Positions 1-64,000 of a DNA stretch of 64,000 bases are shown in pieces. Position numbers and translations under genes: made by a program. This stretch comes from Escherichia coli (lineage in GTDB: Bacteria > Pseudomonadota > Gammaproteobacteria > Enterobacterales > Enterobacteriaceae). The DNA is taken from assembly GCF_050320075.1 (NCBI RefSeq), contig NZ_CP190018.1; one strand, 5' to 3'. Numbering within the stretch: position 1 is the first letter of the stretch; every line of letters begins with the position of its first letter. The notes beneath the pieces were generated by a model. That model had not been told where the DNA came from. It made no database searches and saw nothing but the letters and a program-made list of their open reading frames with translations.

Positions 1-2280
1 ATGGCCGTTAAAGCCTCCGGGCGTTTTGTCCCTCCGTCAGCATTTGCCGCAGGCACCGGTAAGGCGTTTACCGGTGCTTATGCATGGAACGCGCCACGCG
101 AGGCTGTCGGGCGCGAAAGACCCCTTACACGTGACGAGATGCGTCAGGTGCAAGGTGTTTTATCCACGATTAACCGCCTGCCTTACTTTTTGCGCTCGCT
201 GTTTACTTCACGCTATGACTACATCCGGCGCAATAAAAGCCCGGTGCACGGGTTTTATTTCCTCACATCCACTTTTCAGCGTCGTTTATGGCCGCGCATT
301 GAGCGCGTGAATCAGCGCCATGAAATGAACACCGACGCGTCGTTGCTGTTTCTGGCAGAGCGTGACCATTATGCGCGTCTGCCGGGGATGAATGACAAGG
401 AACTGAAAAAGTTTGCCGCCCGTATCTCATCGCAGCTTTTCATGATGTATGAGGAACTCTGCGATGCATGGGTTGATGCACATGGCGAGAAAGAATCGCT
501 GTTTACGGATGAGGCTCAGGCGCATCTGTATGGTCATGTTGCTGGCGCTGCACGAGCTTTCAATATTTCCCCTCTCTACTGGAAAAAATACCGTAAAGGA
601 CAGATGACCACGAGGCAGGCATATTCTGCCATTGCCCGTCTGTTTAACGATGAGTGGTGGACTCATCAGCTTAAAGGTCAGCGTATGCGCTGGCATGAGG
701 CGTTACTGATTGCTGTCGGGGAGGTGAATAAAGACCGTTCTCCTTATGCCAGTAAACATGCCATTCGTGATGTGCGTGCGCGCCGCCAGGCAAATCTGGA
801 ATTTCTTAAATCGTGTGACCTTGAAAACAGGGAAACCGGCGAGCGCATCGACCTTATCAGTAAGGTGATGGGAAGTATTTCTAATCCTGAAATTCGCCGG
901 ATGGAGCTGATGAACACCATTGCCGGTATTGAGCGTTACGCCGCCGCAGAGGGTGATGTGGGGATGTTTATCACGCTGACCGCGCCGTCAAAGTATCACC
1001 CGACACGTCAGGTCGGAAAAGGCGAAAGTAAAACCGTCCAGCTAAATCACGGCTGGAACGATGAGGCATTTAATCCAAAGGATGCGCAGCGTTATCTCTG
1101 CCGCATCTGGAGCCTGATGCGCACGGCATTCAAGGATAATGATTTACAGGTCTACGGTTTGCGTGTCGTCGAGCCACACCACGACGGAACGCCGCACTGG
1201 CATATGATGCTTTTTTGTAATCCACGTCAGCGTAACCAGATTATCGAAACCATGCGTCGCTACGCGCTCAAAGAGGATGGCGACGAAAGAGGAGCCGAGC
1301 GAAACCGTTTTCAGGCGAAACACCTTAACCGGGGCGGTGCTGCGGGGTATATCGCGAAATACATTTCAAAAAATATCGACGGCTATGCACTGGATGGTCA
1401 GCTCGATAACGATACCGGCAGACCTCTGAAAGATACTGCCGCGGCTGTTACTGCATGGGCGTCAACGTGGCGCATCCCGCAATTTAAAACGGTTGGTCTG
1501 CCGACAATGGGGGCTTACCGTGAACTACGCAAATTGCCTCGCGGCGTCAGCATTGCTGATGAGTTTGACGAACGCGTCGAGGCTGCACGCGCTGCCGCAG
1601 ACAGTGGCGATTTTGCGTTGTATATCAGTGCGCAGGGTGGGGCAAATGTTCCGCGCGATTGCCAGACTGTCAGAGTCGCCCGTAGCCCGTCGGATGAAGT
1701 TAACGAGTACGAGGAAGAAGTCGAGAGAGTGGTCGGCATTTACGCGCCGCATCTCGGCGCGCGTCATATTCATATCACCAGAACGACAGACTGGCGCATT
1801 GTTCCGAAAGTTCCGGTCGTGGAGCCTTTAACTTTAAAAAGCGGCATCGCCGCGCCTCGGAGTCCTGTCAATAACTGTGGAAAGCTCACCGGTGGTGATA
1901 CTTCGTTACCGGCTCCCACACCTTCTGAGCACGCCGCAGCAGTGCTTAATCTGGTTGATGACGGTGTTATTGAATGGAATGACCAGGAGGTCGTGAGGGC
2001 GCTCAGGGGCGCATTAAAACGAGGTCTGAGAAGACCAAACCGTCAGCAAAGAAACGGAAGCCCGTTAAAACAGCATGAAATGGCACCATCGGCCAGACTG
2101 ACCCGGTCAGAACGAATGCAAATTACCCGTATCCGCGTTGACCTTGCTCAGAACGGTATCAGGCCGCAGCGATGGGAGCTTGAGGCGCTGGCGCGTGGAG
2201 CAATTGTAAATTACGACGGGAAAAAATTCACGTATCCAGTCGCTGATGAGTGGCGGGGATTCTCAGCAGTAATGGAGTGA
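1..2280 (+). CDS. A: Phage replication initiation protein (P2 gpA-like, rolling-circle nickase)
   Basis: 759-aa ORF at the position and size of P2 A (761 aa), immediately before the cargo island and cos; starts at window edge so the N-terminus could extend upstream. Confidence 0.8.
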   Translation: MAVKASGRFVPPSAFAAGTGKAFTGAYAWNAPREAVGRERPLTRDEMRQVQGVLSTINRLPYFLRSLFTSRYDYIRRNKSPVHGFYFLTSTFQRRLWPRIERVNQRHEMNTDASLLFLAERDHYARLPGMNDKELKKFAARISSQLFMMYEELCDAWVDAHGEKESLFTDEAQAHLYGHVAGAARAFNISPLYWKKYRKGQMTTRQAYSAIARLFNDEWWTHQLKGQRMRWHEALLIAVGEVNKDRSPYASKHAIRDVRARRQANLEFLKSCDLENRETGERIDLISKVMGSISNPEIRRMELMNTIAGIERYAAAEGDVGMFITLTAPSKYHPTRQVGKGESKTVQLNHGWNDEAFNPKDAQRYLCRIWSLMRTAFKDNDLQVYGLRVVEPHHDGTPHWHMMLFCNPRQRNQIIETMRRYALKEDGDERGAERNRFQAKHLNRGGAAGYIAKYISKNIDGYALDGQLDNDTGRPLKDTAAAVTAWASTWRIPQFKTVGLPTMGAYRELRKLPRGVSIADEFDERVEAARAAADSGDFALYISAQGGANVPRDCQTVRVARSPSDEVNEYEEEVERVVGIYAPHLGARHIHITRTTDWRIVPKVPVVEPLTLKSGIAAPRSPVNNCGKLTGGDTSLPAPTPSEHAAAVLNLVDDGVIEWNDQEVVRALRGALKRGLRRPNRQQRNGSPLKQHEMAPSARLTRSERMQITRIRVDLAQNGIRPQRWELEALARGAIVNYDGKKFTYPVADEWRGFSAVME

Positions 2281-2545
2281 ACGTCGCCAGTTGCGAAAAT
2301 TATTTACAGGGGGCAGCGTTAAGCATCTAAAGATCTTGTTCTATGATTAGAATGTTTCCTCGTTGCACTCTCGTATAGTTATTTAATGGGAAGATGTACT
2401 CTATATGTTGTGTTTTGGTGATAAATGAAGCCAAAGGAAGGAGATTTTGCTTGATTGATGGGCGCTCTTTGCTATACACCTTGTATTGAGAAGGAGAAGT
2501 AATCAAGGATTAAGCTGGCTTTTGTCAAAAATCTGAAAAGCTTTT

Positions 2546-2575
2546 TTGACTGAATACGATAGCGAGTTGTACTAT
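2546..2575 (+). promoter_or_regulatory. Putative sigma70 promoter (TTGACT-N18-TACTAT) for the first cargo operon, overlapped by an inverted repeat GTCAAAAA...TTTTTGAC
   Basis: -35 TTGACT at 2546-2551 and -10 TACTAT at 2570-2575 read directly; inverted repeat arms at 2524-2531 and 2543-2550. Confidence 0.3.
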
Positions 2576-2609
2576 TTGCGCCCTCAAAAGTAACCGGCGG
2601 CTGGGTAAA

Positions 2610-2984
2610 ATGGGGAAGCAAGGCAAAGGCAAAGGCAACAAAAATCAGGTTAAGGTTACGTGGGCTCAGGCGTGGCGGGATGTAATGATAAGAGCCATGT
2701 CTAATGGTCAGTTGATACCTATTACCATCAGTATTATTTTAATGATTGCTGCATGGAGGTTACCAAAAACAGACTTGTCCAATTTAGCCTTCTCTATTGT
2801 TGATGGCTTTAAGGAGCATTCCTTGGTTGGTTGGGCTATCTCGGTAATAGTGGGTTTGGCTTGGTCTGCACATGCGCGAATCATGAGGCGCTGTTTTAGT
2901 TCCGAGGCACAGAGAATCGGTAACGAGAAAACAAAGTATCAACAAAGACAGACCACTCAAGCCTTGGGTACAAGTGATAAATAG
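2610..2984 (+). CDS. Small membrane protein, 124 aa, two predicted TM helices, basic Lys/Gly-rich N-terminus (cargo)
   Basis: ORF track; hydrophobic stretches LIPITISIILMIAAW and LVGWAISVIVGLAWSA; AT-rich relative to phage backbone; start codon choice uncertain. Confidence 0.55.
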   Translation: MGKQGKGKGNKNQVKVTWAQAWRDVMIRAMSNGQLIPITISIILMIAAWRLPKTDLSNLAFSIVDGFKEHSLVGWAISVIVGLAWSAHARIMRRCFSSEAQRIGNEKTKYQQRQTTQALGTSDK

Positions 2985-3004
2985 TTGTTTATTTAGGAGT
3001 TATT

Positions 3005-3562
3005 ATGCTGACAGTGCTGTTTTATGTGCTGTTGGGTTTAGGCGCAGCACACTTCATTTACGAGCGAATCATTTTGCCGTCCATCCGACTTCATTATAGA
3101 AACCAATTGTTTGCGCTTCGTGATGTCGCTAGGAGGAAAATCATTGATGGAGGTTCCGATACTTCCATGCAAGCGGCAACACTTGTGCATGACTCATTGA
3201 ATAACGCTATCAATAGATTGCATTTACTCACGTTGCCAAACAAATTTCGTGCTCAAAAGCGTATGGCAGAAAACCATGCAATAAGGCAGAAAATTCGGCG
3301 TGAGATAGATGTTTTCAAACGCTGTGATGATAGAGAAGTTGTTGATGTACTGTTTAAATCCGGTCGGATACTTGAAAATGTACTGTTATTCAATAGCTTA
3401 ATGTTATTGCTTTACATGTTTCCATTTGTCCTTGCTGTATGGTTCTGTGTTAGGGTCATAAAGACAGCAAGTAGTTTAGTACAGTGGGTCAAAGGAAGAG
3501 ATTTAGAGGAAGCTATAATGCTGCTTCCTGATACTCAGGTTGAAAAGGTTGTATACGCATAA
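3005..3562 (+). CDS. Membrane protein, 185 aa, hydrophobic N-terminal and C-terminal segments (cargo)
   Basis: ORF track; AGGAG-like RBS 7 nt upstream of ATG; 20 bp after the preceding ORF, so co-operonic; hydrophobic segments MLTVLFYVLLGLGAAHFIY and LMLLLYMFPFVLAVWFCV. Confidence 0.65.
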   Translation: MLTVLFYVLLGLGAAHFIYERIILPSIRLHYRNQLFALRDVARRKIIDGGSDTSMQAATLVHDSLNNAINRLHLLTLPNKFRAQKRMAENHAIRQKIRREIDVFKRCDDREVVDVLFKSGRILENVLLFNSLMLLLYMFPFVLAVWFCVRVIKTASSLVQWVKGRDLEEAIMLLPDTQVEKVVYA

Positions 3563-3590
3563 AAATCACCCCTTAGGGGGTGATTTTTTT
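3563..3590 (+). terminator. Rho-independent terminator after the two-gene membrane operon
   Basis: aatcacccc-TTAG-ggggtgatt stem-loop followed by T7 run immediately after the stop codon. Confidence 0.6.
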
Positions 3591-3801
3591 ACATGACTTT
3601 TGATTAGCTGACATTGTAAATCCGCATGTATCAGATGCATTGTTTTGCATGTGGAAATGGGTGTTTTCACTGCCAGCTATCGCTACATGTAGCAAAAACA
3701 CGGGCTTAATAAGAAATCATTCTGCCATAAGGCATAACTTCCCCGCGTGCTCAGGTATTGACGTCATAGATATGGATCTTTTTTAATCAAGGTATGGTAT
3801 T

Positions 3802-4749
3802 ATGAAGATATTTATTAGTTGGTCAGGTCAGGACAGCCTGGAGATAGCAAAAGTATTACGGGATTGGATACCGAATGTTATTCAAGTAGCTGAGCCGTAC
3901 GTATCAGCGGAAGATATTGATAAAGGCACTCGCTGGGCGACTGATATATCAAAGGAACTTGATGACTCTTCTTATGGGATTATTTGCCTTACAAAAAATA
4001 ATATTAATGCACCGTGGATAAATTTTGAGGCGGGTGCTTTAGGTAAAAAGGTTGATAAGAGCCGGGTTAGTCCTTTCTTGTTTAAAATTAAACCATCTGA
4101 GATAACAGGCCCAATATTACAATTCCAGTATACTCGTTCGGATGATAAGAACGATATTTTGAAGTTGATGTTGTCAATAAATAATCAAGCAGGATTTTTG
4201 ACTGAAGAACGCTTAACTAAAGCTTTCGAGCAATGGTGGCCAAGTTTAGAGCGTGAGTTAGATAACATTCAAGATATTAACCCTGTAGATAAAGATTCCA
4301 CTAAAAAAACAAAAGGTGATTCGACTTCTGAGATACAAAATCTTTCCAAAATTGTTGAAAGTTTGCTGGATATTAGCCGAACAAATCACCAATTATTGCG
4401 TGATCCAGCATCATTATTGCCAGAAGAATATGTTAGCAAAATAATAAACAGGGAAGGGCGTAAAGAAACTGTTTTAAAAATTGTAGCTTCTGATTTATTA
4501 TCCATGCATCATTCACTAATTCGTGTAAAAAGAAGATTTATTCGCCGTGGTATTGATGAAACATCTAGGAGCGAGTTAATTGAATCATTAAATAAAATGA
4601 TAATGGATTGTTCTAGAGTAATCGCTCACTTAGATAATTATTGTGGGGCTTCATCAAACAATATGTTCAATAGTGCGCTTAGATTGCGGACCAGAAATTT
4701 AATTGACATGATGGATGAGGAGGATGCAGAACGGGATGAAATGGAATAA
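3802..4749 (+). CDS. TIR-like domain protein, 315 aa: N-terminal TIR-like fold (~130 aa) plus helical C-terminal domain of unknown function (cargo, candidate defence protein)
   Basis: N-terminus MKIFISWSGQDS...GIICLT...APWINFEAGAL matches the bacterial TIR/TIR-like signature (FISYS-type strand 1, conserved W..E.G motif) by eye; no HMM search run. Confidence 0.65.
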   Translation: MKIFISWSGQDSLEIAKVLRDWIPNVIQVAEPYVSAEDIDKGTRWATDISKELDDSSYGIICLTKNNINAPWINFEAGALGKKVDKSRVSPFLFKIKPSEITGPILQFQYTRSDDKNDILKLMLSINNQAGFLTEERLTKAFEQWWPSLERELDNIQDINPVDKDSTKKTKGDSTSEIQNLSKIVESLLDISRTNHQLLRDPASLLPEEYVSKIINREGRKETVLKIVASDLLSMHHSLIRVKRRFIRRGIDETSRSELIESLNKMIMDCSRVIAHLDNYCGASSNNMFNSALRLRTRNLIDMMDEEDAERDEME

Positions 4750-4797
4750 TCAATTTTGACTAATCATAAATAATTTTGCATATATAAACTTATAATG

Positions 4798-4830
4798 CCG
4801 CAGCCGCTATTTTTCAGCGGCTGTATATCG
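4798..4830 (+). terminator. Putative terminator downstream of the TIR-like gene
   Basis: cagccgct-atttttc-agcggctg stem-loop followed by a short T-containing tract; weaker than the other terminators. Confidence 0.35.
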
Positions 4831-5293
4831 CTTATAATGGGTATGTTATTTTTATTTTGATAAAATCATTAAAATTGTCGATGTTATATGAATGCACATG
4901 TATTATTAATGTTAGAAGATTATGCCTGCTTACGGCTATTGTGCTGAATTCAACTATGAACGCATCAGTATTAAAATCGTTCCATGAAATGTTCTTCGTC
5001 TACAGCAGATGATGGGCAACGAAAAAATGACGCTGAGTGAGTTGGTCGGGGAGAATTGTTAGAGGTATTTATGGAGTGGTTTAATAATATCGGTCAATCC
5101 TGAGTTGCAGCATCACATAGACGATAGGGAATCTCTCCAGTCGTTCTGGAATGGCAGCGTTGAACAACAAGCACAGCGAGGCGTTAGATGCCCATCAGAT
5201 TGACACAGAGGGTTTATGAATCGCTGGGATTTACTTAGTTTGAAAAATAATATATTTATATGTTTTTGTATTGTGTTTGTTAAGGAGTTTGGA

Positions 5294-5500
5294 TTGAAAA
5301 GAAAACTGATTTGTGTTATGGCTTTTTGGGGGGCGTTGCTGGCTGGTTGTAATGAGAGTAATAAAAAAGAAGTTGAGGGTTGTATTGAAAGAGGTGTCCA
5401 ATATTTTATAGAGATTGGTTCTTACCCTAAATTAAGTGATGGGCGTGATGCTGTGAAAGTTGCTACTGAACGTTGTAATAGAACAATAACGGCTTTCTGA
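5294..5500 (+). CDS. Small putative lipoprotein (about 68 aa precursor), signal peptide with lipobox LAGC (cargo)
   Basis: In-frame TTG at 5294 with TAAGGAG RBS 7 nt upstream gives MKRKLICVMAFWGALLAGC; the track starts at 5216 and an ATG lies at 5318; stop overlaps next start (TGATAATG). Confidence 0.45.
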   Translation: MKRKLICVMAFWGALLAGCNESNKKEVEGCIERGVQYFIEIGSYPKLSDGRDAVKVATERCNRTITAF

Positions 5501-5502
5501 TA

Positions 5503-6420
5503 ATGGATTATACGAGCTATATAATAGGACAGCTTCAGGTTGAGGATATTATTGATGCAATTAAAGGCGTTAATAATACTAATGTCATAAAAGATTATGT
5601 GCTGCCTGTAGTATTACCAATTATATCTTCTGTGCTGAGTTACTTTATTGCAACTAGGTTGTTTTATCGGCAGGAGTACCTTAAAGCACAAAGAAGAAAG
5701 GTAAGCGTTGTAAATAAATGTATTTATGACTACTTTTCTGCAATGACAACGTTGTTGCAAATTAAAGGGAATTATTATGGTGGGGTAAGTATAAGTGAAA
5801 ATCCTATCGAGAGGGCTTTAGCTTTTCCTGTTGTGGTTTTTTCTGGTGCTCCTCTATCATCAGATTTAAGTGAGTTGGCCTGTATATTGAGTCAAAAGGG
5901 AGTAGGGAATAATAGAGAGCCAGCAAAGACTACTAACTGGGGGGATGCTTTTGCTGTTAGTGATATAGCAAGAAGGTTTAACAGCCTATTGGCTGCATTA
6001 AATGTTAGGAATGATTTTGATGACACCTATAGAGGAATGATTATTGAATCAACAGGTTCACCTTTGCCTACGATGCGTTTTAAAAATGATGATATTGTTA
6101 ATGCTATAGGTAGTAATAAGGCAGCTTATTACATTGATATTACTGAGCAAATAATGATTATGATAGATGTTTTGTTGCTTGATATTAATCTGTTGCTCAA
6201 AGAGTTGCCATTGTATGCTGAATCGCTGTTTGACAAAAGAGTAATGCAAGAAGATTCAGGGATTCTTAAATTCAATGATTTGCACGAACGTTTTCCTCTA
6301 CTTATGAAACCTGTAACGCCACCTTCGATTAAACTCATGTCTGATTATTTGGGGTACAGTGAAGATGAGATCTTACGACGCTATCCATACCCGTTCTTTA
6401 ATATGCATGATTGTGAATGA
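5503..6420 (+). CDS. Hypothetical protein, 305 aa, single N-proximal TM helix, no domain recognised (cargo)
   Basis: ORF track; translationally coupled to the upstream lipoprotein ORF; hydrophobic segment VLPVVLPIISSVLSYFIATRLFY; strongly AT-rich. Confidence 0.65.
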   Translation: MDYTSYIIGQLQVEDIIDAIKGVNNTNVIKDYVLPVVLPIISSVLSYFIATRLFYRQEYLKAQRRKVSVVNKCIYDYFSAMTTLLQIKGNYYGGVSISENPIERALAFPVVVFSGAPLSSDLSELACILSQKGVGNNREPAKTTNWGDAFAVSDIARRFNSLLAALNVRNDFDDTYRGMIIESTGSPLPTMRFKNDDIVNAIGSNKAAYYIDITEQIMIMIDVLLLDINLLLKELPLYAESLFDKRVMQEDSGILKFNDLHERFPLLMKPVTPPSIKLMSDYLGYSEDEILRRYPYPFFNMHDCE

Positions 6421-6524
6421 ATGTGCATATGTCAGAAGCCGTTTTTATTGTCAGTTATCGTCAGTGCTGGCGCGCTCTTGGAGTGTTCATGCAACTGCAT
6501 TAAAACCGCCCCACGAAGCGGGCG

Positions 6525-6543
6525 GGCGAGGCGGGGAAAGCAC
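6525..6543. other. cos: Phage cos site (19-nt P2-type cohesive end GGCGAGGCGGGGAAAGCAC)
   Basis: Exact 19-mer read in sequence, preceded by a GC hairpin, located between the cargo island and portal gene as in P2. Confidence 0.7.
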
Positions 6544-6713
6544 TGCGCGCTGGCGGTGGTGATGATTTTATTTTTTCAGCGTCTGAGCGCGTCGTGATGG
6601 CGTTTAGATTGTGCGCCGGGGCGTTGGTGTGTCTGCGGGGTGTTTTGTACAGTGGCGAGCGTGTGAGGGCGTGATGACGGGGGTGTAAAAAAGCCGCCCG
6701 CAGGCGGCGATGT

Positions 6714-7748
6714 TCAGCCGTTGTCAGTGTCCAGTGAGTAGTTTTTAAAGCGGATGACCTCCTGACCGAGCCAGCCGTTTATTTCCCGAATCCTGTCCTG
6801 TAACGGGATAAGCTCATTGCGGACAAAGACCTTTGCCACTTTCTCAATATCGCCCAGTGACCCGACGTTCTCCGGCTTGCCGCCCATCAACTGAAAGGGG
6901 ATGCGGTGCGCGTCCAGCAGGTCAGCGGCGCTGGCTTTTTTGATATTAAAAAAATCGTCCTTCGTTGCCACTTCACTGAGCGGGATAATTTTAATGCCGT
7001 CGGCTTTCCCCTGTGGGGCATAGAGAAACAGATTTTTAAAGTTATTGCGGCCTTTCGACTTCACCATGTTTTCGCGAAGCATTTCGATATCGTTGCGATC
7101 CTGCACGGCATCGGTGACGTACATGATGTATCCGGCATGCGCGCCGTTTTCGTAATACTTGCGGCGGAACAGCGTGGCCGACTCATTCAGCCAGGCAGAG
7201 TTAAGGGCGCTGAGATATTCCGGCAGGCCGTACAGCTCCTGATTAATATCCGGCTCCAGCAGGTGAAACACGGAGCCGGGCGCGAAAGGTGTCGGCTCGT
7301 TGAAGGACGGCACCCACCAGTAAACATCCTCCTCAACACCACGGCGGGTATATTTTGCCGGTGAGGTTTCCAGTCTGATGACCTTACCGGTGGTGCTGTA
7401 GCGCTTTTCCAGAAACGCATTACCGAACACCAGAAAATCCAGCACAAAGCGGCTGAAATCCTGCTGGGAAAGCCACGGGTGCGGAATAAACGTTGAAGCC
7501 AGAATATTACGTTTGACGTAAATCGGTGAGCTGTGATGTACGGCAGCACGCAGGCTTTTTGCCAGACCGGTAAAGCTGACCGGTGGCTCATACCATCTGC
7601 CGTTACTGATGCACTCGACGTAATCCAGAATGTCACGGCGGTCGAGTACCGGCACCGGCTCACCAAAGGTGAATGCCTCCATTTTCGGGGCGCTGGCGGT
7701 CATTGTTTTTGCCGCAGGTTGCGGTGTTTTCCCTTTTTTCTTGCTCAT
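6714..7748 (-). CDS. Q: Portal protein (P2 gpQ-like)
   Basis: 344 aa, same length and position as P2 Q; start overlaps stop of terminase gene by 1 nt. Confidence 0.9.
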   Translation of the reverse strand: MSKKKGKTPQPAAKTMTASAPKMEAFTFGEPVPVLDRRDILDYVECISNGRWYEPPVSFTGLAKSLRAAVHHSSPIYVKRNILASTFIPHPWLSQQDFSRFVLDFLVFGNAFLEKRYSTTGKVIRLETSPAKYTRRGVEEDVYWWVPSFNEPTPFAPGSVFHLLEPDINQELYGLPEYLSALNSAWLNESATLFRRKYYENGAHAGYIMYVTDAVQDRNDIEMLRENMVKSKGRNNFKNLFLYAPQGKADGIKIIPLSEVATKDDFFNIKKASAADLLDAHRIPFQLMGGKPENVGSLGDIEKVAKVFVRNELIPLQDRIREINGWLGQEVIRFKNYSLDTDNG

Positions 7749-9520
7749 CAGTAAAACTCCAGAATGGTGGATGTCAGCGGGGTGCTGATACCGGCGGTGA
7801 GTGGCTCATTTAACAGGGCGTGCATGGTTGCCCAGGCGAGGTCGGCGTGGCTGGCTTCCTCGCTGCGGCTGGCCTCATAGGTGGCGCTGCGTCCGCTGCT
7901 GGTTATGGTCTTGCGGATAGCCATAAACGAGCTGGTGATGTCGGTGGCGCTGACGTCATATTCCAGACAGCCACGGCGGATGACGTCTTTTGCCTTGAGC
8001 ACCATTGCGGTTTTCATTTCCGGCGTGTAGCGGATGTCGCGCGCGGCGGGATAGAACGAGCGCACGAGCTGGAACACGCCGACACCGAGGCCGGTGGCAT
8101 CAATACCGATGTATTCGACGTTGTATTTTTCGGTGAGTTTGCGGATGGATTCCGCCTGAGTGGCAAAGTCCATGCCTTTCCACTGGTGACGCTCAAGTAT
8201 TCTGAATTTGCCACCGGCCACCACCGGCGGTGCCAGTACCACGCATCCGGCGCTGTCGCCACGGTGTGACGGGTCGTAACCAATCCATACCGGACGTGAG
8301 CCGAACGGATTGGCGGCAAACGGCGCATAGTCTTCCCATTCTTCCAGCGTGTCGACCATGCAGCGTTGCAGCTCCTCAAACGGGAACACCGATGCCTTGT
8401 CGTCAACAAATTCACACATGAACAGGTTTTTAAAATCGTCGGCGCTGTTTTCGCGTTTGAGCTGCTCAATGTCGAACAATGTGCAGCCGCCTTTCAGGGC
8501 GTCCTCAATGGTGACAATCTGCCGCCACTGGCCGTCCGCACAGAGAAGACCACCGGCAAGGGCGTTATGACTGACGTCGATTTCCACACGTTCGGCGGCG
8601 CTGGCGCGTCCCCGGTTGAACAGTTCACCCGACCAGAACGGGTAGGCGTCGTGCGCCAGCGTGGACGGGGTGGAGAAATAGGTCGAGCGCAGGTGACTCT
8701 GTGAGGCCATACCTGATGCCACCTTACGCAGTACCTGAAAATTCGGGATCCAGAAAATCTCGTCGACGTACAGGTCGCCGTTATGGCTCTGTGCGGTGTT
8801 GGAGTTGGTGCCGAGAAAAATCAGTTTTGCGCCGTTATTGCCCAGGACAATCGGGTCACCGGTCAGGTCAACGTCAACCAGCCGGGCAAAGGCGATGATG
8901 TATTCGCGGAACACATACGCCTGCGTTTTACTGGCCGACAGAAAAATCTGGTTATGACCGGTTTTCAGGGCGCGCAGCAGCGCCTCGCGGGAAAAATAAA
9001 ACGTCGCGCCAATCTGGCGGGATTTCAGGATATCGCGGATGCGGTGCTCAAGCCCGGCGCGATACCAGTGCAACTGATAGTCGAAAGACTGCTCAAAGAA
9101 AATCTGCTCCAGCTTTTCGATGGCCTCGTCACTGAAAAAATTCTTTTTCGGTTTGCGACGCCCGCCTTTGTTGCGGTTAGCAACGTTCGGATTAAGGTCT
9201 GCCTCGTTGCCGGTCTGACTGTAGCGGTTGACCCGCGCCAGTCGTTCAATCTGGCGTCCGAGCAGGTCAATTTCCTTGAAGTCACCGCCGGTTTTCTGCG
9301 GTTTTATGATGAGCTGGGTCAGCCGCGCTTCCAGACTCATTTCGACACGGCTGATGGGGGCAACGCTGTCCCAGCCGTCGCGCTGTTTCCAGCTCTGCAC
9401 CGTCGGGCGTTTCATCTGCAACATGGCGGCAATCTGCGGCACGGAAAACCCCTGCCAGTACAGCTGCGCCGCCTGACGACGCGGGTCGTGTAAAAGAGTG
9501 GTGTCTGTGGTGATGGTCAT
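7748..9520 (-). CDS. P: Terminase large subunit (P2 gpP-like)
   Basis: 590 aa from ATG at 9520 with GAGGT RBS (track ORF starts 30 nt further upstream); divergent from the O-N-M operon as in P2. Confidence 0.9.
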   Translation of the reverse strand: MTITTDTTLLHDPRRQAAQLYWQGFSVPQIAAMLQMKRPTVQSWKQRDGWDSVAPISRVEMSLEARLTQLIIKPQKTGGDFKEIDLLGRQIERLARVNRYSQTGNEADLNPNVANRNKGGRRKPKKNFFSDEAIEKLEQIFFEQSFDYQLHWYRAGLEHRIRDILKSRQIGATFYFSREALLRALKTGHNQIFLSASKTQAYVFREYIIAFARLVDVDLTGDPIVLGNNGAKLIFLGTNSNTAQSHNGDLYVDEIFWIPNFQVLRKVASGMASQSHLRSTYFSTPSTLAHDAYPFWSGELFNRGRASAAERVEIDVSHNALAGGLLCADGQWRQIVTIEDALKGGCTLFDIEQLKRENSADDFKNLFMCEFVDDKASVFPFEELQRCMVDTLEEWEDYAPFAANPFGSRPVWIGYDPSHRGDSAGCVVLAPPVVAGGKFRILERHQWKGMDFATQAESIRKLTEKYNVEYIGIDATGLGVGVFQLVRSFYPAARDIRYTPEMKTAMVLKAKDVIRRGCLEYDVSATDITSSFMAIRKTITSSGRSATYEASRSEEASHADLAWATMHALLNEPLTAGISTPLTSTILEFY

Positions 9521-9693
9521 GAATACCTCGCCGTGATGAATACACGGCAAGGCTACTGAGTCGCGCCCCGCGATTCGCTAAGGTGCTGTTGTGTCAGTGA
9601 TAAGCCATCCGGGACTGATGGCGGAGGATGCGCATCGTCGGGAAACTGATGCCGACATGTGACTCCTCTAATCACTATTCAGGACTCCTGACA

Positions 9694-10548
9694 ATGGCAA
9701 AAAAAGTCTCAAAATTCTTTCGTATCGGCGTTGAGGGTGACACCTGTGACGGGCGTGTCATCAGTGCGCAGGATATTCAGGAAATGGCCGAAACCTTTGA
9801 CCCGCGTGTCTATGGTTGCCGCATTAACCTGGAACATCTGCGCGGCATCCTGCCTGACGGTATTTTTAAGCGTTATGGCGATGTGGCCGAACTGAAGGCC
9901 GAAAAGATTGACGATGATTCGGCGCTGAAAGGCAAATGGGCGCTGTTTGCGAAAATCACCCCGACCGATGACCTTATCGCGATGAACAAGGCCGCGCAGA
10001 AGGTCTATACCTCAATGGAAATTCAGCCGAACTTTGCCAATACAGGCAAATGTTATCTGGTGGGGCTGGCCGTCACCGATGACCCGGCAAGCCTCGGCAC
10101 GGAATACCTGGAATTCTGCCGCACGGCAAAACACAACCCCCTGAACCGCTTCAAATTAAGCCCTGAAAACCTGATTTCAGTGGCAACGCCTGTTGAGCTG
10201 GAATTTGAAGACCTGCCTGAAACCGTGTTCACCGCCCTGACCGAAAAGGTGAAATCCATTTTTGGCCGCAAACAGGCCAGCGATGACGCCCGTCTGAATG
10301 ACGTGCATGAAGCGGTGACCGCTGTTGCTGAACATGTGCAGGAAAAACTGAGCGCCACTGAGCAGCGCCTCGCTGAGATGGAAACCGCCTTTTCTGCACT
10401 TAAGCAGGAGGTGACTGACAGGGCGGATGAAACCAGCCAGGCATTCACCCGCCTGAAAAACAGTCTCGACCACACCGAAAGTCTGACCCAGCAGCGCCGC
10501 AGCAAGGCCACCGGCGGTGGCGGTGACGCACTGATGACGAACTGCTGA
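9694..10548 (+). CDS. O: Capsid scaffolding protein (P2 gpO-like)
   Basis: About 284 aa from internal ATG (MAKKVSKFFRIGVEG...); position between P and N. Confidence 0.85.
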   Translation: MAKKVSKFFRIGVEGDTCDGRVISAQDIQEMAETFDPRVYGCRINLEHLRGILPDGIFKRYGDVAELKAEKIDDDSALKGKWALFAKITPTDDLIAMNKAAQKVYTSMEIQPNFANTGKCYLVGLAVTDDPASLGTEYLEFCRTAKHNPLNRFKLSPENLISVATPVELEFEDLPETVFTALTEKVKSIFGRKQASDDARLNDVHEAVTAVAEHVQEKLSATEQRLAEMETAFSALKQEVTDRADETSQAFTRLKNSLDHTESLTQQRRSKATGGGGDALMTNC

Positions 10549-10609
10549 CCGGAGGCGTCAGTCAGTCCGGGAAAACCTTCACGATTAACTCTTTATTTCA
10601 GGAAAAACT

Positions 10610-11683
10610 ATGCGCCAGGAAACCCGCTTTAAATTTAATGCCTACCTGTCCCGTGTTGCCGAGCTGAACGGCATCGACGCCGGTGATGTGTCGAAAAAAT
10701 TCACCGTTGAACCGTCGGTCACCCAGACCCTGATGAACACCATGCAGGAGTCCTCTGACTTTCTGACCCGCATCAACATTGTGCCGGTCAGCGAAATGAA
10801 AGGGGAAAAAATTGGTATCGGTGTCACCGGCTCCATCGCCAGCACCACCGACACCGCCGGTGGCACCGAGCGTCAGCCGAAGGACTTCTCGAAGCTGGCG
10901 TCTAACAAGTACGAATGCGACCAGATTAACTTCGATTTTTATATCCGCTACAAAACGCTGGACCTGTGGGCGCGTTATCAGGATTTCCAGCTCCGTATCC
11001 GTAACGCCATTATCAAACGCCAGTCCCTTGATTTCATCATGGCCGGTTTTAACGGCGTGAAGCGTGCAGAAACCTCTGACCGCAACAGTAATCCGATGTT
11101 GCAGGATGTGGCGGTCGGCTGGCTGCAGAAATACCGCAATGAAGCCCCGGCGCGTGTGATGAGCAAGGTCACTGACGAGGAAGGTCACACGAACTCTGAG
11201 GTCATCCGCGTGGGTAAGGGCGGTGATTATGCCAGCCTTGATGCACTGGTGATGGATGCGACCAACAACCTGATTGAACCGTGGTATCAGGAAGACCCTG
11301 ACCTTGTGGTGATTGTGGGGCGTCAGCTACTGGCGGACAAGTATTTCCCCATCGTTAACAAGGAGCAGGACAACAGCGAAATGCTGGCCGCTGACGTCAT
11401 CATCAGCCAGAAACGCATCGGTAACCTGCCGGCGGTACGCGTCCCGTACTTCCCGGCGGATGCGATGCTCATCACGAAGCTGGAAAACCTGTCCATCTAC
11501 TACATGGATGACAGCCATCGCCGCGTGATTGTGGAAAACCCGAAACTCGACCGCGTGGAGAACTACGAGTCAATGAACATTGATTACGTGGTGGAAGACT
11601 ACGCCGCCGGTTGTCTGGTGGAAAAAATTAAGGTCGGTGATTTCTCCACACCGGCTAAGGCGACCGCAGAGCCGGGAGCGTAA
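10610..11683 (+). CDS. N: Major capsid protein (P2 gpN-like)
   Basis: 357 aa, P2 N size and position. Confidence 0.9.
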   Translation: MRQETRFKFNAYLSRVAELNGIDAGDVSKKFTVEPSVTQTLMNTMQESSDFLTRINIVPVSEMKGEKIGIGVTGSIASTTDTAGGTERQPKDFSKLASNKYECDQINFDFYIRYKTLDLWARYQDFQLRIRNAIIKRQSLDFIMAGFNGVKRAETSDRNSNPMLQDVAVGWLQKYRNEAPARVMSKVTDEEGHTNSEVIRVGKGGDYASLDALVMDATNNLIEPWYQEDPDLVVIVGRQLLADKYFPIVNKEQDNSEMLAADVIISQKRIGNLPAVRVPYFPADAMLITKLENLSIYYMDDSHRRVIVENPKLDRVENYESMNIDYVVEDYAAGCLVEKIKVGDFSTPAKATAEPGA

Positions 11684-11686
11684 CCG

Positions 11687-12430
11687 ATGACGAGTCCCGC
11701 ACAGCGCCACATGATGCGGGTCTCGGCAGCGATGACCGCGCAGCGGGAAGCCGCCCCGCTGCGACATGCAACTGTCTATGAGCAGATGCTGGTCAAGCTG
11801 GCCGCAGACCAGCGCACACTGAAAGCGATTTATTCAAAAGAGCTGAAGGCCGCGAAAAAGCGCGAACTGCTGCCGTTCTGGTTGCCGTGGGTGAACGGCG
11901 TGCTGGAGCAGGGCAAAGGCGCACAGGATGACATTCTGATGACGGTCATGCTGTGGCGTCTGGATACCGGCGATATTGCCGGTGCGCTGGAGATTGCCCG
12001 TTATGCCCTGAAATACGGTCTGACCATGCCGGGTAAACACCGCCGCACCCCGCCGTATATGTTCACCGAGGAGGTCGCGCTCGCGGCCATGCGCGCCCAC
12101 GCGGCCGGTGAGTCTGTGGATACCCGCCTGCTGACGGAGACCCTTGAACTGACTGCCGCTGCTGACATGCCTGATGAAGTGCGTGCAAAGCTGCACAAAA
12201 TCACCGGTCTGTTTCTGCGTGACGGTGGTGATGCCGCCGGTGCGCTGGCTCACCTGCAACGTGCGACACAGCTCGACTGTCAGGCAGGCGTCAAAAAAGA
12301 GATTGAGCGACTGGAGCGGGAGCTGAAACCTAAGCCGGAGCCGCAACCCAAAGCGGCCACCCGTGCCACGCGTAAGACCCGGAGCGTGACACCGGCAAAA
12401 CGTGGACGCCCGAAAAAGAAAGCCAGTTAA
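11687..12430 (+). CDS. M: Terminase small/endonuclease subunit (P2 gpM-like)
   Basis: 247 aa, P2 M size and position. Confidence 0.85.
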   Translation: MTSPAQRHMMRVSAAMTAQREAAPLRHATVYEQMLVKLAADQRTLKAIYSKELKAAKKRELLPFWLPWVNGVLEQGKGAQDDILMTVMLWRLDTGDIAGALEIARYALKYGLTMPGKHRRTPPYMFTEEVALAAMRAHAAGESVDTRLLTETLELTAAADMPDEVRAKLHKITGLFLRDGGDAAGALAHLQRATQLDCQAGVKKEIERLERELKPKPEPQPKAATRATRKTRSVTPAKRGRPKKKAS

Positions 12431-12529
12431 CAACCGAATGCGCCCCGCGCCAGGGCGGCACGCCGGTCAGTGAGGGTGAATCACCTGACACTGCACCGGC
12501 GTCCACCGCCCGACTTTTCAGAGGTAGTC

Positions 12530-13039
12530 ATGATGACGCTGATTATTCCGCGAAAGGAGGCTCCCGTGTCCGGTGAGGGTACGGTGGTCATCCCGCAACC
12601 GGCAGGCGACGAGCCGGTGATTAAAAACACGTTCTTTTTTCCCGATATCGACCCGAAGCGCGTCCGGGAACGTATGCGCCTTGAGCAGACCGTCGCCCCC
12701 GCCCGTCTGCGTGAGGCCATCAAGTCAGGCATGGCGGAGACGAATGCGGAGCTGTACGAGTACCGCGAACAGAAAATTGCCGCCGGTTTTACGCGTCTGG
12801 CGGACGTCCCGGCGGACGATATCGACGGTGAAAGCATCAGGGTTTTTTACTACGAGCGCGCCGTGTGTGCGATGGCGACCGCGTCGCTTTATGAGCGTTA
12901 CCGCGGCGTGGATGCCAGTGCGAAAGGCGACAAAAAGGCTGACAGCATTGACAGCACCATTGATGAATTGTGGCGGGATATGCGCTGGGCGGTGGCGCGT
13001 ATCCAGGACAAGCCGCGCTGCATCGTGAGTCAAATCTGA
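12530..13039 (+). CDS. L: Head completion/stabilisation protein (P2 gpL-like)
   Basis: 169 aa from ATG at 12530 with GAGGT RBS (track ORF uses upstream GTG). Confidence 0.85.
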   Translation: MMTLIIPRKEAPVSGEGTVVIPQPAGDEPVIKNTFFFPDIDPKRVRERMRLEQTVAPARLREAIKSGMAETNAELYEYREQKIAAGFTRLADVPADDIDGESIRVFYYERAVCAMATASLYERYRGVDASAKGDKKADSIDSTIDELWRDMRWAVARIQDKPRCIVSQI

Positions 13040-13242
13040 TGAAGACCTTTGCGCTACAGGGCGACACGCTCGACGCCATTTGTGTCCGGTATTACGGGCG
13101 CACTGAGGGCGTGGTTGAGACCGTGCTTGCCGCAAATCCGGGACTGGCTGAACTGGGTGCGGTGCTGCCGCACGGCACCGCCGTCGAACTGCCCGACGTT
13201 CAGGCCGCGCCCGTGGCTGAAACTGTCAATCTGTGGGAGTAA
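13039..13242 (+). CDS. X: Tail protein X (P2 gpX-like)
   Basis: 67 aa MKTFALQGDTLDAICVRYYG...; start overlaps L stop (TGATG). Confidence 0.8.
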   Translation: MKTFALQGDTLDAICVRYYGRTEGVVETVLAANPGLAELGAVLPHGTAVELPDVQAAPVAETVNLWE

Positions 13243-13245
13243 CGC

Positions 13246-13527
13246 ATGACAGCAGAAGAAAAAAGCGTCCTGTCGCTTTTCATGATTGGGGTGCTGATTG
13301 TTGTCGGCAAGGTGCTTGCCGGTGGTGAACCCATCACCCCGCGTCTGTTTATCGGGCGCATGTTGCTCGGTGGTTTTGTCTCGATGGTTGCCGGTGTTGT
13401 TCTGGTGCAGTTTCCTGACCTGTCACTGCCTGCGGTGTGCGGCATCGGCTCCATGCTGGGTATCGCCGGTTATCAGGTGATTGAGATTGCCATTCAGCGC
13501 CGCTTTAAGGGCAGGGGGAAACCGTAA
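13246..13527 (+). CDS. Y: Holin (P2 gpY-like)
   Basis: 93 aa, hydrophobic helices, first gene of lysis cassette. Confidence 0.8.
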   Translation: MTAEEKSVLSLFMIGVLIVVGKVLAGGEPITPRLFIGRMLLGGFVSMVAGVVLVQFPDLSLPAVCGIGSMLGIAGYQVIEIAIQRRFKGRGKP

Positions 13528-14024
13528 TGCCGGTAATTAACACGCATCAGAATATCGCCGCCTTTCTCGACATGCTGGCCGTGTCCGAAGGGACGGCGAA
13601 TCACCCGCTGACGAAAAGCCGGGGTTATGACGTGATAGTCACCGGAGTGGACGGAAAGCCGGAAATTTTCACCGACTACAGTGACCACCCGTTCGCGCAT
13701 GGCCGACCGGCGAAGGTGTTTAACCGTCGCGGTGAAAAATCCACGGCCTCCGGTCGCTATCAGCAGCTTTACCTGTTCTGGCCGCACTACCGCAAACAGC
13801 TTGCCCTGCCGGATTTCAGTCCGTTGTCACAGGACAGACTCGCCATTCAGTTGATCCGCGAACGCGGTGCGCTGGATGACATCCGGGCGGGACGCATTGA
13901 GCGCGCCATTTCACGCTGTCGCAATATCTGGGCGTCCCTGCCGGGTGCCGGTTACGGTCAGCGTGAGCATTCACTGGAAAAACTGGTCACCGTCTGGCGT
14001 ACCGCTGGCGGCGTACCGGCTTAA
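13527..14024 (+). CDS. K: Endolysin / lysozyme (P2 gpK-like)
   Basis: 165 aa, P2 K size and position. Confidence 0.85.
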   Translation: MPVINTHQNIAAFLDMLAVSEGTANHPLTKSRGYDVIVTGVDGKPEIFTDYSDHPFAHGRPAKVFNRRGEKSTASGRYQQLYLFWPHYRKQLALPDFSPLSQDRLAIQLIRERGALDDIRAGRIERAISRCRNIWASLPGAGYGQREHSLEKLVTVWRTAGGVPA

Positions 14025-14038
14025 ACGGAGTAAACACC

Positions 14039-14464
14039 ATGAAGAAATTATCCCTTTCACTGATGCTGAACGTGTTGCTGGCGCTGATGCTGGCACTGTC
14101 CCTGATTTACCCGCAGAGCGTGGCCGTCAGTTTTGTCGCTGCCTGGGCGATTCTGGCGACGGTTATCTGTGTGGTTGCCGGTGGTGTCGGCGTGTATGCC
14201 ACTGAGTATGTACTTGAACGCTACGGGCGGGAGCTGCCGCCGGAATCGCTGGCCGTGAAGATTGTCACGGCGCTGTTTTTGCAGCCGGTGCCGTGGCGCA
14301 GGCGGGCGGCGGCTCTGGTGGTGATGGTGGCGACGTTTATCTCGCTGGTCGCTGCCGGGTGGATTTTTACCGCGCTGATTTATCTCGTGGCGTCGCTGTT
14401 TTTCCGGCTGATACGTAAAGCCTGTCGTCAGCGTTTTGAGGGGCGGGAACCATGTCAAAGCTGA
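14039..14464 (+). CDS. lysA: Lysis-timing membrane protein (P2 LysA-like)
   Basis: 141 aa, multiple TM segments, position after K. Confidence 0.75.
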   Translation: MKKLSLSLMLNVLLALMLALSLIYPQSVAVSFVAAWAILATVICVVAGGVGVYATEYVLERYGRELPPESLAVKIVTALFLQPVPWRRRAAALVVMVATFISLVAAGWIFTALIYLVASLFFRLIRKACRQRFEGREPCQS

Positions 14465-14877
14465 TGACTGTGCTGGTTGTGTTGTTATCACTGGCGGTGG
14501 CCGGTCTGTTTCTGGTGAAACATAAAAATGCCACCCTGCGCACCTCACTGGACAGGGCGAACAACGTCGCCAGTGAACAGCAGACGACCATCACCATGCT
14601 GAAAAATCAGCTTCATGTTGCGCTCACCAGGGCAGACAAAAACGAGCTGGCGCAGGTGACTCTGCGTCAGGAACTGGAAAACGCCGCGAAGCGTGAAGCA
14701 CAGCGCGAGAAAACCATCACGAGATTACTCAATGAAAACGAAGATTTTCGCCGCTGGTACGGTGCTGACCTGCCTGATGCTGTGCGCCGGTTGCACCAGC
14801 GCCCCGCCTGCACTGACGCCAGTGATTGTCCACAACGCCTGCCCGAAAGTGAGCCTTTGCCCGATGCCGGGCAGTGA
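14452..14877 (+). CDS. lysB: i-spanin (P2 LysB-like)
   Basis: 141 aa with N-terminal TM and coiled-coil, position. Confidence 0.75.
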   Translation: MSKLMTVLVVLLSLAVAGLFLVKHKNATLRTSLDRANNVASEQQTTITMLKNQLHVALTRADKNELAQVTLRQELENAAKREAQREKTITRLLNENEDFRRWYGADLPDAVRRLHQRPACTDASDCPQRLPESEPLPDAGQ

Positions 14878-15022
14878 CCCGCAGACGAACGGCGATTTAA
14901 GTGCTGATATCCGGCAGCTTGAGAACGCGCTGGCACGCTGTGCCAGCCAGGTAAAAATGATTAAACACTGTCAGGACGAAAACGATGCTCAAACCCGACA
15001 GCCTGCGCAGGGCGCTGACTGA
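14732..15022 (+). CDS. lysC: o-spanin lipoprotein (P2 LysC-like), starts in +1 frame inside lysB
   Basis: MKTKIFAAGTVLTCLMLCAGC lipobox signal; overlapping-gene arrangement typical of spanin pairs. Confidence 0.65.
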   Translation: MKTKIFAAGTVLTCLMLCAGCTSAPPALTPVIVHNACPKVSLCPMPGSDPQTNGDLSADIRQLENALARCASQVKMIKHCQDENDAQTRQPAQGAD

Positions 15023-15452
15023 TGCCGTCACGGTGCTGAAAACCAGTCCCGATATGCTGCGGATATTCGTGGATAACGGGAGTATTGCCTCCACGCTGGC
15101 GGCGTCGTTGTCATTCGAAAAGCGTTACACGCTCAATGTGATTGTGACCGACTTTACCGGTGATTTTGACCTGCTCATCGTGCCGGTGCTGGCGTGGCTG
15201 CGGGAAAATCAGCCCGACATCATGACCACCGACGCAGGCCAGAAAAAGGGCTTCACGTTTTATGCAGACATCAACAATGACAGCAGCTTTGATATCAGCA
15301 TCAGCCTGATGCTGACCGAGCGCACGCTGGTCAGTGAGGTTGACGGCGCACTGCATGTGAAGAATATCCCGGAACCCCCGCCGCCGGAGCCGGTCAACCG
15401 CCCGATGGAGCTTTATATCAATGGCGAACTGGTGAGCAAGTGGGATGAATGA
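14985..15452 (+). CDS. R: Tail completion protein (P2 gpR-like)
   Basis: 155 aa, size and position. Confidence 0.85.
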   Translation: MLKPDSLRRALTDAVTVLKTSPDMLRIFVDNGSIASTLAASLSFEKRYTLNVIVTDFTGDFDLLIVPVLAWLRENQPDIMTTDAGQKKGFTFYADINNDSSFDISISLMLTERTLVSEVDGALHVKNIPEPPPPEPVNRPMELYINGELVSKWDE

Positions 15453-15897
15453 GTTTAAGCGTTTTGAAGACCGGCTGACCGGACTGATTGAGTCGCTGTC
15501 ACCGTCAGGGCGTCGGCGACTGAGTGCCGAACTGGCGAAGCGCCTGCGGCAGAGTCAGCAGCGTCGGGTGATGGCACAGAAAGCCCCGGACGGCACACCC
15601 TACGCGCCACGCCAGCAGCAGAGCGCCAGAAAAAAGACTGGTCGTGTTAAGCGAAAAATGTTTGCGAAACTTATCACCAGTCGTTTTTTGCATATCCGCG
15701 CCAGCCCGGAGCAGGCATCAATGGAATTTTACGGCGGAAAGTCGCCGAAAATCGCCAGTGTGCATCAGTTTGGTCTGTCGGAAGAAAACCGGAAAGACGG
15801 TAAGAAAATTGATTATCCGGCGCGTCCTCTGCTCGGCTTTACCGGTGAGGATGTGCAGATGATTGAAGAGATTATCCTGGCTCACCTTGAGCGTTAG
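15445..15897 (+). CDS. S: Tail completion protein (P2 gpS-like)
   Basis: 150 aa, size and position. Confidence 0.85.
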   Translation: MNEFKRFEDRLTGLIESLSPSGRRRLSAELAKRLRQSQQRRVMAQKAPDGTPYAPRQQQSARKKTGRVKRKMFAKLITSRFLHIRASPEQASMEFYGGKSPKIASVHQFGLSEENRKDGKKIDYPARPLLGFTGEDVQMIEEIILAHLER

Positions 15898-15930
15898 TTT
15901 TATCCAGGCAGAGGCTGATGCGCAATTAAG

Positions 15931-15962
15931 CATTGAGCGGCCGTGCTGGTCGCTCAATATTT
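15931..15962. terminator. Bidirectional stem-loop between convergent S and the reverse-oriented cargo gene
   Basis: Perfect 8-bp inverted repeat attgagcg...cgctcaat with 10-nt loop. Confidence 0.45.
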
Positions 15963-15968
15963 AGAGGT

Positions 15969-16754
15969 TTATGAGTGGTTTTTATTTGATGCTTTGTATT
16001 CTAAAACCTTCTTATTGGCGTAAAGGAATTTTGTATATGACAGGAATATAAGCAGACCTGAAATGAAATAGGTTAGGGATATTATTAATAATGTTTTTTT
16101 GTAGCTGTTATTATCTTTAATCTCCTGACTTAACCATTCGGAGTCCTCCTTGTTTAGCTGTAAGAGCTTATTGCAGGCGATCTCGGGAAGTGTGTCTTTT
16201 ATAAATACGTTTTGCAGACTCTTGCAATCGGCAAGGCTATAAGTTTTATTAAATTCAACCGTTTTATTTTTGAAGGATAAAAGAACTTTGTCACTATAAA
16301 CATAGTACATCATATTTTTATATGGTATACCTATGGCATCCCTTACTATAGCGGATTGTTCATTGTGTATATAACATGCGAAGAGAATATAAATAATACT
16401 GGCCAGAATTACAATTGTTGTTTTAATTATGTGTGGTGGTTTTGTTATGTCACCCCAGAAGCGAGTAAGGAAAAAATACGATGTTTTTAGTTTTCCATCA
16501 ATCAGCCCCTGCTGTATCATTCTCACATCTTCGATGCCTGATACATTGATTCCGTTAATTATTTTAAATAGTTGAATGTCGCGCCATTTTTTGTCGAGCA
16601 TTTTTAACTTTCTGTCTGAATACTCAAGATTGAAATGATGTGCAATAAACCTCATAAGATTACTTTTACCAAAGGTAACAAATGTTAATGCTATTAATAA
16701 AAATAGATACAAAGAGATAAACCACCACGCATTAGTCACATTATCACTGAACAT
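15969..16754 (-). CDS. Integral membrane protein, 261 aa, three predicted TM helices, reverse-oriented moron between S and V (cargo)
   Basis: ORF track; GAGGAG RBS 6 nt upstream of ATG; very AT-rich; opposite strand to the flanking late operon. Confidence 0.7.
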   Translation of the reverse strand: MFSDNVTNAWWFISLYLFLLIALTFVTFGKSNLMRFIAHHFNLEYSDRKLKMLDKKWRDIQLFKIINGINVSGIEDVRMIQQGLIDGKLKTSYFFLTRFWGDITKPPHIIKTTIVILASIIYILFACYIHNEQSAIVRDAIGIPYKNMMYYVYSDKVLLSFKNKTVEFNKTYSLADCKSLQNVFIKDTLPEIACNKLLQLNKEDSEWLSQEIKDNNSYKKTLLIISLTYFISGLLIFLSYTKFLYANKKVLEYKASNKNHS

Positions 16755-16837
16755 TACGCTCTCCTCGAATGTTGTATGGTCGTTCTACAAATGAATCCAG
16801 ATAGCATAACTTTTATATATTGTGCAATCTCACACGC

Positions 16838-17473
16838 ATGAACACTCTCGCAAATATTCAGGAACTCGCGCGCGCACTGCGCAACATGATCCGCACCGGC
16901 ATTATCGTCGAAACCGACCTTAATGCCGGTCGCTGCCGTGTGCAGACCGGCGGCATGTGCACCGACTGGCTTCAGTGGCTGACCCATCGCGCCGGGCGTT
17001 CGCGCACATGGTGGGCACCTTCCGTGGGGGAACAGGTGCTGATTCTGGCCGTGGGTGGTGAACTCGACACGGCGTTCGTTCTGCCGGGGATTTATTCCGG
17101 CGATAACCCCGCGCCGTCTGCGTCGGCGGATGCCCTGCATATCCGTTTCCCTGACGGGGCGGTGATTGAGTATGAACCTGAAACCAGCGCGCTCACGGTA
17201 AGCGGAGTTAAAACGGCCAGCGTGACGGCTTCTGATTCTGTTACTGCCACGGTGCCGGTGGTCATGGTGAAAGCATCAACCCGCATCACCCTGGACACAC
17301 CGGAGGTGGTCTGCACCAACAGGCTGATTACCGGCACGCTGGAAGTGCAGAAGGGCGGGACGATGCGCGGCAACATTGAACACACCGGCGGTGAGCTCTC
17401 ATCAAACGGTAAGGTACTGCATACCCATAAACACCCCGGCGACAGCGGCGGCACAACCGGGGGACCTCTATGA
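16838..17473 (+). CDS. V: Baseplate spike protein (P2 gpV-like)
   Basis: 211 aa from ATG at 16838 (MNTLANIQELARAL...); track ORF begins at an upstream TTG. Confidence 0.85.
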   Translation: MNTLANIQELARALRNMIRTGIIVETDLNAGRCRVQTGGMCTDWLQWLTHRAGRSRTWWAPSVGEQVLILAVGGELDTAFVLPGIYSGDNPAPSASADALHIRFPDGAVIEYEPETSALTVSGVKTASVTASDSVTATVPVVMVKASTRITLDTPEVVCTNRLITGTLEVQKGGTMRGNIEHTGGELSSNGKVLHTHKHPGDSGGTTGGPL

Positions 17474-17817
17474 CTGCGCGTTATCTCGGAATGAATCGCA
17501 GTGATGGCCTGACTGTCACTGACCTTGAGCATATCAGCCAGAGTATCGGCGATATCCTGCGTACCCCCGTCGGCTCACGGGTGATGCGTCGTGATTACGG
17601 CTCGTTGCTGGCGTCAATGATTGACCAGCCGCAGACCCCGGCGCTTGAGTTGCAGATTAAGGTCGCCTGTTACATGGCAGTGCTGAAATGGGAACCCCGC
17701 GTCACCCTGTCATCCGTCACCACGGCGCGCAGTTTTGACGGGCGAATGACGGTCACGTTAACCGGTCAGCACAACGACACCGGCCAGCCACTTTCGTTAA
17801 CCATCCCTGTGAGTTGA
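17470..17817 (+). CDS. W: Baseplate protein (P2 gpW-like)
   Basis: 115 aa, size and position. Confidence 0.85.
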   Translation: MTARYLGMNRSDGLTVTDLEHISQSIGDILRTPVGSRVMRRDYGSLLASMIDQPQTPALELQIKVACYMAVLKWEPRVTLSSVTTARSFDGRMTVTLTGQHNDTGQPLSLTIPVS

Positions 17818-17821
17818 AACC

Positions 17822-18730
17822 ATGCCGATTATCGACCTGAACCAGCTACCCGCACCGGATGTGGTCGAGGAGCTGGACTTTGAAACCATTCTTGCCGAAC
17901 GCAAGGCGACACTGATTTCCCTTTACCCGGAAGACCAGCAGGAGGCGGTCGCCCGTACCCTGACGCTGGAATCCGAACCTCTCGTCAAACTGCTGGAGGA
18001 AAATGCTTATCGTGAGCTTATCTGGCGTCAGCGTGTGAATGAGGCCGCACGGGCGGTGATGCTGGCCTGTGCAGCCGGTAATGACCTTGATGTGATTGGT
18101 GCCAATTACAACACCACACGCCTGATTATCACCCCGGCAGATGATTCGACCATCCCGCCGACACCGGCAGTGATGGAATCTGACACCGATTATCGTCTGC
18201 GTATTCAGCAGGCGTTTGAAGGTTTAAGCGTTGCCGGGTCGGTGGGAGCCTATCAGTATCATGGTCGCAGTGCCGACGGGCGTGTCGCGGATATCTCTGT
18301 CACCAGTCCGTCTCCGGCCTGTGTCACTATCTCCGTGCTGTCCCGCGAAAATAACGGTGTCGCATCCGAAGACCTGCTGGCTGTGGTGCGTAACGCTCTT
18401 AATGGCGAGGACGTCAGGCCGGTGGCTGACCGCGTGACCGTGCAGTCTGCCGCCATTGTTGAATATCAGATAAACGCCACGCTTTACCTTTACCCTGGTC
18501 CCGAAAGCGAACCCATCCGCGCTGCTGCCGTGAAAAAACTGGAAGCGTATATCACGGCACAGCACCGGCTGGGGCGCGACATCCGTCTGTCTGCCATTTA
18601 TGCCGCTTTGCATGTGGAGGGCGTGCAGCGTGTCGAGCTGGCCGCACCGCTGGCCGATATCGTGCTTAACAGCACGCAGGCGTCTTTCTGTACCGAATAC
18701 CGCGTCGTGACCGGAGGCCCGGATGAGTGA
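17822..18730 (+). CDS. J: Baseplate protein (P2 gpJ-like)
   Basis: 302 aa, size and position. Confidence 0.85.
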   Translation: MPIIDLNQLPAPDVVEELDFETILAERKATLISLYPEDQQEAVARTLTLESEPLVKLLEENAYRELIWRQRVNEAARAVMLACAAGNDLDVIGANYNTTRLIITPADDSTIPPTPAVMESDTDYRLRIQQAFEGLSVAGSVGAYQYHGRSADGRVADISVTSPSPACVTISVLSRENNGVASEDLLAVVRNALNGEDVRPVADRVTVQSAAIVEYQINATLYLYPGPESEPIRAAAVKKLEAYITAQHRLGRDIRLSAIYAALHVEGVQRVELAAPLADIVLNSTQASFCTEYRVVTGGPDE

Positions 18731-19253
18731 TTCGCGCCTGCTGCCGACCGGCTCATCACCGCTTGAAGTTGCCGCCGCAAAAGCCTGTGCGGAAATTGAA
18801 AAAACGCCGGTCAGTATTCGTGAGCTGTGGAACCCGGATACCTGTCCGGCAAATCTGCTGCCGTGGCTGGCGTGGGCGTTTTCGGTCGACAGGTGGGATG
18901 AAAAGTGGCCGGAAGCAACAAAACGCGCTGTTATCCGCGATGCGTATTTCATTCACTGCCATAAGGGCACTATAGGCGCAATCCGGCGTGTGGTGGAGCC
19001 GCTCGGCTATCTCATCAACGTGACGGAGTGGTGGGAAAACAGTGACCCGCCCGGCACCTTCCGGCTTGATATTGGTGTACTGGAAAGTGGCATCACAGAG
19101 GCAATGTATCAGGAAATGGAACGGCTTATTGCTGATGCCAAACCTGCAAGCCGTCACCTTATTGGTCTGAACATTACCCGGGACATTCCCGGCTACCTGT
19201 TCGCCGGTGGTGTGGCTTATGACGGCGATGTAATTACGGTTTACCCCGGATAA
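18723..19253 (+). CDS. I: Baseplate protein (P2 gpI-like)
   Basis: 176 aa, size and position. Confidence 0.85.
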   Translation: MSDSRLLPTGSSPLEVAAAKACAEIEKTPVSIRELWNPDTCPANLLPWLAWAFSVDRWDEKWPEATKRAVIRDAYFIHCHKGTIGAIRRVVEPLGYLINVTEWWENSDPPGTFRLDIGVLESGITEAMYQEMERLIADAKPASRHLIGLNITRDIPGYLFAGGVAYDGDVITVYPG

Positions 19254-19263
19254 GTGAGGAATA

Positions 19264-21417
19264 ATGAGCACAAAATTCAAAACCGTTATCACCACTGCCG
19301 GTGCAGCAAAGCTGGCAGCGGCAACCGCACCGGGAGGGCGGAAGGTCAATATTACCACGATGGCCGTCGGGGATGGCGGTGGTAAATTGCCTGTCCCGGA
19401 TGCCGGACAGACCGGGCTTATCCACGAAGTCTGGCGACATGCGCTGAACAAAATCAGCCAGGACAAACGAAACAGTAATTATATTATCGCAGAGCTGGTT
19501 ATTCCGCCGGAGGTGGGCGGCTTCTGGATGCGTGAGCTTGGCCTGTACGATGATGCGGGAACGTTAATTGCCGTGGCGAACATGGCCGAAAGTTATAAAC
19601 CTGCCCTTGCCGAAGGCTCAGGGCGTTCGCAGACCTGCCGCATGGTCATCATCGTCAGCAGTGTGGCCTCAGTGGAGCTGACCATTGACACCACAACGGT
19701 GATGGCGACGCAGGATTACGTTGATGACAAAATTGCAGAGCATGAACAGTCACGACGTCACCCGGACGCCTCGCTGACCGCAAAAGGTTTTACTCAGTTA
19801 AGCAATGCGACCAACAGCACGTCTGAAACACTGGCCGCAACGCCGAAAGCGGTTAAGGCCGCATATGACCTTGCTAACGGGAAATATACCGCACAGGACG
19901 CTACCACAGCGCGAAAAGGTCTTGTCCAGCTAAGTAGTGCGACCAACAGCATGTCTGAAACGCTCGCCGCAACACCAAAAGCCGTTAAGACGGTAATGGA
20001 TGAAACGAACAAGAAAGCGCCATTAAACAGCCCTGCACTGACCGGAACGCCAACGACGCCAACTGCGCGACAGGGAACGAATAATACTCAGATCGCAAAC
20101 ACGGCTTTCGTTATGGCCGCGATTGCCGCCCTTGTAGACTCGTCGCCTGACGCACTGAATACGCTGAACGAGCTGGCGGCGGCGCTGGGCAATGACCCGA
20201 ATTTTGCTACCACCATGACTAATGCGCTTGCGGGTAAGCAACCGAAAGATGCCACTTTGACGGCGCTGGCGGGGCTTGCTACTGCGGCAGACAGGTTTCC
20301 GTATTTTACGGGGAATGATGTTGCCAGCCTGGCGACCCTGACAAAAGTCGGGCGGGATATTCTGGCTAAATCGACCGTTGCCGCCGTTATCGAATATCTC
20401 GGTTTACAGGAAACGGTAAACCGAGCCGGGAACGCCGTGCAAAAAAATGGCGATACCTTGTCCGGTGGACTTACTTTTGAAAACGACTCAATCCTTGCCT
20501 GGATTCGAAATACTGACTGGGCGAAGATTGGATTTAAAAATGATGCCGATGGTGACACTGATTCATACATGTGGTTTGAAACAGGCGACAACGGCAATGA
20601 ATATTTCAAATGGAGAAGCAAACAAGGCACCACAACAAAAGACCTGATGAATCTTAAATGGGATGCTTTGTATGTTCTTGTCAATGCCATTGTAAATGGC
20701 GAAGTCATATCAAAATCAGCAAACGGCCTACGTATTGCTTATGGTAATTACGGATTCTTTATTCGTAATGATGGTTCAAATACATACTTCATGTTGACAA
20801 ACTCCGGTGACAACATGGGGACTTATAACGGATTAAGGCCATTATGGATTAATAACGCTACTGGCGCTGTTTCGATGGGGCGTGGCCTTAATGTTTCAGG
20901 AGAAACACTTTCAGACCGTTTTGCTATTAACAGCGGTAATGGTATGTGGATTCAGATGCGCGATAACAACGCTATCTTTGGGAAAAATATAGTTAACACT
21001 GATAGCGCCCAGGCCTTGCTCCGTCAGGACCATGCCGACCGCAAATTTATGATTGGCGGTCTGGGAAATAAGCAATTTGGCATCTACATGATTAATAACT
21101 CAAGGACAGCCAATGGCACCGATGGTCAGGCGTACATGGACAATAACGGTAACTGGCTTTGTGGTTCGCAAGTTATTCCCGGCAACTATGGCAATTTTGA
21201 TTCCAGATATGTGAAAGATGTTCGACTTGGTTCACAGCAATATTATGGAGTGAACAACTGGCAAACATGGAATTTCCAGTGCCCGTCAGGTCATGTATTG
21301 TCTGGTATTAATGTTCAGGATACAGGGTCCAACTCTGCCGATAATATAGCGGGCGTTTATTACAGACCCGTTCAAAAGTATATAAATGGCACCTGGTATA
21401 ATGTAGCGAGCGTTTAA
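19264..21417 (+). CDS. H: Tail fibre protein (P2 gpH-like), 717 aa with AT-rich C-terminal receptor-binding region
   Basis: Position after I; N-terminus conserved phage-fibre type; composition shifts in the distal half. Confidence 0.85.
19786..20001 (+). repeat. Two imperfect ~84-bp direct repeats inside gene H, encoding a duplicated G(F/L)(T/V)[19 protein letters not shown] motif
   Basis: Repeat copies at about 19786-19869 and 19918-20001 read directly in DNA and protein. Confidence 0.6.
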
Positions 21418-21418
21418 T

Positions 21419-21946
21419 ATGATGCACTTAAAGAACATAAAAGCGGGTAACGCTAAAACACTGGAACAGTATGAGTTAACAAAGAAACACGGAGTTATCT
21501 GGCTTTACTCTGAGGACGGAAAAAACTGGTATGAGGAAGTGAAGAACTTTCAGCCAGACACAATAAAGATTGTTTACGATGAAAATAATATTATTGTCGC
21601 TATCACCAGAGATGCTTCAACGCTTAATCCTGAAGGTTTTAGCGTTGTTGAGGTTCCTGATATTACCTCCAACCGACGTGCTGACGACTCAGGTAAATGG
21701 ATGTTTAAGGATGGTGCTGTGATTAAACGAATTTATACGGCAGAGGAATTGCAGCAGCAGGCAGAAAATCGGAAAGGCAGACTTCTTGCAGATGCTGAAT
21801 CCGTGATTTTGCCGCTGGAGCGCGCTGTCAGGCTGAATATGGCAACAGATGAGGAACGCAGCCGACTGGAAGCATGGGAACGCTACAACGTTCTGGTCAG
21901 TCGTGTGGATACTGCAAATCCTGAATGGCCAGAAATGCCGCAATAA
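21419..21946 (+). CDS. G: Tail fibre assembly protein (P2 gpG-like)
   Basis: 175 aa, immediately downstream of H. Confidence 0.8.
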
Positions 21947-22240
21947 GTTGTATGAGTTCTGGTGGGAGTTTACATATCTATGGCACAGAGTAAAGCCTAA
22001 TCTGACAGTCCGCTCTGTGCCAGGAGCGGACATCCCACACTTCTGCTTCTGTGGCCAAAATCCGTATGCCACTACACTGCTGGCTTTTTAAGCGGCATTA
22101 ATCATATGGCTTCCTGTGAAAACGAAGGGTAAAATGGATAGGTATACGCTATAGAATTATGTATATGCTACATATACTAACAACGAAAGCAGGTTGCAAA
22201 GCAGCCTGTATAATCATCACTTAAGTTCATGGAATAAAAT

Positions 22241-22891
22241 ATGCATACTGGCTTTAAGGGAACTTATGACGCACTTTTGAGGCTTGAGAAGGCTATAGAA
22301 GGTCTGACCATCCAAGATGGGTTGATGACGAATACTCTTGGAGTTGGTGTTCCGGCAATAACATCAGATGACCTAATTGACCAAATAATTTGCATTATTA
22401 ACAAGCTGAAAGCATATGGTGATATTGAACTAACTGAAAAAGAAATTGCCGCTTATTCATCTCTCCCTGAAAAAATTGACACACTCATTAGAGTTCACGT
22501 CCCAGAGTTCTCAGGCGTTAACTCCGCACGAGCTATATCTTCATATATGCTAACACTGGCATATGTTGACCATTTCTTGGATGAATCGTTTACATGGAAG
22601 CGGTTGGATAATGCTAATTTACTTCCTAGAAATTTAAGCAGAAAAATTAAAAGCATGGAGGCGAGAATTAACAAGATTGATCCTGAGATGGATGCTCTTG
22701 AGAGTAAAGTTAAAACGATTAATGATGCTCATGTAGCTGCAGAAAATATACCTATAGACTTAAATGAATTAAAGGAATACAACAAAGAAGCATCTGATTT
22801 AAAGGAGAAGATATCTAAAACTCATTTCAGTTTAGAGTCCCAAGAAGAAGCCGCAAAAAAAATTATTGATGAGTTGCAAGAAAAAATATAG
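22241..22891 (+). CDS. Cargo protein at the Z/fun position, N-terminal part: 216 aa, soluble, coiled-coil-rich C-terminal half; probably the 5' portion of a longer frameshifted gene
   Basis: ORF track; TATAAT-like -10 element about 27 nt upstream; ends in TAG at 22889-22891 directly after an A6 tract. Confidence 0.6.
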   Translation: MHTGFKGTYDALLRLEKAIEGLTIQDGLMTNTLGVGVPAITSDDLIDQIICIINKLKAYGDIELTEKEIAAYSSLPEKIDTLIRVHVPEFSGVNSARAISSYMLTLAYVDHFLDESFTWKRLDNANLLPRNLSRKIKSMEARINKIDPEMDALESKVKTINDAHVAAENIPIDLNELKEYNKEASDLKEKISKTHFSLESQEEAAKKIIDELQEKI

Positions 22892-23016
22892 AGGCTGCCC
22901 GGTATCTGGCTCTTTGCGAAGAGGCTATTAGGGCTTCAACATCGAAAGGCTTAGCAGGAGCATTTGAAATAAAAGCAGATAAGCTTAACCGAAGTATCCA
23001 ACTATGGGTTGCCGGT

Positions 23017-23541
23017 TTGGCAGTTGCTTTGGGGCTTGGTGGTTTAGTCGGATATGAAAGATTGAAAGTTCTTTCTGGGGTTTTGAATAACCCAAATCCC
23101 AGTGCGGTAGTAATACTCACTCAATTACTATTATCTGTTTTTAGCATAGGCGCCCCTCTTTGGTTTGCTTGGATGTCTACAAAACAAATTAATCAACGTT
23201 TCAAACTCGCAGAGGATTATGCTTATAAAGCTTCTGTGGCTAAAGCGTATGAGGGATACAAAAATGAGGCATGCAAGGTATCAGATGGAGAGTTCGAAAA
23301 ACGCTTATTTGATTCTGCGCTAAGTCGACTTGAAGAGGCTCCATTGCGTTTTGTGAAAGATGAAGATCATACTACTCCTTGGACAGAAATGCTTAATTCT
23401 AAGTCGTTTCAAAAATTCTTAGATGCCTCCATTGATAATGTAAATTATGTTAAAGGGATTATAAGTAAGAAAGGCCAATCAGCAGCTAAAGCAAGCAATG
23501 ATGAGGTTAATCACATTGAAAAACTAAAGAATGAAGCTTGA
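23017..23541 (+). CDS. Cargo protein, C-terminal part: two TM helices plus about 130-aa C-terminal domain; reading frame is open back to 22873 with no in-frame ATG or RBS, consistent with fusion to the upstream ORF through a -1 shift
   Basis: Track start is a TTG; hand translation of 22873-23016 is stop-free and continues the coiled-coil (EAARYLALCEEAIRASTSKG...). Confidence 0.5.
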   Translation: MAVALGLGGLVGYERLKVLSGVLNNPNPSAVVILTQLLLSVFSIGAPLWFAWMSTKQINQRFKLAEDYAYKASVAKAYEGYKNEACKVSDGEFEKRLFDSALSRLEEAPLRFVKDEDHTTPWTEMLNSKSFQKFLDASIDNVNYVKGIISKKGQSAAKASNDEVNHIEKLKNEA

Positions 23542-23553
23542 ATTATAATACTG

Positions 23554-23576
23554 CCTCCGCAAGTGCGAGGCTTTTA
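23554..23576 (+). terminator. Rho-independent terminator after the Z/fun-position cargo gene
   Basis: gcctc-cgcaagtgc-gaggc stem-loop followed by TTTT. Confidence 0.6.
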
Positions 23577-23582
23577 CATTAA

Positions 23583-23611
23583 CTGCCCTGCAGTAAATCT
23601 AGGGCAGTTTT
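23583..23611 (+). terminator. Second tandem terminator
   Basis: ctgccct-...-agggcag stem-loop followed by TTTT. Confidence 0.55.
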
Positions 23612-23910
23612 ACGTGCTAGGGGCTGAGTTGGCTAACCGGCTCTTTCAGCAGTCGGTCTGCCGCTATTGAGCTGGGGCTCAACGTGTGTGAGAACGTCAG
23701 ATTCAATACGTAGGTATGGCCTCACTCCTTATTTGAGCACTCGCAATACAGAGCGTTAAAGTGATCGCCTTTCGGTACTGATCTGCGAATGACTTTGGGG
23801 GATTTGCACTCAGGGGAGAGTAACTTCGTGACAACTTCCGCTCTTAGCTAAAAGCAGACTGTCATATTTGATAGCGTTTCGGCTATGTAAATAGTCAGTC
23901 GGAAAATGAG

Positions 23911-23928
23911 TGTGTACAAATCAGGACA
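23911..23928 (+). promoter_or_regulatory. P2 late-promoter activator site (TGT-N12-ACA dyad) upstream of FI
   Basis: tgt-gtacaaatcagg-aca read in sequence about 120 nt upstream of the FI start; P2/P4 late promoters bound by Ogr/Delta carry this dyad. Confidence 0.45.
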
Positions 23929-24051
23929 GGCGGGCTGATTTCCCGCCTTTTCTTTATCTGTTGTTTCATCCCCTGACCAGCCAGGTCAAATAGCGTCTCA
24001 TGTACTACCCAACGGAAAATAGTTGCACCCATTAACCACGGAGTTAAACGG

Positions 24052-25242
24052 ATGAGTGACTATCATCACGGCGTGCAGGTGCTGGAGATTAACGACGGCA
24101 CCCGCGTCATTTCCACCGTATCCACGGCCATTGTCGGCATGGTCTGCACGGCCAGCGATGCGGATGCGGAAACCTTCCCCCTCAATAAACCGGTGCTGAT
24201 TACCAATGTGCAGAGCGCAATTGCAAAGGCCGGTAAAAAAGGCACGCTGGCGGCATCGTTGCAGGCCATCGCCGACCAGTCAAAACCGGTCACCGTTGTC
24301 GTGCGCGTGGAAGACGGCACCGGTGATGACGAGGAAACGAAACTCGCGCAGACCGTTTCCAATATCATCGGCACCACCGACGAAAACGGTCAGTATACCG
24401 GACTAAAAGCCCTGCTGGCGGCGGAGTCGGTAACCGGTGTTAAACCGCGTATTCTCGGTGTGCCGGGGCTGGACACCAAAGAGGTGGCTGTTGCACTGGC
24501 ATCCGTCTGTCAGAAGCTGCGCGCTTTCGGATATATCAGCGCATGGGGCTGTAAGACCATTTCCGAGGTGAAAGCCTACCGCCAGAATTTCAGCCAGCGT
24601 GAGCTGATGGTCATCTGGCCGGATTTCCTCGCATGGGATACGGTCGCCAGTACCACCGCCACCGCGTATGCCACCGCCCGTGCGCTGGGCCTGCGCGCTA
24701 AAATCGACCAGGAGCAGGGCTGGCATAAAACGCTGTCCAACGTCGGGGTAAACGGTGTTACCGGCATCAGTGCCTCTGTATTCTGGGATTTGCAGGAGTC
24801 CGGCACCGATGCTGACCTGTTGAACGAGTCAGGTGTCACAACGCTGATTCGCCGTGACGGTTTCCGATTCTGGGGTAACCGTACCTGCTCTGATGACCCG
24901 CTGTTCCTCTTTGAAAACTACACCCGCACCGCGCAGGTGCTGGCCGACACGATGGCTGAGGCGCACATGTGGGCGGTGGACAAGCCCATCACCGCAACGC
25001 TGATTCGCGACATCGTTGACGGCATCAATGCCAAATTCCGTGAGCTGAAAACAAACGGCTATATCGTGGATGCGACCTGCTGGTTCAGCGAAGAATCCAA
25101 CGATGCGGAAACCCTCAAGGCCGGAAAACTGTATATCGACTACGACTATACACCGGTGCCTCCTCTTGAAAACCTGACCCTGCGCCAGCGTATTACCGAT
25201 AAATACCTGGCAAATCTGGTCACCTCGGTTAACAGCAATTAA
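24052..25242 (+). CDS. FI: Tail sheath protein (P2 gpFI-like)
   Basis: 396 aa, size and position. Confidence 0.9.
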   Translation: MSDYHHGVQVLEINDGTRVISTVSTAIVGMVCTASDADAETFPLNKPVLITNVQSAIAKAGKKGTLAASLQAIADQSKPVTVVVRVEDGTGDDEETKLAQTVSNIIGTTDENGQYTGLKALLAAESVTGVKPRILGVPGLDTKEVAVALASVCQKLRAFGYISAWGCKTISEVKAYRQNFSQRELMVIWPDFLAWDTVASTTATAYATARALGLRAKIDQEQGWHKTLSNVGVNGVTGISASVFWDLQESGTDADLLNESGVTTLIRRDGFRFWGNRTCSDDPLFLFENYTRTAQVLADTMAEAHMWAVDKPITATLIRDIVDGINAKFRELKTNGYIVDATCWFSEESNDAETLKAGKLYIDYDYTPVPPLENLTLRQRITDKYLANLVTSVNSN

Positions 25243-25254
25243 GGAGCCTGACCG

Positions 25255-25773
25255 ATGGCAATGCCGCGCAAACTCAAGTTAATGAACGTCTTTCTGAACG
25301 GCTACAGCTATCAGGGCGTTGCAAAGTCCGTCACGCTGCCAAAACTGACCCGTAAGCTCGAAAACTATCGCGGTGCGGGGATGAACGGCAGCGCACCGGT
25401 AGACCTCGGCCTTGATGACGATGCGCTGTCAATGGAGTGGTCGCTCGGGGGCTTCCCGGATTCGGTTATCTGGGAGCTTTACGCCGCAACCGGTGTGGAT
25501 GCTGTGCCGATTCGTTTTGCAGGCTCTTACCAGCGTGACGATACCGGCGAAACGGTGGCCGTCGAAGTGGTCATGCGTGGCCGTCAGAAAGAAATCGACA
25601 CCGGCGAGGGTAAACAGGGAGAAGACACTGAGTCGAAAATCTCCGTGGTCTGCACCTATTTCCGGCTGACGATGGACGGTAAGGAGCTGGTCGAAATCGA
25701 CACCATCAACATGATTGAGAAGGTGAACGGCGTCGACCGGCTGGAGCAACACCGCCGCAATATCGGCCTGTGA
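25255..25773 (+). CDS. FII: Tail tube protein (P2 gpFII-like)
   Basis: 172 aa, size and position. Confidence 0.9.
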   Translation: MAMPRKLKLMNVFLNGYSYQGVAKSVTLPKLTRKLENYRGAGMNGSAPVDLGLDDDALSMEWSLGGFPDSVIWELYAATGVDAVPIRFAGSYQRDDTGETVAVEVVMRGRQKEIDTGEGKQGEDTESKISVVCTYFRLTMDGKELVEIDTINMIEKVNGVDRLEQHRRNIGL

Positions 25774-25829
25774 TTTTCATCCGGTCAGCCAGGCTGACCG
25801 GTTAACCCTGATTCAGAAGTGAGAAAACC

Positions 25830-26105
25830 ATGAACAAAGAAAATGTGATTACCCTGGACAATCCGGTCAAGCGTGGTGAGCAGGTTATCGAACAGGTCAC
25901 GCTGATGAAACCCAATGCCGGGACGCTGCGCGGTGTCAGTCTGGCTGCGGTCGCAAACTCCGAAGTCGATGCACTGATTAAAGTGCTGCCGCGCATGACG
26001 GCACCGATGCTGACTGAGCAGGAGGTCGCCGCGCTGGAGCTGCCTGACCTTGTGGCGCTGGCCGGTAAGGTGGTCGGTTTTTTGTCGCCGAACTCGGTGC
26101 AGTGA
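25830..26105 (+). CDS. E: Tail assembly chaperone (P2 gpE-like)
   Basis: 91 aa; contains slippery T TTT TTG near its 3' end. Confidence 0.8.
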   Translation: MNKENVITLDNPVKRGEQVIEQVTLMKPNAGTLRGVSLAAVANSEVDALIKVLPRMTAPMLTEQEVAALELPDLVALAGKVVGFLSPNSVQ

Positions 26106-26257
26106 CGTTTCCGAAAAATCTCTCGGTCGATGACCTGATGGCGGATGTGGCAGTGATATTTCACTGGCCGCCATCAGAACTGTATCCCATGAGCCTGACC
26201 GAACTCATCACATGGCGCGAAAAGGCGCTCCGGCGAAGCGGAAACACGAATGAGTAA
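25830..26257 (+). CDS. E+E': Tail assembly chaperone frameshift product (P2 gpE+E'-like), -1 programmed frameshift at T6G (26078-26084)
   Basis: Slippery heptamer TTTTTTG in zero-frame phase T TTT TTG; -1 frame stays open to TAA at 26255-26257, overlapping the T start; same arrangement as P2 E/E'. Confidence 0.65.
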
Positions 26258-28697
26258 CAATGTAAAATTACAGGTATTGCTCAGGGCTGTTGACCAGGCA
26301 TCCCGCCCGTTTAAATCCATCCGCACAGCGAGCAAGTCGCTGTCGGGGGATATCCGGGAAACACAAAAATCACTGCGCGAGCTGAACGGTCAGGCATCCC
26401 GTATTGAGGGATTCCGCAAGACCAGTGCACAGCTCGCCGTGACTGGTCATGCACTTGAAAAGGCTCGGCAGGAAGCAGAAGCCCTTGCCACACAGTTTAA
26501 AAACACCGAACGTCCGACCCGTGCTCAGGCGAAAGTGCTGGAATCCGCAAAGCGTGCGGCGGAGGACTTACAGGCGAAATATAACCGCCTGACGGATTCC
26601 GTTAAACGCCAGCAGCGGGAACTGGCCGCTGTGGGAATTAATACCCGCAATCTTGCACATGATGAGCAGGGACTGAAAAACCGTATCAGTGAAACCACCG
26701 CACAGCTTAACCGTCAGCGCGACGCGCTGGCGCGTGTCAGTGCGCAACAGGCAAAACTTAACGCAGTCAAACAGCGTTATCAGGCCGGAAAGGAGCTGGC
26801 CGGAAATATGGCCTCGGTGGGCGCTGCCGGTGTGGGGATTGCGGCGGCGGGAACGATGGCCGGAGTTAAGTTGCTGATGCCCGGTTATGAGTTTGCGCAG
26901 AAAAACTCAGAATTGCAGGCCGTGCTCGGAGTGGCAAAAGACTCCGCCGAAATGACCGCACTACGCAAACAGGCGCGCCAGCTCGGCGACAATACCGCCG
27001 CTTCGGCGGATGATGCGGCCGGTGCACAGATAATCATCGCGAAAGCGGGTGGGGATGTTGATGCCATTCAGGCGGCAACGCCGGTCACGCTGAATATGGC
27101 GCTGGCGAACCGCCGCACGATGGAAGAAAACGCCGCCCTGCTGATGGGGATGAAATCCGCCTTTCAGCTTTCAAACGATAAGGTCGCTCATATCGGGGAT
27201 GTTCTCTCCATGACGATGAACAAAACCGCCGCCGATTTTGACGGCATGAGCGATGCGCTGACCTATGCCGCACCTGTGGCAAAAAATGCCGGTGTCAGCA
27301 TTGAAGAAACCGCCGCAATGGTCGGGGCGCTGCATGATGCAAAAATCACAGGCTCAATGGCGGGGACGGGAAGCCGTGCCGTGTTAAGCCGCCTGCAGGC
27401 ACCGACGGGAAAAGCATGGGATGCACTCAAAGAGCTTGGAGTGAAAACCTCAGACAGCAAGGGAAACACCCGGCCAATATTTACCATTCTGAAAGAAATG
27501 CAGGCCAGTTTTGAGAAAAACCGGCTCGGTACTGCCCAGCAGGCTGAATACATGAAAACTATTTTCGGGGAGGAGGCCAGCTCAGCCGCCGCCGTGCTGA
27601 TGACTGCCGCCTCAACCGGAAAGCTGGACAAACTGACCGCTGCGTTTAAAGCCTCAGACGGGAAGACCGCCGAGCTGGTAAATATCATGCAGGACAACCT
27701 CGGCGGTGACTTTAAAGAGTTTCAGTCCGCTTATGAGGCGGTGGGGACAGACCTGTTTGACCAGCAGGAAGGCGCACTGCGTAAGCTCACACAGACGGCC
27801 ACAAAGTATGTGTTAAAACTCGACGGCTGGATCCAGAAAAACAAATCACTGGCGTCAACCATTGGCATCATTGCCGGTGGCGCGCTGGCGCTTATTGGCA
27901 TCATCGGTGCAATTGGTCTTGTAGCCTGGCCGGTTATCACCGGCATCAATGCCATCATCGCGGCAGCAGGCGCAATGGGTGCAATCTTCACGACGGTTGG
28001 CAGTGCCGTTATGACTGCTATCGGGGTGATTAGCTGGCCGGTTGTGGCCGTGGTGGCTGCCATTGTCGCCGGGGCGTTGCTTATCCGTAAATACTGGGAG
28101 CCTGTCAGCGCATTCTTTGGCGGTGTGGTTGAAGGGCTGAAAGTGGCATTTGCGCCAGTGGGGGAACTGTTCACGCCACTTAAGCCGGTGTTTGACTGGC
28201 TGGGCGAAAAGTTACAGGCCGCGTGGCAGTGGTTTAAAAACCTGATTGCCCCGGTCAAAGCCACCCAGGACACCCTGAACCGTTGCCGTGATACGGGCGT
28301 CATGTTCGGGCAGGCACTGGCTGACGCGCTGATGCTGCCGCTTAATGCGTTCAACAAACTGCGCAGCGGTATTGACTGGGTACTGGAAAAACTCGGTGTT
28401 ATCAACAAAGAGTCAGACACACTTGACCAGACCGCCGCCAGAACTCAAGCCGCCACGTATGGCAGCGGTGGTTATATTCCGGCGACCAGCTCTTATGCAG
28501 GCTATCAGGCTTATCAGCCGGTCACGGCACCGGCTGGCCGCTCTTATGTGGACCAGAGTAAAAACGAATATCACATCAGCCTGACGGGTGGTACTGCACC
28601 GGGGACACAGCTTGACCGCCAGTTACAGGATGCGCTCGAAAAATACGAGCGGGATAAACGTGCGCGTGCCCGTGCCAGCATGATGCATGACGGTTAA
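26250..28697 (+). CDS. T: Tail tape measure protein (P2 gpT-like)
   Basis: 815 aa, Ala/Gly-rich helical and TM segments, position after E/E'. Confidence 0.9.
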   Translation: MSNNVKLQVLLRAVDQASRPFKSIRTASKSLSGDIRETQKSLRELNGQASRIEGFRKTSAQLAVTGHALEKARQEAEALATQFKNTERPTRAQAKVLESAKRAAEDLQAKYNRLTDSVKRQQRELAAVGINTRNLAHDEQGLKNRISETTAQLNRQRDALARVSAQQAKLNAVKQRYQAGKELAGNMASVGAAGVGIAAAGTMAGVKLLMPGYEFAQKNSELQAVLGVAKDSAEMTALRKQARQLGDNTAASADDAAGAQIIIAKAGGDVDAIQAATPVTLNMALANRRTMEENAALLMGMKSAFQLSNDKVAHIGDVLSMTMNKTAADFDGMSDALTYAAPVAKNAGVSIEETAAMVGALHDAKITGSMAGTGSRAVLSRLQAPTGKAWDALKELGVKTSDSKGNTRPIFTILKEMQASFEKNRLGTAQQAEYMKTIFGEEASSAAAVLMTAASTGKLDKLTAAFKASDGKTAELVNIMQDNLGGDFKEFQSAYEAVGTDLFDQQEGALRKLTQTATKYVLKLDGWIQKNKSLASTIGIIAGGALALIGIIGAIGLVAWPVITGINAIIAAAGAMGAIFTTVGSAVMTAIGVISWPVVAVVAAIVAGALLIRKYWEPVSAFFGGVVEGLKVAFAPVGELFTPLKPVFDWLGEKLQAAWQWFKNLIAPVKATQDTLNRCRDTGVMFGQALADALMLPLNAFNKLRSGIDWVLEKLGVINKESDTLDQTAARTQAATYGSGGYIPATSSYAGYQAYQPVTAPAGRSYVDQSKNEYHISLTGGTAPGTQLDRQLQDALEKYERDKRARARASMMHDG

Positions 28698-28711
28698 GGA
28701 GGTGACGAAAA

Positions 28712-29191
28712 ATGATGCTCGCGTTAGGTATGTTTGTTTTTATGCGCCAGACGCTGCCACACCAGATCATGCAGCGTGAATCAGATTATCGCTGGCCGTC
28801 AAATTCCCGTATCGGTAAACGGGATGCCTACCAGTTTCTCGGCGTTGGCGAGGAAAACATGACGCTGGCCGGTGTGCTTTATCCCGAACTGACCGGCGGC
28901 AAGCTGACGATGACCACGCTCAGGCTGATGGCAGATGAAGGCCGGGCGTGGCCGTTGCTGGATGGCACCGGCATGATTTACGGCATGTATGTCATCAGCA
29001 AGGTGAGTGAAACAGGGAGTATTTTCTTTGCAGACGGCACACCACGGAAAATTGATTTTACGCTGTCGCTCACCCGCGTTGATGAGTCACTGGCCGCGCT
29101 TTATGGCGATATCGGTAAACAGGCGGAATCGCTCATCGGTAAGGCTGGCAGTATGGCGACTAAATTCACGGGTATGACGGGGGCGGGATAA
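28712..29191 (+). CDS. U: Tail protein (P2 gpU-like)
   Basis: 159 aa, size and position. Confidence 0.85.
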   Translation: MMLALGMFVFMRQTLPHQIMQRESDYRWPSNSRIGKRDAYQFLGVGEENMTLAGVLYPELTGGKLTMTTLRLMADEGRAWPLLDGTGMIYGMYVISKVSETGSIFFADGTPRKIDFTLSLTRVDESLAALYGDIGKQAESLIGKAGSMATKFTGMTGAG

Positions 29192-30354
29192 TGCTGGATG
29201 CGCTGACATTTGATGCAGGCAGTACGCTGACGCCGGATTACATGCTGATGCTCGACAGCAGGGATATTACCGGCAATATCAGCGACCGTCTGATGAGCAT
29301 GACCCTGACGGATAACCGGGGCTTTGAGGCTGACCAGCTTGATATTGAACTGAACGATGCCGACGGGCAGGTCGAGCTACCGATTCGTGGCGCTGTCCTG
29401 ACGGTGTATATCGGCTGGAAAGGTTTTGCCCTGGTATGCAAAGGGAAATTTACCGTTGATGAGGTTGAACACCGGGGCGCGCCGGATGTGGTTACCATCC
29501 GCGCCCGGAGTGCAGATTTTCGCGGGACGCTCAATTCCCGCCGTGAAGGCTCCTGGCATGACACCACGCTCGGTGCGATTGTTGAGGCGATAGCCTCCCG
29601 TAACAAGCTGGAAGCCAGTATCGCTCCGTCACTGGCCGGAATTAAAATCCCGCACATCGACCAGTCGCAGGAGTCCGATGCGAAATTCCTGACCCGTCTT
29701 GCAGAACGCAACGGCGGTGAGGTGTCGGTAAAAATGGGAAAACTGCTGTTTCTCAAAGCGGGGCAGGGGGTGACGGCCAGCGGTAAAAAAATCCCGCAGA
29801 TTACCATCACCCGCAGCGATGGCGACCGTCACCATTTTGCGATTGCTGACCGTGGAGCCTACACCGGTGTAACGGCAAAGTGGTTACACACCAAAGACCC
29901 GAAGCCTCAAAAGCAGAAGGTAAAACTGAAACGCAAAAAGAAAGAAAAACACCTGCGCGCACTGGAGCACCCGAAAGCGAAACCGGTCACGCAGAAGAAA
30001 GCGCCAAAAGTACCGGAAGCGCGCGAAGGTGAATACATGGCCGGTGAAGCTGACAACGTTTTTGCCCTGACTACGGTATATGCCACAAAAGCGCAGGCCA
30101 TGCGCGCCGCTCAGGCAAAGTGGGACAAACTGCAACGGGGCGTCGCGGAGTTCTCCATCAGCCTGGCTACCGGTCGGGCAGATATTTACACGGAAACACC
30201 GGTTAAAGTGTCAGGCTTTAAGCGCGTCATAGACGAGCAGGACTGGACAATCACTAAGGTGACACATTTTCTGAATAATAGCGGCTTCACGACGTCCTTA
30301 GAGCTTGAGGTCAGGCTTTCTGATGTGGAGTACGAAACAGAAGATGATGAGTGA
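29191..30354 (+). CDS. D: Tail protein (P2 gpD-like)
   Basis: 387 aa, size and position. Confidence 0.85.
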   Translation: MLDALTFDAGSTLTPDYMLMLDSRDITGNISDRLMSMTLTDNRGFEADQLDIELNDADGQVELPIRGAVLTVYIGWKGFALVCKGKFTVDEVEHRGAPDVVTIRARSADFRGTLNSRREGSWHDTTLGAIVEAIASRNKLEASIAPSLAGIKIPHIDQSQESDAKFLTRLAERNGGEVSVKMGKLLFLKAGQGVTASGKKIPQITITRSDGDRHHFAIADRGAYTGVTAKWLHTKDPKPQKQKVKLKRKKKEKHLRALEHPKAKPVTQKKAPKVPEAREGEYMAGEADNVFALTTVYATKAQAMRAAQAKWDKLQRGVAEFSISLATGRADIYTETPVKVSGFKRVIDEQDWTITKVTHFLNNSGFTTSLELEVRLSDVEYETEDDE

Positions 30355-30435
30355 TGTTTATTATTTATCTGTTTGTTTTATAAGGATAAATTAACTAAAA
30401 TGGCACCATCAACAAAACCGGAAGAGGTGCTCGCG

Positions 30436-30654
30436 ATGTTTCATTGTCCTTTATGCCAGCATGCCGCACATGCGCGTACAAGTCGCTATATCACTGACAC
30501 GACAAAAGAGCGTTATCACCAGTGCCAGAACGTGAATTGCAGCGCCACGTTCATCACTTATGAGTCGGTACAGCGATACATCGTTAAGCCGGGAGAAGTC
30601 CACGCCGTAAGGCCGCACCCGTTGCCGTCAGGGCAGCAAATTATGTGGATGTAA
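30436..30654 (+). CDS. ogr: Late gene transcriptional activator Ogr (zinc-finger, Cys4)
   Basis: 72 aa MFHCPLCQHAAHARTSRYITDTTKERYHQCQNVNCSATF... with C-x2-C...C-x4-C motif; GAGG RBS; track ORF extended upstream. Confidence 0.85.
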   Translation: MFHCPLCQHAAHARTSRYITDTTKERYHQCQNVNCSATFITYESVQRYIVKPGEVHAVRPHPLPSGQQIMWM

Positions 30655-30664
30655 TTACAAACAG

Positions 30665-30691
30665 AAAGCCCCTCAGTCGAGGGGCTTTTTT
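30665..30691 (+). terminator. Rho-independent terminator after ogr
   Basis: aaagcccctc-agtc-gaggggcttt followed by TTTT. Confidence 0.7.
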
Positions 30692-30754
30692 GTCGATGTG
30701 GTCAATGTGTGGACGTGACCAGAAATAAATCCTTTTATTTCATCGTATTACGCG

Positions 30755-30842
30755 TAAAAAATAAGCCCGTGTAAGGGAGATTACACAGGCTAAGGAGGTG
30801 GTTCCTGGTACAGCTAGCATTTTATGGGTTATGTTTTTCAGC
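30755..30842 (-). ncRNA. cyaR: CyaR (RyeE) Hfq-dependent sRNA
   Basis: Reverse complement reads GCTGAAAAACATAACCCATAAAATGCTAGCTGTACCAGGAACCACCTCCTTAGCCTGTGTAATCTCCCTTACACGGGCTTATTTTTT, which matches my memory of E. coli CyaR; sits between yegQ and the ogr-type gene as in K-12. Confidence 0.7.
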
Positions 30843-30926
30843 GAAACGGATGATAACCTTAATAAATGCAGCTGTATGTGATCGGTTTCTAAGAATTTTC
30901 CATCCGGGAAAAATAATCGAAATTAA

Positions 30927-32288
30927 TCACTTACCGTGTGGGTTACGCGTGGTTTCCCCGGAGAAATTACGCATCAGCAGAGCGTAATTGAGCTCAAGAT
31001 CCTGCGGGACCGGGAGCCACACAGTATAACCATCGCCTGGTGCGACCGGCATCGCTTCACCTATGGCGTTTTCCATGTGCTCAAGGGTAAAGTTAATGTT
31101 GCCTTGCGGCGTCATCAGCTCAAGGCTGTCGCCAACGGAGAATTTATTTTTCACCGCTACCGCCGCGAGGTCCCCCTTGCGCTCACCGGTAAACTCACCA
31201 ACAAACTGCTGGCGGTCAGAAACTGAATAACCGTATTCGTAGTTCTGATAATCGTCGTGAGTATGACGACGCAGGAAACCTTCGGTATAGCCACGATGCG
31301 CCAGACCTTCCAGAGTTTCCAGCAGGCTGGTATCGAACGGTTTGCCCGCAGCGGCGTCATCGATAGCTTTACGGTAAACCTGTGCGGTGCGTGCGCAATA
31401 GTAGAAAGATTTAGTACGGCCTTCGATTTTCAGCGAATGCACGCCCATTTTGGTCAGGCGTTCTACATGGGCGATGGCGCGCAGATCTTTCGAGTTCATG
31501 ATGTAAGTGCCGTGCTCATCTTCAAACGCGGTCATATACTCGCCCGGACGCTGGGCTTCTTCGATCATAAACACTTTGTCGGTTGGCGCGCCGATACCCA
31601 GCGTCGGCTCAACATTTTGCACCGGAATCGGCTCGTACTTGTGTACGATGTTGCCAACGTCATCTTCTTTCCCTTCCTGGACGTTGTACTCCCAGCGGCA
31701 GGCGTTGGTGCAGGTACCCTGGTTCGGATCGCGCTTGTTGATATAGCCAGAGAGCAGGCAGCGACCGGAGTAGGCCATGCACAGTGCGCCGTGAACGAAG
31801 ATCTCGATCTCCATATCCGGCACCTGATTGCGGATCTCTTCAATCTCTTCCAGCGACAGCTCGCGAGAGAGGATCACGCGGGTCAGGCCCATTTGCTGCC
31901 AGAATTTCACCGTCGCCCAGTTTACGGCGTTAGCCTGCACCGAGAGGTGGATCGGCATTTCAGGGAAGTGCTCACGCACCAGCATAATCAGCCCTGGATC
32001 GGACATAATCAGCGCATCCGGCCCCATTTCCACCACCGGTTTCAGGTCACGGATAAAGGTTTTCAGCTTGGCGTTGTGCGGTGCAATGTTGACCACGACA
32101 TAAAACTTTTTCCCCAGCGCGTGGGCTTCATTGATGCCGAGCTGAAGATTTTCGTGGTTGAATTCGTTGTTGCGCACACGCAGGGAGTAACGCGGCTGGC
32201 CCGCATAAACAGCATCTGCGCCATAAGCGAAAGCGTAACGCATATTTTTCAGCGTTCCCGCCGGGGAAAGGAGTTCCGGTTTAAACAT
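30927..32288 (-). CDS. yegQ: Peptidase U32-family protein YegQ
   Basis: 453 aa, K-12 synteny downstream of baeR-yegP. Confidence 0.9.
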   Translation of the reverse strand: MFKPELLSPAGTLKNMRYAFAYGADAVYAGQPRYSLRVRNNEFNHENLQLGINEAHALGKKFYVVVNIAPHNAKLKTFIRDLKPVVEMGPDALIMSDPGLIMLVREHFPEMPIHLSVQANAVNWATVKFWQQMGLTRVILSRELSLEEIEEIRNQVPDMEIEIFVHGALCMAYSGRCLLSGYINKRDPNQGTCTNACRWEYNVQEGKEDDVGNIVHKYEPIPVQNVEPTLGIGAPTDKVFMIEEAQRPGEYMTAFEDEHGTYIMNSKDLRAIAHVERLTKMGVHSLKIEGRTKSFYYCARTAQVYRKAIDDAAAGKPFDTSLLETLEGLAHRGYTEGFLRRHTHDDYQNYEYGYSVSDRQQFVGEFTGERKGDLAAVAVKNKFSVGDSLELMTPQGNINFTLEHMENAIGEAMPVAPGDGYTVWLPVPQDLELNYALLMRNFSGETTRNPHGK

Positions 32289-32434
32289 AATTCTCTCGTT
32301 CTGATGACAGGTCAGATCCGCTTCACCTGATGAAGCGGTTAGGGGAGTGCCCCCACTTTAAGGGCGGGCATTGTAGCGCTGTGGGGGGATCTGGTAAAGC
32401 GCCGGACGCCAACAACCCACGCCCGGCATCGTAA

Positions 32435-32767
32435 TTACGTATTGTCTTTCACCGTCTGGCTTGTGCCATTGGCTTTAACGGAGGCAATTCCGGTTTCACG
32501 AGATTGCGCGGTGGCGTACATCTGGCTGGAGCCGATAATTTGATGATTAGCGGCTTTCAGATTGAAATAGAATTTGCCGTTACTTGCCGTTTTTTTCTCA
32601 TAGCGTTCTTCTTGCGGGCTGTTGCTACGCACCGACGCGATGCCCTTTTCCGCAGAGGCTTTTGAGGTATAAAGCTCGCTGGTGAGGATAGTCTCACCAT
32701 TGCCCGCTTTTAGCACAAACCGGAACTGATTATCACTGCTCTTACTGAGTTCAAACCAACCAGCCAT
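32435..32767 (-). CDS. yegP: DUF1508/UPF0339 family protein YegP
   Basis: 110 aa from MAGWFELSK...; internal duplicated motif; synteny. Confidence 0.85.
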   Translation of the reverse strand: MAGWFELSKSSDNQFRFVLKAGNGETILTSELYTSKASAEKGIASVRSNSPQEERYEKKTASNGKFYFNLKAANHQIIGSSQMYATAQSRETGIASVKANGTSQTVKDNT

Positions 32768-32912
32768 AATGACTCCTTGATTGAAATTGTGTATCGAAAA
32801 CAGCATCTAAAGGTGCTGTTTACCGATTAAAGTATGAGCGATTTTCTGATGCCTGCCAGGGCGGAGAGATAATGTCAGTTTGCTGACCATGCGTGGGATA
32901 ATGTTGCTAAAA

Positions 32913-33635
32913 CTAAACGATGCGGCAGGCGTCGGCTTCCCAGCGGTAACCGACGCCATAAACGGCGCGGATAAATGACTGTTCGGCGTCGAGAGATTCC
33001 AGCTTGCGGCGCAGGTTTTTAATGTGGCTGTCGATGGTGCGGTCGGTTACTACGCGGTAGTCGTCATAAAGATGATTGAGCAATTGCTCGCGGGAGAACA
33101 CTTTTCCTGGTTCGTGAGAGAGCGTTTTCAGCAGACGAAATTCCGCAGGCGTCAGGTCAAGCATTTTACCGCGCCATGAAGCCTGAAAACGACCTTCGTC
33201 GATAATCAACGGGCTTTCAGCATCCTGTTGCTGCAACTCGCGCTGCGGTTTGCAACGGCGCAAAATGGTTTTGACGCGCGCTACCACTTCCCGTGGGCTG
33301 TACGGCTTACAGATATAATCATCTGCGCCAATCTCCAGCCCCAGCAGGCGATCGATCTCTTCGATTTTTGCCGTCACCATCACGATCGGAATGTCAGAAA
33401 AACGACGAATTTCCCGGCACAGCGTCAGGCCATCGGTGCCAGGGAGCATCAGATCTAACAGGATCAGATCCGGTGGTGTCTGGCGCACATACGGCAGTAC
33501 CTGATCGCCGTGGCTGATAAGCGTCGGCGCATAGCTCGCAGCACGCAGATAATCAATGAGCAACTGCCCCAGCTTCGGTTCATCTTCCACGATCAAAATA
33601 CGCGGTGTGTTTTCGTCGATTGGTAACTCGGTCAT
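32913..33635 (-). CDS. baeR: Response regulator BaeR (OmpR family)
   Basis: 240 aa, receiver plus winged-helix domains; downstream of baeS. Confidence 0.9.
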
Positions 33636-35035
33636 ACTTCTCTCTGTAAATCCCGTTCCAGCGGTAACTCTACTGTAATGCTTACCCCGCCAAAAGGCGA
33701 ATGGGCAGCAATAATGCGACCATTATGTGCTTCAACAATGTTCAGGCAAATCGCCAGCCCCAGCCCGGAACCGCCGCTGGCACGGTTGCGGGAACCTTCG
33801 GTGCGATAAAAACGTTCAAACAATTTTTGTAGCTGATCGTCACTGACACCTGGCGCACTGTCGGCAAAGGTCAGGCGCACCGTTTTGTCGCGCTGCCCGG
33901 CAGAGATTTGCAGGCTGCCGCCGCTGTCAGTGTAGCGCAGGCTGTTTTCCAGTAAGTTATTGAATAACTGCATTAAACGGTCGCGATCGCCAAATACGGT
34001 AATACTGTCTGGCAGGGAAAATTGCAGTTTCAGGCCACGACTGGCGAATCGTTCGCGAAATGCGCCGCCCGCCACTTCCAGCAGTGGGATCAAATCTACC
34101 GGTGCTTTTTGATAGGCGAGAGCGCCTTCATCAGACATCGACAACTGATGGAGATCGTCAACCAGTTTGGTCAGTGTACCGACCTCCGCCTGTAAAGACG
34201 CCACCGTCTCCGGCGTGAATTTACGCACGCCATCCTGAATGGCTTCCAGTTCACCGCGCAGCACCGCTAATGGCGTACGCAGTTCGTGAGAAATATCGGC
34301 CATAAAATCGCGCCGCATTTGCTGGTTTTTCTCCAGTGTGCTGGCAAGCTGGTTGAAGTCTTGCGCCAGTTTGCCCAGTTCATCTTCACTGGTGGGCGTT
34401 ACGCGGGTAGTGAAATCGCCCGCCGCCAGTTTGTGCGTGCCATCGACAAGTCGTTTTACCGGTGCCAGTAAACCGCGCGCCAGCAGAAAAGTGGCAAGTG
34501 CCGCGAGTAACGTTGCCAGGGCGACAATCAACCAGCTGGTTTGCCGCTGTTGTTTATCGAAATTGATATCAGTATTGCGCGTTAACCGCTCAACGGGGGA
34601 GGCGATCACCGCGCCAACTTCCGCACCGTTGACCAGAATGGGTCGCCGTGTACCGTCAGGTGGAATCGGCGCTCGCGGACCAACCAGCACTTTGTTGTTT
34701 TGATCAACCACCCAGAACTGGGTACGCCAGCCGTGCGGTGGCATACCCGGGCCGGGTTTATCTTCCGAATTATCGTGTTCAAATGAACGCAGGATCTGAA
34801 AGACAAAGCGATCATTGTTGCGCAGGAAGCGCCAGTTGCCATGCTGCGCATACTGCTCGCCAAGCGCATCACTTAACAGTTGTAATCGCTGTTCATTACC
34901 ATGCTTGATGTAATCAATAAAGCCACGCTCAAAACTGATACGCACCGCCCAGTGCATACTGATCAGCAAGACAATGCAGGTGGCGAAAATCGCCAGAAAC
35001 AGTTTGCCGGTAATACCGGGTCGCCAGAACTTCAT
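33632..35035 (-). CDS. baeS: Sensor histidine kinase BaeS
   Basis: 467 aa, HAMP/HisKA/HATPase motifs, synteny. Confidence 0.9.
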
Positions 35036-36447
35036 TGCGCGCTCCTTTTTCGCCGCGAAATAGCTACATTTTGATGCGTATCGTTCGGCACTCTGGCAAA
35101 GATGAACGCCGGAAGGGCGATGATCAACGCCATGCTAAGCCAGGTGTACATAAAGACGGTTTGTGTGGTGCCGCTGTCGACGCTGACATGCTGTGAACCA
35201 AAAAGTCCCAGCAACAGCCCGGCGATAGTGACGCCGATACTCATCGACAATTGCATAATCATCGACAGCAGGCTGTTGCCGCTGCTCGCCAGATTGTCCG
35301 GGAGATCTTTCAGCGTCAGGGTGTTCATGGAGGAGAAACGCGTCGAGTTGACCATCCCTTGTAAAAACAGGACGAACGGCAAAACGTAGTACCAGCCCAG
35401 CAGGGCGGTAGTCATAAACAACAGGGTGACCAGCGACAGACCCAGCGTGGTCGCTACCAGTACCCGACGATAACCAAAGCGATTCACCACCTGTACCACA
35501 ATTCGCTTCATTCCCATGCTGCCAAGCACCATCGGGATCATCATCAGTCCGGCATGAAACGGCGAGAAACCGAGGCCAATTTGCAGGAAAACCGGTGTCA
35601 TAAAGGGCAACATGCCACTGCCAATACGTCCGGCAAAGCTCCCCGCCAGGCCCAGCGAAAAGGTACGAGTACGGAACAGTTTCAGACTGAACAGGGCACG
35701 GTTGTTATTTCTGGCGTGCAGCAGATAAAGCACCAGTGCCACCACGCCAACTGCGACCAGGCCTGCAATCGTCAGCGGCGATAAACCTGTACCTTTACTG
35801 CCGTCCAGCGCCAGGGTTAATACCGCCATGCCAACCGCCAGCAATAAAAATCCGGAGAGATCAAAGCGCCGCGTCTGCATGGTGTAGTTTGGCATTAACA
35901 GCAATGTGGCGATCGCACCGATAATCCCCACCGGAATGTTGATCAAAAAGATCCAGTGCCACGATGCGTACTCCACCAGCAGACCGCCGAGCGCCGGACC
36001 GAGCAGCGGACCGACCTGACCGGGTAACGTGACAAAGGTCATCGCCGCCATATATTGCTCGCGCGGTACGATTTTCATCACCGTCAATCTGCCGACCGGC
36101 ACCATCATCGCGCCGCCAACGCCCTGTAACGCGCGTGCCAGCAACAGTTCGTTCAGCGTGCCGGAAAGCGCGCAAAACAGTGAACCGAGAGTAAACAGCA
36201 CGATGGCGGTAAAGAAAATATTGCGCACGCCGACTTTGTCCGCCAGCCAGCCGCTGGCGGGCAGCATCACCGCCACGGTCAGCACATAAGAGACAATGAC
36301 CATGTGCATATGCAACGGACTTTCCCCGAGGCTTTGCGCCATTGAGGGAAGGGCGGTGTTTACGATGGTGGTGTCCAGCGACTGCATAAAGAAGCCGAAA
36401 GCCACAATCCACAATTGCCAACGGGTGCTGTCGGGAAGATCTGTCAT
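35032..36447 (-). CDS. mdtD: MFS transporter MdtD
   Basis: 471 aa polytopic membrane protein, synteny. Confidence 0.9.
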
Positions 36448-39400
36448 TTACTCGGTTACCGTTTGTTTAGGTTTACGCGAAAAACGCAGCCGCAGACGGT
36501 CGAAAAAGAGATACACCACCGGCGTGGTATACAGCGTAAGGAGCTGGCTCATTACCAGTCCGCCGACAATGGTGATCCCCAGGGGTTGCCGCAGCTCCGA
36601 GCCGTCGCCGCCCGACAACACCAGCGGCAGCGCGCCAAACAGCGCCGCCAGGGTAGTCATCATAATCGGGCGAAAACGCAGCAGACAGGCCTGGAAAATA
36701 GCTTCCTGCGGCGTCAGGTTACCGTGCCGTTGGGCTTCAAGCGCAAAATCGACCATCATAATGGCGTTTTTCTTCACGATGCCGATTAATAGCATGATCC
36801 CTATCAGGGCGATTAGGCTGAACGGGGCATTGAACAGCTCCAGCGCCAGCAGCGCTCCAACACCCGCCGAGGGCAGGGTGGAGAGAATCGTCAGCGGGTG
36901 CACATAACTCTCGTAAAGGATACCCAGCACGATATACACCGTGGCGATGGCGGCGATAATCAGGATCACCTGTGAGTTCATCGTCTCCTGGAACACCTGC
37001 GCTGTTCCGGCAAAACTGCCGCGCACCGTCGAAGGCACACCAAGCTGGGTCATTGCGCGATCGATCGCCGCACTGGCGTCCGAGAGCGATTTTCCGGTCG
37101 GCAGGTTGAACGAAATGGTCGAGGCCGCCGATAATCCCTGATGATTCACCGATAGTGGGGCATTCGCCGGTTGCCATTTAGCGAAATACGACAGCGGGAT
37201 CGCTTTGCCTTCGTTATTGATAACGAACATTTTTTCCAGCGCACTGATGTCCTGGGTATAGCGCGGATCCACTTCCATCACCACTTTATACTGGTTCATC
37301 GGCTGGTAAATGGTCGAGATTTGCCGCTGACCGAAGGCGTTATTTAACAGACTGTTGGCGGCTTGTACGTCGATTCCCAGCCGTGCCATGGTGTCGCGAT
37401 CGTAAACCAGATTCATCTCCGCGCCGTTATCCTGCTGATCGGAGTTCACGTCCGCCAGTTCCGGCAATGTCGCCAGTTTTTTGCGGATTTTCGGCTCCCA
37501 TTCGCGCAGTGCCGCCAGGTCGTCGGATAACAACGTGTACTGATAACTGGCGTTAGACTGACGTCCGCCAACGCGAATATCCTGTACCGCCATCAGGAAC
37601 AGATTCGCCCCCGGTTCTTTCGCCAGCTTCACCCGCAGACGGTCGATAATTTGCTGCGCCGTTTCGCTGCGTTCGTCGCGTGGCTTGAGGGTGATAAACA
37701 TCATCCCGCTGTTCACTCGCGAACCGCCTGTAAAGCCGGTGACATTATCCACTGCCGGATCGTCACGGATAATTTTCATGAAATCCTGCAACTTACCGCG
37801 CATCGCCTGAAACGAAATACTCTGATCCGCCTGAATCCCGCCCATCAACACGCCAGTGTCCTGCTCCGGGAAGAAGGTTTTCGGGATCGAGATATACAGC
37901 CAGATATTCAGCGCAATGGTGCCAAGCAGCACCACGCCCACCAGACGGGTATGATTGAGCACCCATTTCAGTGACTTGCCGTAGCCTTGTTGCAGGGCTA
38001 CCAACATGCGACCAAAACCACGTAGTCGCTTTTGCTCGCGCGGCTTGCTGGCTTTCAGCATCCAGCCACACATCATTGGCGTTAATGTCAGAGAAACCAG
38101 TAACGAAATACCAATGGCGACAGAAAGCGTCACGGCAAACTCGCGTAACAGTCGGCCCGGCAATCCGCCCATCAACAGCAGCGGCAGGAACACCGCCACC
38201 AGTGACAGACTCATCGACAGCACCGTAAAGCCGACTTCGCGAGTACCTTGTAGCGCGGCCTGTAGTGGTTTCATCCCCGCTTCCAGATGACGGGCAATGT
38301 TTTCCAGCACCACGATGGCGTCATCCACCACGAAACCAGTAGCGATGGTGAGCGCCATTAACGACAGGTTATTGAGACTGAATCCGCACAGGTACATCGC
38401 CGCAAACGTACCAATCAGCGAAACCGGCACCACAACGGCGGGAATAATAGTGGCGCGACCCGAGCGCAGGAATAAAAACACCACCAGAATCACCAGCGCC
38501 ACCGAGATAATCAGCGTTTGCTCGACTTCTTCCAGCGAGGCGCGAATGGTGGGGGAGCGATCCTGGGCAATTTGCAGATCAATCGCCGCCGGAATGGTCT
38601 CCTGCAACTCCGGTAATTTTGCCCGGATGCTGTCAACCGTCTGGATAATATTGGCTTCCGGCAGCTTGCGGATCATCAGCAAAATAGCTGGTTTGGCGTT
38701 GGTCATCCCGGCGTTGCGCACATCCTGCACCGAGTCAGTCACCGTCGCCACATCACCCAGACGAACCGCGCCGCCGTTGTTGTAATGAATAATCAACGGC
38801 TGATATTCAGCGGCGGTTTTTAGCTCATCATTGGTCTGGATCTGCCAGCGGTGAGTGCCATCTTCCAGTGCCCCCTGTGGTTTACGCACGTTGGCATTGC
38901 TGATGGCGGTGCGTACGTCGTCCAGCGAGACGCCCTGATTAAACAGCGCCTGCGGATTCAGCCCGACGCGTACGGCGGGCAGTGAGCTGCCGCCGACATC
39001 GACATCACCAACACCGTCGATTTGCGAAATCGTCGGAGCCAGCTGCGTCGAGGCGAAATCGTACAGTTCACCCTGAGAATAAGTATCGGATGTCAGCGTG
39101 AGGATCATAATTGGCGCATCCGACGGGTTCGCTTTGCGATAGGTCGGACGGCTGGGCATCCCACTGGGCAGCAAACTTTGTGCAGCGTTGATCGCCGCCT
39201 GCACATCACGCGCTGCGCCGTTGATATCCCGGTCAAAATCAAACTGCAAAATAATCCGCGTGCTGCCGAGCGAACTACTGGAGGTCATTTCACTAACCCC
39301 GGCAATGCGCCCAAGTGAGCGCTCCAGCGGCGTGGCAACGGAAGACGCCATTGTCTCCGGCGACGCACCGGGCAGCGAGGCGCTGACCATAATCACCGGA

Positions 39401-39525
39401 AAATCGACCTGCGGCAGCGGGGCGACCGGCAGCATACGGAAGCCCAGTATGCCGCAGAGGGTAATGGCGACCGACAGTAAAATCGTCGCCACCGGGCGGT
39501 AAATGAAGAGGGCAAAAAACTTCAC
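36448..39525 (-). CDS. mdtC: RND multidrug efflux permease MdtC
   Basis: 1025 aa RND transporter, synteny. Confidence 0.9.
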
Positions 39526-42500
39526 TTACGCCTCCTCTTCATGGCGAGCAAAGCGACTTTTGGTCCACAATGCCAGGCGGTCGAACAGCAGATAAATCAC
39601 CGGCGTGGTGAACAGCGTCAGCACCTGGCTGACAATCAGACCGCCGACCATGCCGATACCTAACGGACGACGCAGTTCCGCGCCGACCCCGGTACTCAAC
39701 ATCAGCGGCAGCGCGCCAAGCAGAGCCGCCAGGGTGGTCATCAGGATCGGACGAAAACGCAACAGACAAGCCTGGTAGATGGCATCGCGCGGCGACATGC
39801 CTTGCTCGCGCTCAGCAGCCAGCGCGAAGTCGATCATCATGATGGCGTTCTTCTTCACGATACCGATCAGCAAAATAATGCCGATAATCGCAATCACATC
39901 CAGCTCACTTCCGGCAATCATTAATGCCAGCAGTGCGCCGACCCCTGCGGTGGGTAGCGTCGAGAGAATGGTGATCGGGTGAATAAAGCTCTCGTACAGA
40001 ATGCCGAGCACGATATACATCGCCACCACCGCCGCGACAATCAGCCAGACAGTGCTGCCCAGCGCCGACTGGAAGGCGAGGGTGCTGCCCTGGAATTGCG
40101 TGGTGATATCCACCGGCAGATTCAGCGTCTTCTCGGTGTCCATAATCGCCTGCACCGCATCACCCAGCGAATAGTTATCCGGCACGTTAAAGGAGATGGT
40201 CGTTACCGGGAACTGATCCAGATGGTTGATGGAGAGCGGCGCAAAACGCTGCTCAATTTTGGCAATTGAGCTTAGCGGCACCACGCCACCGTCGCTGCTG
40301 GTCAGGCGAATGGTATCCAGCGCCGCGAGGCCTGGGGTATTTTCGGTGTTGTGTTCCAGCACCACGCGATACTGGTTAGCCTGAGTATAAATAGTGGAAA
40401 TCAGCCGCTGACCAAACGCGTTGTACAGGGCGTTATCGACATCCGCCATGCTGATCCCCAGACGGCTGGCGCTGTCGCGATCAACATTGACATACGCCAC
40501 CAGCCCTTTGTCCTGCCAGTCGCTGGAGACATCAGAAAGCTGTGGCAGTTGCTGGAGTTTTTCCATCAACTCTGGCACCCAGGTACTGAGCGCATCCAGT
40601 GAGGTGGCCTGCAAGGTAAACTGGTACTGGGTGCGGCTGACCTGAGTATCGATGGTCAGGTCCTGCGTTGGTTGCAGGAAGAGATCGACGCCCGGCACTT
40701 TATCCACCGCCGTTTGCAGACGGGCGATGACTTTTTGCACCCGATCATCACGTTCATCCAGCGGTTTGAGGTTGATCTGCAAACGCGCACTGTTCAGCGA
40801 CGGGTTAGTGCCATCAACGCCAACAAATGAGGTCAGACTTTGCACTGCCGGATCCTGCAAAATCACGTCCGCGACCTGGCGTTGCCGCTGGGCCATATTG
40901 GCAAAGGAGCTGGATTGCGGTGCCTGCAAAGTGCCCTGAATAATGCCGTTGTCCTGTACCGGGAAGAAACCTTTCGGAATGAACACCCACAGCAGCACGC
41001 TAAGCAGCAGCGTGCTGAGTGCCACGCTTAAGGTCAGCCACGGATGATTCAGCACTTTCGCCAGTCCACGACCATAGGCGGCGATTATCCTGTCGAACAT
41101 TTTTTCCGAGGCACGGGAGAAGCGGTTCTGTTTACGCAACGACTCCTGGCTGAGCATCCGCGCGCACATCATCGGTGTCAGGGTCAGCGACACCACCGCT
41201 GAGATCAAAATCGCTACCGCCAGGGTAATAGCAAATTCGCGGAACAGTCGCCCGACGATATCGCCCATAAACAGCAGTGGGATCAACACCGCAATCAGCG
41301 AGAAGGTCAGCGAGATAATGGTAAAGCCGATTTCACCTGCGCCCTTGAGCGCCGCCGCCAACGGTTTTTCGCCTTTTTCGATATAGCGGGAAATATTTTC
41401 GATCACCACGATGGCGTCATCGACCACGAACCCGGTGGCGATAGTTAACGCCATCAGCGTCAGGTTATTGATTGAAAAATCGAGAAACACCATGACCGCG
41501 AAGGTGCCGATTAACGACAGCGGCACTGCGAAGCCGGGAATGATGGTCGCCGGAATATTGCGCAAAAACAGGTAGATAATCATGACTACCAGCGCGATAG
41601 CCATCATCAATTCAAACTGGGTATCGTTGACCGATGCGCGGATATTGGTGGTGCGATCGGAAAGCACTGTTACCTTCACCGATTTCGGCAGACTCTCGGT
41701 GAGCTGTGGCAGCATCTGCCGGATGCTGTCGGCGATGGAGATAATGTTAGCACCGGGCTGGCGCTGAACATTCATCACAATGGCCTGTTCTTTGTTCGCC
41801 CATGCGCCAAGCCAGCTGTTTTCTGCACCTTGCTCTACGGTTGCGACATCGCCAAGACGAATCGGCGCGCCGTTCTGGTAGGCGATGATTAGCTGGCGAT
41901 ACTCTTCGGCGGATTGCATCTGGTCGTTCGCGGAAAGCGTGACCGCACGGGAAGGGCCGTCGAGGCTACCTTTTGCCGAGTTAACGTTAGCGCCGGTAAT
42001 GGCGGTGCGCACGGTTTCGCTGGTCAGGCCGAGGGCGGCAATCGCCTGAGCGTTAAGTTTGACGCGAACAGCCGGACGCTGACCGCCGGAAAGCGTCACC
42101 AGGCCGACGCCGGAAATCTGCGAGATTTTCTGCGCGACGCGGGTTTCCACCATATCTTCCACTTGCGTCATCGGCATGGCGGTTGAGGTGACGGCGAGCG
42201 TCATGATCGGCGGATCTGCCGGGTTCACTTTGCTGTAAACCGGCGGGTTAGGCAGATCGCTCGGTAGCAGGTTAGTGGCGGCGTTAATCGCGGCCTGCAC
42301 TTCCTGCTCGGCGACATCGAGCGGTAATGTTAGCTGGAACTGTAAGGTGATAACTGACGCACCGCCGGAACTTTGCGACGACATCTGTTTCAGGCCAGAC
42401 ATCTGCCCGAACTGGCGCTCGAGCGGCGCGGTAACGGCAGAGGTCATGACATCCGGGCTTGCACCTGGGTAAAGCGTGACTACCTGAATGGTCGGATAGT

Positions 42501-42648
42501 CCACTTCCGGCAGCGCCGAAACGGGCAGGGCGCGATAACCGATAATCCCGGCGAGTAAGATCGCCACCATCAGCAGCGTGGTGGCGACAGGACGCATAAT
42601 AAACAGGCGAGACGGGCCGCCTGTGCTGCTCGGGGGTAACACCTGCAT
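39526..42648 (-). CDS. mdtB: RND multidrug efflux permease MdtB
   Basis: 1040 aa RND transporter, paralogous to the downstream mdtC. Confidence 0.9.
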
Positions 42649-43895
42649 CAGGAGCGTGCTCCTTTTTTCGCGTATTCGCGGCTGGTGGCTTTCTCTTCTG
42701 GAGTGGTGGCGCTCTGGGCTTCCACCACTTCCACTTTCGCCCCTTCGGTCAGGCGATCAATGCCGTCTGTCACCACGCGATCGCCCGCAGAAATACCTGC
42801 ACGGATCACCACTTTCTGACTGTCCTGAATGCCCGGCGTCACCAGATGTTTGCTGACCTTGTTTTCACTATTCAGCACCCAGACAAAATGGCCTTCATTG
42901 CCCATTTGCAGGGCGGCTGATGGGATCACTACGGCGTTTTGTTCGGTGTCGACTAACATGCGCGCGTTAACAAACTGATTGGGAAACAGCGCATCATCCT
43001 GATTATTAAAGCGTGCTTTCACTTTAATCGTACCGGTTGTGGCATCGATTTGGTTATCGAGGCTTAACAGCGTGCCTTCACTTAATTTCTTCGAGTTGGT
43101 GCGATCCCAGGCTTCTACCACCAGCGGTTTTCCGGCTTTCTGCGCCTGCACGACGGTAGCGATATCGCTTTCCGGCAGGGTAAAGAGCAAATCGATAGGA
43201 TGCGTCTGGGTGATCACCACGATCCCGGTGGTATCACCACTGGAGATTTGGTTACCAACATCAACCTGCTTGAGACCAACGCGACCATCGACTGGTGCGG
43301 TGATGCGGCTCCAGTCGAGTTGCAGCTGCGCGCTGGCGACGCTTGCTTCATCAGCCTTAATGGTGCCTTCGGTTTCACTGACCAGCGCCTGTTGGGCATC
43401 CAGCTCCTGACGGGATACGAGATTGGTTTTTGCCAGTTGCTGATAACGCGCCAGGTCACGGCGGGCGTTAGCAAGCGTGGCTTTATCTTTTGCCAGTTGG
43501 CCCTGGGCTTGTGCTAATGCAACTTTGAACTGGCTGGGGTCAATTTCTGCCAGTAAATCGCCTGCTTTGACCTGCTGGCCTTCCTGGAAATGTAACGCCA
43601 TCAGTTGACCGTCCACGCGGCTGCGCACCGTAACAGTATTAGCGGCGGTAATGGTGCCAAGCCCGGTGAGGTAACGCGGAACTGCCTGTTCTACGGCGGT
43701 CGCCGCCTGAACCGGGGCTAATGGGCCGGAACGCATACCACGGCGACCACTCGCTGGCGATTGCTGCGCTTGTTTCGTCGCCCCTGGGGCTGCACTCCGG
43801 GAGTCATTGCGGCCTTGCCAGAACCAGAATGCGGCGATGGCGGCGATAACCACCACGATTACGATTACCCAACGGGATTTATAACTGCCTTTCAT
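42648..43895 (-). CDS. mdtA: RND efflux membrane-fusion (periplasmic adaptor) protein MdtA
   Basis: 415 aa from MKGSYKSRW...; track ORF over-extended upstream to 44042. Confidence 0.9.
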
Positions 43896-44109
43896 CGTTA
43901 AGAGTTTCTCTTCCTGAAACGTTTCGCGGAATGATACTAGTGTAGCCAGCCAATAAGGGAGAAAAATGGAGGAATTATGAAACACTGTCTGGAATCGTCT
44001 GAATGACGGGCACATTTGCGAGCACGCATCCAGTAATAACACAGGAAACTATTTTATCTACGCGTTAGCGATAGACTGCTTGCATGGCGAAAGGAGGTAA
44101 GCCGAAGAT

Positions 44110-44260
44110 TTCAGCGGGACGCTGAAACGGGAAAGCCCCTCCCGAGGAAGGGGCCTTAAATAAGGAAAGGGTCATGATGAAGCTACTCATCATCGTGGTG
44201 CTCTTAGTCATAAGCTTCCCCGCTTACTAAGACTACCAGGGCGGGGGAAACCCCGCTCTA
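44110..44260 (-). ncRNA. sibB: Sib antisense sRNA antitoxin overlapping ibsB (approximate ends)
   Basis: Known Ibs/Sib type I toxin-antitoxin arrangement; hairpin plus U-tract on minus strand upstream of the ibs start; ends not determined. Confidence 0.45.
44174..44230 (+). CDS. ibsB: Type I toxin Ibs (18 aa hydrophobic peptide MMKLLIIVVLLVISFPAY)
   Basis: Peptide read directly; one of two tandem homologous ~240-bp units between mdtA and yegL. Confidence 0.75.
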   Translation: MMKLLIIVVLLVISFPAY

Positions 44261-44439
44261 CCCTCACTCCTGAAAGTATGCCTTCACGATAAGATTGTCA
44301 ATCTGCAGGCTTTGCAGTCTGCGATCCTGCCAGCAAATATTCTTTGCGAGTCGTTACGCAATAATCACACTTGAAACTATTTTATCCGCAAGTCAGCGAT
44401 AGACTGCATTCAGGGCGAAAGGAGGTAAGCCGACGATTT

Positions 44440-44595
44440 CAGCGGGACGCTAAAACGGGGAACCCTCTCCCGGAGAAGAGGGCTTTTAAATAAGGAAAGG
44501 GTTATGATGAAGCACGTCATCATACTGGTGATACTCTTAGTGATTAGCTTCCAGGCTTACTAAGAACACCAGGGGGAGGGGGAAACCTCTCCCTA
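44440..44595 (-). ncRNA. sibA: Sib antisense sRNA antitoxin overlapping ibsA (approximate ends)
   Basis: As for sibB. Confidence 0.45.
44504..44563 (+). CDS. ibsA: Type I toxin Ibs (19 aa MMKHVIILVILLVISFQAY)
   Basis: Peptide read directly; second tandem unit. Confidence 0.75.
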   Translation: MMKHVIILVILLVISFQAY

Positions 44596-44783
44596 ACCCT
44601 CACTCCTGAAATTATGTCACTCCGCCCTTAGTGTCAATCGACGGCTCTCCGTTCTTGCGAGGCGAATAGCAAAATTTTCTGCGCCGCCGGGCCTAATTCT
44701 GAAAGTTTCTTCGTTTGCTCTTATTTCATTATTGCAATCGGTATGATACCGGACCTCAATAATTCTCTAAGAAAGGATTTCTT

Positions 44784-45443
44784 ATGAGCGAACAAATCAC
44801 GTTTGCCACCAGCGATTTTGCCAGTAACCCGGAACCACGTTGCCCCTGCATTTTGCTGCTGGATGTTTCTGGTTCGATGAACGGTAGACCCATTAATGAA
44901 CTTAACGCCGGATTGATTACCTTTCGCGATGAGCTGCTTGCCGACCCGCTGGCCTTAAAAAGAGTGGAACTTGGTATTGTGACGTTCGGCCCGGTGCATG
45001 TGGAACAACCCTTTACCAGCGCCGCTAATTTTTTCCCGCCCATCCTGTTTGCCCAGGGCGATACACCAATGGGTGCCGCCATTACCAAAGCCCTGGATAT
45101 GGTAGAGGAGCGGAAACGTGAGTATCGTGCAAATGGTATTTCGTATTATCGCCCGTGGATTTTCCTGATCACCGATGGCGCTCCAACCGATGAGTGGCAG
45201 GCTGCCGCCAACAAAGTGTTTCAGGGGGAAGAAGATAAGAAGTTTGCCTTCTTTTCCATCGGTGTTCAGGGGGCGGATATGAAGACGCTGGCCCAAATCA
45301 GCGTCCGTCAGCCTTTGTCTCTGCAGGGATTACAATTCCGCGAACTGTTTAGCTGGTTATCCAGTTCACTGCGTTCGGTTTCCCGCTCCACGCCGGGAAC
45401 GGAAGTTGTGCTGGAAGCGCCAAAAGGCTGGACGTCAGTGTGA
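44784..45443 (+). CDS. yegL: von Willebrand factor A domain protein YegL
   Basis: 219 aa with MIDAS-type motif LLLDVSGSM; synteny. Confidence 0.85.
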
Positions 45444-46201
45444 GCTGGCGTCTGGTTTATGCATCCGCTGTTGGAACGTCGCACATTAGCGCTGATTTAC
45501 CTTGTCAGGATGCCTGCCAGATGCAGGTTGCCTGGCTAAATGACCAGCAGCCATTACTGGTGATGTTCCTTGCTGATGGCGCAGGTAGCGTTTCGCAGGG
45601 AGGAGAAGGCGCGAAGCTCGCCGTCAATGAAGCGATGGCGTTTATGGTGCAAAAAGTACAGGACGGTGAATTGGGGCTTAATGATGTCCTCGCCACAAAT
45701 ATGGTACTGACCATTCGTCAACGACTTTTTGCCGAGGCAGAAGCCAAAGCATTAGCAGTTCGCGATTTTGCCTGCACGTTTCTGGGATTGATTTCATCGG
45801 CTAACGGCACATTGATTATGCAAATTGGCGACGGCGGTGTAGTGGTGGATTTTGGTCGTGGTCTGGAACTGCCGCTCACGCCGATGGTGGGTGAATATGC
45901 CAATATGACGCATTTCATTAGCGATGAAGATGCTGTTTCCAGACTGGAAACTTTCACCAGCACTGAGCGTGCGCATAAAGTTGCAGCATTTACGGATGGT
46001 ATTCAGCGACTGGCGTTAAATATGCTGGATAATTCTCCGCATGTGCCTTTCTTTACCCCGTTTTTCAATGGACTGGCGGCAGCAACGCAGGAACAACTCG
46101 ATTTATTACCTGAATTGTTAAAGCAGTTTTTGTCGAGCCCGGCGGTAAACGAGCGTACCGATGATGATAAAACGTTGGCACTGGCGCTGTGGTTACCATG
46201 A
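45440..46201 (+). CDS. pphC: PP2C-type protein phosphatase YegK (PphC)
   Basis: 253 aa, synteny; start overlaps yegL stop. Confidence 0.8.
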
Positions 46202-48138
46202 AACCCACTTTATATACTGCTACTGGTGAGTGCGTTACGCCAGGCCGTGAACTGGGCAAAGGTGGTGAAGGCGCGGTTTATGATATCGAGGAGTTTGTCG
46301 ATAGCGTCGCCAAGATTTATCACACGCCGCCACCCGCCTTAAAACAGGACAAACTTGCCTTTATGGCTGCGACAGCTGACGCGCAGTTGTTGAATTATGT
46401 CGCCTGGCCGCAGGCAACGCTTCACGGTGGACGAGGCGGAAAAGTTATCGGTTTTATGATGCCAAAAGTTTCTGGTAAAGAACCGATTCATATGATCTAT
46501 AGCCCGGCACATCGTCGCCAGAGTTACCCTCATTGTGCGTGGGATTTTCTACTCTATGTTGCGCGCAATATTGCTTCATCTTTTGCTACGGTTCACGAGC
46601 ACGGGCACGTCGTGGGTGACGTAAACCAGAACAGTTTTATGGTAGGTCGCGACAGCAAAGTGGTACTGATTGATAGCGACTCCTTTCAGATTAACGCCAA
46701 TGGCACACTGCATTTATGCGAAGTCGGCGTGTCGCATTTTACGCCGCCAGAGCTACAAACCTTGTCGTCATTTGTCGGCTTTGAACGCACAGAAAATCAC
46801 GATAATTTTGGCCTTGCGTTGCTGATTTTTCACGTCTTGTTTGGTGGCCGGCATCCTTATTCTGGTGTGCCGCTTATCTCTGATGCGGGTAATGCGCTGG
46901 AGACGGATATTACCCATTTCCGTTATGCCTACGCGTCAGATAATCAGCGACGTGGTTTAAAACCGCCGCCACGATCGATTCCGCTATCGATGTTACCGAG
47001 TGATGTTGAAGCCATGTTTCAGCAGGCATTCACGGAAAGTGGCGTGGCAACCGGGCGTCCGACGGCTAAAGCGTGGGTAGCGGCACTTGATTCTCTGCGC
47101 CAACAGTTAAAGAAATGTCCCGTTTCGGCAATGCATGTTTATCCCGCTCATTTGACCGACTGCCCGTGGTGTGCGCTGGATAATCAAGGCGTTATCTATT
47201 TTATTGATCTCGGCGAAGAGGTCATTACCACCAGCGGTGATTTTGTGCTGGCGAAAGTCTGGGCGATGGTGATGGCGTCAGTAGCACCGCCAGCATTGCA
47301 ATTGCCATTACCCGATCATTTCCAACCGACTGGCAGGCCGCTTCCTTTAGGCCTGTTACGGCGCGAATACATCATTCTGATTGAGATCGCACTGTCAGCG
47401 TTATCGCTGTTGCTTTGCGGCCTTCAGGCAGAACCGCGTTATATTATTTTGGTTCCTGTGCTGTCGGCTATCTGGATTATTGGCAGTCTGACAAGCAAAG
47501 CGTACAAAGCAGAAGTTCAGCAACGCCGTGAGGCATTTAATCGCGCGAAAATGGACTATGACCATTTATTCAGCCAGATCCAACAGTTGGGCGGGCTGGA
47601 AGGTTTTATCGCCAAACGGACGATGCTCGAAAAAATGAAGGACGAAATGCTCGGGTTACCGGAAGAAGAAAAACGTGCTCTGGCAGCACTTCACGACACC
47701 GCAAGGGAACGGCAGAAGCAGAAGTTTCTGGAGGGATTTTTTATTGATGTTGCCTCTATTCCCGGCGTTGGCCCTGCGCGTAAAGCGGCGTTACGGTCCT
47801 TTGGTATTGAAACAGCAGCGGATGTTACCCGTCGTGGGGTTAAGCAAGTGAAAGGGTTTGGTGATCATCTGACCCAGGCAGTTATCGACTGGAAAGCAAG
47901 TTGCGAACGCCGTTTTGTGTTCAGGCCGAATGAAGCGGTAACGCCAGCAGACAGACAAGCGGTAATGGCGAAAATGACCGCCAAACGACATCGGCTGGAA
48001 TCGACGTTGACTGTCGGCGCGACAGAGTTGCAGCGATTCCGCCTTCATGCTCCAGCACGGACCATGCCGTTGATGGAACCGTTACGTCAGGCGGCAGAAA
48101 AACTGGCTCAGGCGCAGGCTGATTTAAGCCGCTGCTGA
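46189..48138 (+). CDS. yegI: Ser/Thr protein kinase-like protein YegI
   Basis: 649 aa, kinase-like N-terminal domain, C-terminal TM and helical region; overlaps yegK stop by 13 nt. Confidence 0.8.
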   Translation: MVTMKPTLYTATGECVTPGRELGKGGEGAVYDIEEFVDSVAKIYHTPPPALKQDKLAFMAATADAQLLNYVAWPQATLHGGRGGKVIGFMMPKVSGKEPIHMIYSPAHRRQSYPHCAWDFLLYVARNIASSFATVHEHGHVVGDVNQNSFMVGRDSKVVLIDSDSFQINANGTLHLCEVGVSHFTPPELQTLSSFVGFERTENHDNFGLALLIFHVLFGGRHPYSGVPLISDAGNALETDITHFRYAYASDNQRRGLKPPPRSIPLSMLPSDVEAMFQQAFTESGVATGRPTAKAWVAALDSLRQQLKKCPVSAMHVYPAHLTDCPWCALDNQGVIYFIDLGEEVITTSGDFVLAKVWAMVMASVAPPALQLPLPDHFQPTGRPLPLGLLRREYIILIEIALSALSLLLCGLQAEPRYIILVPVLSAIWIIGSLTSKAYKAEVQQRREAFNRAKMDYDHLFSQIQQLGGLEGFIAKRTMLEKMKDEMLGLPEEEKRALAALHDTARERQKQKFLEGFFIDVASIPGVGPARKAALRSFGIETAADVTRRGVKQVKGFGDHLTQAVIDWKASCERRFVFRPNEAVTPADRQAVMAKMTAKRHRLESTLTVGATELQRFRLHAPARTMPLMEPLRQAAEKLAQAQADLSRC

Positions 48139-48149
48139 GCCATTTTCTT

Positions 48150-49502
48150 TTAACGAAATACCACTTCTGCCCAGCGTGCCAGCCCGGCGGTGACGGAGCC
48201 AAAGTCATCGCCGCCTGCAATCGGAATGCCCGGCAACTGTTCTGCCAGCGCTTTTTTAATCAGCGGCGAACGGGCGCTACCGCCGGTCAGGTAGATAACG
48301 TCCGGTTTTTCCTGGGCGTTATCCAGCGCCAGTTGCACCTGTTCCAGAATCCGCGCCAGTGGCTGGCTGAGGGCGCTTTCCAGCCCTTGCTGGCTAATCA
48401 GCGTAGCCAGTTCATCGCTGATAAACGGCAGTGAGGCGCGGGTTTCCGCAGTGCTTGAAAGGGCGATTTTGCTCTCTTCTGCGCTACGCACCAGGCGATA
48501 GCTTAAACGCTGACGCCAGACTTTCTGTAACAGGGCCACTTTTTCCGGTTCGCGGGCATCGCGTACCAGATCGTTAAGCAGACGACCGTTGGCACTACTG
48601 TAGAAATCACTCTGTGCAGGAACGTCGTTGATGGCAACCGCATTCCACCACGGCAGAATCGGCAGGGCGATGCCTTTTTCGGTTTCGCCACCCATGCCCA
48701 GTAACGGCATCAGGTTTTTAAACGCCAGCGCGATATCCAGATCGTTACCGCCAATACGGCAACCACTGTGACCCAGCAGGCTGGCTTCACGATCGAGACG
48801 CGAACGCCACTGCGGCCCCATCAGCAGCAATGAACAGTCAGTCGTACCACCGCCGATATCCACCACCAGCACCCGTTTTTCTTCCTGCAAGGTGGCTTCG
48901 TAATCCAGCCCAGCCGCGACCGGCTCGTACTGGAATACCACGTCCCTGAATCCGGCACGCTTCGCCGCGCGTTCCAGAATCCCTTGCGCCTGGGTGTTTG
49001 CTTCATCACCGCCCAGCCCCTGGAAGTTGATCGGACGACCAATCACCGCCTGAGTAATCGCTTCTGGCAGTTGTGCCTGCGCCTGCTGGCGAATGTGCAA
49101 CATCATTGCGCAGACCAGATCCTCAAACAGCGCTACCTGCTGCGGTTTTAAGCCGCTGGCACCGAGGAACGATTTTGGTGATTTCACAAACCACACTTCT
49201 TCTGGATCATCAATGTACTGTGCCAGTGAGGAAAGACCGAACTGCACGCTTTTCGCCGTAACATCGATATCTTCTTCGCGGTTATAACGAATCGCCCGAC
49301 GTAACAGCGCCTGCGTTTCATCGTCGTCTGCCGGAACATCATGATGGCGGTACAGCCATTCGCTTACCGCTTCACGCGTTGGCGCGCAAAGCATTGAAGG
49401 CAGCAGCGTGCTGTCGTTTTCCATTTTTAGCAAATGCGGTTTACCGTCACGCATGACCGCCACTGAACAGTTTGCTGTACCGTAATCAAAACCAATAAAC
49501 AC
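48150..49502 (-). CDS. yegD: Hsp70-family ATPase-like protein YegD
   Basis: 450 aa from GTG (MFIGFDYGTANCSVAV...), actin-fold/Hsp70 motifs; track ORF over-extended. Confidence 0.8.
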   Translation of the reverse strand: MFIGFDYGTANCSVAVMRDGKPHLLKMENDSTLLPSMLCAPTREAVSEWLYRHHDVPADDDETQALLRRAIRYNREEDIDVTAKSVQFGLSSLAQYIDDPEEVWFVKSPKSFLGASGLKPQQVALFEDLVCAMMLHIRQQAQAQLPEAITQAVIGRPINFQGLGGDEANTQAQGILERAAKRAGFRDVVFQYEPVAAGLDYEATLQEEKRVLVVDIGGGTTDCSLLLMGPQWRSRLDREASLLGHSGCRIGGNDLDIALAFKNLMPLLGMGGETEKGIALPILPWWNAVAINDVPAQSDFYSSANGRLLNDLVRDAREPEKVALLQKVWRQRLSYRLVRSAEESKIALSSTAETRASLPFISDELATLISQQGLESALSQPLARILEQVQLALDNAQEKPDVIYLTGGSARSPLIKKALAEQLPGIPIAGGDDFGSVTAGLARWAEVVFR

Positions 49503-49635
49503 GAAATAATCCCCATGCCGGTGAAGAAGGGGCGTGACTTTAGCGAAATGTTGCCGTCGCGACAACCGGAATATGAAAGCAAAGCGCAGCGTCTGAATAA
49601 CGTTTATGCTGAAAGCGGATGAATAAGGAGATGCG

Positions 49636-50484
49636 ATGTATACCCTGAACTGGCAGCCGCCGTATGACTGGTCGTGGATGTTGGGATTTCTCGCCGCCCG
49701 TGCGGTGAGCAGTGTGGAAACGGTCGCGGACAGTTATTATGCCCGTAGTCTGGCGGTGGGCGAATATCGCGGCGTGGTGACTGCTATTCCGGATATAGCC
49801 CGCCATACTCTGCACATAAATTTAAGTGCAGGTTTAGAACCTGTTGCCGCAAAGTGTCTGGCGAAAATGAGCCGCCTGTTTGATCTGCAATGTAACCCAC
49901 AAATTGTTAACGGTGCGTTGGGCAGGTTAGGCGCGGCGCGGCCCGGATTGCGTTTACCCGGCTGTGTTGATGCTTTTGAGCAGGGCGTGCGGGCGATTTT
50001 AGGCCAACTGGTGAGCGTGGCGATGGCGGCAAAATTGACCGCCAGAGTGGCACAGCTTTATGGCGAACGGCTGGATGATTTTCCGGAGTATATCTGCTTC
50101 CCGACGCCTCAGCGGCTGGCAGCAGCAGACCCGCAGGCATTAAAAGCGTTAGGTATGCCGTTGAAACGGGCAGAGGCGCTGATTCATCTGGCAAATGCGG
50201 CGCTGGAGGGCACCTTACCAATGACAATACCGGGCGATGTGGAGCAGGCGATGAAAACGCTGCAAACTTTTCCGGGTATCGGGCGCTGGACGGCGAATTA
50301 TTTTGCTTTGCGTGGCTGGCAGGCGAAAGATGTTTTCCTGCCGGATGATTATCTGATTAAACAGCGATTTCCGGGAATGACACCGGCGCAAATCCGCCGT
50401 TATGCCGAGCGCTGGAAGCCCTGGCGTTCTTATGCGCTGTTGCATATCTGGTATACGGAAGGCTGGCAACCAGACGAAGCATGA
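49636..50484 (+). CDS. alkA: 3-methyladenine DNA glycosylase II AlkA
   Basis: 282 aa, synteny, HhH-GPD family features. Confidence 0.9.
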   Translation: MYTLNWQPPYDWSWMLGFLAARAVSSVETVADSYYARSLAVGEYRGVVTAIPDIARHTLHINLSAGLEPVAAKCLAKMSRLFDLQCNPQIVNGALGRLGAARPGLRLPGCVDAFEQGVRAILGQLVSVAMAAKLTARVAQLYGERLDDFPEYICFPTPQRLAAADPQALKALGMPLKRAEALIHLANAALEGTLPMTIPGDVEQAMKTLQTFPGIGRWTANYFALRGWQAKDVFLPDDYLIKQRFPGMTPAQIRRYAERWKPWRSYALLHIWYTEGWQPDEA

Positions 50485-50489
50485 CGTTG

Positions 50490-50580
50490 GTCGCCGGATG
50501 CGGTGCGAGCGCCTTATCCGGCCTGGGGAATGAGCGATTTGTAGGCATGATAAGACGCGTTAGCGTCGCATCAGGCGATG
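50490..50580. repeat. REP/BIME palindromic repeat cluster
   Basis: gccggatgcggtgcgagcgccttatccggcc and gtaggcatgataagacgcgttagcgtcgcatcaggcg read directly. Confidence 0.7.
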
Positions 50581-50592
50581 GGGAAGCACGCC

Positions 50593-53500
50593 TCAGTTAA
50601 TCGCGAAATAACTACTATTCACCAGCAAATCCAGCGGTTGGGCATCGGCAATCACCTCACCATAAATCAGATCGACGCCGATGCCAGAAAGCGTATCCAT
50701 CACTAAGGGTAAAACGACTGGCCCGGCGATGGTTTTCATCCCGAGTCGCTGAGCGTGCCCCTGAATAATCGTAATCAGCATCTCATCCATCAAATTACCC
50801 TGCACGTTGGCGCATAACTCACCATCAAGTAGCAGGTAATCTGCCATATTCGCTTTCAGCGAGTTGAAGATTTGCAGATCGCGGCCCACCTGGCTGAGCA
50901 CTATCCGACATCCCGCCAGCCGCAGTTTTTGCACGCTTTCTGCGTGATCTAAAATCGCTTCAGCCGGAATAATCAGATGTAATAACCGTGGTGGTAGAGG
51001 GCTATTTTCCAGCTGCTCAAGCAGATCATTCACCAGCGTGGCGCTACTCAAACCGGCAACGGAAAGGGGGAGGGAGATGCTTATGCCTTTACTGGCAACC
51101 GCTTTTGCGGCCTGCTGGAAAAATTCGTGGAATACCCGGCGGTCAAGAGCATGGCTAAGCGCCGGATCGCTGAAGCTACGACGAAATGTTTGTTCATCAA
51201 TAATCTCGCCTTCGCAACTCCAGAGCTTAAGTGAAATCAGCCACAAATTACGCGCTTCCGGGATCCGTGGCGAAGCGACACCGTGGGCGAGCATCATCAA
51301 CTGATTCTCTTTAATCATCCGCCACTGTTCATCAAGCGACATCGCCGCCCGTTCGCTATGTGCGGCAGCTTGCTGCGGTTCGTAAACCGTCACCCGGCCC
51401 CGGCCACCATTTTTGGAGGCATAACAGGCGATATCAGCCTGCGACATCACTTCTGCCGCCTGATGATTGTTGTCATCAATCAAGGTAATCCCGGCACTGG
51501 CACCTACCCGATGCACACGGCCTTCCCATATAAAGTGATAGTCATTCACAGCACTGATAATACGTGTAGCGATAAAACGAGCGCTTTCAACATTGCAGTC
51601 TGGCAGCAGCAGACCAAATTCATCCCCACCGAGTCGCGCCAGCACGTCGCTGGAACGCAGCATACTCAGCATTAACGACGCCAGTTCGCGCAGCAAAGCG
51701 TCACCCGCCGCATGCCCGGCGCTGTCATTCACCGCTTTAAAGCGATCAAGATCGATAAACACCAGGGCATGTCGCTGATGTGTACTGTTTACCGTTTGCA
51801 GCAGGATACGCAGTTGTTTCTCAAAACTGGCGCGGTTGGCGAGATGCGTCAGTGCATCATGGGAGGCGCTGTAGCTCAGCTGGCGCAGCATTTTGCGTGA
51901 TTCGGTAACGTCCTGAATCACCAGAACCGAACCAATATTGCTGCCGTCCAGAGTACTTAACGGCGTAATACTGTAATGCACGTCGTAACTGCCGCCGCTC
52001 CGACAGTGCAACACCACATCTTGCTCGATCGCGGAACGTGAGGTGTCGGCACTGTAAATGTTCTCCATTAATGGTCCGTTGTCGCCAAAAGTAATATGCA
52101 ACACCGTCAGGAGCGGAACACCTAACGCTTCTTCCTGCGTCCAGCCGCTCATCTTCTCCGCCACTGGATTCATAAAGGTAATTTTCATCGCCATATCAAT
52201 ACAGACCACGGCTTCACCGATGGAATCAAGCGTAATGTGCAGGCGCTCTTTTTCCTGAAACAATGCCTCGTTAAGCTGTTTCACTTCGGTCATATCCATA
52301 TTGATGCCGAGGAGACGTTCGACTTCGCCTTCTTTATTCAGTACCCGGTTGGCGAGGGCGCGGATATGGCGAATACCGTCTTTTACGGTAATGCGAAATT
52401 CCAGTTTAAAGGGCGAGCGTGATTGCAACGAATCACGAATCACTTTTTCGGCATGCTGGCGATCTTCCGGCAGCACGCACTCGTACCACACCTGCCAGTT
52501 CGGTTTGATATGTGGAGGAATTTCATACAGCTCGAACATCCGCTTATCCCAGCTAAAAATATTCGGCTTCAACTCCCACTCCCAGATGCCAATCCCGCCC
52601 GCTTCGTTAGCCAGAGTGATGCGCTCCATCAGTTGCTGATTGACCTGTTCGGTGCGTTTTAGCTCGTTAATGTCTTCAATCTGAGCGATAAAATAGAGCG
52701 GCGTGCCATCCGTGTGGCGCACCAGTGAGACGGCAAGCAACGCCCAGACAACATCGCCATTGCGGTTGTAGTAGCGTTTTTCCATTGAATAGGTGTTTAT
52801 TTCACCGCTTATCAGCTTTTCAACCTGTTGGAGATCTTTATTGAGATCCTCCGGCCAGGTCAGTTGCTGAAAGGTGAGTCCGCGCAGCTCTTCCTGACTG
52901 TACCCGAGAAACTGGCAGAGCGCTTTGTTGGTTTGCAGCCATTGTCCCTCGGTGCCCACTAACGCCATACCGATAGCGGAATATTCCATCGCGTTCCGAA
53001 AGTGGGTTTCGCTTTCGGAAATGTGTTTGCGTTCCGCACGAAAGGCATACATCACCATGGTCATGATGTTGGCGGGCAGCAGGATCAGCAAAAACGGTAG
53101 CCACGGCATATGGCTCATCAGGTACGTACGCGGCGTAGCAAGCAGGGAGGGATCCGCGGCCATCATCAGCGACACCATCATCACCGTGGTAAGGAAGATC
53201 AAAAAGGCTTCCATTCGTGGCAGACGCACGGCGCTCCACATCAACAGCACAATAATGAAAGTAAAAGGCCACGGCAGATACAGCATCGAAAGCCAGCTTA
53301 ACGTCAGTGTGATGGCTAACGTGAGCAGCGACTCAAAAAGCAACCGTGGGTTGCGATGGCGCAGCAGATAGTGTGGTTTAAATAACAATCCCAGCGGCAC
53401 CAGTGCCAGAGCGCCGATGGATTCTGACAGTACCCATATCAAAAATGCCCTGAGAGGATCGTCTCCGGGCGTCAGCAGGACAACCAGAACACCCCCCAAC

Positions 53501-53910
53501 AGAGGCGGAACAATGGCGCTGCCGAGTGCCAGACGCAGCCAGTCAGCCAGATTTTGCAAGGGGTTATACCACGGCAGCAATTTACGTAGCAGCACTGCCC
53601 CGACCACGGCTTCAACAATATTGATGGTCGTCCAGGTCATGTTCAGCGAGCTGGTGGAAAAAAGCAGGATGGATGCGGCGATATTTCCCAGCGAACAGCT
53701 CAGCGCAATTCCCGGCCACATGCGCCCGGCATGGCGATAAAACGCCACCATCATGATGGACGTCGGGAACCACAGTGGGGCGAGTTGGGTGCCAAACTGC
53801 GAAAGCTCAAGCGAGAAAAGGGTAAAGATAAACGAGACTAAACCTAAACTGACCAGGTGAAGCAGCGGGTGGGGCAGGGCAATTAATACATGCTGTGATT
53901 GTTTGCTCAT
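50593..53910 (-). CDS. dgcE: Diguanylate cyclase DgcE (YegE): MASE1 membrane domain, PAS repeats, GGDEF, degenerate EAL
   Basis: 1105 aa, synteny and recognisable GGDEF motif region. Confidence 0.9.
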   Translation of the reverse strand: MSKQSQHVLIALPHPLLHLVSLGLVSFIFTLFSLELSQFGTQLAPLWFPTSIMMVAFYRHAGRMWPGIALSCSLGNIAASILLFSTSSLNMTWTTINIVEAVVGAVLLRKLLPWYNPLQNLADWLRLALGSAIVPPLLGGVLVVLLTPGDDPLRAFLIWVLSESIGALALVPLGLLFKPHYLLRHRNPRLLFESLLTLAITLTLSWLSMLYLPWPFTFIIVLLMWSAVRLPRMEAFLIFLTTVMMVSLMMAADPSLLATPRTYLMSHMPWLPFLLILLPANIMTMVMYAFRAERKHISESETHFRNAMEYSAIGMALVGTEGQWLQTNKALCQFLGYSQEELRGLTFQQLTWPEDLNKDLQQVEKLISGEINTYSMEKRYYNRNGDVVWALLAVSLVRHTDGTPLYFIAQIEDINELKRTEQVNQQLMERITLANEAGGIGIWEWELKPNIFSWDKRMFELYEIPPHIKPNWQVWYECVLPEDRQHAEKVIRDSLQSRSPFKLEFRITVKDGIRHIRALANRVLNKEGEVERLLGINMDMTEVKQLNEALFQEKERLHITLDSIGEAVVCIDMAMKITFMNPVAEKMSGWTQEEALGVPLLTVLHITFGDNGPLMENIYSADTSRSAIEQDVVLHCRSGGSYDVHYSITPLSTLDGSNIGSVLVIQDVTESRKMLRQLSYSASHDALTHLANRASFEKQLRILLQTVNSTHQRHALVFIDLDRFKAVNDSAGHAAGDALLRELASLMLSMLRSSDVLARLGGDEFGLLLPDCNVESARFIATRIISAVNDYHFIWEGRVHRVGASAGITLIDDNNHQAAEVMSQADIACYASKNGGRGRVTVYEPQQAAAHSERAAMSLDEQWRMIKENQLMMLAHGVASPRIPEARNLWLISLKLWSCEGEIIDEQTFRRSFSDPALSHALDRRVFHEFFQQAAKAVASKGISISLPLSVAGLSSATLVNDLLEQLENSPLPPRLLHLIIPAEAILDHAESVQKLRLAGCRIVLSQVGRDLQIFNSLKANMADYLLLDGELCANVQGNLMDEMLITIIQGHAQRLGMKTIAGPVVLPLVMDTLSGIGVDLIYGEVIADAQPLDLLVNSSYFAIN

Positions 53911-54227
53911 TACCGCTTTATCCGCAAGACCTGGTCGCCAGTATTCGTTTCTGTGTTTATGCTAGTACAAAAGTTTTACATTTTATATGCGAATTGCTCA
54001 TAAAGTGACGTAAAGGCGGATAATTTGCGCAACTGCGTATAACATTTTTTACCTTACATAAAACTGATCAACGTAATTTGCCCCCGGGAATTCTTTGTCA
54101 ACAATTAACTCTGAGCGCGCGGCAACGCTATTCGACTGGTATCAGACGGATGAAATCCCTATAATTGCCGCGTTTGGCGCTTCGTCGCCCCCTTCCTAAC
54201 ATCCAGGTTAATCAGGTCGCTAAATAT

Positions 54228-54869
54228 ATGACTGATCAGTCTCATCAGTGCGTCATTATCGGTATCGCTGGCGCATCGGCTTCCGGCAAGAGTCTTATTG
54301 CCAGTACCCTTTATCGTGAATTGCGTGAGCAAGTCGGTGATGAACACATCGGCGTAATTCCCGAAGACTGCTATTACAAAGATCAAAGCCATCTGTCGAT
54401 GGAAGAACGCGTTAAGACCAACTACGACCATCCCAGCGCGATGGATCACAGTCTGCTGCTTGAGCATTTACAAGCGTTGAAACGCGGCTCGGCAATTGAC
54501 CTGCCGGTTTACAGCTATGTTGAACATACGCGTATGAAAGAAACGGTGACGGTTGAGCCGAAGAAGGTCATCATTCTCGAAGGCATTTTGTTGCTGACGG
54601 ATGCGCGTTTGCGTGACGAACTTAACTTCTCCATTTTCGTTGATACCCCGCTGGATATCTGCCTGATGCGCCGCATCAAGCGTGACGTTAACGAGCGTGG
54701 GCGTTCAATGGATTCAGTGATGGCGCAATATCAAAAAACCGTGCGCCCGATGTTCCTGCAATTCATTGAGCCTTCTAAACAATATGCGGACATTATCGTG
54801 CCGCGCGGCGGGAAAAACCGCATCGCGATCGATATATTGAAAGCGAAAATAAGTCAGTTCTTTGAATAA
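54228..54869 (+). CDS. udk: Uridine/cytidine kinase
   Basis: 213 aa from [22 protein letters not shown] (P-loop); track ORF over-extended. Confidence 0.9.
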
Positions 54870-54960
54870 GCTTGATAAATTGTGTACCGTTCAGTGATAA
54901 CCTGGTATGCCCTTGACGTAATTGGCGTTAAGGGAGTGATGCGCGAAAGGAGAAAATGCC

Positions 54961-55542
54961 ATGCGTCTGTGTGACCGAGATATTGAAGCCTGGCTTGATG
55001 AAGGCCGTTTGTCGATCAACCCACGTCCGCCAGTGGAGCGTATTAACGGCGCGACGGTGGATGTACGCCTGGGCAATAAATTTCGTACCTTCCGTGGTCA
55101 CACGGCAGCGTTTATCGATCTGAGCGGTCCCAAAGATGAAGTGAGCGCCGCGCTTGACCGCGTGATGAGCGATGAGATCGTTCTCGACGAGGGCGAGGCG
55201 TTCTATCTTCACCCAGGAGAGCTGGCGCTGGCGGTGACGCTGGAGTCGGTGACGCTGCCAGCCGATCTGGTGGGCTGGCTGGACGGGCGTTCCTCACTGG
55301 CGCGTCTGGGGCTGATGGTGCACGTCACCGCGCACCGCATCGATCCGGGCTGGTCTGGTTGCATTGTGCTGGAGTTCTACAACTCCGGTAAGCTGCCGCT
55401 GGCGCTGCGTCCGGGCATGTTAATTGGTGCGCTGAGCTTTGAGCCGCTTTCCGGCCCGGCGGCGCGACCTTACAACCGCCGTGAAGATGCGAAATATCGC
55501 AACCAGCAGGGCGCGGTAGCCAGCCGAATCGATAAAGACTAA
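54961..55542 (+). CDS. dcd: dCTP deaminase
   Basis: 193 aa, synteny. Confidence 0.9.
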
Positions 55543-55563
55543 TTCAGGCCCATTGAGGATACC

Positions 55564-57417
55564 ATGAGACGATTTCTGACGACGCTGATGATACTCCTGG
55601 TCGTGCTGGTGGCCGGGTTATCTGCGTTAGTGTTGCTGGTGAATCCGAATGATTTCCGCGACTATATGGTCAAGCAAGTTGCTGCACGTAGCGGTTATCA
55701 ATTGCAGCTCGACGGGCCACTGCGTTGGCACGTCTGGCCGCAACTTAGTATCCTCTCCGGGCGAATGTCTCTCACCGCCCAGGGCGCGAGCCAGCCACTG
55801 GTTCGCGCAGACAACATGCGTCTGGACGTGGCGCTTTTACCACTGCTGAGTCATCAACTGAGCGTTAAGCAGGTGATGCTAAAAGGGGCAGTGATCCAAC
55901 TGACGCCGCAGACGGAAGCGGTACGCAGTGAAGATGCCCCGGTTGCACCACGCGACAATACCTTGCCGGATCTGTCAGACGATCGCGGATGGTCGTTTGA
56001 TATATCCAGTCTTAAGGTGGCGGACAGCGTGCTGGTGTTCCAGCATGAAGATGACGAGCAGGTGACAATCCGCAATATCCGCCTGCAAATGGAACAAGAT
56101 CCCCAACATCGTGGCTCATTTGAGTTCTCCGGGCGGATTAATCGCGATCAGCGCGATCTCACGATATCCCTTAACGGTACGGTAGATGCTTCTGATTATC
56201 CGCATGATTTAACGGCGGCTATTGAACAAGTTAACTGGCAGTTGCAGGGTGCAGATTTACCAAAACAAGGTATTCAGGGGCAGGGGAGTTTCCAGGCCCA
56301 GTGGCAGGAGTCACATAAACGCCTTTCATTTAACCAAATTAGTTTGACCGCCAATGACAGTACGCTGAGCGGGCAAGCACAGGTCACGCTGACAGAGCAA
56401 CCGGAATGGCAGCTGAGACTGCAATTTCCGCAACTGAATCTTGACAACCTCATCCCGCTTAATGAAACAGCGAACGGTGAAAACGGTACCGCGCAGCAAG
56501 GGCAGAGCCAATCAACGTTGCCGCGCCCGGTCATTTCTTCGCGTATTGATGAACCGGCCTATCAGGGACTGCAAGGCTTTACGGCTGATATTTTGTTGCA
56601 GGCCAGTAACGTGCGCTGGCGCGGAATGAATTTTACAGATGTTGCCACGCAAATGACCAACAAGTCGGGTCTGCTGGAAATTACTCAACTGCAGGGCAAA
56701 CTTAACGGTGGACAGGTTTCACTGCCGGGCACGCTGGACGCGACATCAATAAATCCGCGGATAAACTTCCAGCCACGGCTGGAAAACGTTGAGATTGGTA
56801 CCATTCTGAAGGCGTTTAACTATCCGATTTCGTTGACCGGAAAAATGTCACTGGCTGGTGATTTCTCCGGTGCTGACATAGATGCCGACGCATTCCGCCA
56901 CAACTGGCAAGGACAGGCACATGTCGAAATGACCGACACGCGCATGGAAGGGATGAACTTCCAGCAGATGATTCAGCAAGCGGTAGAACGTAATGGTGGT
57001 GATGTGAAGGCCGCTGAAAACTTCGATAACGTAACGCGTCTTGACCGCTTTACCACCGATTTGACGTTGAAGGATGGCGTCGTGACGTTAAACGACATGC
57101 AAGGTCAATCGCCTGTGCTGGCGCTTACAGGGGAAGGTATGTTGAATCTGGCAGATCAAACCTGCGACACCCAGTTTGATATTCGGGTCGTGGGTGGCTG
57201 GAACGGGGAAAGCAAACTGATTGATTTCCTCAAAGAAACGCCAGTACCGCTGCGGGTTTATGGCAACTGGCAGCAACTCAATTACAGTCTGCAAGTGGAT
57301 CAGTTACTGCGCAAACATCTACAGGACGAAGCGAAACGTCGCCTGAATGACTGGGCCGAGCGGAATAAAGATTCCCGCAATGGCAAAGATGTGAAGAAGT
57401 TGCTGGAGAAGATGTAG
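55564..57417 (+). CDS. asmA: Outer-membrane assembly protein AsmA
   Basis: 617 aa, N-terminal TM anchor, synteny. Confidence 0.9.
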   Translation: MRRFLTTLMILLVVLVAGLSALVLLVNPNDFRDYMVKQVAARSGYQLQLDGPLRWHVWPQLSILSGRMSLTAQGASQPLVRADNMRLDVALLPLLSHQLSVKQVMLKGAVIQLTPQTEAVRSEDAPVAPRDNTLPDLSDDRGWSFDISSLKVADSVLVFQHEDDEQVTIRNIRLQMEQDPQHRGSFEFSGRINRDQRDLTISLNGTVDASDYPHDLTAAIEQVNWQLQGADLPKQGIQGQGSFQAQWQESHKRLSFNQISLTANDSTLSGQAQVTLTEQPEWQLRLQFPQLNLDNLIPLNETANGENGTAQQGQSQSTLPRPVISSRIDEPAYQGLQGFTADILLQASNVRWRGMNFTDVATQMTNKSGLLEITQLQGKLNGGQVSLPGTLDATSINPRINFQPRLENVEIGTILKAFNYPISLTGKMSLAGDFSGADIDADAFRHNWQGQAHVEMTDTRMEGMNFQQMIQQAVERNGGDVKAAENFDNVTRLDRFTTDLTLKDGVVTLNDMQGQSPVLALTGEGMLNLADQTCDTQFDIRVVGGWNGESKLIDFLKETPVPLRVYGNWQQLNYSLQVDQLLRKHLQDEAKRRLNDWAERNKDSRNGKDVKKLLEKM

Positions 57418-57431
57418 GTTACCAGGTGACC

Positions 57432-57478
57432 TGTCCTGTAGGCCTGATAAGACGCGTAAAGCGTCGCATCAGGCGTTC
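57432..57478. repeat. REP element
   Basis: gtaggcctgataagacgcgtaaagcgtcgcatcaggcg read directly. Confidence 0.7.
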
Positions 57479-57868
57479 GTGGCGGCACCATTATATTCTG
57501 AATATGTAAGATCGAAGGCTGTTCCGTTCACTTGATGTTCCTCGTTACTATGGAACGCTCAAGCCGGTGAACGTGCCAGGGTGGCTCAATCGCCACCACC
57601 CTGGCAACCCGGGCTCCCGGCGATAAATCGCCGCTGGCGCGGTTCCCTCATCTTATTCCTTTCGGCTATCGGGTACGGGCGCGAGGTAACATCCCTGTAA
57701 AACGCGCCCTCAGCCCACATCCATGTGGGCTGCCCCGGCCTACAGGAAACGATTCGGCGATTTACAGCCGGACCCACACCCCCGCTGTGATGTCCATGTA
57801 CCACAGACAACGCTTCATTGCTGAAGTTATAAGGCGTTACGCAGCATTGGGTAAAATGGCCGATACCA

Positions 57869-59452
57869 TCACACCTCGTATTCCATCTCGCCATCCTTAT
57901 GCAGCGGAATAATCTGCACCTTCTGCACGCGATGGCTTTCCACCTGCAACGTTTTAAGCAAATAATCCCCCACTTGAACTTCTTCGCCAGGTTTTGGAAT
58001 ACGCTGCAAATATTCCATCAATAGCCCGGCAATGGTGTGATATTCACGTTTTTCATCCAGCGGCAGCGGCACATATTGCACCAGATCCTCCAGCGGCATA
58101 TGACCATTCGCCGTCCAGGAACCGTCCGCATTTTTCTGAATATCATGGCGGGCGTCGATCTCTTCCACTTCGTTCGGTAAGTTACCGGCAATGGTTTCAG
58201 TGACGTCACTTAATGTCACAATCCCTTCCACCGAGCCAAACTCATCCACTACAAAAGCAAAGTGCGTGCGGGCATTACGGAACTGCTCCAGGGCAGGTAA
58301 CAACGGCAAGGTTTCCGGGAACACCAGCGGCTGGCGAATCAACACCCGCAGGTTGAGCGGTTCGCCGCGCAGAGACTGTTGTAGCAGGTCGATAACGTGA
58401 ACAACACCGAGCAAATCTTCTGCGTCATCACCGTCGGTAACCACCACCCGCGTATGCTGATTTCGCTCCAGCAACTGGCGGATTTCTTCTTCCGGCGCGT
58501 TGAGATCGATATGCTCAATATCGTGGCGCGACGTCATAATGCTGCTGACGGTACGCTGATTAAGATTAAGTACCCGCTCAATCATCCGCCGTTCCTGCGG
58601 ATTAAAGATCTGCTGGTTACCATGATCCACCAGCATGGACGCGGTTTCGGCGTCCAGTTCCGCATCTTCTTTTTGCCCGCTAAGCAGGCGCATTACCGCT
58701 TCGGTAGTCCGCTGGCGCAGTGTCTGGTTAGCGGAAAGAAAACGTCGACGGTTAAAGATAGCCAACTGATTGAGCGCCTCGATCATCACCGAGAAACCAA
58801 TGGCAGCGTACAGGTAGCCTTTCGGAATGACGAAGCCGAAACCTTCTGCCACCAGGCTAAAGCCAATCATCAACAGGAAGCTTAAGCAGAGAATAACGAT
58901 GGTCGGGTGACTGTTAACAAATTGCGTTAACGGCTTGCTGGCCATCAACATCAGGCTGATAGCGATAACCACGGCGGCCATCATGACCAGTAAATGGTCG
59001 ACCATCCCGACGGCGGTAATCACCGAGTCGAGTGAGAAGATGGCGTCCAGTACCACAATTTGTGTCACCACCCCCCAGAACTTCGCACCTTTGCGTTGCG
59101 TGGGGTTATTGCTGTCTTTCCCCTCCAGCCGTTCGTTCAGCTCCATCGTGGCTTTGAACAGCAGGAAGAAACCACCAAACAGCATGATTAAGTCGCGGGC
59201 GCTAAAGGTAAACGAGCGAAAGCTGAATAGCGGTTGTGTCAGGGTGACCAGCCAGGAGATTGACGCCAGCAGTAACAGGCGCATTAACATCGCCAGCAGC
59301 AGCCCGGTAACCCGTGCGCGGTCGCGCTGCTTCGGCGGTAGTTTTTCGGCGAGGATGGCAATAAAGACCAGGTTATCAATGCCGAGGACCAGTTCGATCA
59401 CAATCAGCGTGATTAACCCGGCCCAGATAGACGGATCGGCAATCCATTCCAT
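57869..59452 (-). CDS. yegH: Inner-membrane protein YegH (TerC-like membrane domain plus CBS/CorC domains)
   Basis: 527 aa from [13 protein letters not shown]...; synteny. Confidence 0.85.
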
Positions 59453-59920
59453 AGTAAGTACAAAACCTATTCGTTGTATGACAAATGTCACAATTCGATC
59501 ATGGATAAATCAGGGCAAAAATGCAATGTTGCGGCACTATTTATCTCACATTATTTGAGGTTTATAACCTCACATTATCCCTGAATTAAAAGTGGTAATA
59601 ATAAAACATTATTTAAGAAATATCACATGTGGAGACACTATATTAAATATTGTCAACCTAAAGAAACTCCTAAAAACCATATTGAATGACACTTAATATA
59701 ATTCTTAAAAATAGCCAATTACCGAATTGTTACCTTGCCTGCTATTCCGTTAGCTGTAACACTTCCTCCTGCATTATTGGAGAGCCAATATTCAATTACC
59801 ATAATGTCACCTTATATTCGGAAGTTAATTTCCGTAATAACCCTTTCTCATCAACGACTGCATGTTGAGAGGGTTTTAAAAATTAAACTAAATCAGTGTA
59901 TTGGTAGCTAAAAAGCCAGG

Positions 59921-59932
59921 GGCGGTAGCGTG
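59921..59932 (+). promoter_or_regulatory. ops element (GGCGGTAGCGTG) within the JUMPstart region upstream of wza, RfaH-dependent antitermination site
   Basis: Exact ops consensus read in sequence about 180 nt upstream of wza. Confidence 0.65.
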
Positions 59933-60110
59933 TCTGGATGCCTGAAAGACCAGTCTGAATTATTCTGTCAATAGCCTGCGGATGAAATCAATTTTTTTAG
60001 GACTGATGCCAGTTAAATTTTTATTCAATTAACTGCAAGGTAAATGTGCATGGCGACATTGCTATTAATAGTGCACAGGATAATTACTCTGCCAAAGTGA
60101 TAAATAAACA

Positions 60111-61250
60111 ATGATGAAATCCAAAATGAAATTGATGCCATTATTGGTGTCAGTAACCTTGATAAGCGGTTGCACAGTACTTCCGGGCAGCAATATGTCG
60201 ACGATGGGTAAAGACGTCATCAAACAGCAGGACGCTGATTTCGATCTCGACAAAATGGTGAATGTTTATCCGTTGACCCCGCGCCTGATTGATCAATTAC
60301 GCCCACGACCCAACGTAGCGCGCCCCAATATGACGCTGGAAAGTGAGATCGCGAATTACCAGTATCGCGTCGGGCCGGGGGACGTTCTTAATGTCACTGT
60401 CTGGGATCACCCGGAACTCACCACGCCAGCCGGTCAGTACCGCAGCTCCAGCGACACCGGCAACTGGGTACAGCCTGACGGCACTATGTTTTATCCGTAT
60501 ATCGGCAAAGTTCACGTGGTGGGGAAAACGCTCGCTGAAATCCGCAGTGATATTACCGGGCGCTTAGCGACGTACATCGCTGACCCGCAGGTGGACGTTA
60601 ATATCGCCGCCTTCCGCTCGCAAAAAGCCTATATCTCCGGCCAGGTGAATAAATCCGGCCAACAGGCGATCACCAACGTGCCACTGACCATTCTCGACGC
60701 CATCAACGCCGCAGGTGGCCTGACCGACACCGCTGACTGGCGCAACGTGGTGTTAACACACAATGGTCGTGAAGAACGCATTTCATTGCAGGCGCTGATG
60801 CAAAACGGCGACCTCAATCAGAATCGACTGCTTTATCCTGGCGATATTCTCTACGTGCCGCGTAATGATGATCTGAAAGTGTTTGTGATGGGTGAAGTGA
60901 AGAAACAGAGCACCCTGAAAATGGACTTTAGCGGCATGACCCTGACTGAAGCCCTTGGTAATGCTGAAGGCATCGACATGACCACCTCCAACGCCAGCGG
61001 CATCTTTGTCATTCGTCCGCTGAAAGGCGAGAGTGGGCGTAACGGCAAGATTGCCAATATCTACCAGCTGGATATGTCCGATGCCACGTCGCTGGTGATG
61101 GCGACAGAATTCCGCCTGCAACCTTATGACGTGGTGTATGTCACCACCGCACCGGTTTCCCGCTGGAACCGTCTGATCAATCAGTTGCTGCCAACTATTA
61201 GCGGTGTCCGTTACATGACGGATACAGCCAGCGACATTCATAACTGGTAA
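60111..61250 (+). CDS. wza: Outer-membrane polysaccharide export lipoprotein Wza
   Basis: 379 aa, lipobox LISGC, synteny. Confidence 0.9.
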
Positions 61251-61255
61251 TCGTC

Positions 61256-61699
61256 ATGTTTAACAACATTTTAGTTGTCTGTGTCGGCAATATTTGCCGT
61301 TCCCCGACGGCGGAACGCTTACTGCAACGTTATCACCCGGAGCTGAAAGTGGAGTCCGCTGGACTCGGCGCGCTGGTCGGTAAGGGCGCTGATCCTACCG
61401 CTATCAGCGTCGCCGCAGAACATCAACTGTCTCTGGAAGGTCACTGTGCACGGCAAATCAGCCGTCGCCTGTGTCGCAACTACGACCTGATTTTGACCAT
61501 GGAAAAGCGCCATATCGAACGCTTATGCGAGATGGCACCTGAGATGCGCGGCAAAGTGATGCTGTTTGGTCACTGGGATAACGAATGTGAAATCCCCGAT
61601 CCGTATCGCAAAAGCCGGGAAACGTTTGCAGCGGTGTACACATTACTTGAACGGTCTGCCCGCCAGTGGGCGCAGGCATTGAACGCAGAGCAGGTATAA
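61256..61699 (+). CDS. wzb: Low-molecular-weight protein-tyrosine phosphatase Wzb
   Basis: 147 aa, CX5R motif VCVGNICRS. Confidence 0.9.
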   Translation: MFNNILVVCVGNICRSPTAERLLQRYHPELKVESAGLGALVGKGADPTAISVAAEHQLSLEGHCARQISRRLCRNYDLILTMEKRHIERLCEMAPEMRGKVMLFGHWDNECEIPDPYRKSRETFAAVYTLLERSARQWAQALNAEQV

Positions 61700-61701
61700 G
61701 A

Positions 61702-63864
61702 ATGACAGAAAAAGTAAAACAACATGCCGCTCCGGTAACGGGCAGTGATGAAATCGATATTGGTCGCCTGGTTGGCACCGTCATTGAGGCGCGCTGGTGG
61801 GTAATTGGCATCACTGCCGTATTCGCCCTCTGTGCCGTGGTTTACACCTTCTTCGCTACGCCGATATACAGCGCCGACGCACTGGTACAAATCGAACAAA
61901 GCAGCGGCAATTCGTTAGTGCAGGATATCGGATCGGCATTAGCCAACAAACCGCCTGCATCGGACGCCGAGATCCAGTTGATTCGTTCGCGCCTGGTGCT
62001 TGGTAAAACGGTGGACGATCTCGACCTCGATATTGCGGTGAGCAAAAACACGTTCCCGATTTTCGGTGCGGGCTGGGATCGCCTGATGGGACGCCAGAAC
62101 GAGACGGTAAAAGTGACCACCTTTAACCGTCCTAAGGAGATGGCGGATCAGGTGTTTACGCTTAATGTGCTTGATGACAAAAACTACACTTTGAGCAGCG
62201 ATGGCGGCTTTAGCGCCCGTGGGCAAGCGGGCCAGATGCTGAAAAAAGAAGGCGTCACGCTGATGGTTGAAGCTATTCACGCCAGCCCGGGGAGTGAGTT
62301 TACCGTCACCAAATACTCCACGCTGGGGATGATCAACCAACTGCAAAACAGCCTGACGGTAACGGAGAACGGCAAAGACGCAGGCGTACTGAGCCTGACT
62401 TATACCGGTGAAGATCGTGAACAGATCCGCGACATTCTTAACAGCATCGCTCGTAACTATCAGGAACAAAATATTGAGCGCAAATCGGCGGAAGCGTCGA
62501 AAAGCCTCGCTTTCCTCGCGCAACAGTTACCGGAAGTACGTAGCCGCCTTGATGTTGCCGAAAACAAACTGAATGCCTTCCGTCAGGATAAAGATTCTGT
62601 TGATCTGCCGCTGGAAGCGAAAGCGGTGCTCGATTCGATGGTGAACATCGACGCGCAATTGAACGAACTGACCTTTAAAGAGGCGGAAATCTCCAAGCTG
62701 TACACCAAAGTTCACCCGGCGTATCGCACGCTGCTGGAGAAACGGCAGGCGCTGGAAGAAGAGAAAGCCAAACTTAACGGTCGCGTAACGGCGATGCCGA
62801 AAACCCAGCAGGAAATTGTCCGTCTGACCCGCGATGTCGAGTCTGGGCAGCAGGTCTATATGCAACTGCTGAATAAAGAACAGGAGCTGAAAATCACCGA
62901 AGCCAGCACCGTCGGCGATGTGCGCATTGTTGACCCGGCAATCACCCAGCCTGGTGTGCTGAAACCGAAGAAAGGGCTGATTATCCTCGGGGCGATTATC
63001 CTCGGCCTGATGCTCTCTATCGTGGGTGTGCTGCTGCGCTCGTTGTTTAATCGTGGCATTGAAAGCCCGCAGGTGCTGGAAGAACACGGCATTAGCGTCT
63101 ATGCCAGCATCCCGTTGTCGGAATGGCAGAAAGCGCGCGATAGCGTCAAAACCATCAAAGGGATTAAACGCTATAAACAGAGCCAGCTACTGGCGGTGGG
63201 GAATCCAACCGATCTGGCGATTGAAGCCATCCGCAGTCTGCGTACCAGTCTGCACTTCGCGATGATGCAGGCGCAGAACAATGTGTTGATGATGACCGGG
63301 GTTAGCCCGTCAATCGGTAAAACCTTTGTCTGCGCCAACCTGGCGGCGGTGATCAGTCAGACCAATAAACGGGTGTTGTTGATCGACTGCGATATGCGCA
63401 AAGGTTATACCCACGAGCTGTTGGGCACCAATAACGTTAATGGCCTGTCGGAAATTCTGATTGGTCAGGGCGATATTACTACCGCGGCTAAACCGACCTC
63501 TATTGCCAAATTTGACCTGATCCCGCGCGGTCAGGTACCGCCAAATCCTTCTGAACTGTTGATGAGCGAACGCTTTGCCGAACTGGTGAACTGGGCGAGT
63601 AAAAACTACGACCTGGTGTTGATTGATACGCCGCCGATTCTGGCAGTGACCGATGCCGCAATTGTTGGTCGTCATGTCGGAACCACGTTAATGGTGGCGC
63701 GTTATGCGGTCAACACATTGAAAGAAGTGGAAACCAGTCTGAGCCGCTTTGAGCAAAACGGTATTCCGGTGAAAGGGGTGATTCTGAACTCCATCTTCCG
63801 CCGCGCCAGCGCGTATCAGGATTATGGCTATTACGAATACGAATATAAGTCGGACGCGAAATAA
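61702..63864 (+). CDS. wzc: Tyrosine autokinase / polysaccharide co-polymerase Wzc
   Basis: 720 aa from MTEKVKQH...; Walker A and C-terminal Tyr-rich tail YQDYGYYEYEYKSD. Confidence 0.9.
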   Translation: MTEKVKQHAAPVTGSDEIDIGRLVGTVIEARWWVIGITAVFALCAVVYTFFATPIYSADALVQIEQSSGNSLVQDIGSALANKPPASDAEIQLIRSRLVLGKTVDDLDLDIAVSKNTFPIFGAGWDRLMGRQNETVKVTTFNRPKEMADQVFTLNVLDDKNYTLSSDGGFSARGQAGQMLKKEGVTLMVEAIHASPGSEFTVTKYSTLGMINQLQNSLTVTENGKDAGVLSLTYTGEDREQIRDILNSIARNYQEQNIERKSAEASKSLAFLAQQLPEVRSRLDVAENKLNAFRQDKDSVDLPLEAKAVLDSMVNIDAQLNELTFKEAEISKLYTKVHPAYRTLLEKRQALEEEKAKLNGRVTAMPKTQQEIVRLTRDVESGQQVYMQLLNKEQELKITEASTVGDVRIVDPAITQPGVLKPKKGLIILGAIILGLMLSIVGVLLRSLFNRGIESPQVLEEHGISVYASIPLSEWQKARDSVKTIKGIKRYKQSQLLAVGNPTDLAIEAIRSLRTSLHFAMMQAQNNVLMMTGVSPSIGKTFVCANLAAVISQTNKRVLLIDCDMRKGYTHELLGTNNVNGLSEILIGQGDITTAAKPTSIAKFDLIPRGQVPPNPSELLMSERFAELVNWASKNYDLVLIDTPPILAVTDAAIVGRHVGTTLMVARYAVNTLKEVETSLSRFEQNGIPVKGVILNSIFRRASAYQDYGYYEYEYKSDAK

Positions 63865-63869
63865 CGAGA

Positions 63870-63936
63870 TCCGCTGTCGGATGCGATGCTGACGCATCTT
63901 ATCCGACCTCCGTTCGCGCCGCATCCGGCAACAGAA
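63870..63936. repeat. REP element
   Basis: gtcggatgcgatgctgacgcatcttatccgac and gccgcatccggca read directly. Confidence 0.6.
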
Positions 63937-64000
63937 CCCGTAAACAAGCTTATAAACCGGCAGAACATCTCGACACTCCGGGAGAACAACCTATGAAAGA

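Follow-up and report, generated by a model that had tools for sequence, protein, structure and literature searches.

Does the perfect inverted repeat that lies across the predicted promoter of a phage-borne membrane-protein operon serve as the operator of a repressor, or does it have another origin? The DNA analysed here, which we refer to as the window, is a stretch of 64 kb (64,000 nt) from Escherichia coli, position 1 of which opens the start codon (ATG) of a replication gene A of the P2 type (1–2280, Pfam Phage_GPA). (Note that three further RefSeq E. coli assemblies, NZ_CM169482.1, NZ_AP045736.1 and NZ_CP133923.1, likewise begin exactly at the gene A start codon and have apparently been rotated to the phage replication gene.) Gene A and the first gene of the operon, encoding the 2TM protein, are separated by an intergenic region of 329 bp with a GC content of 39.5%. 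In this region the initial annotation had noticed an 8-bp inverted repeat, one arm of which overlaps the −35 hexamer of a putative promoter, and had taken this to be the geometry of a repressor operator, suggesting that the operon is regulated rather than constitutive.

The inverted repeat and the promoter that it overlaps

Both the repeat and the promoter hexamers are found, on the + strand, where the initial annotation had placed them. The left arm, GTCAAAAA (2524–2531), and the right arm, TTTTTGAC (2543–2550), are 100% complementary and are separated by 11 nt, so that the half-sites stand 19 nt apart; between positions 2281 and 2620 this is the one inverted repeat of at least 8 nt. The −35 hexamer TTGACT (2546–2551) is followed, after a spacer of 18 nt, by the −10 hexamer TACTAT (2570–2575), which lies 34 nt before the ATG within the conserved sequence GTTGTACTAT. 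Together the two hexamers match those of σ70 promoters (TTGACA and TATAAT, spacer of 16–18 nt) at 9 of 12 positions. The overlap between the right arm and the −35 element comprises the first five bases of the hexamer, the remainder of the arm being part of a run of six T residues (2542–2547) that abuts and enters the −35 element. This T-run is invariant in the relatives described below and is possibly a UP-like element or the initial transcribed region of a σE promoter.

Taken alone, the inverted repeat is no more than would be expected by chance. The 64-kb window contains 64 perfect inverted repeats of 8 bp whose loops measure 0–20 nt, or about one per kb, and when the intergenic region was shuffled with preservation of its dinucleotides at least one such repeat appeared in 10% of trials. 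The observation is thus real but statistically ordinary. For the full dyad pattern with up to three mismatches, 0.35 occurrences would be expected by chance in a window of this size, and the flagged copy is unique in the window. The promoter, too, is unexceptional by its consensus score, since 13 promoter-like hexamer pairs were found in 6 kb where 12.3 were expected; it stands above chance because it is kept in diverged relatives and not because of that score. A divergent promoter on the minus strand, in which the left arm would be read as TTGACA, was considered and rejected, there being no acceptable −10 element at 15–18 nt by reading of the sequence and none in the promoter scan.

Conservation of the upstream region among diverged relatives

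To the extent that a small protein family allows, we compared the DNA upstream of the 2TM gene among relatives. The comparison covers 12 distinct upstream sequences, few in number and related to one another, drawn from encoding contigs and viral contigs; the encoded proteins are 52–100% identical. The cassettes reside in P2-like prophages (of E. coli and Hafnia), in one 186-like prophage and in lambdoid prophages, and the Plesiomonas cassette is located between the endolysin and spanin genes, that is, in a lysis cassette. All of the diverged relatives carry some 300–380 bp of upstream DNA, with a mean alignment identity of 57–62%. Close relatives are uninformative on variation because their intergenic regions are identical, as is the case in 13 complete E. 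coli genomes and phage P2_AC1. A protein scan of genome contigs for more variants yielded one identical locus, and a metagenome scan with a DNA pattern yielded three true loci, all of known types, its other matches being due to chance. A distant blastn search with the upstream region of one diverged type, L002, found the AC1 type alone among complete E. coli genomes, and it is only from 2520 onwards that BLAST detects similarity between this type and the window. (One contig labelled as a Collinsella sp. metagenome-assembled genome, JAIJJM010000013.1, encodes a 2TM protein and carries proximal upstream sequence identical to those of the window; the label is probably a binning error.)

The predicted σ70-type promoter is the most widely kept element of this region. 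The −10 motif TGTAnnAT is present in all 12 loci, 32–36 nt from the ATG, and in 9 of the 12 a T-run leads into TTGAC(T/G) with a spacer of 17 or 18 nt; TTTTGAC itself is invariant in the eight P2/186-type loci and in Plesiomonas. Because both hexamers are conserved in position across diverged loci, the promoter call is supported, and a published fragment carrying the native promoter and starting at the equivalent of 2345 is functional (see below). The right arm of the repeat would accordingly be read as belonging to a conserved σ70-type promoter, TTTTTTGACT-N18-TACTAT, of the 2TM-1TM operon, with a predicted transcription start near 2580–2583. The location of the promoter of what proves to be a published defence system is now reasonably secure. 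Downstream of it, immediately upstream of the start codon, lies a block of the 5′ untranslated region (AACCGGCGGCTGG / AACCnGCGGCTGG, 2592–2604, + strand) that is conserved in 11 of the 12 loci, more strongly than a Shine–Dalgarno sequence alone would need.

The symmetry of the repeat has not been kept in the same manner. In the same geometry the arms are complementary at 8 of 8 pairs in the window only, at 6–7 of 8 in six E. coli-type loci, and at 1–5 of 8 in the five others, which still keep the −10 element of the promoter. Among the eight sequences of one alignment (A4), standard pairing is found at pair 5 in two and at pair 8 in five, and the number of pairs changed on both sides is zero. 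The right arm is invariant because it coincides with the −35 element and the T-run.

These patterns bear directly on whether a dimeric repressor, encoded by the host or elsewhere in the prophage, might bind GTCAAAAA-N11-TTTTTGAC, occlude the −35 element and so render the operon inducible. Repressor operators that overlap −35 elements are well known, among them those of λ OR and OL, LexA boxes and the CI sites of phage 186, and the dyad of the window resembles them in having one half-site on the −35 element and in being perfect. By an estimate from repeat densities, a real promoter would also have its −35 element overlapped by one arm of a perfect repeat of 8 bp through chance in only ∼1–3% of cases; in seven E. 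coli-type loci GTCAnAA and TTTTGAC together always span 27 nt; and the perfect dyad, which is unique to the window allele, differs from GTCATAAA by a single T-to-A change that selection for a new operator would equally have produced. Against this, the changes in the left arm are uncompensated, with pairs 5 and 8 broken in most relatives, and the left arm is absent from the Hafnia, Plesiomonas and lambdoid loci, where the −10 element stays and where, in Hafnia and Plesiomonas, the −35 element stays as well. Unlike in the known operators, the half-sites are 19 nt apart, which is atypical of a simple dimer, the symmetry and second site are unconserved, and there is no evident repressor: the cargo open reading frames gave no match to a helix-turn-helix or regulator family. 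In phage AC1, moreover, the only other match to the dyad has the maximum of three mismatches and lies outside the C/cox region, and the C/cox intergenic region (8600–8680 of phage P2_AC1) contains two CCTATATAGG palindromes, probably the immunity operators of AC1, which are unrelated to the dyad. The upstream module is also common to phages with different, unrelated immunity repressors. We therefore did not uphold the operator interpretation of the initial annotation, and consider a role for the dyad in repressor binding quite unlikely; two further arguments, the better account of the left arm and the published phenotypes, are given with the evidence from which they come.

Might the repeat instead act as RNA, a weak hairpin followed by a U-run that attenuates or terminates transcription arriving from upstream, be it read-through from gene A or transcripts started at an upstream block (block C, below) or at a σE promoter? 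Each relative can fold some small hairpin that ends in or next to the invariant U-run, formed from different sequence in each; in the window, GCUUUU (2518–2523) can pair with AAAAGC (2536–2541), with U6 following. Yet across the loci these structures have energies of −5 to −9.5 kcal/mol and z scores of −0.9 to −1.8, which makes them indistinguishable from shuffles, and the stem, with two G-C pairs and a loop of 11–12 nt, shows no covariation. The hairpin of the repeat itself is weak (−7.5 kcal/mol, z −1.8), and 10 of 200 shuffles fold equally well. As a candidate intrinsic terminator it was rejected on the same values, together with its two G-C pairs, the position of the U-run inside the 3′ arm and the lack of any call here in the terminator scan, whereas the true terminator of the unit has a z score of −5.7. 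A search of positions 2200–2700 against Rfam gave no match at E ≤ 1. A function of the repeat in RNA is thus highly improbable.

Two other blocks of the upstream region are conserved (both + strand). Block C consists of CTTGATT (2450–2456), 11 nt and TTTGCTATACA (2468–2478), of which TTTGCTATACA is invariant in eight loci and TTG is kept in all; it resembles a −35 element with a TG-extended −10 element, although A stands at −7, and might serve as a further promoter upstream or as a site at which a factor binds. Block B (2399–2412) is in the relatives a near-palindrome, CAC[T/A]A-TATG-T[A/T]GTG, of which four of the seven pairs are formed in the window. Either block may represent an additional promoter or a regulator site, and if the operon has a regulatory site of the classical kind, blocks B and C and the block in the 5′ untranslated region are better candidates than the flagged dyad. 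Inspection by eye of the surroundings of the dyad and of blocks B and C against consensus sequences, a weak procedure, gave no convincing match to P2 Ogr-type sites (TGT-N12-ACA) or to sites for IHF, Fis, CRP, σ54 or σ32.

A putative σE-type promoter in relatives and its remnant in the window

In seven relatives the equivalent of the left arm, GTCATA, GTCAGA or GTCTAT, is found exactly 16 nt downstream of (T/G/A)GAACT(T/A). This arrangement resembles the promoters recognized by E. coli σE, the consensus of which comprises a −35 element GGAACTTTT and a −10 element (T/C)GGTCAAAA, with a strong preference for 16 nt between GGAACTT and TCAAA, a discriminator of 5 or 6 nt and a purine at +1 (PMC1312014; PMC1804206; PMC6648896). 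At −107 to −109 from the ATG, the seven loci match GGAACTT plus GTCAAA at 10–11 of 13 positions; on both strands of the 64-kb window there are 10 sites with at least 10 of 13 matches and none with at least 11. The pattern GAACTW-N15-GTC is present at the orthologous spot in seven of seven relatives and absent from the window, where 0.55 occurrences would be expected. GAACT(T/A), the 16-nt spacer length and GTC persist in the L002-type, L015-type and Hafnia lineages even though the sequences of their spacers bear essentially no relation to one another. The G at the predicted σE start is kept in six relatives. We suggest that these relatives would carry a σE promoter, GAACTT-N16-TCAnA, in tandem with and just upstream of the σ70 promoter, with its +1 at the G equivalent to 2535.

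σE-like sites are also seen in lambdoid-type loci, at ∼2724–2752 of L023 (GGAACTT-N16-TCAAA), ∼1904–1930 of L011 and ∼2724–2751 of L024. These lie ∼235–280 nt upstream of the 2TM start, a position that differs from that in the P2/186-type loci.

In the window one half of this arrangement is left. The left arm contains GTCAAAA (2524–2530), identical to the published σE −10 consensus and orthologous to the GTCnnA of the relatives, and a purine follows it at 5–6 nt (the equivalents of the predicted start being G2535 and A2536). A matching −35 element is missing: among positions 15–19 nt upstream of TCAAA the best fit to GGAACTT is 3 of 7, with no AAC. The sequence homologous to the (T/G)GAACT(T/A) of the relatives in alignment A4 is AGAAGTA (2495–2501, + strand), which has lost the critical C and stands 23 nt from TCAAA, and the alignment with the L002 type places extra bases, AAGCTGGC (2512–2519, + strand), in the former spacer, so that ∼7–8 nt have been added and the spacer measures 23 nt vs 16. 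From the state of the relatives we infer that the left arm, which would descend from the −10 element of an envelope-stress promoter, is probably vestigial in the window, and that in the AC1-type allele, with its AGAAGTA and its 23-nt spacer, that promoter would have decayed. Its status as a relic is thus read from the relatives, the window itself being without a σE −35 element.

Placing a σE −10 element just upstream of a σ70 −35 element generates an inverted repeat automatically, because GTCAA and TTGAC are reverse complements. Our preferred explanation, to which we assign a probability of roughly 0.6, is that the repeat is a by-product of a σE-type −10 relic and a σ70 −35 element that happen to be 11 nt apart, and is not a functional unit. 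This explanation starts from what is established, namely the sequence, the pattern of conservation, the lack of compensating changes and the phenotypes published for the lysogen and the plasmid clone; the assignments to σE and σ70 and the transcription starts are predicted and probable. A GAACTT partner at a spacing of 16 nt also accounts for the left arm better than an operator does. The tandem arrangement does not, for its part, require the invariant T-run or the fixed 27-nt span from GTC to GAC in the seven E. coli-type loci.

It is also conceivable that the A- and T-tracts of the two arms belong to a curved, AT-rich region in front of a horizontally acquired promoter, acting like a UP element, as a nucleation site for H-NS, or as both, the symmetry and the resemblance to σE promoters being coincidental. 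The cargo island is indeed AT-rich (33–43% GC vs 51–57% for the phage backbone), A5 and A4 tracts precede the predicted start by ∼55 and ∼45 nt, and the 10% of shuffles that contain such a repeat fit a coincidence. However, the invariant GTC and GAACTT, at exactly 16 nt in lineages with diverged spacers, are left unaccounted for, and neither the L015 type nor Plesiomonas keeps the A-tracts. We consider this explanation unlikely.

Tandem promoters of the kind that we propose for the relatives occur in the host, as at rpoH and degP, where a σE and a σ70 promoter serve one gene. The P1 and P2 promoters of greA are another such pair (PMC2836576). The relatives are similar in that GAACTT-N16-TCAnA is directly upstream of a σ70-type promoter and a single gene is served; they differ in having been assigned by sequence and conservation only, and the window differs further in keeping the σE −10 element alone. 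Because the σE-type promoter has decayed in this allele, the σ70 promoter alone most likely drives the operon of the window, and it would do so in lysogens and without a phage factor. The suggestion of the initial annotation that the operon is regulated rather than constitutive may hold in relatives, by way of an alternative σ factor, whereas in the window the element concerned has decayed.

For the window itself the consequence is small, the dyad being best read as incidental. If the σE-type promoter of the relatives is real, it would tie a phage-borne membrane-protein module to the envelope-stress response of the host. We put forward tentatively, as a possibility that is open to considerable doubt, that the 2TM-1TM cassette is wired to σE in most of its carriers, as a defence or moron function induced by envelope damage, that the allele of AC1 and the window, the sole carrier of a TIR gene, has lost this wiring, and that the change that perfected the dyad could mark another form of control.

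The 2TM-1TM cassette and its autonomy

The operon consists of two genes on the + strand: the first (2610–2984) encodes the 2TM protein and matches the PADLOC 2TM-TIR model over its full length (E 2e-58), and the second (3005–3562) encodes the 1TM protein and matches the 1TM-TIR model, again over its full length (E 3e-75). The unit is closed by an intrinsic terminator (3561–3590, + strand), in which a hairpin at 3561–3588 with a 12-bp stem (−17.8 kcal/mol, z −5.7) is followed by a U-run. A TIR gene lies further downstream (3802–4749; full-length match to PADLOC TIR-TM, Pfam TIR_2) and forms a separate unit, because the strong terminator closes the 2TM-1TM unit ahead of it.

The operon is the 2TM and 1TM part of the 2TM-1TM-TIR system of the P2-like phage AC1, which is already known. 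The genes and the upstream DNA are the same, the window being 99% identical to P2_AC1 over positions 2281–3000, and so is the site of insertion, the P2 hotspot between gene A and cos/Q; they differ in that the 2TM gene of the window contains three AAGGCA repeats vs four in AC1. These repeats, (AAGGCA)n at 2619–2640, encode a Gly/Lys-rich run (GKGKG) near the N terminus of the 2TM protein and vary in frame, with three copies here and four in M21816 and phage AC1.

[quoted passage not shown] 2022, PMC9122126). The insert of that plasmid, pFD240, begins at the equivalent of position 2345 of the window (Rousset et al. 2022, PMC9122126), and the dyad and promoter that it carries are identical to those of the window. 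Because defence is seen in AC1 lysogens and equally with a plasmid clone that has this upstream DNA, the operon is neither silenced nor dependent on the phage, which argues further against the dyad as an operator: unlike the genes under λ OR and OL, LexA or 186 CI control, this operon is not shut off in lysogens. (Note that read-through from the vector may contribute to the phenotype of pFD240.)

No TIR gene was found near the 2TM-1TM pair in the diverged relatives (L002, L003, L008, L011, L015, L019–L021, L023 and L024), and this gene seems to be an addition confined to the AC1 type. That the 2TM-1TM cassette is usually without a TIR gene bears on how the 2TM-1TM-TIR system is to be defined. 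What is modestly new here is the anatomy of the promoter, the probable σE wiring of the relatives together with its decay in the window, and the autonomous character of the 2TM-1TM pair.

In its autonomy the pair resembles the morons of phages, which are promoter-gene-terminator cassettes that function independently in prophages, as exemplified by bor and lom of λ and tin and old of P2. Like these, the cassette of the window has its own promoter region and terminator, has an atypical, lower GC content (about 39% vs about 54% for the backbone), is active in the prophage state and occupies varied insertion sites in unrelated phages (P2-like, 186-like and lambdoid); it differs in that its conserved upstream region is unusually long (∼260–330 bp) and contains several invariant blocks.

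Further downstream lies a second cargo unit (5216–5500 and 5503–6420), for which there was no family match. Within its 94-aa open reading frame, which is without RefSeq annotation in strain M21816, a lipoprotein-like signal (MAFWGALLAGC) comes after an internal start.

Follow-up and report, generated by a model that had tools for sequence, protein, structure and literature searches.

The question raised by this locus is whether three adjacent and co-oriented genes of a P2-like prophage, two coding for small membrane proteins and one for a TIR-domain protein, make up a single anti-phage system or two systems lying side by side. The genes are found in a 64,000-nucleotide stretch of Escherichia coli DNA (here termed the window; features are on the + strand unless stated otherwise), in the order 2TM (2610-2984; 124 aa, two hydrophobic segments), 1TM (3005-3562; 185 aa, hydrophobic segments at its N- and C-terminal ends) and TIR (3802-4749; 315 aa, soluble, with an N-terminal TIR domain), their coordinates and lengths being exactly those given in the initial annotation. 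The same annotation placed them between gene A and cos, and they indeed have replication gene A of the P2 type (1-2280) on one side and the portal gene (6714-7748, - strand) on the other. This cos-proximal slot, delimited by gpA and gpQ, is a cargo hotspot of P2 that is home to old and tin and enriched for defence genes (PMC9122126). GC content is 33-44% in the cassette region, versus about 53% in the P2 backbone, and GC3 is 0.39-0.46 for the membrane pair versus 0.30 for the TIR gene. A scan of the whole window for tRNA and tmRNA genes found none. Elsewhere in the hotspot, a third, uncharacterised module occupies positions 5294-6420 and codes for a lipoprotein and a 305-aa protein; searches of Pfam, PADLOC and NCBIfam with this downstream 305-aa protein gave no match, distant relatives included.

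It is effectively certain that the locus is the '2TM + 1TM + TIR' anti-phage cassette of the P2-like phage AC1, residing in the gpA-gpQ hotspot of a P2-like prophage. The resemblance to such a module, noted initially, is borne out by PADLOC matches that cover the whole protein and the whole profile in each case: 2TM-TIR (PDLC02978) for the 124-aa protein (E 2.2e-58), 1TM-TIR (PDLC02977) for the 185-aa protein (E 2.7e-75) and TIR-TM (PDLC03016) for the 315-aa protein (E 2.3e-118). The DNA is 99.7% identical to that of phage P2_AC1 (OV192280), with which the locus shares its genes, their order and spacing, the terminator and the hotspot. The 1TM protein is 100% identical to its AC1 counterpart, whereas the one difference in the 2TM protein is a Gly-Lys (GK) indel within a GKGKGK run, and that in the TIR protein (314/315 identical) a substitution, A283V, in its variable C-terminus. 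In DefenseFinder the cassette bears the name Rst_2TM_1TM_TIR. The suggestion of a distinct or variant architecture, made in the initial annotation, can hence be withdrawn, as these ORFs correspond to a system that already has a name and the locus is the reference architecture, sharing with AC1 the terminator, the gap and a TIR protein devoid of a transmembrane segment.

The primers used to clone the AC1 cassette in plasmid pFD240 (Table S2, PMC9122126) have one exact match each in the window, at 2345-2370 (+) and 5111-5135 (-), and the equivalent of the validated insert therefore spans 2345-5135. The pFD240 clone provided defence against lambda, LF82_P8 and P2, and the AC1 lysogen was likewise reported to be protected against these three phages (Rousset 2022, PMC9122126); the published defence phenotype rests on the whole three-gene fragment only (PMC9122126). 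The locus itself adds nothing new, because it is a near-exact copy, and thus one more instance, of a functional cassette cloned and proven in 2022. Its mechanism, by contrast, is still unpublished, and a search of the literature for mechanistic follow-up of the AC1 cassette returned only catalogue mentions.

The published hypothesis for the AC1 cassette, put forward by Rousset et al., is that of one integrated system, in which the TIR protein would make a nucleotide messenger from NAD+ that activates the membrane proteins, leading to membrane permeabilisation and cell death (PMC9122126). This logic resembles that of Thoeris, CBASS or Pycsar, and several observations are congruent with it. The three genes are adjacent and co-oriented, and they were cloned and found active together; the cassette is intact in E. 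coli from varied hosts (13 of 5,426 complete genomes); and conservation of the predicted catalytic glutamate of the TIR protein makes a signalling product possible in chemical terms. Signalling from TIR enzymes to membrane effectors has, moreover, ample precedent.

The organization of the locus is less easily reconciled with this hypothesis. A weak sigma-70-like promoter candidate (2546-2575; TTGACT, 18 nt, TACTAT; 9/12 matches) lies 5' of the membrane operon; it was returned by a consensus scan, and such sites are no commoner in the region than in shuffled sequences. The two-gene operon ends in an intrinsic terminator, as first annotated (3561-3590; 12-bp stem, UUAG loop, then a T-run), the hairpin of which (3561-3588) folds at -17.8 kcal/mol with a z-score of -5.2, none of 200 shuffles folding as well. 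A consensus scanner had indicated that the gap lacked a + strand terminator, a result rejected upon folding; the scanner probably missed this terminator because A/U pairs lengthen the stem into the T-run. From the 1TM stop to the TIR start there are 239 nt, or about 210 nt when counted from the end of the terminator, in agreement with the gap first described. Alignments show that homology to P2 hotspots carrying the membrane pair without the TIR gene last extends over 3624-3652 (GCATG...TGCAT...TTTGCATG), and locate the boundary of the two modules within about 3653-3686. Beyond it, a region of about 115 bp (3687-3801) travels with the TIR gene, being conserved in P2 hotspots of E. coli (L114) and Klebsiella (L111) that carry the TIR gene without the pair and in which gene A, not 1TM, is found upstream. 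This region contains a putative promoter, read by eye, with -35/-10-like elements TTGACG (3758-3763) and TTTAAT (3782-3787) spaced by 18 nt. On the 3' side of the TIR stop codon, a GC-rich hairpin (4799-4824; -18.2 kcal/mol, z -2.3), which is not followed by a T-run, is at most a possible weak terminator. An equivalent terminator follows the 1TM gene in loci that carry only the pair. The units are divided both by a terminator and by a separately inherited upstream region, which argues against a single system.

The distribution of homologues across a comparison set of about 120 related loci points in the same direction. Outside the AC1 cassette, TIR-family genes occur without any 2TM or 1TM homologue in 96 of 96 loci, 79 of which are species-representative loci from many phyla. 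Loci L003-L006 belong to this pattern, with a TIR homologue and no membrane pair, as do the E. coli and Klebsiella hotspots mentioned above (TIR identity 78% and 74%, respectively), a locus on a Serratia chromosome and small Mob/Rep plasmids of about 4.9 kb in which the TIR gene is the only cargo, among them L116 and L121 from Klebsiella. Rechecking loci L110-L123 for 2TM or 1TM homologues at E <= 0.01 yielded none. When a conserved neighbour family of the TIR genes was sought by ORF clustering, only tyrosine-recombinase-like proteins emerged (11/86 loci), and, by hydropathy, membrane proteins are not enriched among the ORFs adjacent to TIR genes (22/113, against 153/650 in the background).

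The membrane pair, for its part, was identified in 23 loci, in every one of which 2TM immediately precedes 1TM, and is accompanied by the TIR gene in only two of them, both identical to AC1. Twenty of the pair-carrying loci have readable flanks and lack the TIR gene; several pair-only loci are near-duplicates, so that they represent about ten independent lineages and not 21. Nine of the pair-only loci lie in the P2 gpA-portal hotspot and others in lambdoid cargo slots. The trio, in turn, is known only as one cassette at no less than 99% identity, the copies in the 13 E. coli genomes all showing at least 99.2% nucleotide identity, and co-inheritance of the TIR gene and the pair was not observed across diverged homologues. 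Genomic comparison therefore establishes the TIR gene and the pair as separable modules. In setting the TIR gene apart from the membrane operon, the initial annotation was hence right as regards separable units, but not in taking this as a difference from the published system. Co-occurrence counts indicate that the parts are able to exist alone and are silent on whether they cooperate when together. Nevertheless, given that each part stands alone even in the same P2 hotspot, and that co-inheritance is confined to a single cassette, we regard the integrated system as doubtful.

The features of the membrane proteins bear on this hypothesis and on a second one. As anticipated, hydropathy (Kyte-Doolittle, 19-residue window) yields two hydrophobic segments in the 2TM protein (residues 33-51 and 71-89), together with a basic N-terminus and, in the family alignment, a conserved basic C-terminal tail (FSxEAxRIGxEKTxxQQ...LGTSD). 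In the 1TM protein, N- and C-terminal segments (residues 1-19 and 131-149) enclose a helical domain of about 110 aa. The 2TM protein falls in PHROG 33772 and no Pfam family was found for it, nor was any found for the 23 members of the 1TM family. The AF2 model of the 1TM protein, the only one of the pair for which structures were compared, is an all-helical bundle (pLDDT 86) with no significant Foldseek match in the PDB. Taken together, Pfam, NCBIfam, PHROGs and the 1TM model with Foldseek were uninformative as to the function of the pair. Likewise, no nucleotide- or ligand-binding domain (SLOG, Macro, SAVED, cNMP-binding) was detected in either protein with the 1TM model, Pfam, NCBIfam or PADLOC, where only the system's own profiles matched; this again speaks against a messenger-activated pair, even if nucleotide binding by a small helical membrane protein need not involve a recognisable domain.

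The second hypothesis holds that the TIR gene alone defends and that the pair is unrelated prophage cargo, with a role in lysis timing, lysogenic conversion or the envelope. In lambdoid prophages the pair adjoins lysis genes, being either flanked by the Q antiterminator and the holin or preceded by a DUF2514-family gene that belongs to the lysis cassette, and in our reading the layout of the 2TM protein, a pair of hydrophobic segments plus a charged tail at the C-terminus, resembles that of small holins; small plasmids and some P2 hotspots, on the other hand, have the TIR gene as their sole cargo. Against this, the pair alone fills the defence-enriched gpA-portal slot in at least nine P2-like elements, and membrane proteins frequently act in exclusion or abortive infection. 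We therefore consider it unlikely that the pair plays no part in defence.

The TIR protein can be divided into a TIR domain (residues ~1-155), a disordered linker (~160-175), a conserved helix with an LLRDPxxLLPxxY motif (175-210) and, lastly, a helical C-terminus that is variable and bears an acidic tail. The TIR-like N-terminus recognised initially is matched by Pfam TIR_2 over residues 3-113 (E 1.2e-8), and the protein is predicted, in a model of moderate confidence (pLDDT 70.6), to adopt the flavodoxin-like TIR fold. A transmembrane segment, hinted at by the PADLOC name TIR-TM, was rejected, the maximum hydropathy over 19 residues being 1.04, and the protein lacks such a segment as first annotated. 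Searches of the PDB with the full protein and with a full-length profile returned only coiled-coil and designed-helix noise for the C-terminal half, and residue-level alignment to solved TIR domains was obtained only with a TIR-only profile. In these alignments, which have weak E-values (0.016-0.25), Glu76 (W72-x3-E76; codon at 4027-4029) coincides with the glutamate of WTNYE in AbTir, WTEYE in BtTir and WCLDE in AtTIR, which is the catalytic residue of those enzymes. Glu76 is invariant in 30 homologues of 42-78% identity, and homologues from E. coli, Bacillota and Bacteroidota retain about 50% identity over residues 1-205, in a very widespread family that comprises over 1,500 clusters at 90% identity. 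On these grounds Glu76 is the predicted catalytic residue, and the protein a putative NADase. A non-enzymatic TIR domain that, like those of animal TIR adaptors or of SEFIR-like proteins in bacteria, would serve as a scaffold for protein-protein contacts is highly improbable, since an invariant W-x3-E glutamate aligned with known catalytic residues and so strong a constraint across phyla are what is expected of an active site.

The best explanation for the mechanism of the AC1 cassette, and in our view a probable one, is that of two autonomous units placed side by side instead of one signalling pathway. We favour this reading because the TIR gene and the pair occur apart, because the trio amounts to one cassette, and because the TIR gene has its own upstream region and an invariant Glu76. 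The first unit (2610-3590) would be a tightly linked operon for two small inner-membrane proteins, with its own terminator, and it circulates by itself among enterobacterial prophages; its most likely site of action is the membrane, where it would cause superinfection exclusion or a membrane-based form of abortive infection. The second unit (3687-4749) would consist of one soluble TIR protein, together with the upstream region specific to its gene. Upon infection, its TIR domains would probably cluster and Glu76 would then cleave NAD+, the resulting NAD+ starvation of the cell leading to abortive infection as with SpbK and other TIR defences made of a single polypeptide. The parts likely to serve in sensing or self-association are the conserved helix and motif (residues 175-210) and the C-terminal helical region. 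Both the independent action of the two units and the trigger are inferred here.

By extension, we lean slightly towards the broader proposition that Rst_2TM_1TM_TIR is an accidental juxtaposition of a stand-alone TIR NADase defence and an independent membrane module. The TIR family would then be a single-gene defence, with phages, small plasmids and elements bearing tyrosine-recombinase-like genes as its carriers, and the 2TM + 1TM pair an independent prophage module with an exclusion or abortive-infection function of its own. In a large survey the three-gene system is hardly ever found (bioRxiv 10.1101/2024.10.26.620412), as would be expected of an obligate three-gene definition because the TIR gene and the pair each circulate widely alone. 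Should this be the case, nearly all genuine occurrences of either module escape the present three-gene detection rules. If the modules each prove active by themselves, tools that annotate defence systems should give each its own score; the large, pan-bacterial family of single-gene TIR proteins would then count as a defence family, and the membrane pair, small and experimentally tractable, as a new candidate for an exclusion system.

Comparison with known systems may help to frame these possibilities. The old and tin genes of P2, which are phage-exclusion genes, occupy the same cos-proximal gpA-gpQ slot as the cassette, but their products are unrelated to its proteins, and none of the five hotspot proteins of the window matches the PADLOC Old and Tin profiles. 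The pair resembles CBASS/Pycsar membrane effectors and prophage superinfection-exclusion proteins in consisting of small inner-membrane proteins found in defence or prophage cargo, but it has no homology or fold match to them and no nucleotide-binding domain. In Thoeris, the TIR protein ThsB makes a cADPR-type signal that activates the effector ThsA. The likeness, an analogy used by the original authors (PMC9122126), lies in a bacterial TIR with a catalytic glutamate, here predicted, beside candidate effector genes; the window locus differs in that it lacks an effector of the ThsA type (SLOG, Macro or SIR2) as well as any recognisable ligand-binding domain, and in that its TIR gene and the supposed effectors are not co-inherited. 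A further parallel is provided by SpbK, from the Bacillus subtilis element ICEBs1, a single-gene TIR NADase abortive-infection defence borne by a mobile element, which senses a phage protein, clusters and becomes an NADase (PMC12847820). Its domain order is the reverse of that of the window protein, with an N-terminal sensor and a C-terminal TIR, and the two share no sequence similarity beyond the TIR domain. Each is nonetheless one polypeptide, encoded on a mobile element, that joins a TIR to a non-TIR domain, and by analogy SpbK may serve as the working model for a stand-alone TIR defence (PMC12847820).

The insert occupies the P2 cargo slot between the P2-type replication gene A (1-2280, the window starting inside the gene) and the portal gene (6714-7748, minus strand, with the terminase gene next), and its GC content is 33-44% versus ~53% in the P2 backbone. 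The three ORFs described in the initial annotation were recovered with exactly the same coordinates and lengths: the 2TM gene (2610-2984; 124 aa, hydrophobic segments at residues 33-51 and 71-89), the 1TM gene (3005-3562; 185 aa, segments at 1-19 and 131-149) and the TIR gene (3802-4749; 315 aa), the product of which has no hydrophobic segment (maximum 1.04). Catalogue names are misleading here, since there are two hydrophobic segments in the '1TM' protein and none in the PADLOC 'TIR-TM' protein. The terminator previously noticed after the membrane genes is also real: folding yields a hairpin at 3561-3588 (12-bp stem, UUAG loop; -17.8 kcal/mol, z -5.2), followed by a T-tract; a consensus terminator scanner failed to flag this structure.

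Full-length PADLOC matches were obtained for the 2TM, 1TM and TIR proteins, to the profiles 2TM-TIR (E 2e-58), 1TM-TIR (3e-75) and TIR-TM (2e-118), respectively. Positions 2300-6524 are 99.7% identical to the P2-like phage P2_AC1 (OV192280; AC1 below), and both primers used to clone its cassette as pFD240 (Rousset et al. 2022) have a single match in the window, at 2345 and 5135, respectively. AC1 encodes an identical 1TM protein; its TIR protein differs by a single residue (A283V) and its 2TM protein by one Gly-Lys unit in the GKGKGK run. Across the three genes, lengths differ from AC1 only by one 6-bp unit of the GGCAAA-type repeat at 2619-2642, which encodes this run at the 2TM N-terminus; the difference looks like repeat slippage. 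The window cassette is certainly the AC1 system, and the finding is therefore already known, the three-gene cassette itself having been published. Rousset et al. 2022 (PMC9122126) found AC1 lysogens to be resistant to lambda and LF82_P8, and pFD240, carrying the "2TM + 1TM + TIR" fragment, reproduces this resistance and blocks P2 as well; only the whole three-gene fragment was cloned in that study, which records no gene deletions (PMC9122126). The suggestion of a variant architecture fails because AC1 has the same gap, terminator and TIR protein devoid of TM segments. The cassette is rare, being found in 13 of 5,426 complete E. coli genomes, every copy with at least 99.2% identity. A contig assigned to a 'Collinsella sp.' MAG (L007, JAIJJM010000013.1) encodes TIR, 2TM, 1TM and 305-aa proteins identical to those of the window in the same gpA-to-portal order, and for these reasons most probably reflects contamination of an actinobacterial MAG during binning.

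The 305-aa protein belongs to a third cargo module (5294-6420, plus strand), located downstream of, and outside, the published clone. It has one N-terminal hydrophobic segment and a family of ~170 distant representatives, and is preceded by a 68-aa lipoprotein-like ORF (TTG start at 5294, AAGGAG at 5283; signal MKRKLICVMAFWGALLAG followed by C). Neither protein has matches in Pfam, NCBIfam or PADLOC, their PHROGs (32041 and 21267) are function-unknown entries, and the literature searched holds no report of any test of the module. RefSeq annotates a 94-aa ORF at 5216-5500, although the 68-aa form is probably the true gene: the PHROG profile covers residues 27-94 alone, the annotation in E. coli MS 16-3 gives 68 aa, and a frameshift upstream of 5294 in AC1 and two further loci (L090 and L091) does not disrupt the 68-aa ORF. 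E. coli MS 16-3 carries the module in its P2-like hotspot without the membrane pair or the TIR gene.

As to mechanism, we favour, as reasonably probable, a cassette made of two autonomous units, a TIR NADase and a membrane pair. The authors of the cassette proposed instead that the TIR protein sends a messenger to the membrane proteins (PMC9122126), and integrated signalling of this kind, with a TIR-made messenger activating the pair, appears unlikely to us. Co-inheritance of the TIR gene and the pair was examined as a prediction of such a pathway; across loci, however, the TIR gene is found without the pair and the pair without the TIR gene. Separability implies that the parts can live alone, and failure to cooperate does not follow from it. 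In a large survey the three-gene system was essentially undetected in bacterial genomes (bioRxiv 10.1101/2024.10.26.620412), a near-absence in keeping with a one-off juxtaposition.

TIR homologues form a large family, for which one search gave 1,511 clusters. Scanning one genome per species yielded 80 loci with ~50% identity over residues 1-205, in Bacteroidota, Bacillota, Pseudomonadota, Acidobacteriota, Spirochaetota and others, and 2TM or 1TM homologues lay near the TIR gene only in L007. Elsewhere the one recurrent neighbour family in the scanned loci comprises tyrosine-recombinase-like proteins (11 loci), and membrane proteins are not enriched among same-strand ORFs adjoining the TIR gene (22/113 versus a background of 153/650). 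In Burkholderia ambifaria (L006, 2535-4463) the homologue immediately follows an OLD-family ATPase/TOPRIM nuclease gene, a defence-island-like context. The pair is missing, even at E <= 0.01, at all loci of the closest relatives. In P2-like prophages of E. coli (78% identity) and Klebsiella (74%) the relative is the only gene in the gpA-portal interval, on ~4.9-kb Rep/Mob/RelE plasmids present in hundreds of assemblies (70% and 61%) it is the only cargo, and in Serratia (61%) it is a solitary chromosomal gene; a further relative (59%; L119 1135-2699, and L120) adjoins a SLATT and ThsB_TIR pair. These small plasmids (L116-L118, L121-L123; TIR identity 61-70%) carry Rep, MobC/relaxase and RelE/antitoxin genes, the end of rep overlapping the TIR start, and one cluster has entries in 365 blocks of the assembly index. 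At L119/L120, on a plasmid-like contig with Rop, the ThsB_TIR gene is divergent to the TIR homologue and SLATT is a membrane protein, making this a different TIR-plus-membrane pairing adjoining a member of the window family.

Only 49 clusters, for the most part Enterobacterales, make up the small 1TM family. In all of 23 loci with the pair, the 2TM gene immediately precedes the 1TM gene, PADLOC confirming membership of both in the three divergent pairs tested (L087-L089), and the TIR gene lies beside them in only two, both identical to AC1. Nine pair-only loci occupy the P2 gpA-portal hotspot, the rest other prophage cargo slots such as the Q antiterminator-holin interval. Neither protein has domain matches; the 1TM model (pLDDT 86) is a helical bundle for which no structural match was found. 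A terminator also closes pair-only loci, whose homology to the window extends to ~3652, whereas the 115-bp stretch preceding the TIR start codon (3687-3801) is conserved instead with TIR-only hotspots, in which gene A lies upstream. GC3 is 0.39-0.46 in the pair versus 0.30 in the TIR gene.

The TIR domain read from the sequence was borne out by Pfam (TIR_2, residues 3-113, E 1.2e-8). The AlphaFold model, built with 30 homologues (mean pLDDT 70.6), has a five-strand alpha/beta domain over residues 1-155, followed by a disordered linker and then long helices. In a profile of the TIR part, W72-x3-E76 aligns with WTNYE of AbTir, WTEYE of BtTir and WCLDE of AtTIR, in which the aligned Glu is known as the TIR NADase catalytic residue; W72 and E76 are invariant among the 30 homologues (42-78% identity). 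Beyond the domain, a helix and an LLRDPxxLLPxxY motif (residues 175-210) are conserved, and the remaining C-terminus is variable in this set, with likeness to generic helical bundles only. Under the two-unit mechanism, the membrane pair would act independently, perhaps by exclusion or membrane-based abortive infection, and the TIR protein would be a stand-alone NADase depleting NAD+, for which SpbK is the closest functional precedent (PMC12847820).

Follow-up and report, generated by a model that had tools for sequence, protein, structure and literature searches.

The closest described system is phage AC1, which was isolated by Rousset et al. 2022 and used there to validate the 2TM + 1TM + TIR defence system, with three genes given for the AC1 locus (PMC9122126). 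In the same study, cos ends were proposed as a driver of cargo exchange (PMC9122126). The TO region treated there is the same locus in the same phage as the one described here, with the cargo adjoining cos, while the spacer, the two downstream genes, the left boundary element and the cos-flank remnant presented below are not discussed (PMC9122126). The DNA analysed here, referred to as the window, is a whole stretch of 64,000 nucleotides from Escherichia coli contig NZ_CP190018.1 (assembly GCF_050320075.1), and all coordinates refer to it unless another record is named. For lambdoid phages, modular theory includes conserved boundary or 'linker' sequences where modules join, which were reportedly described in 2001 by Clark and colleagues for HK620, and single-strand initiation (ssi) or primosome assembly signals are known from ssDNA phages and conjugative plasmids. 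Finally, work by Nilsson from 2004 is said to be about the fun locus and not the AC1 cargo locus.

The cargo island of the AC1 prophage

The window begins at gene A of a P2-like E. coli prophage (gpA, replication endonuclease, 1-2280), and the portal and terminase are encoded on the opposite strand from 6714 onward. Between gpA and these genes lies a low-GC island, which corresponds to the 'TO' cargo hotspot of P2. Over its whole length, the island is 100% identical to phage P2_AC1, and the prophage represents the AC1 phage described by Rousset et al. 2022. Among 5426 complete E. coli genomes, 13 carry the spacer, all at ≥99% identity and with the same five-gene arrangement. A contig binned as a Collinsella MAG (JAIJJM010000013.1) is also 100% identical to the AC1 prophage over 11.6 kb, and its Collinsella assignment is probably a binning error. 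Two sites of the phage backbone frame the island:

1854-1875, plus strand: gpA origin-like motif GCCTCGGAGTCCTGTCAATAAC inside gene A (motif match)
6525-6543, plus strand: genuine cos cohesive-end sequence GGCGAGGCGGGGAAAGCAC, the right boundary of the cargo region (sequence match)

The 19-mer GGCGAGGCGGGGAAAGCAC is presumably the P2 cohesive-end sequence, and the region of GCCTCGGAGTCCTGTCAATAAC is what we take to be the P2 A-protein cleavage region of Liu and Haggard-Ljungquist. The ori in the phage 186 record is likewise annotated inside gene A, by similarity to P2.

Three genes of the island (2610-2984, 3005-3562 and 3802-4749) match the 2TM-1TM-TIR PADLOC models at 1e-58 to 1e-118. Beyond the spacer, a lipoprotein (68 aa) and a 305-aa protein are encoded at 5294-6420, for which only PHROGs of unknown function were matched and no Pfam or PADLOC model. 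Being located in a defence hotspot and outside the tested clone pFD240, these two genes form a candidate cargo pair. As judged from its first bases and the reverse primer, the published defence clone pFD240 corresponds to 2347-5135 of the window, thus carrying 386 bp of the spacer and ending just short of the boundary-element remnant described below. Since the clone spans 4750-5135, the published defence experiments are compatible with a role of this part as well as with none.

Size, composition and coding content of the spacer

The initial annotation placed about 540 bp of non-coding DNA between the TIR gene and the lipoprotein gene, and the distance from the TIR stop at 4749 to the TTG at 5294 is indeed 544 bp. 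In RefSeq, the lipoprotein gene starts at ATG 5216, leaving a gap of 466 bp. However, the TTG at 5294 appears to be the better supported start, and the RefSeq start is probably misannotated. An AAGGAG at 5282-5287 lies 6 nt before the TTG, a relative (L113) has an ATG exactly at this position, and the PHROG profile aligns with the lipoprotein from residue 1 when translation begins here. In addition, substitutions between the window and L113 amount to 13% upstream of 5294 and 2% downstream. With this start, the gap is 544 bp and the gene is as follows:

5294-5500, plus strand: lipoprotein gene with a TTG start and the signal peptide MKRKLICVMAFWGALLAG followed by C (ribosome-binding site, L113, PHROG profile)

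The practical correction thus concerns the lipoprotein start, as well as the validated 2TM-1TM-TIR clone, whose 386 bp of spacer are apparently debris.

The gap was further described as AT-rich, which holds in relation to the phage backbone (53-55% GC) but not to the island itself, as the spacer has 35.8% GC and the cargo genes 36-39%. The composition also differs along the spacer, with 29.8% GC at 4750-4991, 44.9% at 4992-5158, 51.7% in a 29-mer at 5159-5187 and 31.1% at 5188-5293. The claim that only peptides of 10-16 codons occur is too narrow, since mechanical open reading frames of 51, 32, 29 and 26 codons are present. No family supports any spacer ORF, including the one of 51 codons, and elsewhere the spacer is homologous to non-coding DNA or to a gene whose frame is broken here. 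Finally, half a kilobase of non-coding DNA had been called unusual for a compact cargo island. The gap is the largest of the island, but not an outlier in kind, because two more gaps of 329 and 239 bp are found there.

A boundary element in P2-like phages

Part of the spacer derives from an element that we define here as element E, consisting of a hairpin and the invariant 29-mer GTTGAACAACGAGNNNAGCGAGGCGTTAG immediately 3' of it. The hairpin has 16 pairs, forming a 13-pair lower and a 3-pair upper helix, with AAC/GTT at its base. The 29-mer was found in 98 IMG/VR contigs and 96 phage records, always with the hairpin directly before it. All named phages examined that carry it are P2-like, including 186, PSP3, Wphi, SopEPhi and phages of Yersinia, Klebsiella and Erwinia, and E is invariant across phages of Escherichia, Salmonella, Klebsiella, Yersinia and Erwinia. 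Among 49 distinct sequences, the stem is 91% paired, compared to 33-50% with slid partners, and 168 doubly changed cells were counted versus 15-49 in the slid controls, with compensatory change in 13 of the 16 pairs. The stem further contains 44 G.U/G.T pairs and 11 A.C pairs, and this excess of G.T over A.C identifies one strand as the folding strand. Searching Rfam with the window copy and two intact copies returned sub-threshold noise only, and no paper containing the 29-mer was found in a full-text literature search.

Element E stands 3' of at least five unrelated gene families. Pairwise comparison of 82 loci gave 130 pairs that share the upstream gene and the hairpin but not the downstream sequence, and 26 pairs in which the downstream sequence is common to both loci while the upstream gene and the hairpin are not shared. 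This pattern places the swap point between backbone and cargo at the 29-mer itself. The 29-mer lies 256 to 3152 bp away from cos. For example, phage 186 has an unannotated E (L117, 3456-3536) between orf97 and the terminator t95b, approximately 210 bp from the right end. In PSP3 (L118), two copies at 2552-2631 and 2956-3036 bracket gp37, which for this reason looks like a cassette itself. In many loci, the start codon of the following gene comes 7-9 nt after the GAGG of E, and at the RNA level E could act in phages as a 3' stem-loop combined with a fixed translation-initiation leader.

Directly after E, many P2-like phages encode a protein of ~86 aa (MGKKDSNHQIIYRG...) with homologs in P22-like phages and SSU5. 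The genes of these homologs are preceded by perfect LexA boxes (L114, 1460-1500; L115, 1468-1500), thus the product is probably a small SOS-induced protein. As a separate observation, the 29-mer of the window (5171-5184) and the cos end (6525-6543) have the 8-mer GCGAGGCG in common, and a variant in a Klebsiella phage (L116) shares GGCGAGGCG with it. This likeness may be due to chance.

Several known types of element were considered for E. As in lambdoid linkers, a short sequence is identical between diverged genomes exactly at the mosaic swap points, but E differs from them by its invariant 29-mer and covarying hairpin, its strand specificity and its presence on F-like plasmids. Like attC sites, E is an imperfect hairpin conserved in structure rather than in sequence, with AAC/GTT triplets at its base and a 3' side, GTTGAAC, that fits the attC GTTRRRY, and both stand at the 3' end of successive cassettes. 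However, only the AAC/GTT pair is shared, and the 7-bp pairing of R'' and R' is lacking, the invariant 29-mer is not an attC feature, and the junctions of the TIR cassette in the window are illegitimate, unlike the fixed crossover point of attC. E was rejected as an attC site, as R'' (RYYYAAC) and R' (GTTRRRY) are not complementary beyond the triplets (the bases 5' of AAC against GAAC) and no integron integrase is encoded in the island. The hairpin was also rejected as an intrinsic terminator, since it lacks a U-tract and, in phage 186, E precedes the annotated terminator t95b. Likewise, E has no CTGT..ACAG and hence no LexA box, and a mimic of the gpA nick site was dismissed because only the 7-mer CGCCTCG is shared, in reverse orientation.

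Four parts make up the spacer

From left to right, the region contains gpA, a truncated E, the TIR cassette, a remnant of the left cos flank, a broken small gene, a second E, the lipoprotein cassette and cos. The copies of E and the parts of the spacer are:

2276-2325, plus strand: E#1, a weakened hairpin and the first 8 nt of the 29-mer, at the left junction of the 2TM-1TM-TIR cassette (alignment)
4750-4991, plus strand: segment A, a 3' flank travelling with the TIR gene (colinear with the interval from TIR stop to cos in L108)
4800-4824, plus strand: stable hairpin GCAGCCGCU-AUUUUUC-AGCGGCUGU after the TIR gene (folding)
4957-4991, plus strand: decayed cos flank TGAACGCATCAGTATTAAAATCGTTCCATGAAATG, derived from the sequence immediately left of the cut at P2 cos (alignment, shuffle tests)
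4990-5127, plus strand: pseudogene, the 3' two-thirds of a 68-aa gene (PSP3 gp37 / phrog_11386; nucleotide homology, indels, frames)
5128-5158, plus strand: decayed hairpin of E#2, with an 11-nt deletion and a broken outer stem (alignment, folding)
5159-5187, plus strand: 29-mer of E#2, GTTGAACAACAAGCACAGCGAGGCGTTAG, with one mismatch to the invariant form (motif match, covariance model)
5188-5238, plus strand: 16-codon ORF directly after the 29-mer, with the GAGG of the 29-mer as putative Shine-Dalgarno (position)
5188-5293, plus strand: leader of the lipoprotein cassette, containing the AAGGAG (88% identical in L113/L105)

Segment A aligns end to end with the corresponding interval of the P2-like contig L108, in which a TIR homolog (74% amino acid identity) is the last gene before cos. 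The local score was 47, compared to 11.6 ± 1.7 for dinucleotide shuffles (z 20.7, 0/500). The TIR homolog of L108 (4590-6410) stands alone, without 2TM and 1TM partner genes. The hairpin at 4800-4824 has a 9-bp GC-rich stem (-17.8 kcal/mol, z -3.2) and is conserved in position in L108 with a different stem sequence (z -4.1). Neither hairpin is followed by a U-tract, the window stem running into UAUAUCGCUUAUAAUGG, and a scan of the spacer for intrinsic terminators gave 0 sites. The hairpin at 4800-4824 is therefore terminator-like, but without a U-tract.

At the end of segment A, the 35 nt of 4957-4991 are ~70-74% identical to the conserved left flank of cos (...TGCAACTGCATTAAAACCGCCCCATGAAGCG), which is present in every P2-like genome examined and also adjoins the cos of the window itself (6525-6543). 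With three genuine cos flanks as reference, shuffle tests gave z values of 4.6-9.0 (0-2 of 500). The linear record of phage 186 ends 4 nt past the equivalent position, so the remnant stops a few bases short of the mature right end. From 4992 onward, the 19-nt GGCGAGGCGGGGAAAGCAC is missing and pseudogene sequence is found directly in its place, and the remnant is hence not a functional cos.

The pseudogene shares 69-73% nucleotide identity over ~200-220 bp with 344 further E. coli genomes (E down to 1e-27). In these genomes, the intact 68-aa gene is located 3' of gpA and a DUF3850 gene and matches phrog_11386 at 4.9e-39, with PSP3 gp37 as a homolog. The window copy lacks the 5' third and carries indels of 5 (deletion), 1 (insertion) and 3 nt. 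Homology runs in a first frame (..VLRLQQMMGNEKMTLSELVGENC, then a stop) and continues in another frame with stops (..WFNNIGQS, stop, VAASHRR, stop). A decayed remnant of a replaced cargo gene was among the options of the initial annotation, which proposed aligning the stretch against other P2-like prophages. Such alignment did reveal a gene remnant, together with the decayed cos flank, but the gene is a small conserved member of the P2 family normally sitting just before the cargo site, and not cargo.

In relatives, a long hairpin and then the invariant 29-mer come after the small gene. Both copies of E in the window are damaged. E#1 begins at the gpA stop codon, and its homology to intact copies ends at GTTAAGCA. 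Compared with the intact element of L005, it gave a local score of 24 (null 7.1 ± 1.2, z 13.9, 0/1000) while its folding is weak (-11.8 kcal/mol, z 0.29). E#2 contains the only match to the 29-mer in the window, with 0 matches in 100 shuffles, and is recognized by the covariance model at 34.9 bits (E 8.5e-9), the lowest score of all copies, the others reaching 47-92 bits. Its hairpin folds with a z of -0.99 versus -4.4 for an intact copy. Thus, the spacer copy has the 29-mer of element E but not the 16-pair hairpin. Following it, the 16-codon ORF may be what is left of the ~86-aa gene found after E at other loci, a weak indication being the CAYCAGATT motif that both share. The leader is 88% identical and abuts the 29-mer in an independent contig, and so belongs to the lipoprotein cassette.

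Origin of the spacer

We consider it likely that the spacer is a non-coding seam between two cargo cassettes that AC1 acquired independently. One partner would have been a phage genome carrying the TIR gene, contributing either its right end as cut at cos or the end of a deletion that reached this cut. By illegitimate joining, this end would have entered the small gene of another P2-like genome. From that second genome would come E, the lipoprotein pair, the working cos and the last ~1.5 kb, and the unselected parts of the joint would have decayed since. The fusion of the cos end into the small gene of the second phage is the step we infer from this arrangement. It is supported by the retention of the 29-mer while the hairpin was lost, and by the left junction of the TIR cassette, which is likewise non-canonical. 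The cos remnant is short (35 nt) and ~70% identical, which places the junction only to within a few bases, and with ~30% divergence from all comparators, decay is not separable from an origin in a diverged parent.

Among viral contigs and representative genomes, the parental arrangements gpA-E-2TM-1TM-TIR-cos and intact orf68-E-lipoprotein-305aa-cos were not found. This search returned only loci identical to AC1 and one independent lipoprotein contig, which breaks off exactly at E. Cassettes arranged in tandem with E between them are present in tidier form in six loci from IMG/VR or E. coli (L003, L011, L015, L016, L054 and L086) and in PSP3. The arrangement of the scar fits the suggestion of cos-end recombination by Rousset et al. 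2022. Taken by itself, the spacer is unremarkable, being junk DNA where mosaic segments meet, and its history is clear. The cos-flank remnant fused to a broken backbone gene represents a physical trace of cargo stacking in a P2-like phage, and the scar would show how such a phage came to hold two cargo cassettes. To our knowledge, it is the first sequence-level trace of the cos-end idea.

Present-day role of the spacer

Considering its parts, the hairpin at 4800-4824 likely ends or stabilises the TIR transcript, and the last ~15 bp of the spacer likely serve as the ribosome-binding site for the TTG-initiated lipoprotein. Transcription of the lipoprotein/305-aa pair is likely to occur by read-through or from a weak AT-rich promoter, while the rest of the spacer is likely inert. 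The initial annotation suggested a promoter or operator for the downstream module, and it could be argued that the spacer is mainly such a region for the lipoprotein/305-aa genes. The 106-bp leader at 5188-5293 (31% GC) travels with this module and has a perfect TTGACA at 5200-5205, which is conserved in L113 and is found again downstream of E in other lineages. However, no acceptable -10 is found 15-19 bp beyond this hexamer, and the leader holds no well-scoring pair. Promoter-like hexamers are also present at 4811-4838 and 4838-4866, but the best promoter candidates, 430-480 bp away from the start codon, fall within the TIR flank and lack conservation in L108. A consensus scan gave 6 sites, where 5.9 are expected by chance. 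At most, ~100 of the 544 bp could be explained by a promoter, and we regard this role as the main reason for the spacer as unlikely.

That the spacer encodes a small RNA with a regulatory or structural role, such as a TIR-system cofactor, is highly improbable. The inclusion of 4750-5135 in the validated clone pFD240 and the stable, conserved hairpin at 4800-4824 are in its favour, but comparison of the spacer with Rfam yielded nothing at E ≤ 10 beyond noise, the whole spacer folds no better than shuffles (z -0.18), and 4990-5127 is a broken protein gene. Moreover, the relative L108 keeps only the hairpin, with ~60-75% identity elsewhere. With the hairpin of E#2 degraded as well, the small regulatory RNA raised in the initial annotation finds no support. 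A retron-type or defence-associated ncRNA was dismissed too, given no Rfam match, no reverse transcriptase and ordinary folding.

It is also conceivable, though doubtful, that the E copy at 5128-5187 still functions and that the spacer exists because E must precede the last cassette. Its 29-mer has been kept with one substitution amid decayed surroundings, E is the universal left boundary of cargo, and its orientation is strand-specific in phages as well as plasmids. Yet the hairpin, which is strongly selected elsewhere, has lost 11 nt and its outer stem in this copy, and no other copy scores as low in the model. Furthermore, AC1 is viable and has been propagated as a phage although E#1 is truncated too. 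Overall, a decayed seam between two cassettes remains the preferred reading of the spacer.

Element E on conjugative plasmids

Element E was also found on plasmids. Complete E. coli genomes contain 1961 plasmid sites with E, and at least 5000 plasmid records, mainly of F-like plasmids and including F itself, carry the element. Among the plasmids listed, 84% are conjugative, and many plasmids carry two to three copies. Typically, E lies between traT and traD. Examples of plasmid copies are those in L120 (2455-2536), L122 (6253-6334 and 20582-20666) and NC_002483.1 (89583-89667). A homology of 186 Orf97 to TraT, which would explain the position of E beside traT, was rejected (E = 1.3).

In all eight plasmid copies inspected, E is antisense to the tra genes, and this strand is, as we assume from textbook knowledge and consistent with the data here, the transferred strand (T-strand). 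Similarly, E and the gpA ori motif share one strand in 40/40 P2-like loci, with E located 761-3312 nt 3' of the motif. From the P2 literature, and in analogy to phiX174, we take the strand of the motif to be the one displaced in rolling-circle replication. This pattern, an argument from position and strand, suggests a role in single-stranded DNA, such as priming or recombination. E thus resembles ssi signals in position and strand, with a hairpin and a conserved flank on the strand that becomes single-stranded, and the bias of G.T over A.C pairs (44 to 11) is also consistent with such a signal. However, an invariant CTG for DnaG is lacking, and E does not resemble single-strand promoters of the Frpo type. 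It could be speculated, with considerable reservation, that E is an undescribed strand-specific ssDNA signal, for instance a site of complementary-strand priming or of recombination, which is common to rolling-circle P2-like phages and F-like conjugative plasmids and also sets the exact crossover point for the exchange and stacking of defence and other cargo cassettes. If E did have such an ssDNA function, it would link phage and plasmid biology and explain the location of hotspots. On some plasmids, unnamed extra genes are found on either side of E, which may therefore mark a variable spot there too.

What the first reader, a model, noticed from the sequence alone, without database searches (positions are those of the whole stretch)
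19786..20001. Tandemly duplicated 28-residue motif in the tail fibre gene H
Two ~84-bp imperfect direct repeats encode [28 protein letters not shown] and [28 protein letters not shown]. Such repeats in fibre shafts are substrates for recombination that change fibre length or swap the distal receptor-binding region, which here is compositionally distinct and AT-rich.
Basis: seen in the sequence. Interest (0 to 1): 0.25.

Follow-up and report, generated by a model that had tools for sequence, protein, structure and literature searches.

The report
Known phage tail-fibre shaft repeat
Two adjacent copies of a long-known 44-residue building block of phage tail fibres sit in the shaft of a P2-type prophage's fibre gene; related prophages carry one to six copies and different tips, so this is an ordinary, already described module through which fibres change length and exchange tips.

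Summary
Both quoted peptides are encoded at the stated coordinates in a 717-aa P2 gpH-type tail-fibre gene (19264-21417). The true unit is 44 aa / 132 nt, head to tail (19771-19902 and 19903-20034).

It is Pfam PF03406 (Phage_fiber_2), matched twice. It is identical in architecture to reference phage P2 gpH, and it equals the 132-nt "repeated element a1" annotated in the P1 S gene record M81956.

Close P2-type H genes carry 1, 2, 3, 4, 5 or 6 units. All but five were seen in complete E. coli genomes. The one-unit allele is a clean unit1-5'/unit2-3' hybrid, crossed over inside the AATPKAVK core. Some arrays have internal units 100% identical in DNA. At least 30 different distal modules join right after the core.

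In this window, however, the two units are old and diverged, with a longest exact run of 14 nt. The AT-rich distal part starts about 350 nt downstream, at a gix-like invertase-site relic. Divergence from P2 itself starts at aa ~478.

Verdict: already known, low interest.

The parts
19264..21417 (+). Tail-fibre gene, P2 gpH type (717 aa)
   Evidence: ORF list. Pfam hits PF12571 + PF03406 x2 + PF21446. Nearly identical to P2 gpH over aa 1-478. P2-type gene order (baseplate V, W, J, I, then H, then tail-fibre assembly) in a closely related annotated prophage of strain RS571.
19264..19716 (+). N-terminal domain (aa 1-151), inferred to attach the fibre to the baseplate
   Evidence: PF12571 Phage_tail_fib, E = 2e-60.
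19771..19902 (+).
   Evidence: HMM and Pfam PF03406 match. In register with the units of multi-copy relatives.
19903..20034 (+). Its last residues run into element b.
   Evidence: HMM and Pfam PF03406 match. Its tail '[15 protein letters not shown]' is the last-unit type seen in relatives.
20017..20238 (+). Element b (aa 252-325, [13 protein letters not shown]...[17 protein letters not shown]), the 74-aa module that follows the array
   Evidence: Corresponds to the 222-nt 'repeated element b1' annotated in P1 S (M81956); compared by translation.
20387..20421 (+). gix-like relic of an invertase crossover site inside H. Homology to Mu/D108/P1 S starts here, and the GC drop follows.
   Evidence: Aligns to the inverted repeat annotated in D108 S (L016:1509-1544). 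Phage matches to Mu-like/P1 S start at query nt 1117-1142, i.e. window 20380-20405. GC falls from 0.55 to 0.40 from about 20450.
20695..21414 (+). Distal, receptor-binding part that differs from P2 gpH and is of the Mu S / P1 S type
   Evidence: Alignment to P2 H breaks at aa ~478. Near-identity to Mu tail fibre protein S (5yvq) over aa 375-716.
21419..21946 (+). Tail-fibre assembly chaperone (gpG/U type)
   Evidence: PF02413 Caudo_TAP, E = 4e-36. Matches P2 G and Mu/P1 U in the phage records.

Best explanation
The feature is a two-unit array of the 44-residue 'phage tail fibre repeat' (Pfam PF03406, also the 'element a' of the P1 S gene). It lies in the proximal shaft of a P2 gpH-type tail fibre, between the N-terminal domain (inferred baseplate attachment) and a collar-like 'element b'.

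At the protein level each unit is a small structural module of the fibre, which is presumed to be a trimer. A Gly turn and a short strand (G-LVQLS) are followed by a second short strand (LAA) and a Thr-Pro-capped helix ([14 protein letters not shown]). The helix probably packs as a three-helix bundle on the fibre axis, so each unit would add a fixed increment of shaft length. This structural part is inferred.

At the DNA level the unit is 132 nt, a multiple of three, and its core is conserved in many fibre genes. In-register recombination between units therefore keeps the reading frame. Within one gene it adds or removes whole units. Between fibre genes of different prophages or phages it joins one N-terminus to another distal module. 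Comparative data support this, but the events themselves were not observed.

In this window the array is in the canonical P2 state: a first unit plus a last unit, with no internal unit. The two copies are old and held together by selection on the protein.
For: Identity:
- PF03406 matches twice, at 135 bits against a cut-off of 22.
- Reference P2 gpH has the same two units and is nearly identical over aa 1-478.
- The 132-nt 'repeated element a1' and 222-nt 'b1' annotated in P1 translate to the same unit and the same following module.

Family size: 5244 cluster representatives match at E <= 1e-3, with 2 to 22 matched stretches among the 150 listed. A stricter recount gave up to 15. The modal spacing is 44 aa.

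Copy-number series:
- 2-6 units in close relatives.
- 1, 2, 3, 4 and 6 units in complete genomes.

Mechanism traces:
- The one-unit allele (PEC301) carries unit-1 variants up to nt ~72 and unit-2 variants from nt ~75. Its flanks are 97-98% identical to the window.
- Internal units are 100% identical over 132 nt in L008 and L009. The six units of L010 are mutually distinct at 80-92%, so that array is not an assembly artefact.

Swaps:
- At least 30 different sequences follow ...ATPKAVK.
- Both N-terminal types combine with several distal classes and copy numbers.

Substrate availability: 2734 of 5426 complete E. coli genomes have matches, with a median of 2 and up to 17 places per genome.

Protein-level selection: within the core the two window units differ by 7 synonymous and 4 non-synonymous codons.

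Structure:
- The AF2 monomer of the two units has pLDDT 83.5, and each unit shows strand, strand, 14-residue helix.
- The T4 gp34/gp12 mixed alpha-beta repeat is described with the same Gly-strand ... [ST]-Pro-helix logic (PMC5537660).
- hhalign puts G on G and TPK on SPK.
Against: - No recombination event was observed; the mechanism (RecA, phage recombinase, slippage) is unknown.
- In this window the two units share only 63.6% identity and a 14-nt exact run, so intragenic exchange here should be rare.
- The distal module of this gene is joined at other places: the gix-like site at 20387-20421 and aa ~478.
- Pfam PF03406 and my own profile do not hit T4 gp34.
- The model is a monomer of what is presumed to be a trimeric protein.
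- Five-unit arrays were seen only in draft assemblies, and the three identical internal units of L008 could be mis-assembled.
Confidence: 0.85

Rival explanations
1. Static structural duplicate. In this prophage lineage the two units are an ancient, fixed pair kept only because the fibre needs them. They do not recombine at a meaningful rate, and host-range swaps use other junctions: the invertase-site relic and the gp34-like trimerisation domain.
For: The P2 reference and the window have the same two units. All 21 relatives that combine the P2-type N-terminus with the b-element have exactly 2 units. The longest exact identity between the units is 14 nt, or 20 nt in P2. Synonymous differences outnumber non-synonymous ones in the core. 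The boundaries of this gene's distal part lie at 20387-20421 and aa ~478, not at the repeats.
Against: A one-unit hybrid allele exists with flanks 97-98% identical to the window, and it is exactly the deletion product expected from these two units. The same P2-type N-terminus occurs with 3-5 units joined to another distal module.
Confidence: 0.3
2. The copy-number differences are artefacts of short-read assembly of near-identical 132-nt repeats.
For: Many relatives are 'partial' proteins at contig ends. L008 has three units with identical DNA, and the unit is about as long as a typical short read (read length is from my own knowledge).
Against: 1, 2, 3, 4 and 6 units are present in complete-genome assemblies. 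At least 14 complete genomes carry the six-unit array as one colinear 992-nt match. The units of L010 are mutually distinct, which rules out collapse or expansion.
Confidence: 0.03
3. The motif is a functional binding site, for example for surface glycan or for the assembly chaperone, rather than a shaft spacer.
For: The core is very strongly conserved, with 12 invariant positions in 18 diverse units. [quoted passage not shown]
Against: The motif sits next to the baseplate end, far from the distal tip. It occurs with many unrelated distal modules and chaperone types. The copy number varies freely. The conserved residues fit structural roles: a Gly turn and a Thr-Pro helix cap.
Confidence: 0.05
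4. The similarity acts at the DNA or RNA level (regulatory hairpin, recombinase site, antisense gene), or it is due to chance.
For: An antisense ORF (19794..20012, 72 aa) overlaps the repeats.
Against: The antisense ORF merely mirrors the repeat. The conservation is at the protein level, with synonymous changes. No inverted repeat lies within the array. Chance is excluded.
Confidence: 0.01

Closest known systems
Bacteriophage P2 gpH (NC_001895, gene H)
   Same: Same gene position. Nearly identical over aa 1-478, including both repeat units, element b and the gix-like sequence.
   Different: From aa ~478 the window's protein carries a Mu S / P1 S-type distal domain, 717 aa against 669 aa. There are two point differences in the units (S181N, T230M).
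Pfam PF03406 Phage_fiber_2 ('phage tail fibre repeat'; Pf2 of lambda Stf and StfR)
   Same: Both units match the model end to end (1-41 of 42) far above the cut-off. Like other members, the repeat lies in a tail fibre and is tandem with a 44-aa period.
   Different: Nothing of substance. Two units is the low end of a range reaching 12 units in a P1-like S protein and up to 22 matched stretches in other representatives.
'Repeated elements a0/a1 and b1/b2' of the P1 S gene constant part (GenBank M81956; NC_005856 annotation)
   Same: a1 is 132 nt and translates to the same 44-aa unit in a shifted register. b1 is 222 nt and corresponds to the 74 aa after the array.
   Different: P1 has about 1.3 a units and two b units. 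The window has two a units and one b unit. In P1 the invertible C segment with an active cix site follows; here there is only a relic site.
Mixed alpha-beta fibrous repeats of T4 gp34 and gp12 (PMC5537660; PDB 5nxf, 5iv5, 5lye)
   Different: There is no significant sequence or profile match. The structural scores are weak. The T4 repeats are 33-47 aa with a variable loop and a shorter helix. Common ancestry is not shown.
Phage Mu tail fibre protein S (gp49; PDB 5yvq, 9ki1)
   Same: It carries one PF03406 unit at aa 113-154. Its distal domain is nearly identical to the window's aa 375-716.
   Different: It has one unit instead of two, a different N-terminal domain, and an active invertible G segment. 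The paper read (PMC11915804) does not say whether the repeat lies in the modelled part.

Membership tests
Pfam PF03406 Phage_fiber_2 | Match to the family HMM above the gathering score | tested here: met
   E = 5.2e-40, 135.2 bits against a cut-off of 22; 2 stretches, the best covering model positions 1-41 of 42.
Pfam PF03406 Phage_fiber_2 | Occurs in a phage tail-fibre protein, as tandem units of about 40-44 aa | tested here: met
   The host protein has PF12571 at its N-terminus and is followed by a PF02413 chaperone gene. The period is exactly 44 aa here and in relatives.
P2 gpH orthologue | Sequence identity to P2 gpH and the P2-type gene order V-W-J-I-H-G | tested here: met
   Near-identity over aa 1-478. 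The order baseplate V, W, J, I, then H, then assembly protein, is seen in P2 itself and in the annotated RS571 prophage, which matches the window at 98% around H.
P2 gpH orthologue | P2-type distal (receptor-binding) domain | tested here: not met
   From aa ~478 the alignment to P2 H collapses. This part is of the Mu S type, as in 5yvq.
Element a / element b architecture of P1-type S genes | A 132-nt a unit followed by a 222-nt b unit | tested here: met
   The annotated a1 (132 nt) and b1 (222 nt) of M81956 translate to the window's unit and to aa 252-325.
T4 gp34/gp12 mixed alpha-beta fibrous repeat | Sequence or profile homology to the T4 repeats | tested here: not met
   PF03406 does not hit T4 gp34. 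My unit profile gives E = 0.65 on gp34. A PDB profile search finds only Mu S. hhalign gives probability 15%, E = 0.0017.
T4 gp34/gp12 mixed alpha-beta fibrous repeat | Fold: Gly turn, strand, short strand, [ST]-Pro-capped helix forming a trimeric three-helix bundle | tested here: inconclusive
Invertase-switched fibre genes (Mu G, P1 C segments) | Crossover site (gix/cix) inside the fibre gene | tested here: met
   Window 20387-20421 aligns with the annotated inverted repeat of D108 S. It is a relic with substitutions.
Invertase-switched fibre genes (Mu G, P1 C segments) | Inverted alternative Sv'/U' genes and an invertase gene next to the fibre gene | tested here: not met
   Downstream of the chaperone gene there is only AT-rich cargo on the + strand and then the sheath gene. 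By contrast, L012 has inverted chaperone and fibre fragments.

The most novel reading that the evidence does not exclude
The number of 44-aa units is not neutral. It would be a tuned 'reach' parameter of the fibre: prophage lineages would gain or lose units by in-frame recombination to match the thickness of the host's surface layer (O-antigen, capsule) for a given distal tip. That would explain why particular tip classes tend to go with particular copy numbers: b-element 1-4 units, DNAEKRLQK class 3-6, NANGRVPS class 5.
Probability: 0.12. Interest if true: 0.4.

Novelty: already known. Interest (0 to 1): 0.1.

Why it matters
It matters little as a discovery. The repeat is a curated Pfam family, it is present in the reference P2 fibre protein, and it is annotated as a 132-nt repeated element in the P1 S gene record M81956.

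There is some practical value. The comparative data mark natural, frame-preserving splice points, directly after ...AATPKAVK, at which nature has joined one baseplate-binding N-terminus to dozens of distal modules. They also show a natural 1-to-6-unit length series. Both are useful guides for engineering chimeric P2 or pyocin-type fibres.

The repeats also help to explain why fibre genes are frequent contig break points, and why they are annotated as fragments in assemblies.

Tried and rejected
- Tandem Repeats Finder found nothing at the site, because there are only two diverged copies.
- A PDB search with the unit profile found only Mu S, and no structure that certainly covers the repeat. 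The Mu cryo-EM paper models only 'the N-terminus' of gp49 and does not say whether aa 113-154 are included.
- The original 1992 papers, cited as refs 72-73 in PMC3945230, are not held. Prior description therefore rests on the GenBank annotations and on my memory.
- A generic invertase-site pattern (AAACCNNGGTTT, 2 mismatches) is not enriched in the window: 26 matches against 29 expected. The relic was confirmed only by direct alignment to the D108 annotated repeat.
- Membership of T4 gp34 in PF03406 was tested and not met.
- An antisense ORF over the repeats was rejected as a mirror of the coding repeat.
- There are no Chi sites near the array.
- PADLOC and Pfam scans of the AT-rich cargo downstream of the chaperone gene gave only noise.

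Full report
**1. Observation**

The window carries an ORF at 19264..21417 (+ strand, 717 aa).

- The repeat finder reports one strong direct-repeat family: 19782-19857 and 19914-19989, 83% identical over 76 nt, with a start-to-start spacing of 132 nt.
- In 200 codon shuffles of the gene, the best 76-nt direct match averaged 38.8 (sd 1.3, maximum 44). The observed value is 63.
- Tandem Repeats Finder reports nothing there, since there are only two diverged copies.
- A six-frame scan of the whole window with an HMM of the unit finds just these two copies.

**2. What the unit really is**

Relatives show that the repeating unit is 44 aa (132 nt), arranged head to tail. The 28-aa motif is its conserved core, and the 16 residues between the cores ([16 protein letters not shown]) belong to the unit. 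In window coordinates the units are 19771-19902 and 19903-20034.

Over the full 132 nt they are 63.6% identical, and the longest exact run is 14 nt. Within the core they differ by 7 synonymous and 4 non-synonymous codons. The pair is therefore old and held by selection on the protein, not a recent DNA duplication.

**3. Identity**

Pfam places the protein as follows:

- PF12571 (tail-collar fibre N-terminal domain) at aa 1-151.
- PF03406 (Phage_fiber_2, 'phage tail fibre repeat') twice, at 135 bits against a cut-off of 22.
- PF21446 (gp34 trimerisation domain) at aa 419-529.

The next gene (21419..21946) is a PF02413 tail-fibre assembly chaperone.

The gene is the H gene of a P2-type prophage. 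The closely related annotated prophage of E. coli RS571 shows the P2 gene order baseplate V, W, J, I, then H, then assembly protein. The protein is nearly identical to reference P2 gpH over aa 1-478, including both units. The finding is therefore a property of phage P2 gpH itself.

The GenBank record of the P1 S gene (M81956) annotates 'repeated element a1' of 132 nt, a partial 'a0' of 36 nt, and 'b1/b2' of 222 nt. Translated, a1 is the same 44-aa unit in a shifted register. b1 is the 74-aa module that follows the array in the window (aa 252-325, nt 20017-20238).

The papers behind this annotation are Haggard-Ljungquist et al. 1992, Sandmeier et al. 1992 and Sandmeier 1994. They are listed as references 72-74 in PMC3945230. 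I could not read the two 1992 papers and did not try the third, so what I say about their content is from memory.

A 2012 paper names the domain Pf2. It traces it to lambda Stf and StfR and says little is known of its structure and function (PMC3368898).

**4. Spread**

- tblastn of the two units finds 425 phage records. They include P2-like, P1/P7, Mu-like, lambda and Stx phages, Gifsy-1, and phages of Yersinia, Haemophilus, Pasteurella, Actinobacillus and Helicobacter.
- A profile of the unit finds 5244 cluster representatives at E <= 1e-3 among 1.84 billion proteins. The 150 listed have 2 to 22 matched stretches each; a stricter recount gave up to 15. The most common spacing is 44 aa, then 56 aa.
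- A P1-like phage S region holds about 12 units.
- Five representatives with 7-12 units were confirmed as PF03406.

**5.

It is not invariant.

| Source | Units seen |
|---|---|
| 120 best relatives of H aa 1-321, plus the window's own H | 2 (22 proteins), 3 (45), 4 (37), 5 (14), 6 (3) |
| Complete genome PEC301 | 1 |
| The window, and complete genome RS571 | 2 |
| Complete genome AR_0081 | 3 |
| Complete genome VTB96959v, and matches spanning 728 nt of a 992-nt six-unit query | 4 |
| At least 14 complete genomes, each with a single colinear 992-nt match | 6 |
| Draft assemblies only | 5 |

Four observations bear on mechanism:

- The sequence downstream of the window's array (...[25 protein letters not shown]...) occurs with 1, 2, 3 and 4 units. 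This is pure length change.
- The one-unit allele is a hybrid. It follows unit 1 at every informative site up to nt ~72 and unit 2 from nt ~75, so the switch lies in the AATPKAVK core. Its flanks are 97-98% identical to the window. This is the product expected from an in-register exchange between the window's two units.
- Some arrays contain internal units 100% identical over all 132 nt (L008, L009), which indicates recent amplification. The six units of L010 are 80-92% identical and mutually distinct, so they are not an assembly artefact.
- At least 30 different sequences follow the last ...ATPKAVK. Both N-terminal types combine with several distal classes and copy numbers.

Substrates for ectopic exchange are abundant. 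2734 of 5426 complete E. coli genomes match the six-unit query, with a median of 2 and up to 17 places per genome.

**6. What holds for this particular gene**

The window has the canonical P2 state: a 'first' unit (SLTAKGF...) plus a 'last' unit (...[14 protein letters not shown]), with no internal unit. All 21 relatives that combine the P2-type N-terminus with the b-element have two units.

GC falls from about 0.55 to about 0.40 from roughly 20450. Its boundary, however, is not at the repeats.

- Homology to Mu-like (D108, SfMu) and P1 S genes begins at window 20380-20405.
- Exactly there, window 20387-20421 (TTATCGAATATCTCGGTTTACAGGAAACGGTAAAC) aligns with the inverted repeat annotated in D108 S, which is the invertase crossover site. 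P2 H has the same relic.
- The difference from P2 H starts still further downstream, at aa ~478 inside the gp34-like domain. The two proteins converge again near the C-terminus.
- The distal domain is nearly identical to the crystallised Mu fibre protein S (5yvq).

This fibre gene therefore shows three kinds of mosaic junction. The repeats are one of them, and they were not the one used in this gene's own recent history.

**7. How the unit probably works as protein (inferred)**

An AlphaFold2 monomer model of the two units, built on a 50-sequence alignment, has mean pLDDT 83.5. It gives the same elements for each unit: a short strand at QLS, a short strand at LAA, and a 14-residue helix starting at the Pro of ATPKAVK.

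- The best Foldseek hits are gp12-type short tail fibres of Klebsiella phage KP1 (E = 4e-3), then T4 gp12 (5iv5, 5lye).
- All scores are weak.

The T4 gp34 structure paper describes a 'mixed alpha-beta fibrous' repeat shared by gp34 and gp12. In it a conserved Gly makes a turn and starts a strand, and a conserved Ser/Thr-Pro caps a helix that forms a three-helix bundle on the trimer axis (PMC5537660). The PF03406 core has the same logic (G-LVQLS ... A-T-P-KAVK), and hhalign aligns the two in that register, though at only 15% probability.

Pfam PF03406 and my own profile do not hit T4 gp34. I therefore claim that the unit works like that repeat, not that it belongs to the same family. On this reading each unit is a stackable shaft module and copy number sets shaft length. 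Neither the trimer nor the length was tested.

**8. Verdict**

Everything essential is already known: the Pfam family, the P2 reference protein, and the database annotation of elements a and b.

It documents a 1-to-6-unit natural series in P2-type H genes, a clean hybrid single-unit allele, and the junction hot spot directly after the core. Interest is low.

Noticed in passing
window 20387-20421: A relic of an invertase crossover site (gix/cix-like) lies inside H. It aligns with the annotated inverted repeat of D108 S, homology to Mu/P1 S begins there, and the GC drop follows. There is no invertase or inverted Sv'/U' set nearby.
   Followed up: yes
window 20695-21946: The distal part of H (from aa ~478) and the chaperone gene are of the Mu S/U and P1 S/U type rather than the P2 type. 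The distal domain is nearly identical to the crystallised Mu fibre (5yvq). A 'Peduovirus P2' record (OU784549) shares this variant at 96% over 98% of H+G.
   Followed up: partly
window 2610-4749: Three + strand ORFs (124, 185, 315 aa) match PADLOC models 2TM-TIR, 1TM-TIR and TIR-TM (E = 2e-58 to 2e-118), and the third has a Pfam TIR_2 domain. This looks like an anti-phage system in the P2 cargo hot spot after the replication gene. The RS571 prophage carries different cargo there.
   Followed up: partly
window 22241-23541: AT-rich cargo lies between the chaperone gene and the sheath gene, at the position of P2 fun(Z). RS571 has one 433-aa ORF there. In the window a 1-nt deletion (about 22881) splits it into 216 + 174 aa. 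There is no Pfam family and only noise in PADLOC.
   Followed up: partly
window 1-32400 versus 32400-64000: There is no Chi site (GCTGGTGG) in the prophage part, while 11 lie in the chromosomal part (35973-61793). The prophage ends near 32.4 kb, next to yegQ, a ParDE toxin-antitoxin pair, baeSR and mdtCD in the RS571 annotation.
   Followed up: no
window 15899-16838: A second segment has no blastn match to the otherwise 95-98% identical RS571 prophage. It lies around the tail-completion and baseplate V genes and is another mosaic spot.
   Followed up: no
L003 (Escherichia phage vB_EcoM-673R5) 2300-4024: The S gene region of this P1-like phage holds about 12 PF03406 units in a higher-order ~300-nt repeat, yet it is annotated as several 'fragment' CDSs. 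This is probably frameshift or assembly trouble in the repeats.
   Followed up: partly
L008, L009, L010 (draft E. coli contigs): Many P2-type H proteins in the databases are 'partial' because contigs end inside H, downstream of the array. Fibre modules shared between prophages appear to break short-read assemblies.
   Followed up: no
L012 (E. coli AR_0081) 4742-5853: This 3-unit P2-type H gene is followed by an inverted chaperone gene and an inverted partial fibre gene. That is an invertible-segment-like arrangement, which the window lacks.
   Followed up: no

Follow-up and report, generated by a model that had tools for sequence, protein, structure and literature searches.

The window, as we call the entire 64-kb stretch of Escherichia coli DNA that was analyzed, contains a P2-like prophage with a swapped cargo cassette on the + strand at about 22025..23832. 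P2 backbone homology lies on both sides of the cassette, which has a GC content of 0.35-0.44 compared with 0.55-0.60 in the flanks. In an alignment with P2 (NC_070904), identity ends at about 22024, ~78 nt past the stop codon of G, and restarts at about 23833, ~220 nt before FI; between the same points P2 harbors its own Z/fun gene (299 aa, same strand). The cassette takes the place of Z/fun between G and FI, the slot to which an earlier note, made from the sequence by eye, had assigned it. On its left lies the tail-fiber assembly gene (P2 G; 21419..21946, + strand), named after the identical gene of E. coli 4114 as annotated in RefSeq, and on its right the tail sheath gene (P2 FI; 24052..25242, + strand), which is preceded by a backbone terminator at 23928-23948. 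In P2 itself, Z/fun is a T5-exclusion gene. The Z/fun slot has been described as a second P2 defense hotspot; it held three new systems of Vassallo et al. 2022 (PMC9519451) and was rediscovered as a defense hotspot in the preprint of Egorov et al. 2024 (bioRxiv 10.1101/2024.10.15.618418).

The cargo of the cassette is a single accessory ("moron") gene that is read in two frames. The open reading frame list gives an ATG-started ORF of 216 codons at 22241-22891 (+ strand), while in translation from 22780 the -1 frame stays open between 22873 and a stop codon at 23539-23541; it encodes NIEAARYLALCEEAIRASTSKGLAGAF together with two hydrophobic helices and a polar C-terminal region. ORF list, translation and hydropathy thus agree with the earlier description of a 216-aa ORF followed in the -1 frame by two transmembrane (TM) helices, and 22241-22891 and 22885-23541 together make up one gene, split into two halves. 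As had also been noted, the DNA is AT rich, with a GC content of 0.35-0.41 in the gene and 0.55-0.60 in the flanking tail genes.

A perfect TATAAT hexamer is present at 22209..22214 (+ strand), 27 nt ahead of the ATG. The hexamer lacks a canonical -35 element and received no call in a consensus promoter scan; possibly, it is the -10 element of a promoter belonging to the gene. Two strong terminators had been described downstream. RNA folding does place two hairpins, each followed by UUUU, directly 3' of the stop codon (23553-23571 and 23581-23609, + strand), but a consensus terminator scan called neither of them and the folding energy of the region is not unusual (z = -0.96); they are plausible, albeit weak, intrinsic terminators of the cassette. 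The only consensus terminator is the one at 23928-23948; both this and the DNA preceding FI are conserved P2 backbone. An Rfam scan and a repeat search of 21800-24200 returned nothing beyond one 15-nt two-copy repeat, which is probably due to chance.

Frame break and alleles in E. coli

A three-way DNA alignment places the frame break at 22881..22886 (+ strand), where the window reads G-A6 and the intact allele G-A7. This single-base indel is the sole difference over 1.6 kb between the window and E. coli strain 4114, in which the gene is annotated as one CDS with a 433-aa product (WP_089585673.1). The 5' part of the window gene (22241..22891, + strand) encodes residues 1-215, identical to codons 1-215 of WP_089585673.1, followed by one wrong residue and a premature TAG. 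The 3' part (22885..23541, + strand, -1 frame) encodes residues 216-433, including the conserved membrane module. The only in-frame start downstream of the stops in the -1 frame is a TTG at 23017, which lies within the first TM helix, and hence the membrane module cannot be made alone in the window. The window copy is a frameshift pseudogene whose product ends at 216 aa, short of the membrane module, and it is most likely off.

Searching 5,426 complete E. coli genomes by megablast with the 1.6-kb stretch revealed it in 18 of them. In 11, the stretch is one base longer and annotated as a single CDS of exactly 433 aa, as in strain 4114, which bears out the fused reading of about 433 aa put forward in the earlier note. 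Six genomes have the window length, with the gene annotated as two "hypothetical proteins", and in the remaining one the gene is broken by IS1. Two of the six split alleles were checked, and both belong to another haplotype, five SNPs away, whose A7 relative is RS571. As the window and this haplotype both carry A6, the A7-to-A6 change arose at least twice. A further frameshift allele is evident from protein P0401, which ends ...AAKKLLMSCKKKI*, the reading obtained after one A is lost from the A8 run at 22855..22862 (+ strand). Counting the A7-to-A6 loss once for each of two haplotypes, the A8-to-A7 loss and the IS1 insertion, the gene has been broken independently four times or more.

These alleles are not rare. 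The truncated product seen most often (P0392) is recorded from 333 contigs, and the intact 433-aa variants listed are found together on about 340, so that about half of the occurrences of the allele group are frameshifted. A sequencing artifact was ruled out as the source of the frameshift by the presence of the exact truncated product on those 333 contigs and its annotation in six complete genomes. A conserved programmed frameshift was likewise ruled out, as the homologues do not share poly-A runs at this position. The repeated independent disruption suggests that the gene is costly or dispensable.

Architecture of the intact protein

The intact product is predicted to be a 433-aa inner-membrane protein consisting of an N-terminal domain, a coiled coil, a two-TM hairpin, a juxtamembrane helix and a variable tail. 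The gene 5' part covers a variable helical N-domain (residues 1-128) and the coiled coil (129-215 in the window), as assigned from AlphaFold2 (AF2) models, with weak coiled-coil-type matches only. In the fused protein, hydrophobic 19-mers (Kyte-Doolittle) occur only at about residues 252-273 and 285-314. The first of these regions contains TM1, LWVAGLAVALGLGGLVGY (23002..23055, + strand; residues 255-272), with conserved small residues G259, G267 and G271, and the second contains TM2, AVVILTQLLLSVFSIGAPLWFAWM (23104..23175, + strand; residues 289-312), which ends in an invariant P-x-W-x-x-W; both were assigned by hydropathy. TM2 runs directly into a predicted cytoplasmic helix (23176..23280, + strand; residues 313-347; STKQI.QRF.LAEDYA.KASVAKAYEGY..EA), which is the most conserved segment of the family.

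Conservation, expressed as mean pairwise identity per segment in an alignment of 42 diverse members, is 30% in the N-domain (1-128) and 34% in the coiled coil (129-224), and then 60% in the pre-TM helix (225-254), 52% in TM1 (255-273), 39% in the periplasmic loop (274-290) and 62% in TM2 (291-312). It reaches 82% in the post-TM helix (313-347), and is 64% in residues 348-390 and 20% in the tail (391-433). The invariant residues include G259, G271 and R274 in and next to TM1; P306, W308 and W311 in TM2; T314, K315, Q316, R320, F321, E325, D326, Y327, K330, K335, Y337, E338, G339, Y340 and E343 in the post-TM helix; and R363, E366, P368, L369 and R370 beyond it.

The AF2 model of the whole protein is of moderate quality (pLDDT 70.8) and shows residues 1-120 as a helical bundle (pLDDT 80-90) and a very long helix that continues into TM1. 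In contrast, a model of the C-module alone, built with 130 sequences, is confident (pLDDT 91.1, pTM 0.74). In this model, helices 219-282 and 289-347, of ~60 residues each, form a hairpin that carries the TM segments at its tip; a helix spanning residues 350-365 and then three short helices come after it. The protein lacks a signal peptide, and positively charged residues border the hairpin at both its N and its C side. Thus, by the positive-inside rule, both large parts of the intact protein would be cytoplasmic, leaving ~17 residues in the periplasm and ~370 in the cytoplasm. We hold the structural and genetic description of the gene with high confidence. A CorA-like Mg2+ channel, suggested by a Pfam match (i-E=0.68), was rejected: the match covers residues 121-232, which are coil only, and the loop, RLKVLSGVLNNPNPSAV, lacks GMN.

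A widespread family in mobile DNA

An initial search returned >1,000 homologues, nearly all 415-445 aa long and all named "hypothetical", so this is no chance ORF; none of them carries a Pfam domain. When a C-module profile was scored against 1.84 billion cluster representatives, 1,926 proteins matched at E<=1e-3 and 485 at E<=1e-30. At 50% identity the family forms about 1,900 clusters, its members almost always measure 415-445 aa, and the C-module nearly always occupies about residues 218-410 of a ~430-aa protein; a few versions of ~300 aa are without the N-domain. Matches in AFDB50 place members in Alpha-, Beta- and Gammaproteobacteria and in Bacteroidota, all of them uncharacterized.

The failure to recognize a known family, reported in the earlier note, was borne out by Pfam, PADLOC, NCBIfam and PDB. 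The 17 Pfam domains at E<=10 were only coiled-coil noise (Tropomyosin, i-E 4e-4). PADLOC-DB v2.0.0 likewise gave only coil noise (DruC, E=1.3e-3; LmuB, E=6.6e-3), both within residues 131-225, and no match when queried with an E. coli paralogue. NCBIfam matches were of the SMC/Rad50 coil type and far under cut-offs, and the best match in a PDB sequence search (E=0.014) fell in the coiled coil. Foldseek comparison of the full-length model with AFDB50 found only uncharacterized family members, and with the PDB no specific structural neighbor (best E=0.5). In a C-module profile search for domain fusions or Pfam-annotated relatives, the matches listed came from the family itself or were fragments, and none had a Pfam domain. 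The one family to which the protein could be assigned is PHROG 34659, which it matches along its entire length (E=0, 1016.8 bits; protein residues 1-433, profile positions 1-433); PHROG 30912 is a remote match (E about 1e-11), and both PHROGs are of unknown function. Literature searches by accession, PHROG id, peptide motif and description found no paper on the family except the supplementary table of Rousset et al. 2022, and no paper testing any family member. The family is therefore already known as hotspot cargo from that table and from PHROGs, in both cases without a function.

The genomic company of the homologues is that of mobile cargo. A scan of IMG/VR yielded 46 loci with homologues. 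Three of these are the same Z/fun-slot cassette, one of which (L022) carries the split allele. About 20 place the gene between the gpA-type replication endonuclease and the portal/terminase genes of P2-like phages, a position assigned by neighbor clustering and PHROG matches (phrog_91, phrog_68, terminase); a Kosakonia P2-like prophage again has its homologue between gpA and portal. This gpA-portal position is the old/tin hotspot, which has been validated as a reservoir of defense systems and also holds nondefense cargo, such as partition systems and cytolethal distending toxin (Rousset et al. 2022). Table S5B of Rousset et al. 2022 lists an E. coli homologue as P2 hotspot system 102 ("2 TM", no Pfam, 32 occurrences). 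This protein (431 aa; cluster P0007/P0378), which is 65% identical to the window protein, is a true homologue with the same architecture and length and is likewise single-gene hotspot cargo, but it occupies the other P2 hotspot, and its motif does not occur among the tested systems in Table S2 of the same study. The old/tin-hotspot homologue L019 had no megablast match in complete E. coli genomes, and look-ups of the genomic context of P0100 and P0158 returned no entries.

Other homologues lie in a Stenotrophomonas integrative mobilizable element that encodes integrases as well as MobA and TraD domain proteins, in an Enterobacter P2/P4-like remnant that carries an Ogr/Delta-family gene, in the temperate Providencia phage PSTCR8lys, and in IS-rich DNA adjoining a type I restriction (EcoR124_C) fragment. 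A 436-aa E. coli paralogue, present in 24 complete genomes, is located in an island beside yeeJ and tRNA-Asn. At one locus the gene comes after an AAA ATPase with matches to the HEC-02A, PD-T4-4_A, AriA and PtuA models, and elsewhere it forms single-gene islets by housekeeping genes (recBCD, nrdAB, purL). In all ~50 homologues examined, GC content is below that of the flanks. No neighbor gene outside the phage backbone is conserved among the loci examined, so that the gene makes up a module by itself.

A candidate defense protein and the alternatives

In our best reading, which is drawn by association, the family is a candidate self-contained sensor and membrane-effector defense protein. Its members are cargo in both P2 hotspots, the Z/fun slot and the gpA-portal position, as single genes, and occur in mobile contexts. 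The rise in identity from the N-domain to the post-TM helix is the usual pattern for a variable sensor joined to a conserved effector, and the recurrent independent disruptions fit a costly or toxic product. Against a role in defense, the family has no similarity to known defense proteins or effectors in PADLOC, Pfam, NCBIfam or the PDB, the hotspots hold nondefense cargo too, and several homologues stand alone among housekeeping genes. In addition, a 2026 preprint reports that recognized defense genes are rarely pseudogenized in P2, and the gene described here is pseudogenized far more often than that. On balance, we lean slightly toward a defense role for the family.

Mechanistically, the variable N-domain and coiled coil might sense a phage cue, whereupon the conserved TM hairpin would, together with the juxtamembrane helices, oligomerize or open, dissipating the membrane potential and thereby aborting infection. 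The pore or depolarization step is extrapolated purely from the two-TM hairpin, and a specifically membrane-permeabilizing mechanism is accordingly a tentative proposal that we would back less readily than defense as such. The account as a whole, in which a moron of the Z/fun hotspot, frameshifted here, belongs to a family of stand-alone proteins that serve antiphage or intervirus competition by aborting infection, could in our estimate equally well prove right or wrong. More doubtful is the further idea of a new single-protein system in which the TM hairpin and the STKQ...AEDY...KAYEGY helix would be a new membrane effector, combined in one chain with a fast-evolving cytoplasmic sensor, and in which toxicity would explain the switching off, possibly toggling, at poly-A tracts.

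Short TM modules, hairpins or bundles, are a feature of RexB, the 2TM protein of retron Ec48, the TM effectors of CBASS and Pycsar, SLATT/HalA of Hailong, and the TM proteins of 2TM-1TM-TIR systems. Such abortive-infection membrane effectors are thought to depolarize the inner membrane, are borne on prophages or islands and are toxic if misexpressed. The likeness of the window protein to them, proposed in the earlier note, is an analogy that extends to the TM hairpin only; the interpretation in that note found partial support. Unlike these effectors, the protein is not accompanied by a sensor or enzyme gene as partner, and it brings a cytoplasmic N-terminal part of 250 aa of its own. No SLATT/DUF4231 domain was among the 17 Pfam domains at E<=10, and hhalign comparison of the family profile with the 2TM protein of the 2TM-1TM-TIR system in the same prophage was negative. 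The α-helical pore-formers of the IpaB, XaxB/PaxB and ClyA class, in which a hydrophobic hairpin tips a long coiled coil, are among the nearest known kinds. Should the protein prove protective, a widespread single-gene defense family would be gained, with an effector module that has no relative among known systems, carried as cargo that uses both P2 hotspots and small enough for easy dissection. If it is not protective, it is one more uncharacterized prophage moron, with a pseudogene in the window. Unknown genes are, moreover, to be expected in P2 hotspots, and the copy in the window is broken.

Two other readings of the family were weighed, each of which we consider improbable and about equally so. 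One is superinfection exclusion, in which the inner-membrane protein would stop genome entry or channel formation by an incoming phage and the cell would survive. The window gene shares with P2 Z/fun, which excludes T5, its slot between G and FI, its strand and its character as a single prophage-expressed accessory gene; SieB, which has two TM helices, is also cargo of P2 hotspots, and exclusion has been proposed for other small prophage membrane proteins. However, homology to Z/fun was looked for and none was found (BLASTP best E=2.1; hhalign probability 0.12%), and Z/fun, at 299 aa, has no alignable TM hairpin module in common with the family. SieB likewise shows no profile similarity (hhalign against the family profile, probability 0.45%). 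Moreover, the small predicted periplasmic portion, compared with the large cytoplasmic one, speaks against exclusion, as does the occurrence of the family in nonphage mobile elements and chromosomal islets.

The other reading is a nondefense membrane protein, acting in envelope or stress functions, lysis timing or host fitness, that hitchhikes in variable phage regions. The P2 hotspots do carry such cargo, the islets by recBCD, nrdAB and purL are in keeping with it, and the frequent pseudogenization suggests a dispensable gene. Yet the family is enriched in two validated defense hotspots and lies at one locus beside known defense-type genes; its distribution is patchy, and all copies are AT rich, single-gene and horizontally moved. 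In addition, since the family spans Proteobacteria and Bacteroidota, it is not tied to the lysis or morphogenesis module of any one phage. A candidate defense protein remains our preferred reading of the family.

It is very unlikely that the frame break itself is functional, whether as a phase-variable poly-A ON/OFF switch or because slippage, either of tRNA-Lys by -1 on GAA-AAA ahead of a rare AUA or of RNA polymerase, would yield a little full-length protein and so keep the dose of a toxic effector safe: a -1 slip at the site would restore the wild-type ...QEKNIEA exactly, the same tract has changed independently on two haplotypes and the neighboring A8 tract in a third, and the truncated allele is very common, but A6 and A7 tracts are short for phase variation, the IS1-disrupted allele is plain inactivation, and clonal spread of one pseudogene explains the high frequency. 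The recurrent frameshift and IS disruptions provide nature's own test of what it costs to carry such a gene.

Repeated disruption of the cargo gene, and features of the sequence around it

The cargo gene has been disrupted on at least four independent occasions in E. coli, as seen from the window itself (22855-22886), from the locus in E. coli 0-4 (L065) and from the truncated products P0392, the commonest of these, and P0401. The change from A7 to A6 was found on two haplotypes, while in a further allele, the source of P0401, the neighbouring run is shortened from A8 to A7. All of the frameshift alleles share the same stop, the TAG at 22889-22891. In addition, one allele carries an IS1 insertion in the N-terminal half of the gene.

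A 15-nt direct repeat, with 14 of 15 positions identical, is present at window 22045-22059, where the cassette begins on its left side, and at 23230-23244, within the cargo gene. This repeat is probably due to chance.

The GC content has already fallen upstream of the cargo gene, with values of 0.38-0.46 both in gene G and in the 3'-terminal third of tail-fibre gene H (window ~20400-21950). Comparison of related prophages shows that G is 100% identical, whereas H is only ~90% identical. Given the low GC preceding the cargo gene and this difference in identity, the fibre tip, together with its chaperone, appears to form a module that adjoins the hotspot and is exchanged separately. Such a fibre-tip/chaperone exchange module has been remarked on at this P2 locus (Egorov et al. 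2024).

The old/tin hotspot and the prophage end

The window's prophage contains a second hotspot, old/tin, located between gpA (1-2280) and the portal gene (6714-7748, minus strand). PADLOC matches place in it a three-gene 2TM / 1TM / TIR-TM defence system (2610-4746, plus strand), with E values of 2.2e-58 for 2TM-TIR, 2.7e-75 for 1TM-TIR and 2.3e-118 for TIR-TM. This is the system that was validated with the version from the P2-like phage AC1 (Rousset 2022). Downstream of the TIR system, the hotspot also harbors a 305-aa ORF (5503-6417, plus strand), which matched nothing in PADLOC or NCBIfam.

In window 30927-44042, ogr marks the prophage end and is followed by yegQ and then by baeSR and mdtABCD (minus strand). 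The insertion site agrees with that in E. coli 4114, a complete genome with an intact cargo allele, in which a RelE/ParE-ParD pair adjoins yegQ.

Genes beside homologues in other genomes

In a P2-like IMG/VR prophage (L041:5691-7623), two genes precede the homologue of the cargo protein. One encodes a 445-aa AAA ATPase that matched the HEC-02A, PD-T4-4_A, NsnB, AriA and PtuA models; the other encodes a 203-aa partner (phrog_25533) of unassigned function. In Thiothrix, an AAA_33 / zeta-toxin-like kinase gene (L012:9305-9871), for which PADLOC returned no match, lies directly 3' of the homologue with overlapping stop and start codons, and a 56-aa ORF is also found downstream along with the kinase gene. 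The Luteimonas granuli locus (L066:9001-10281) contains a lone family member immediately 3' of recC-recB-recD, a position that may reflect either coincidence or a small insertion site.
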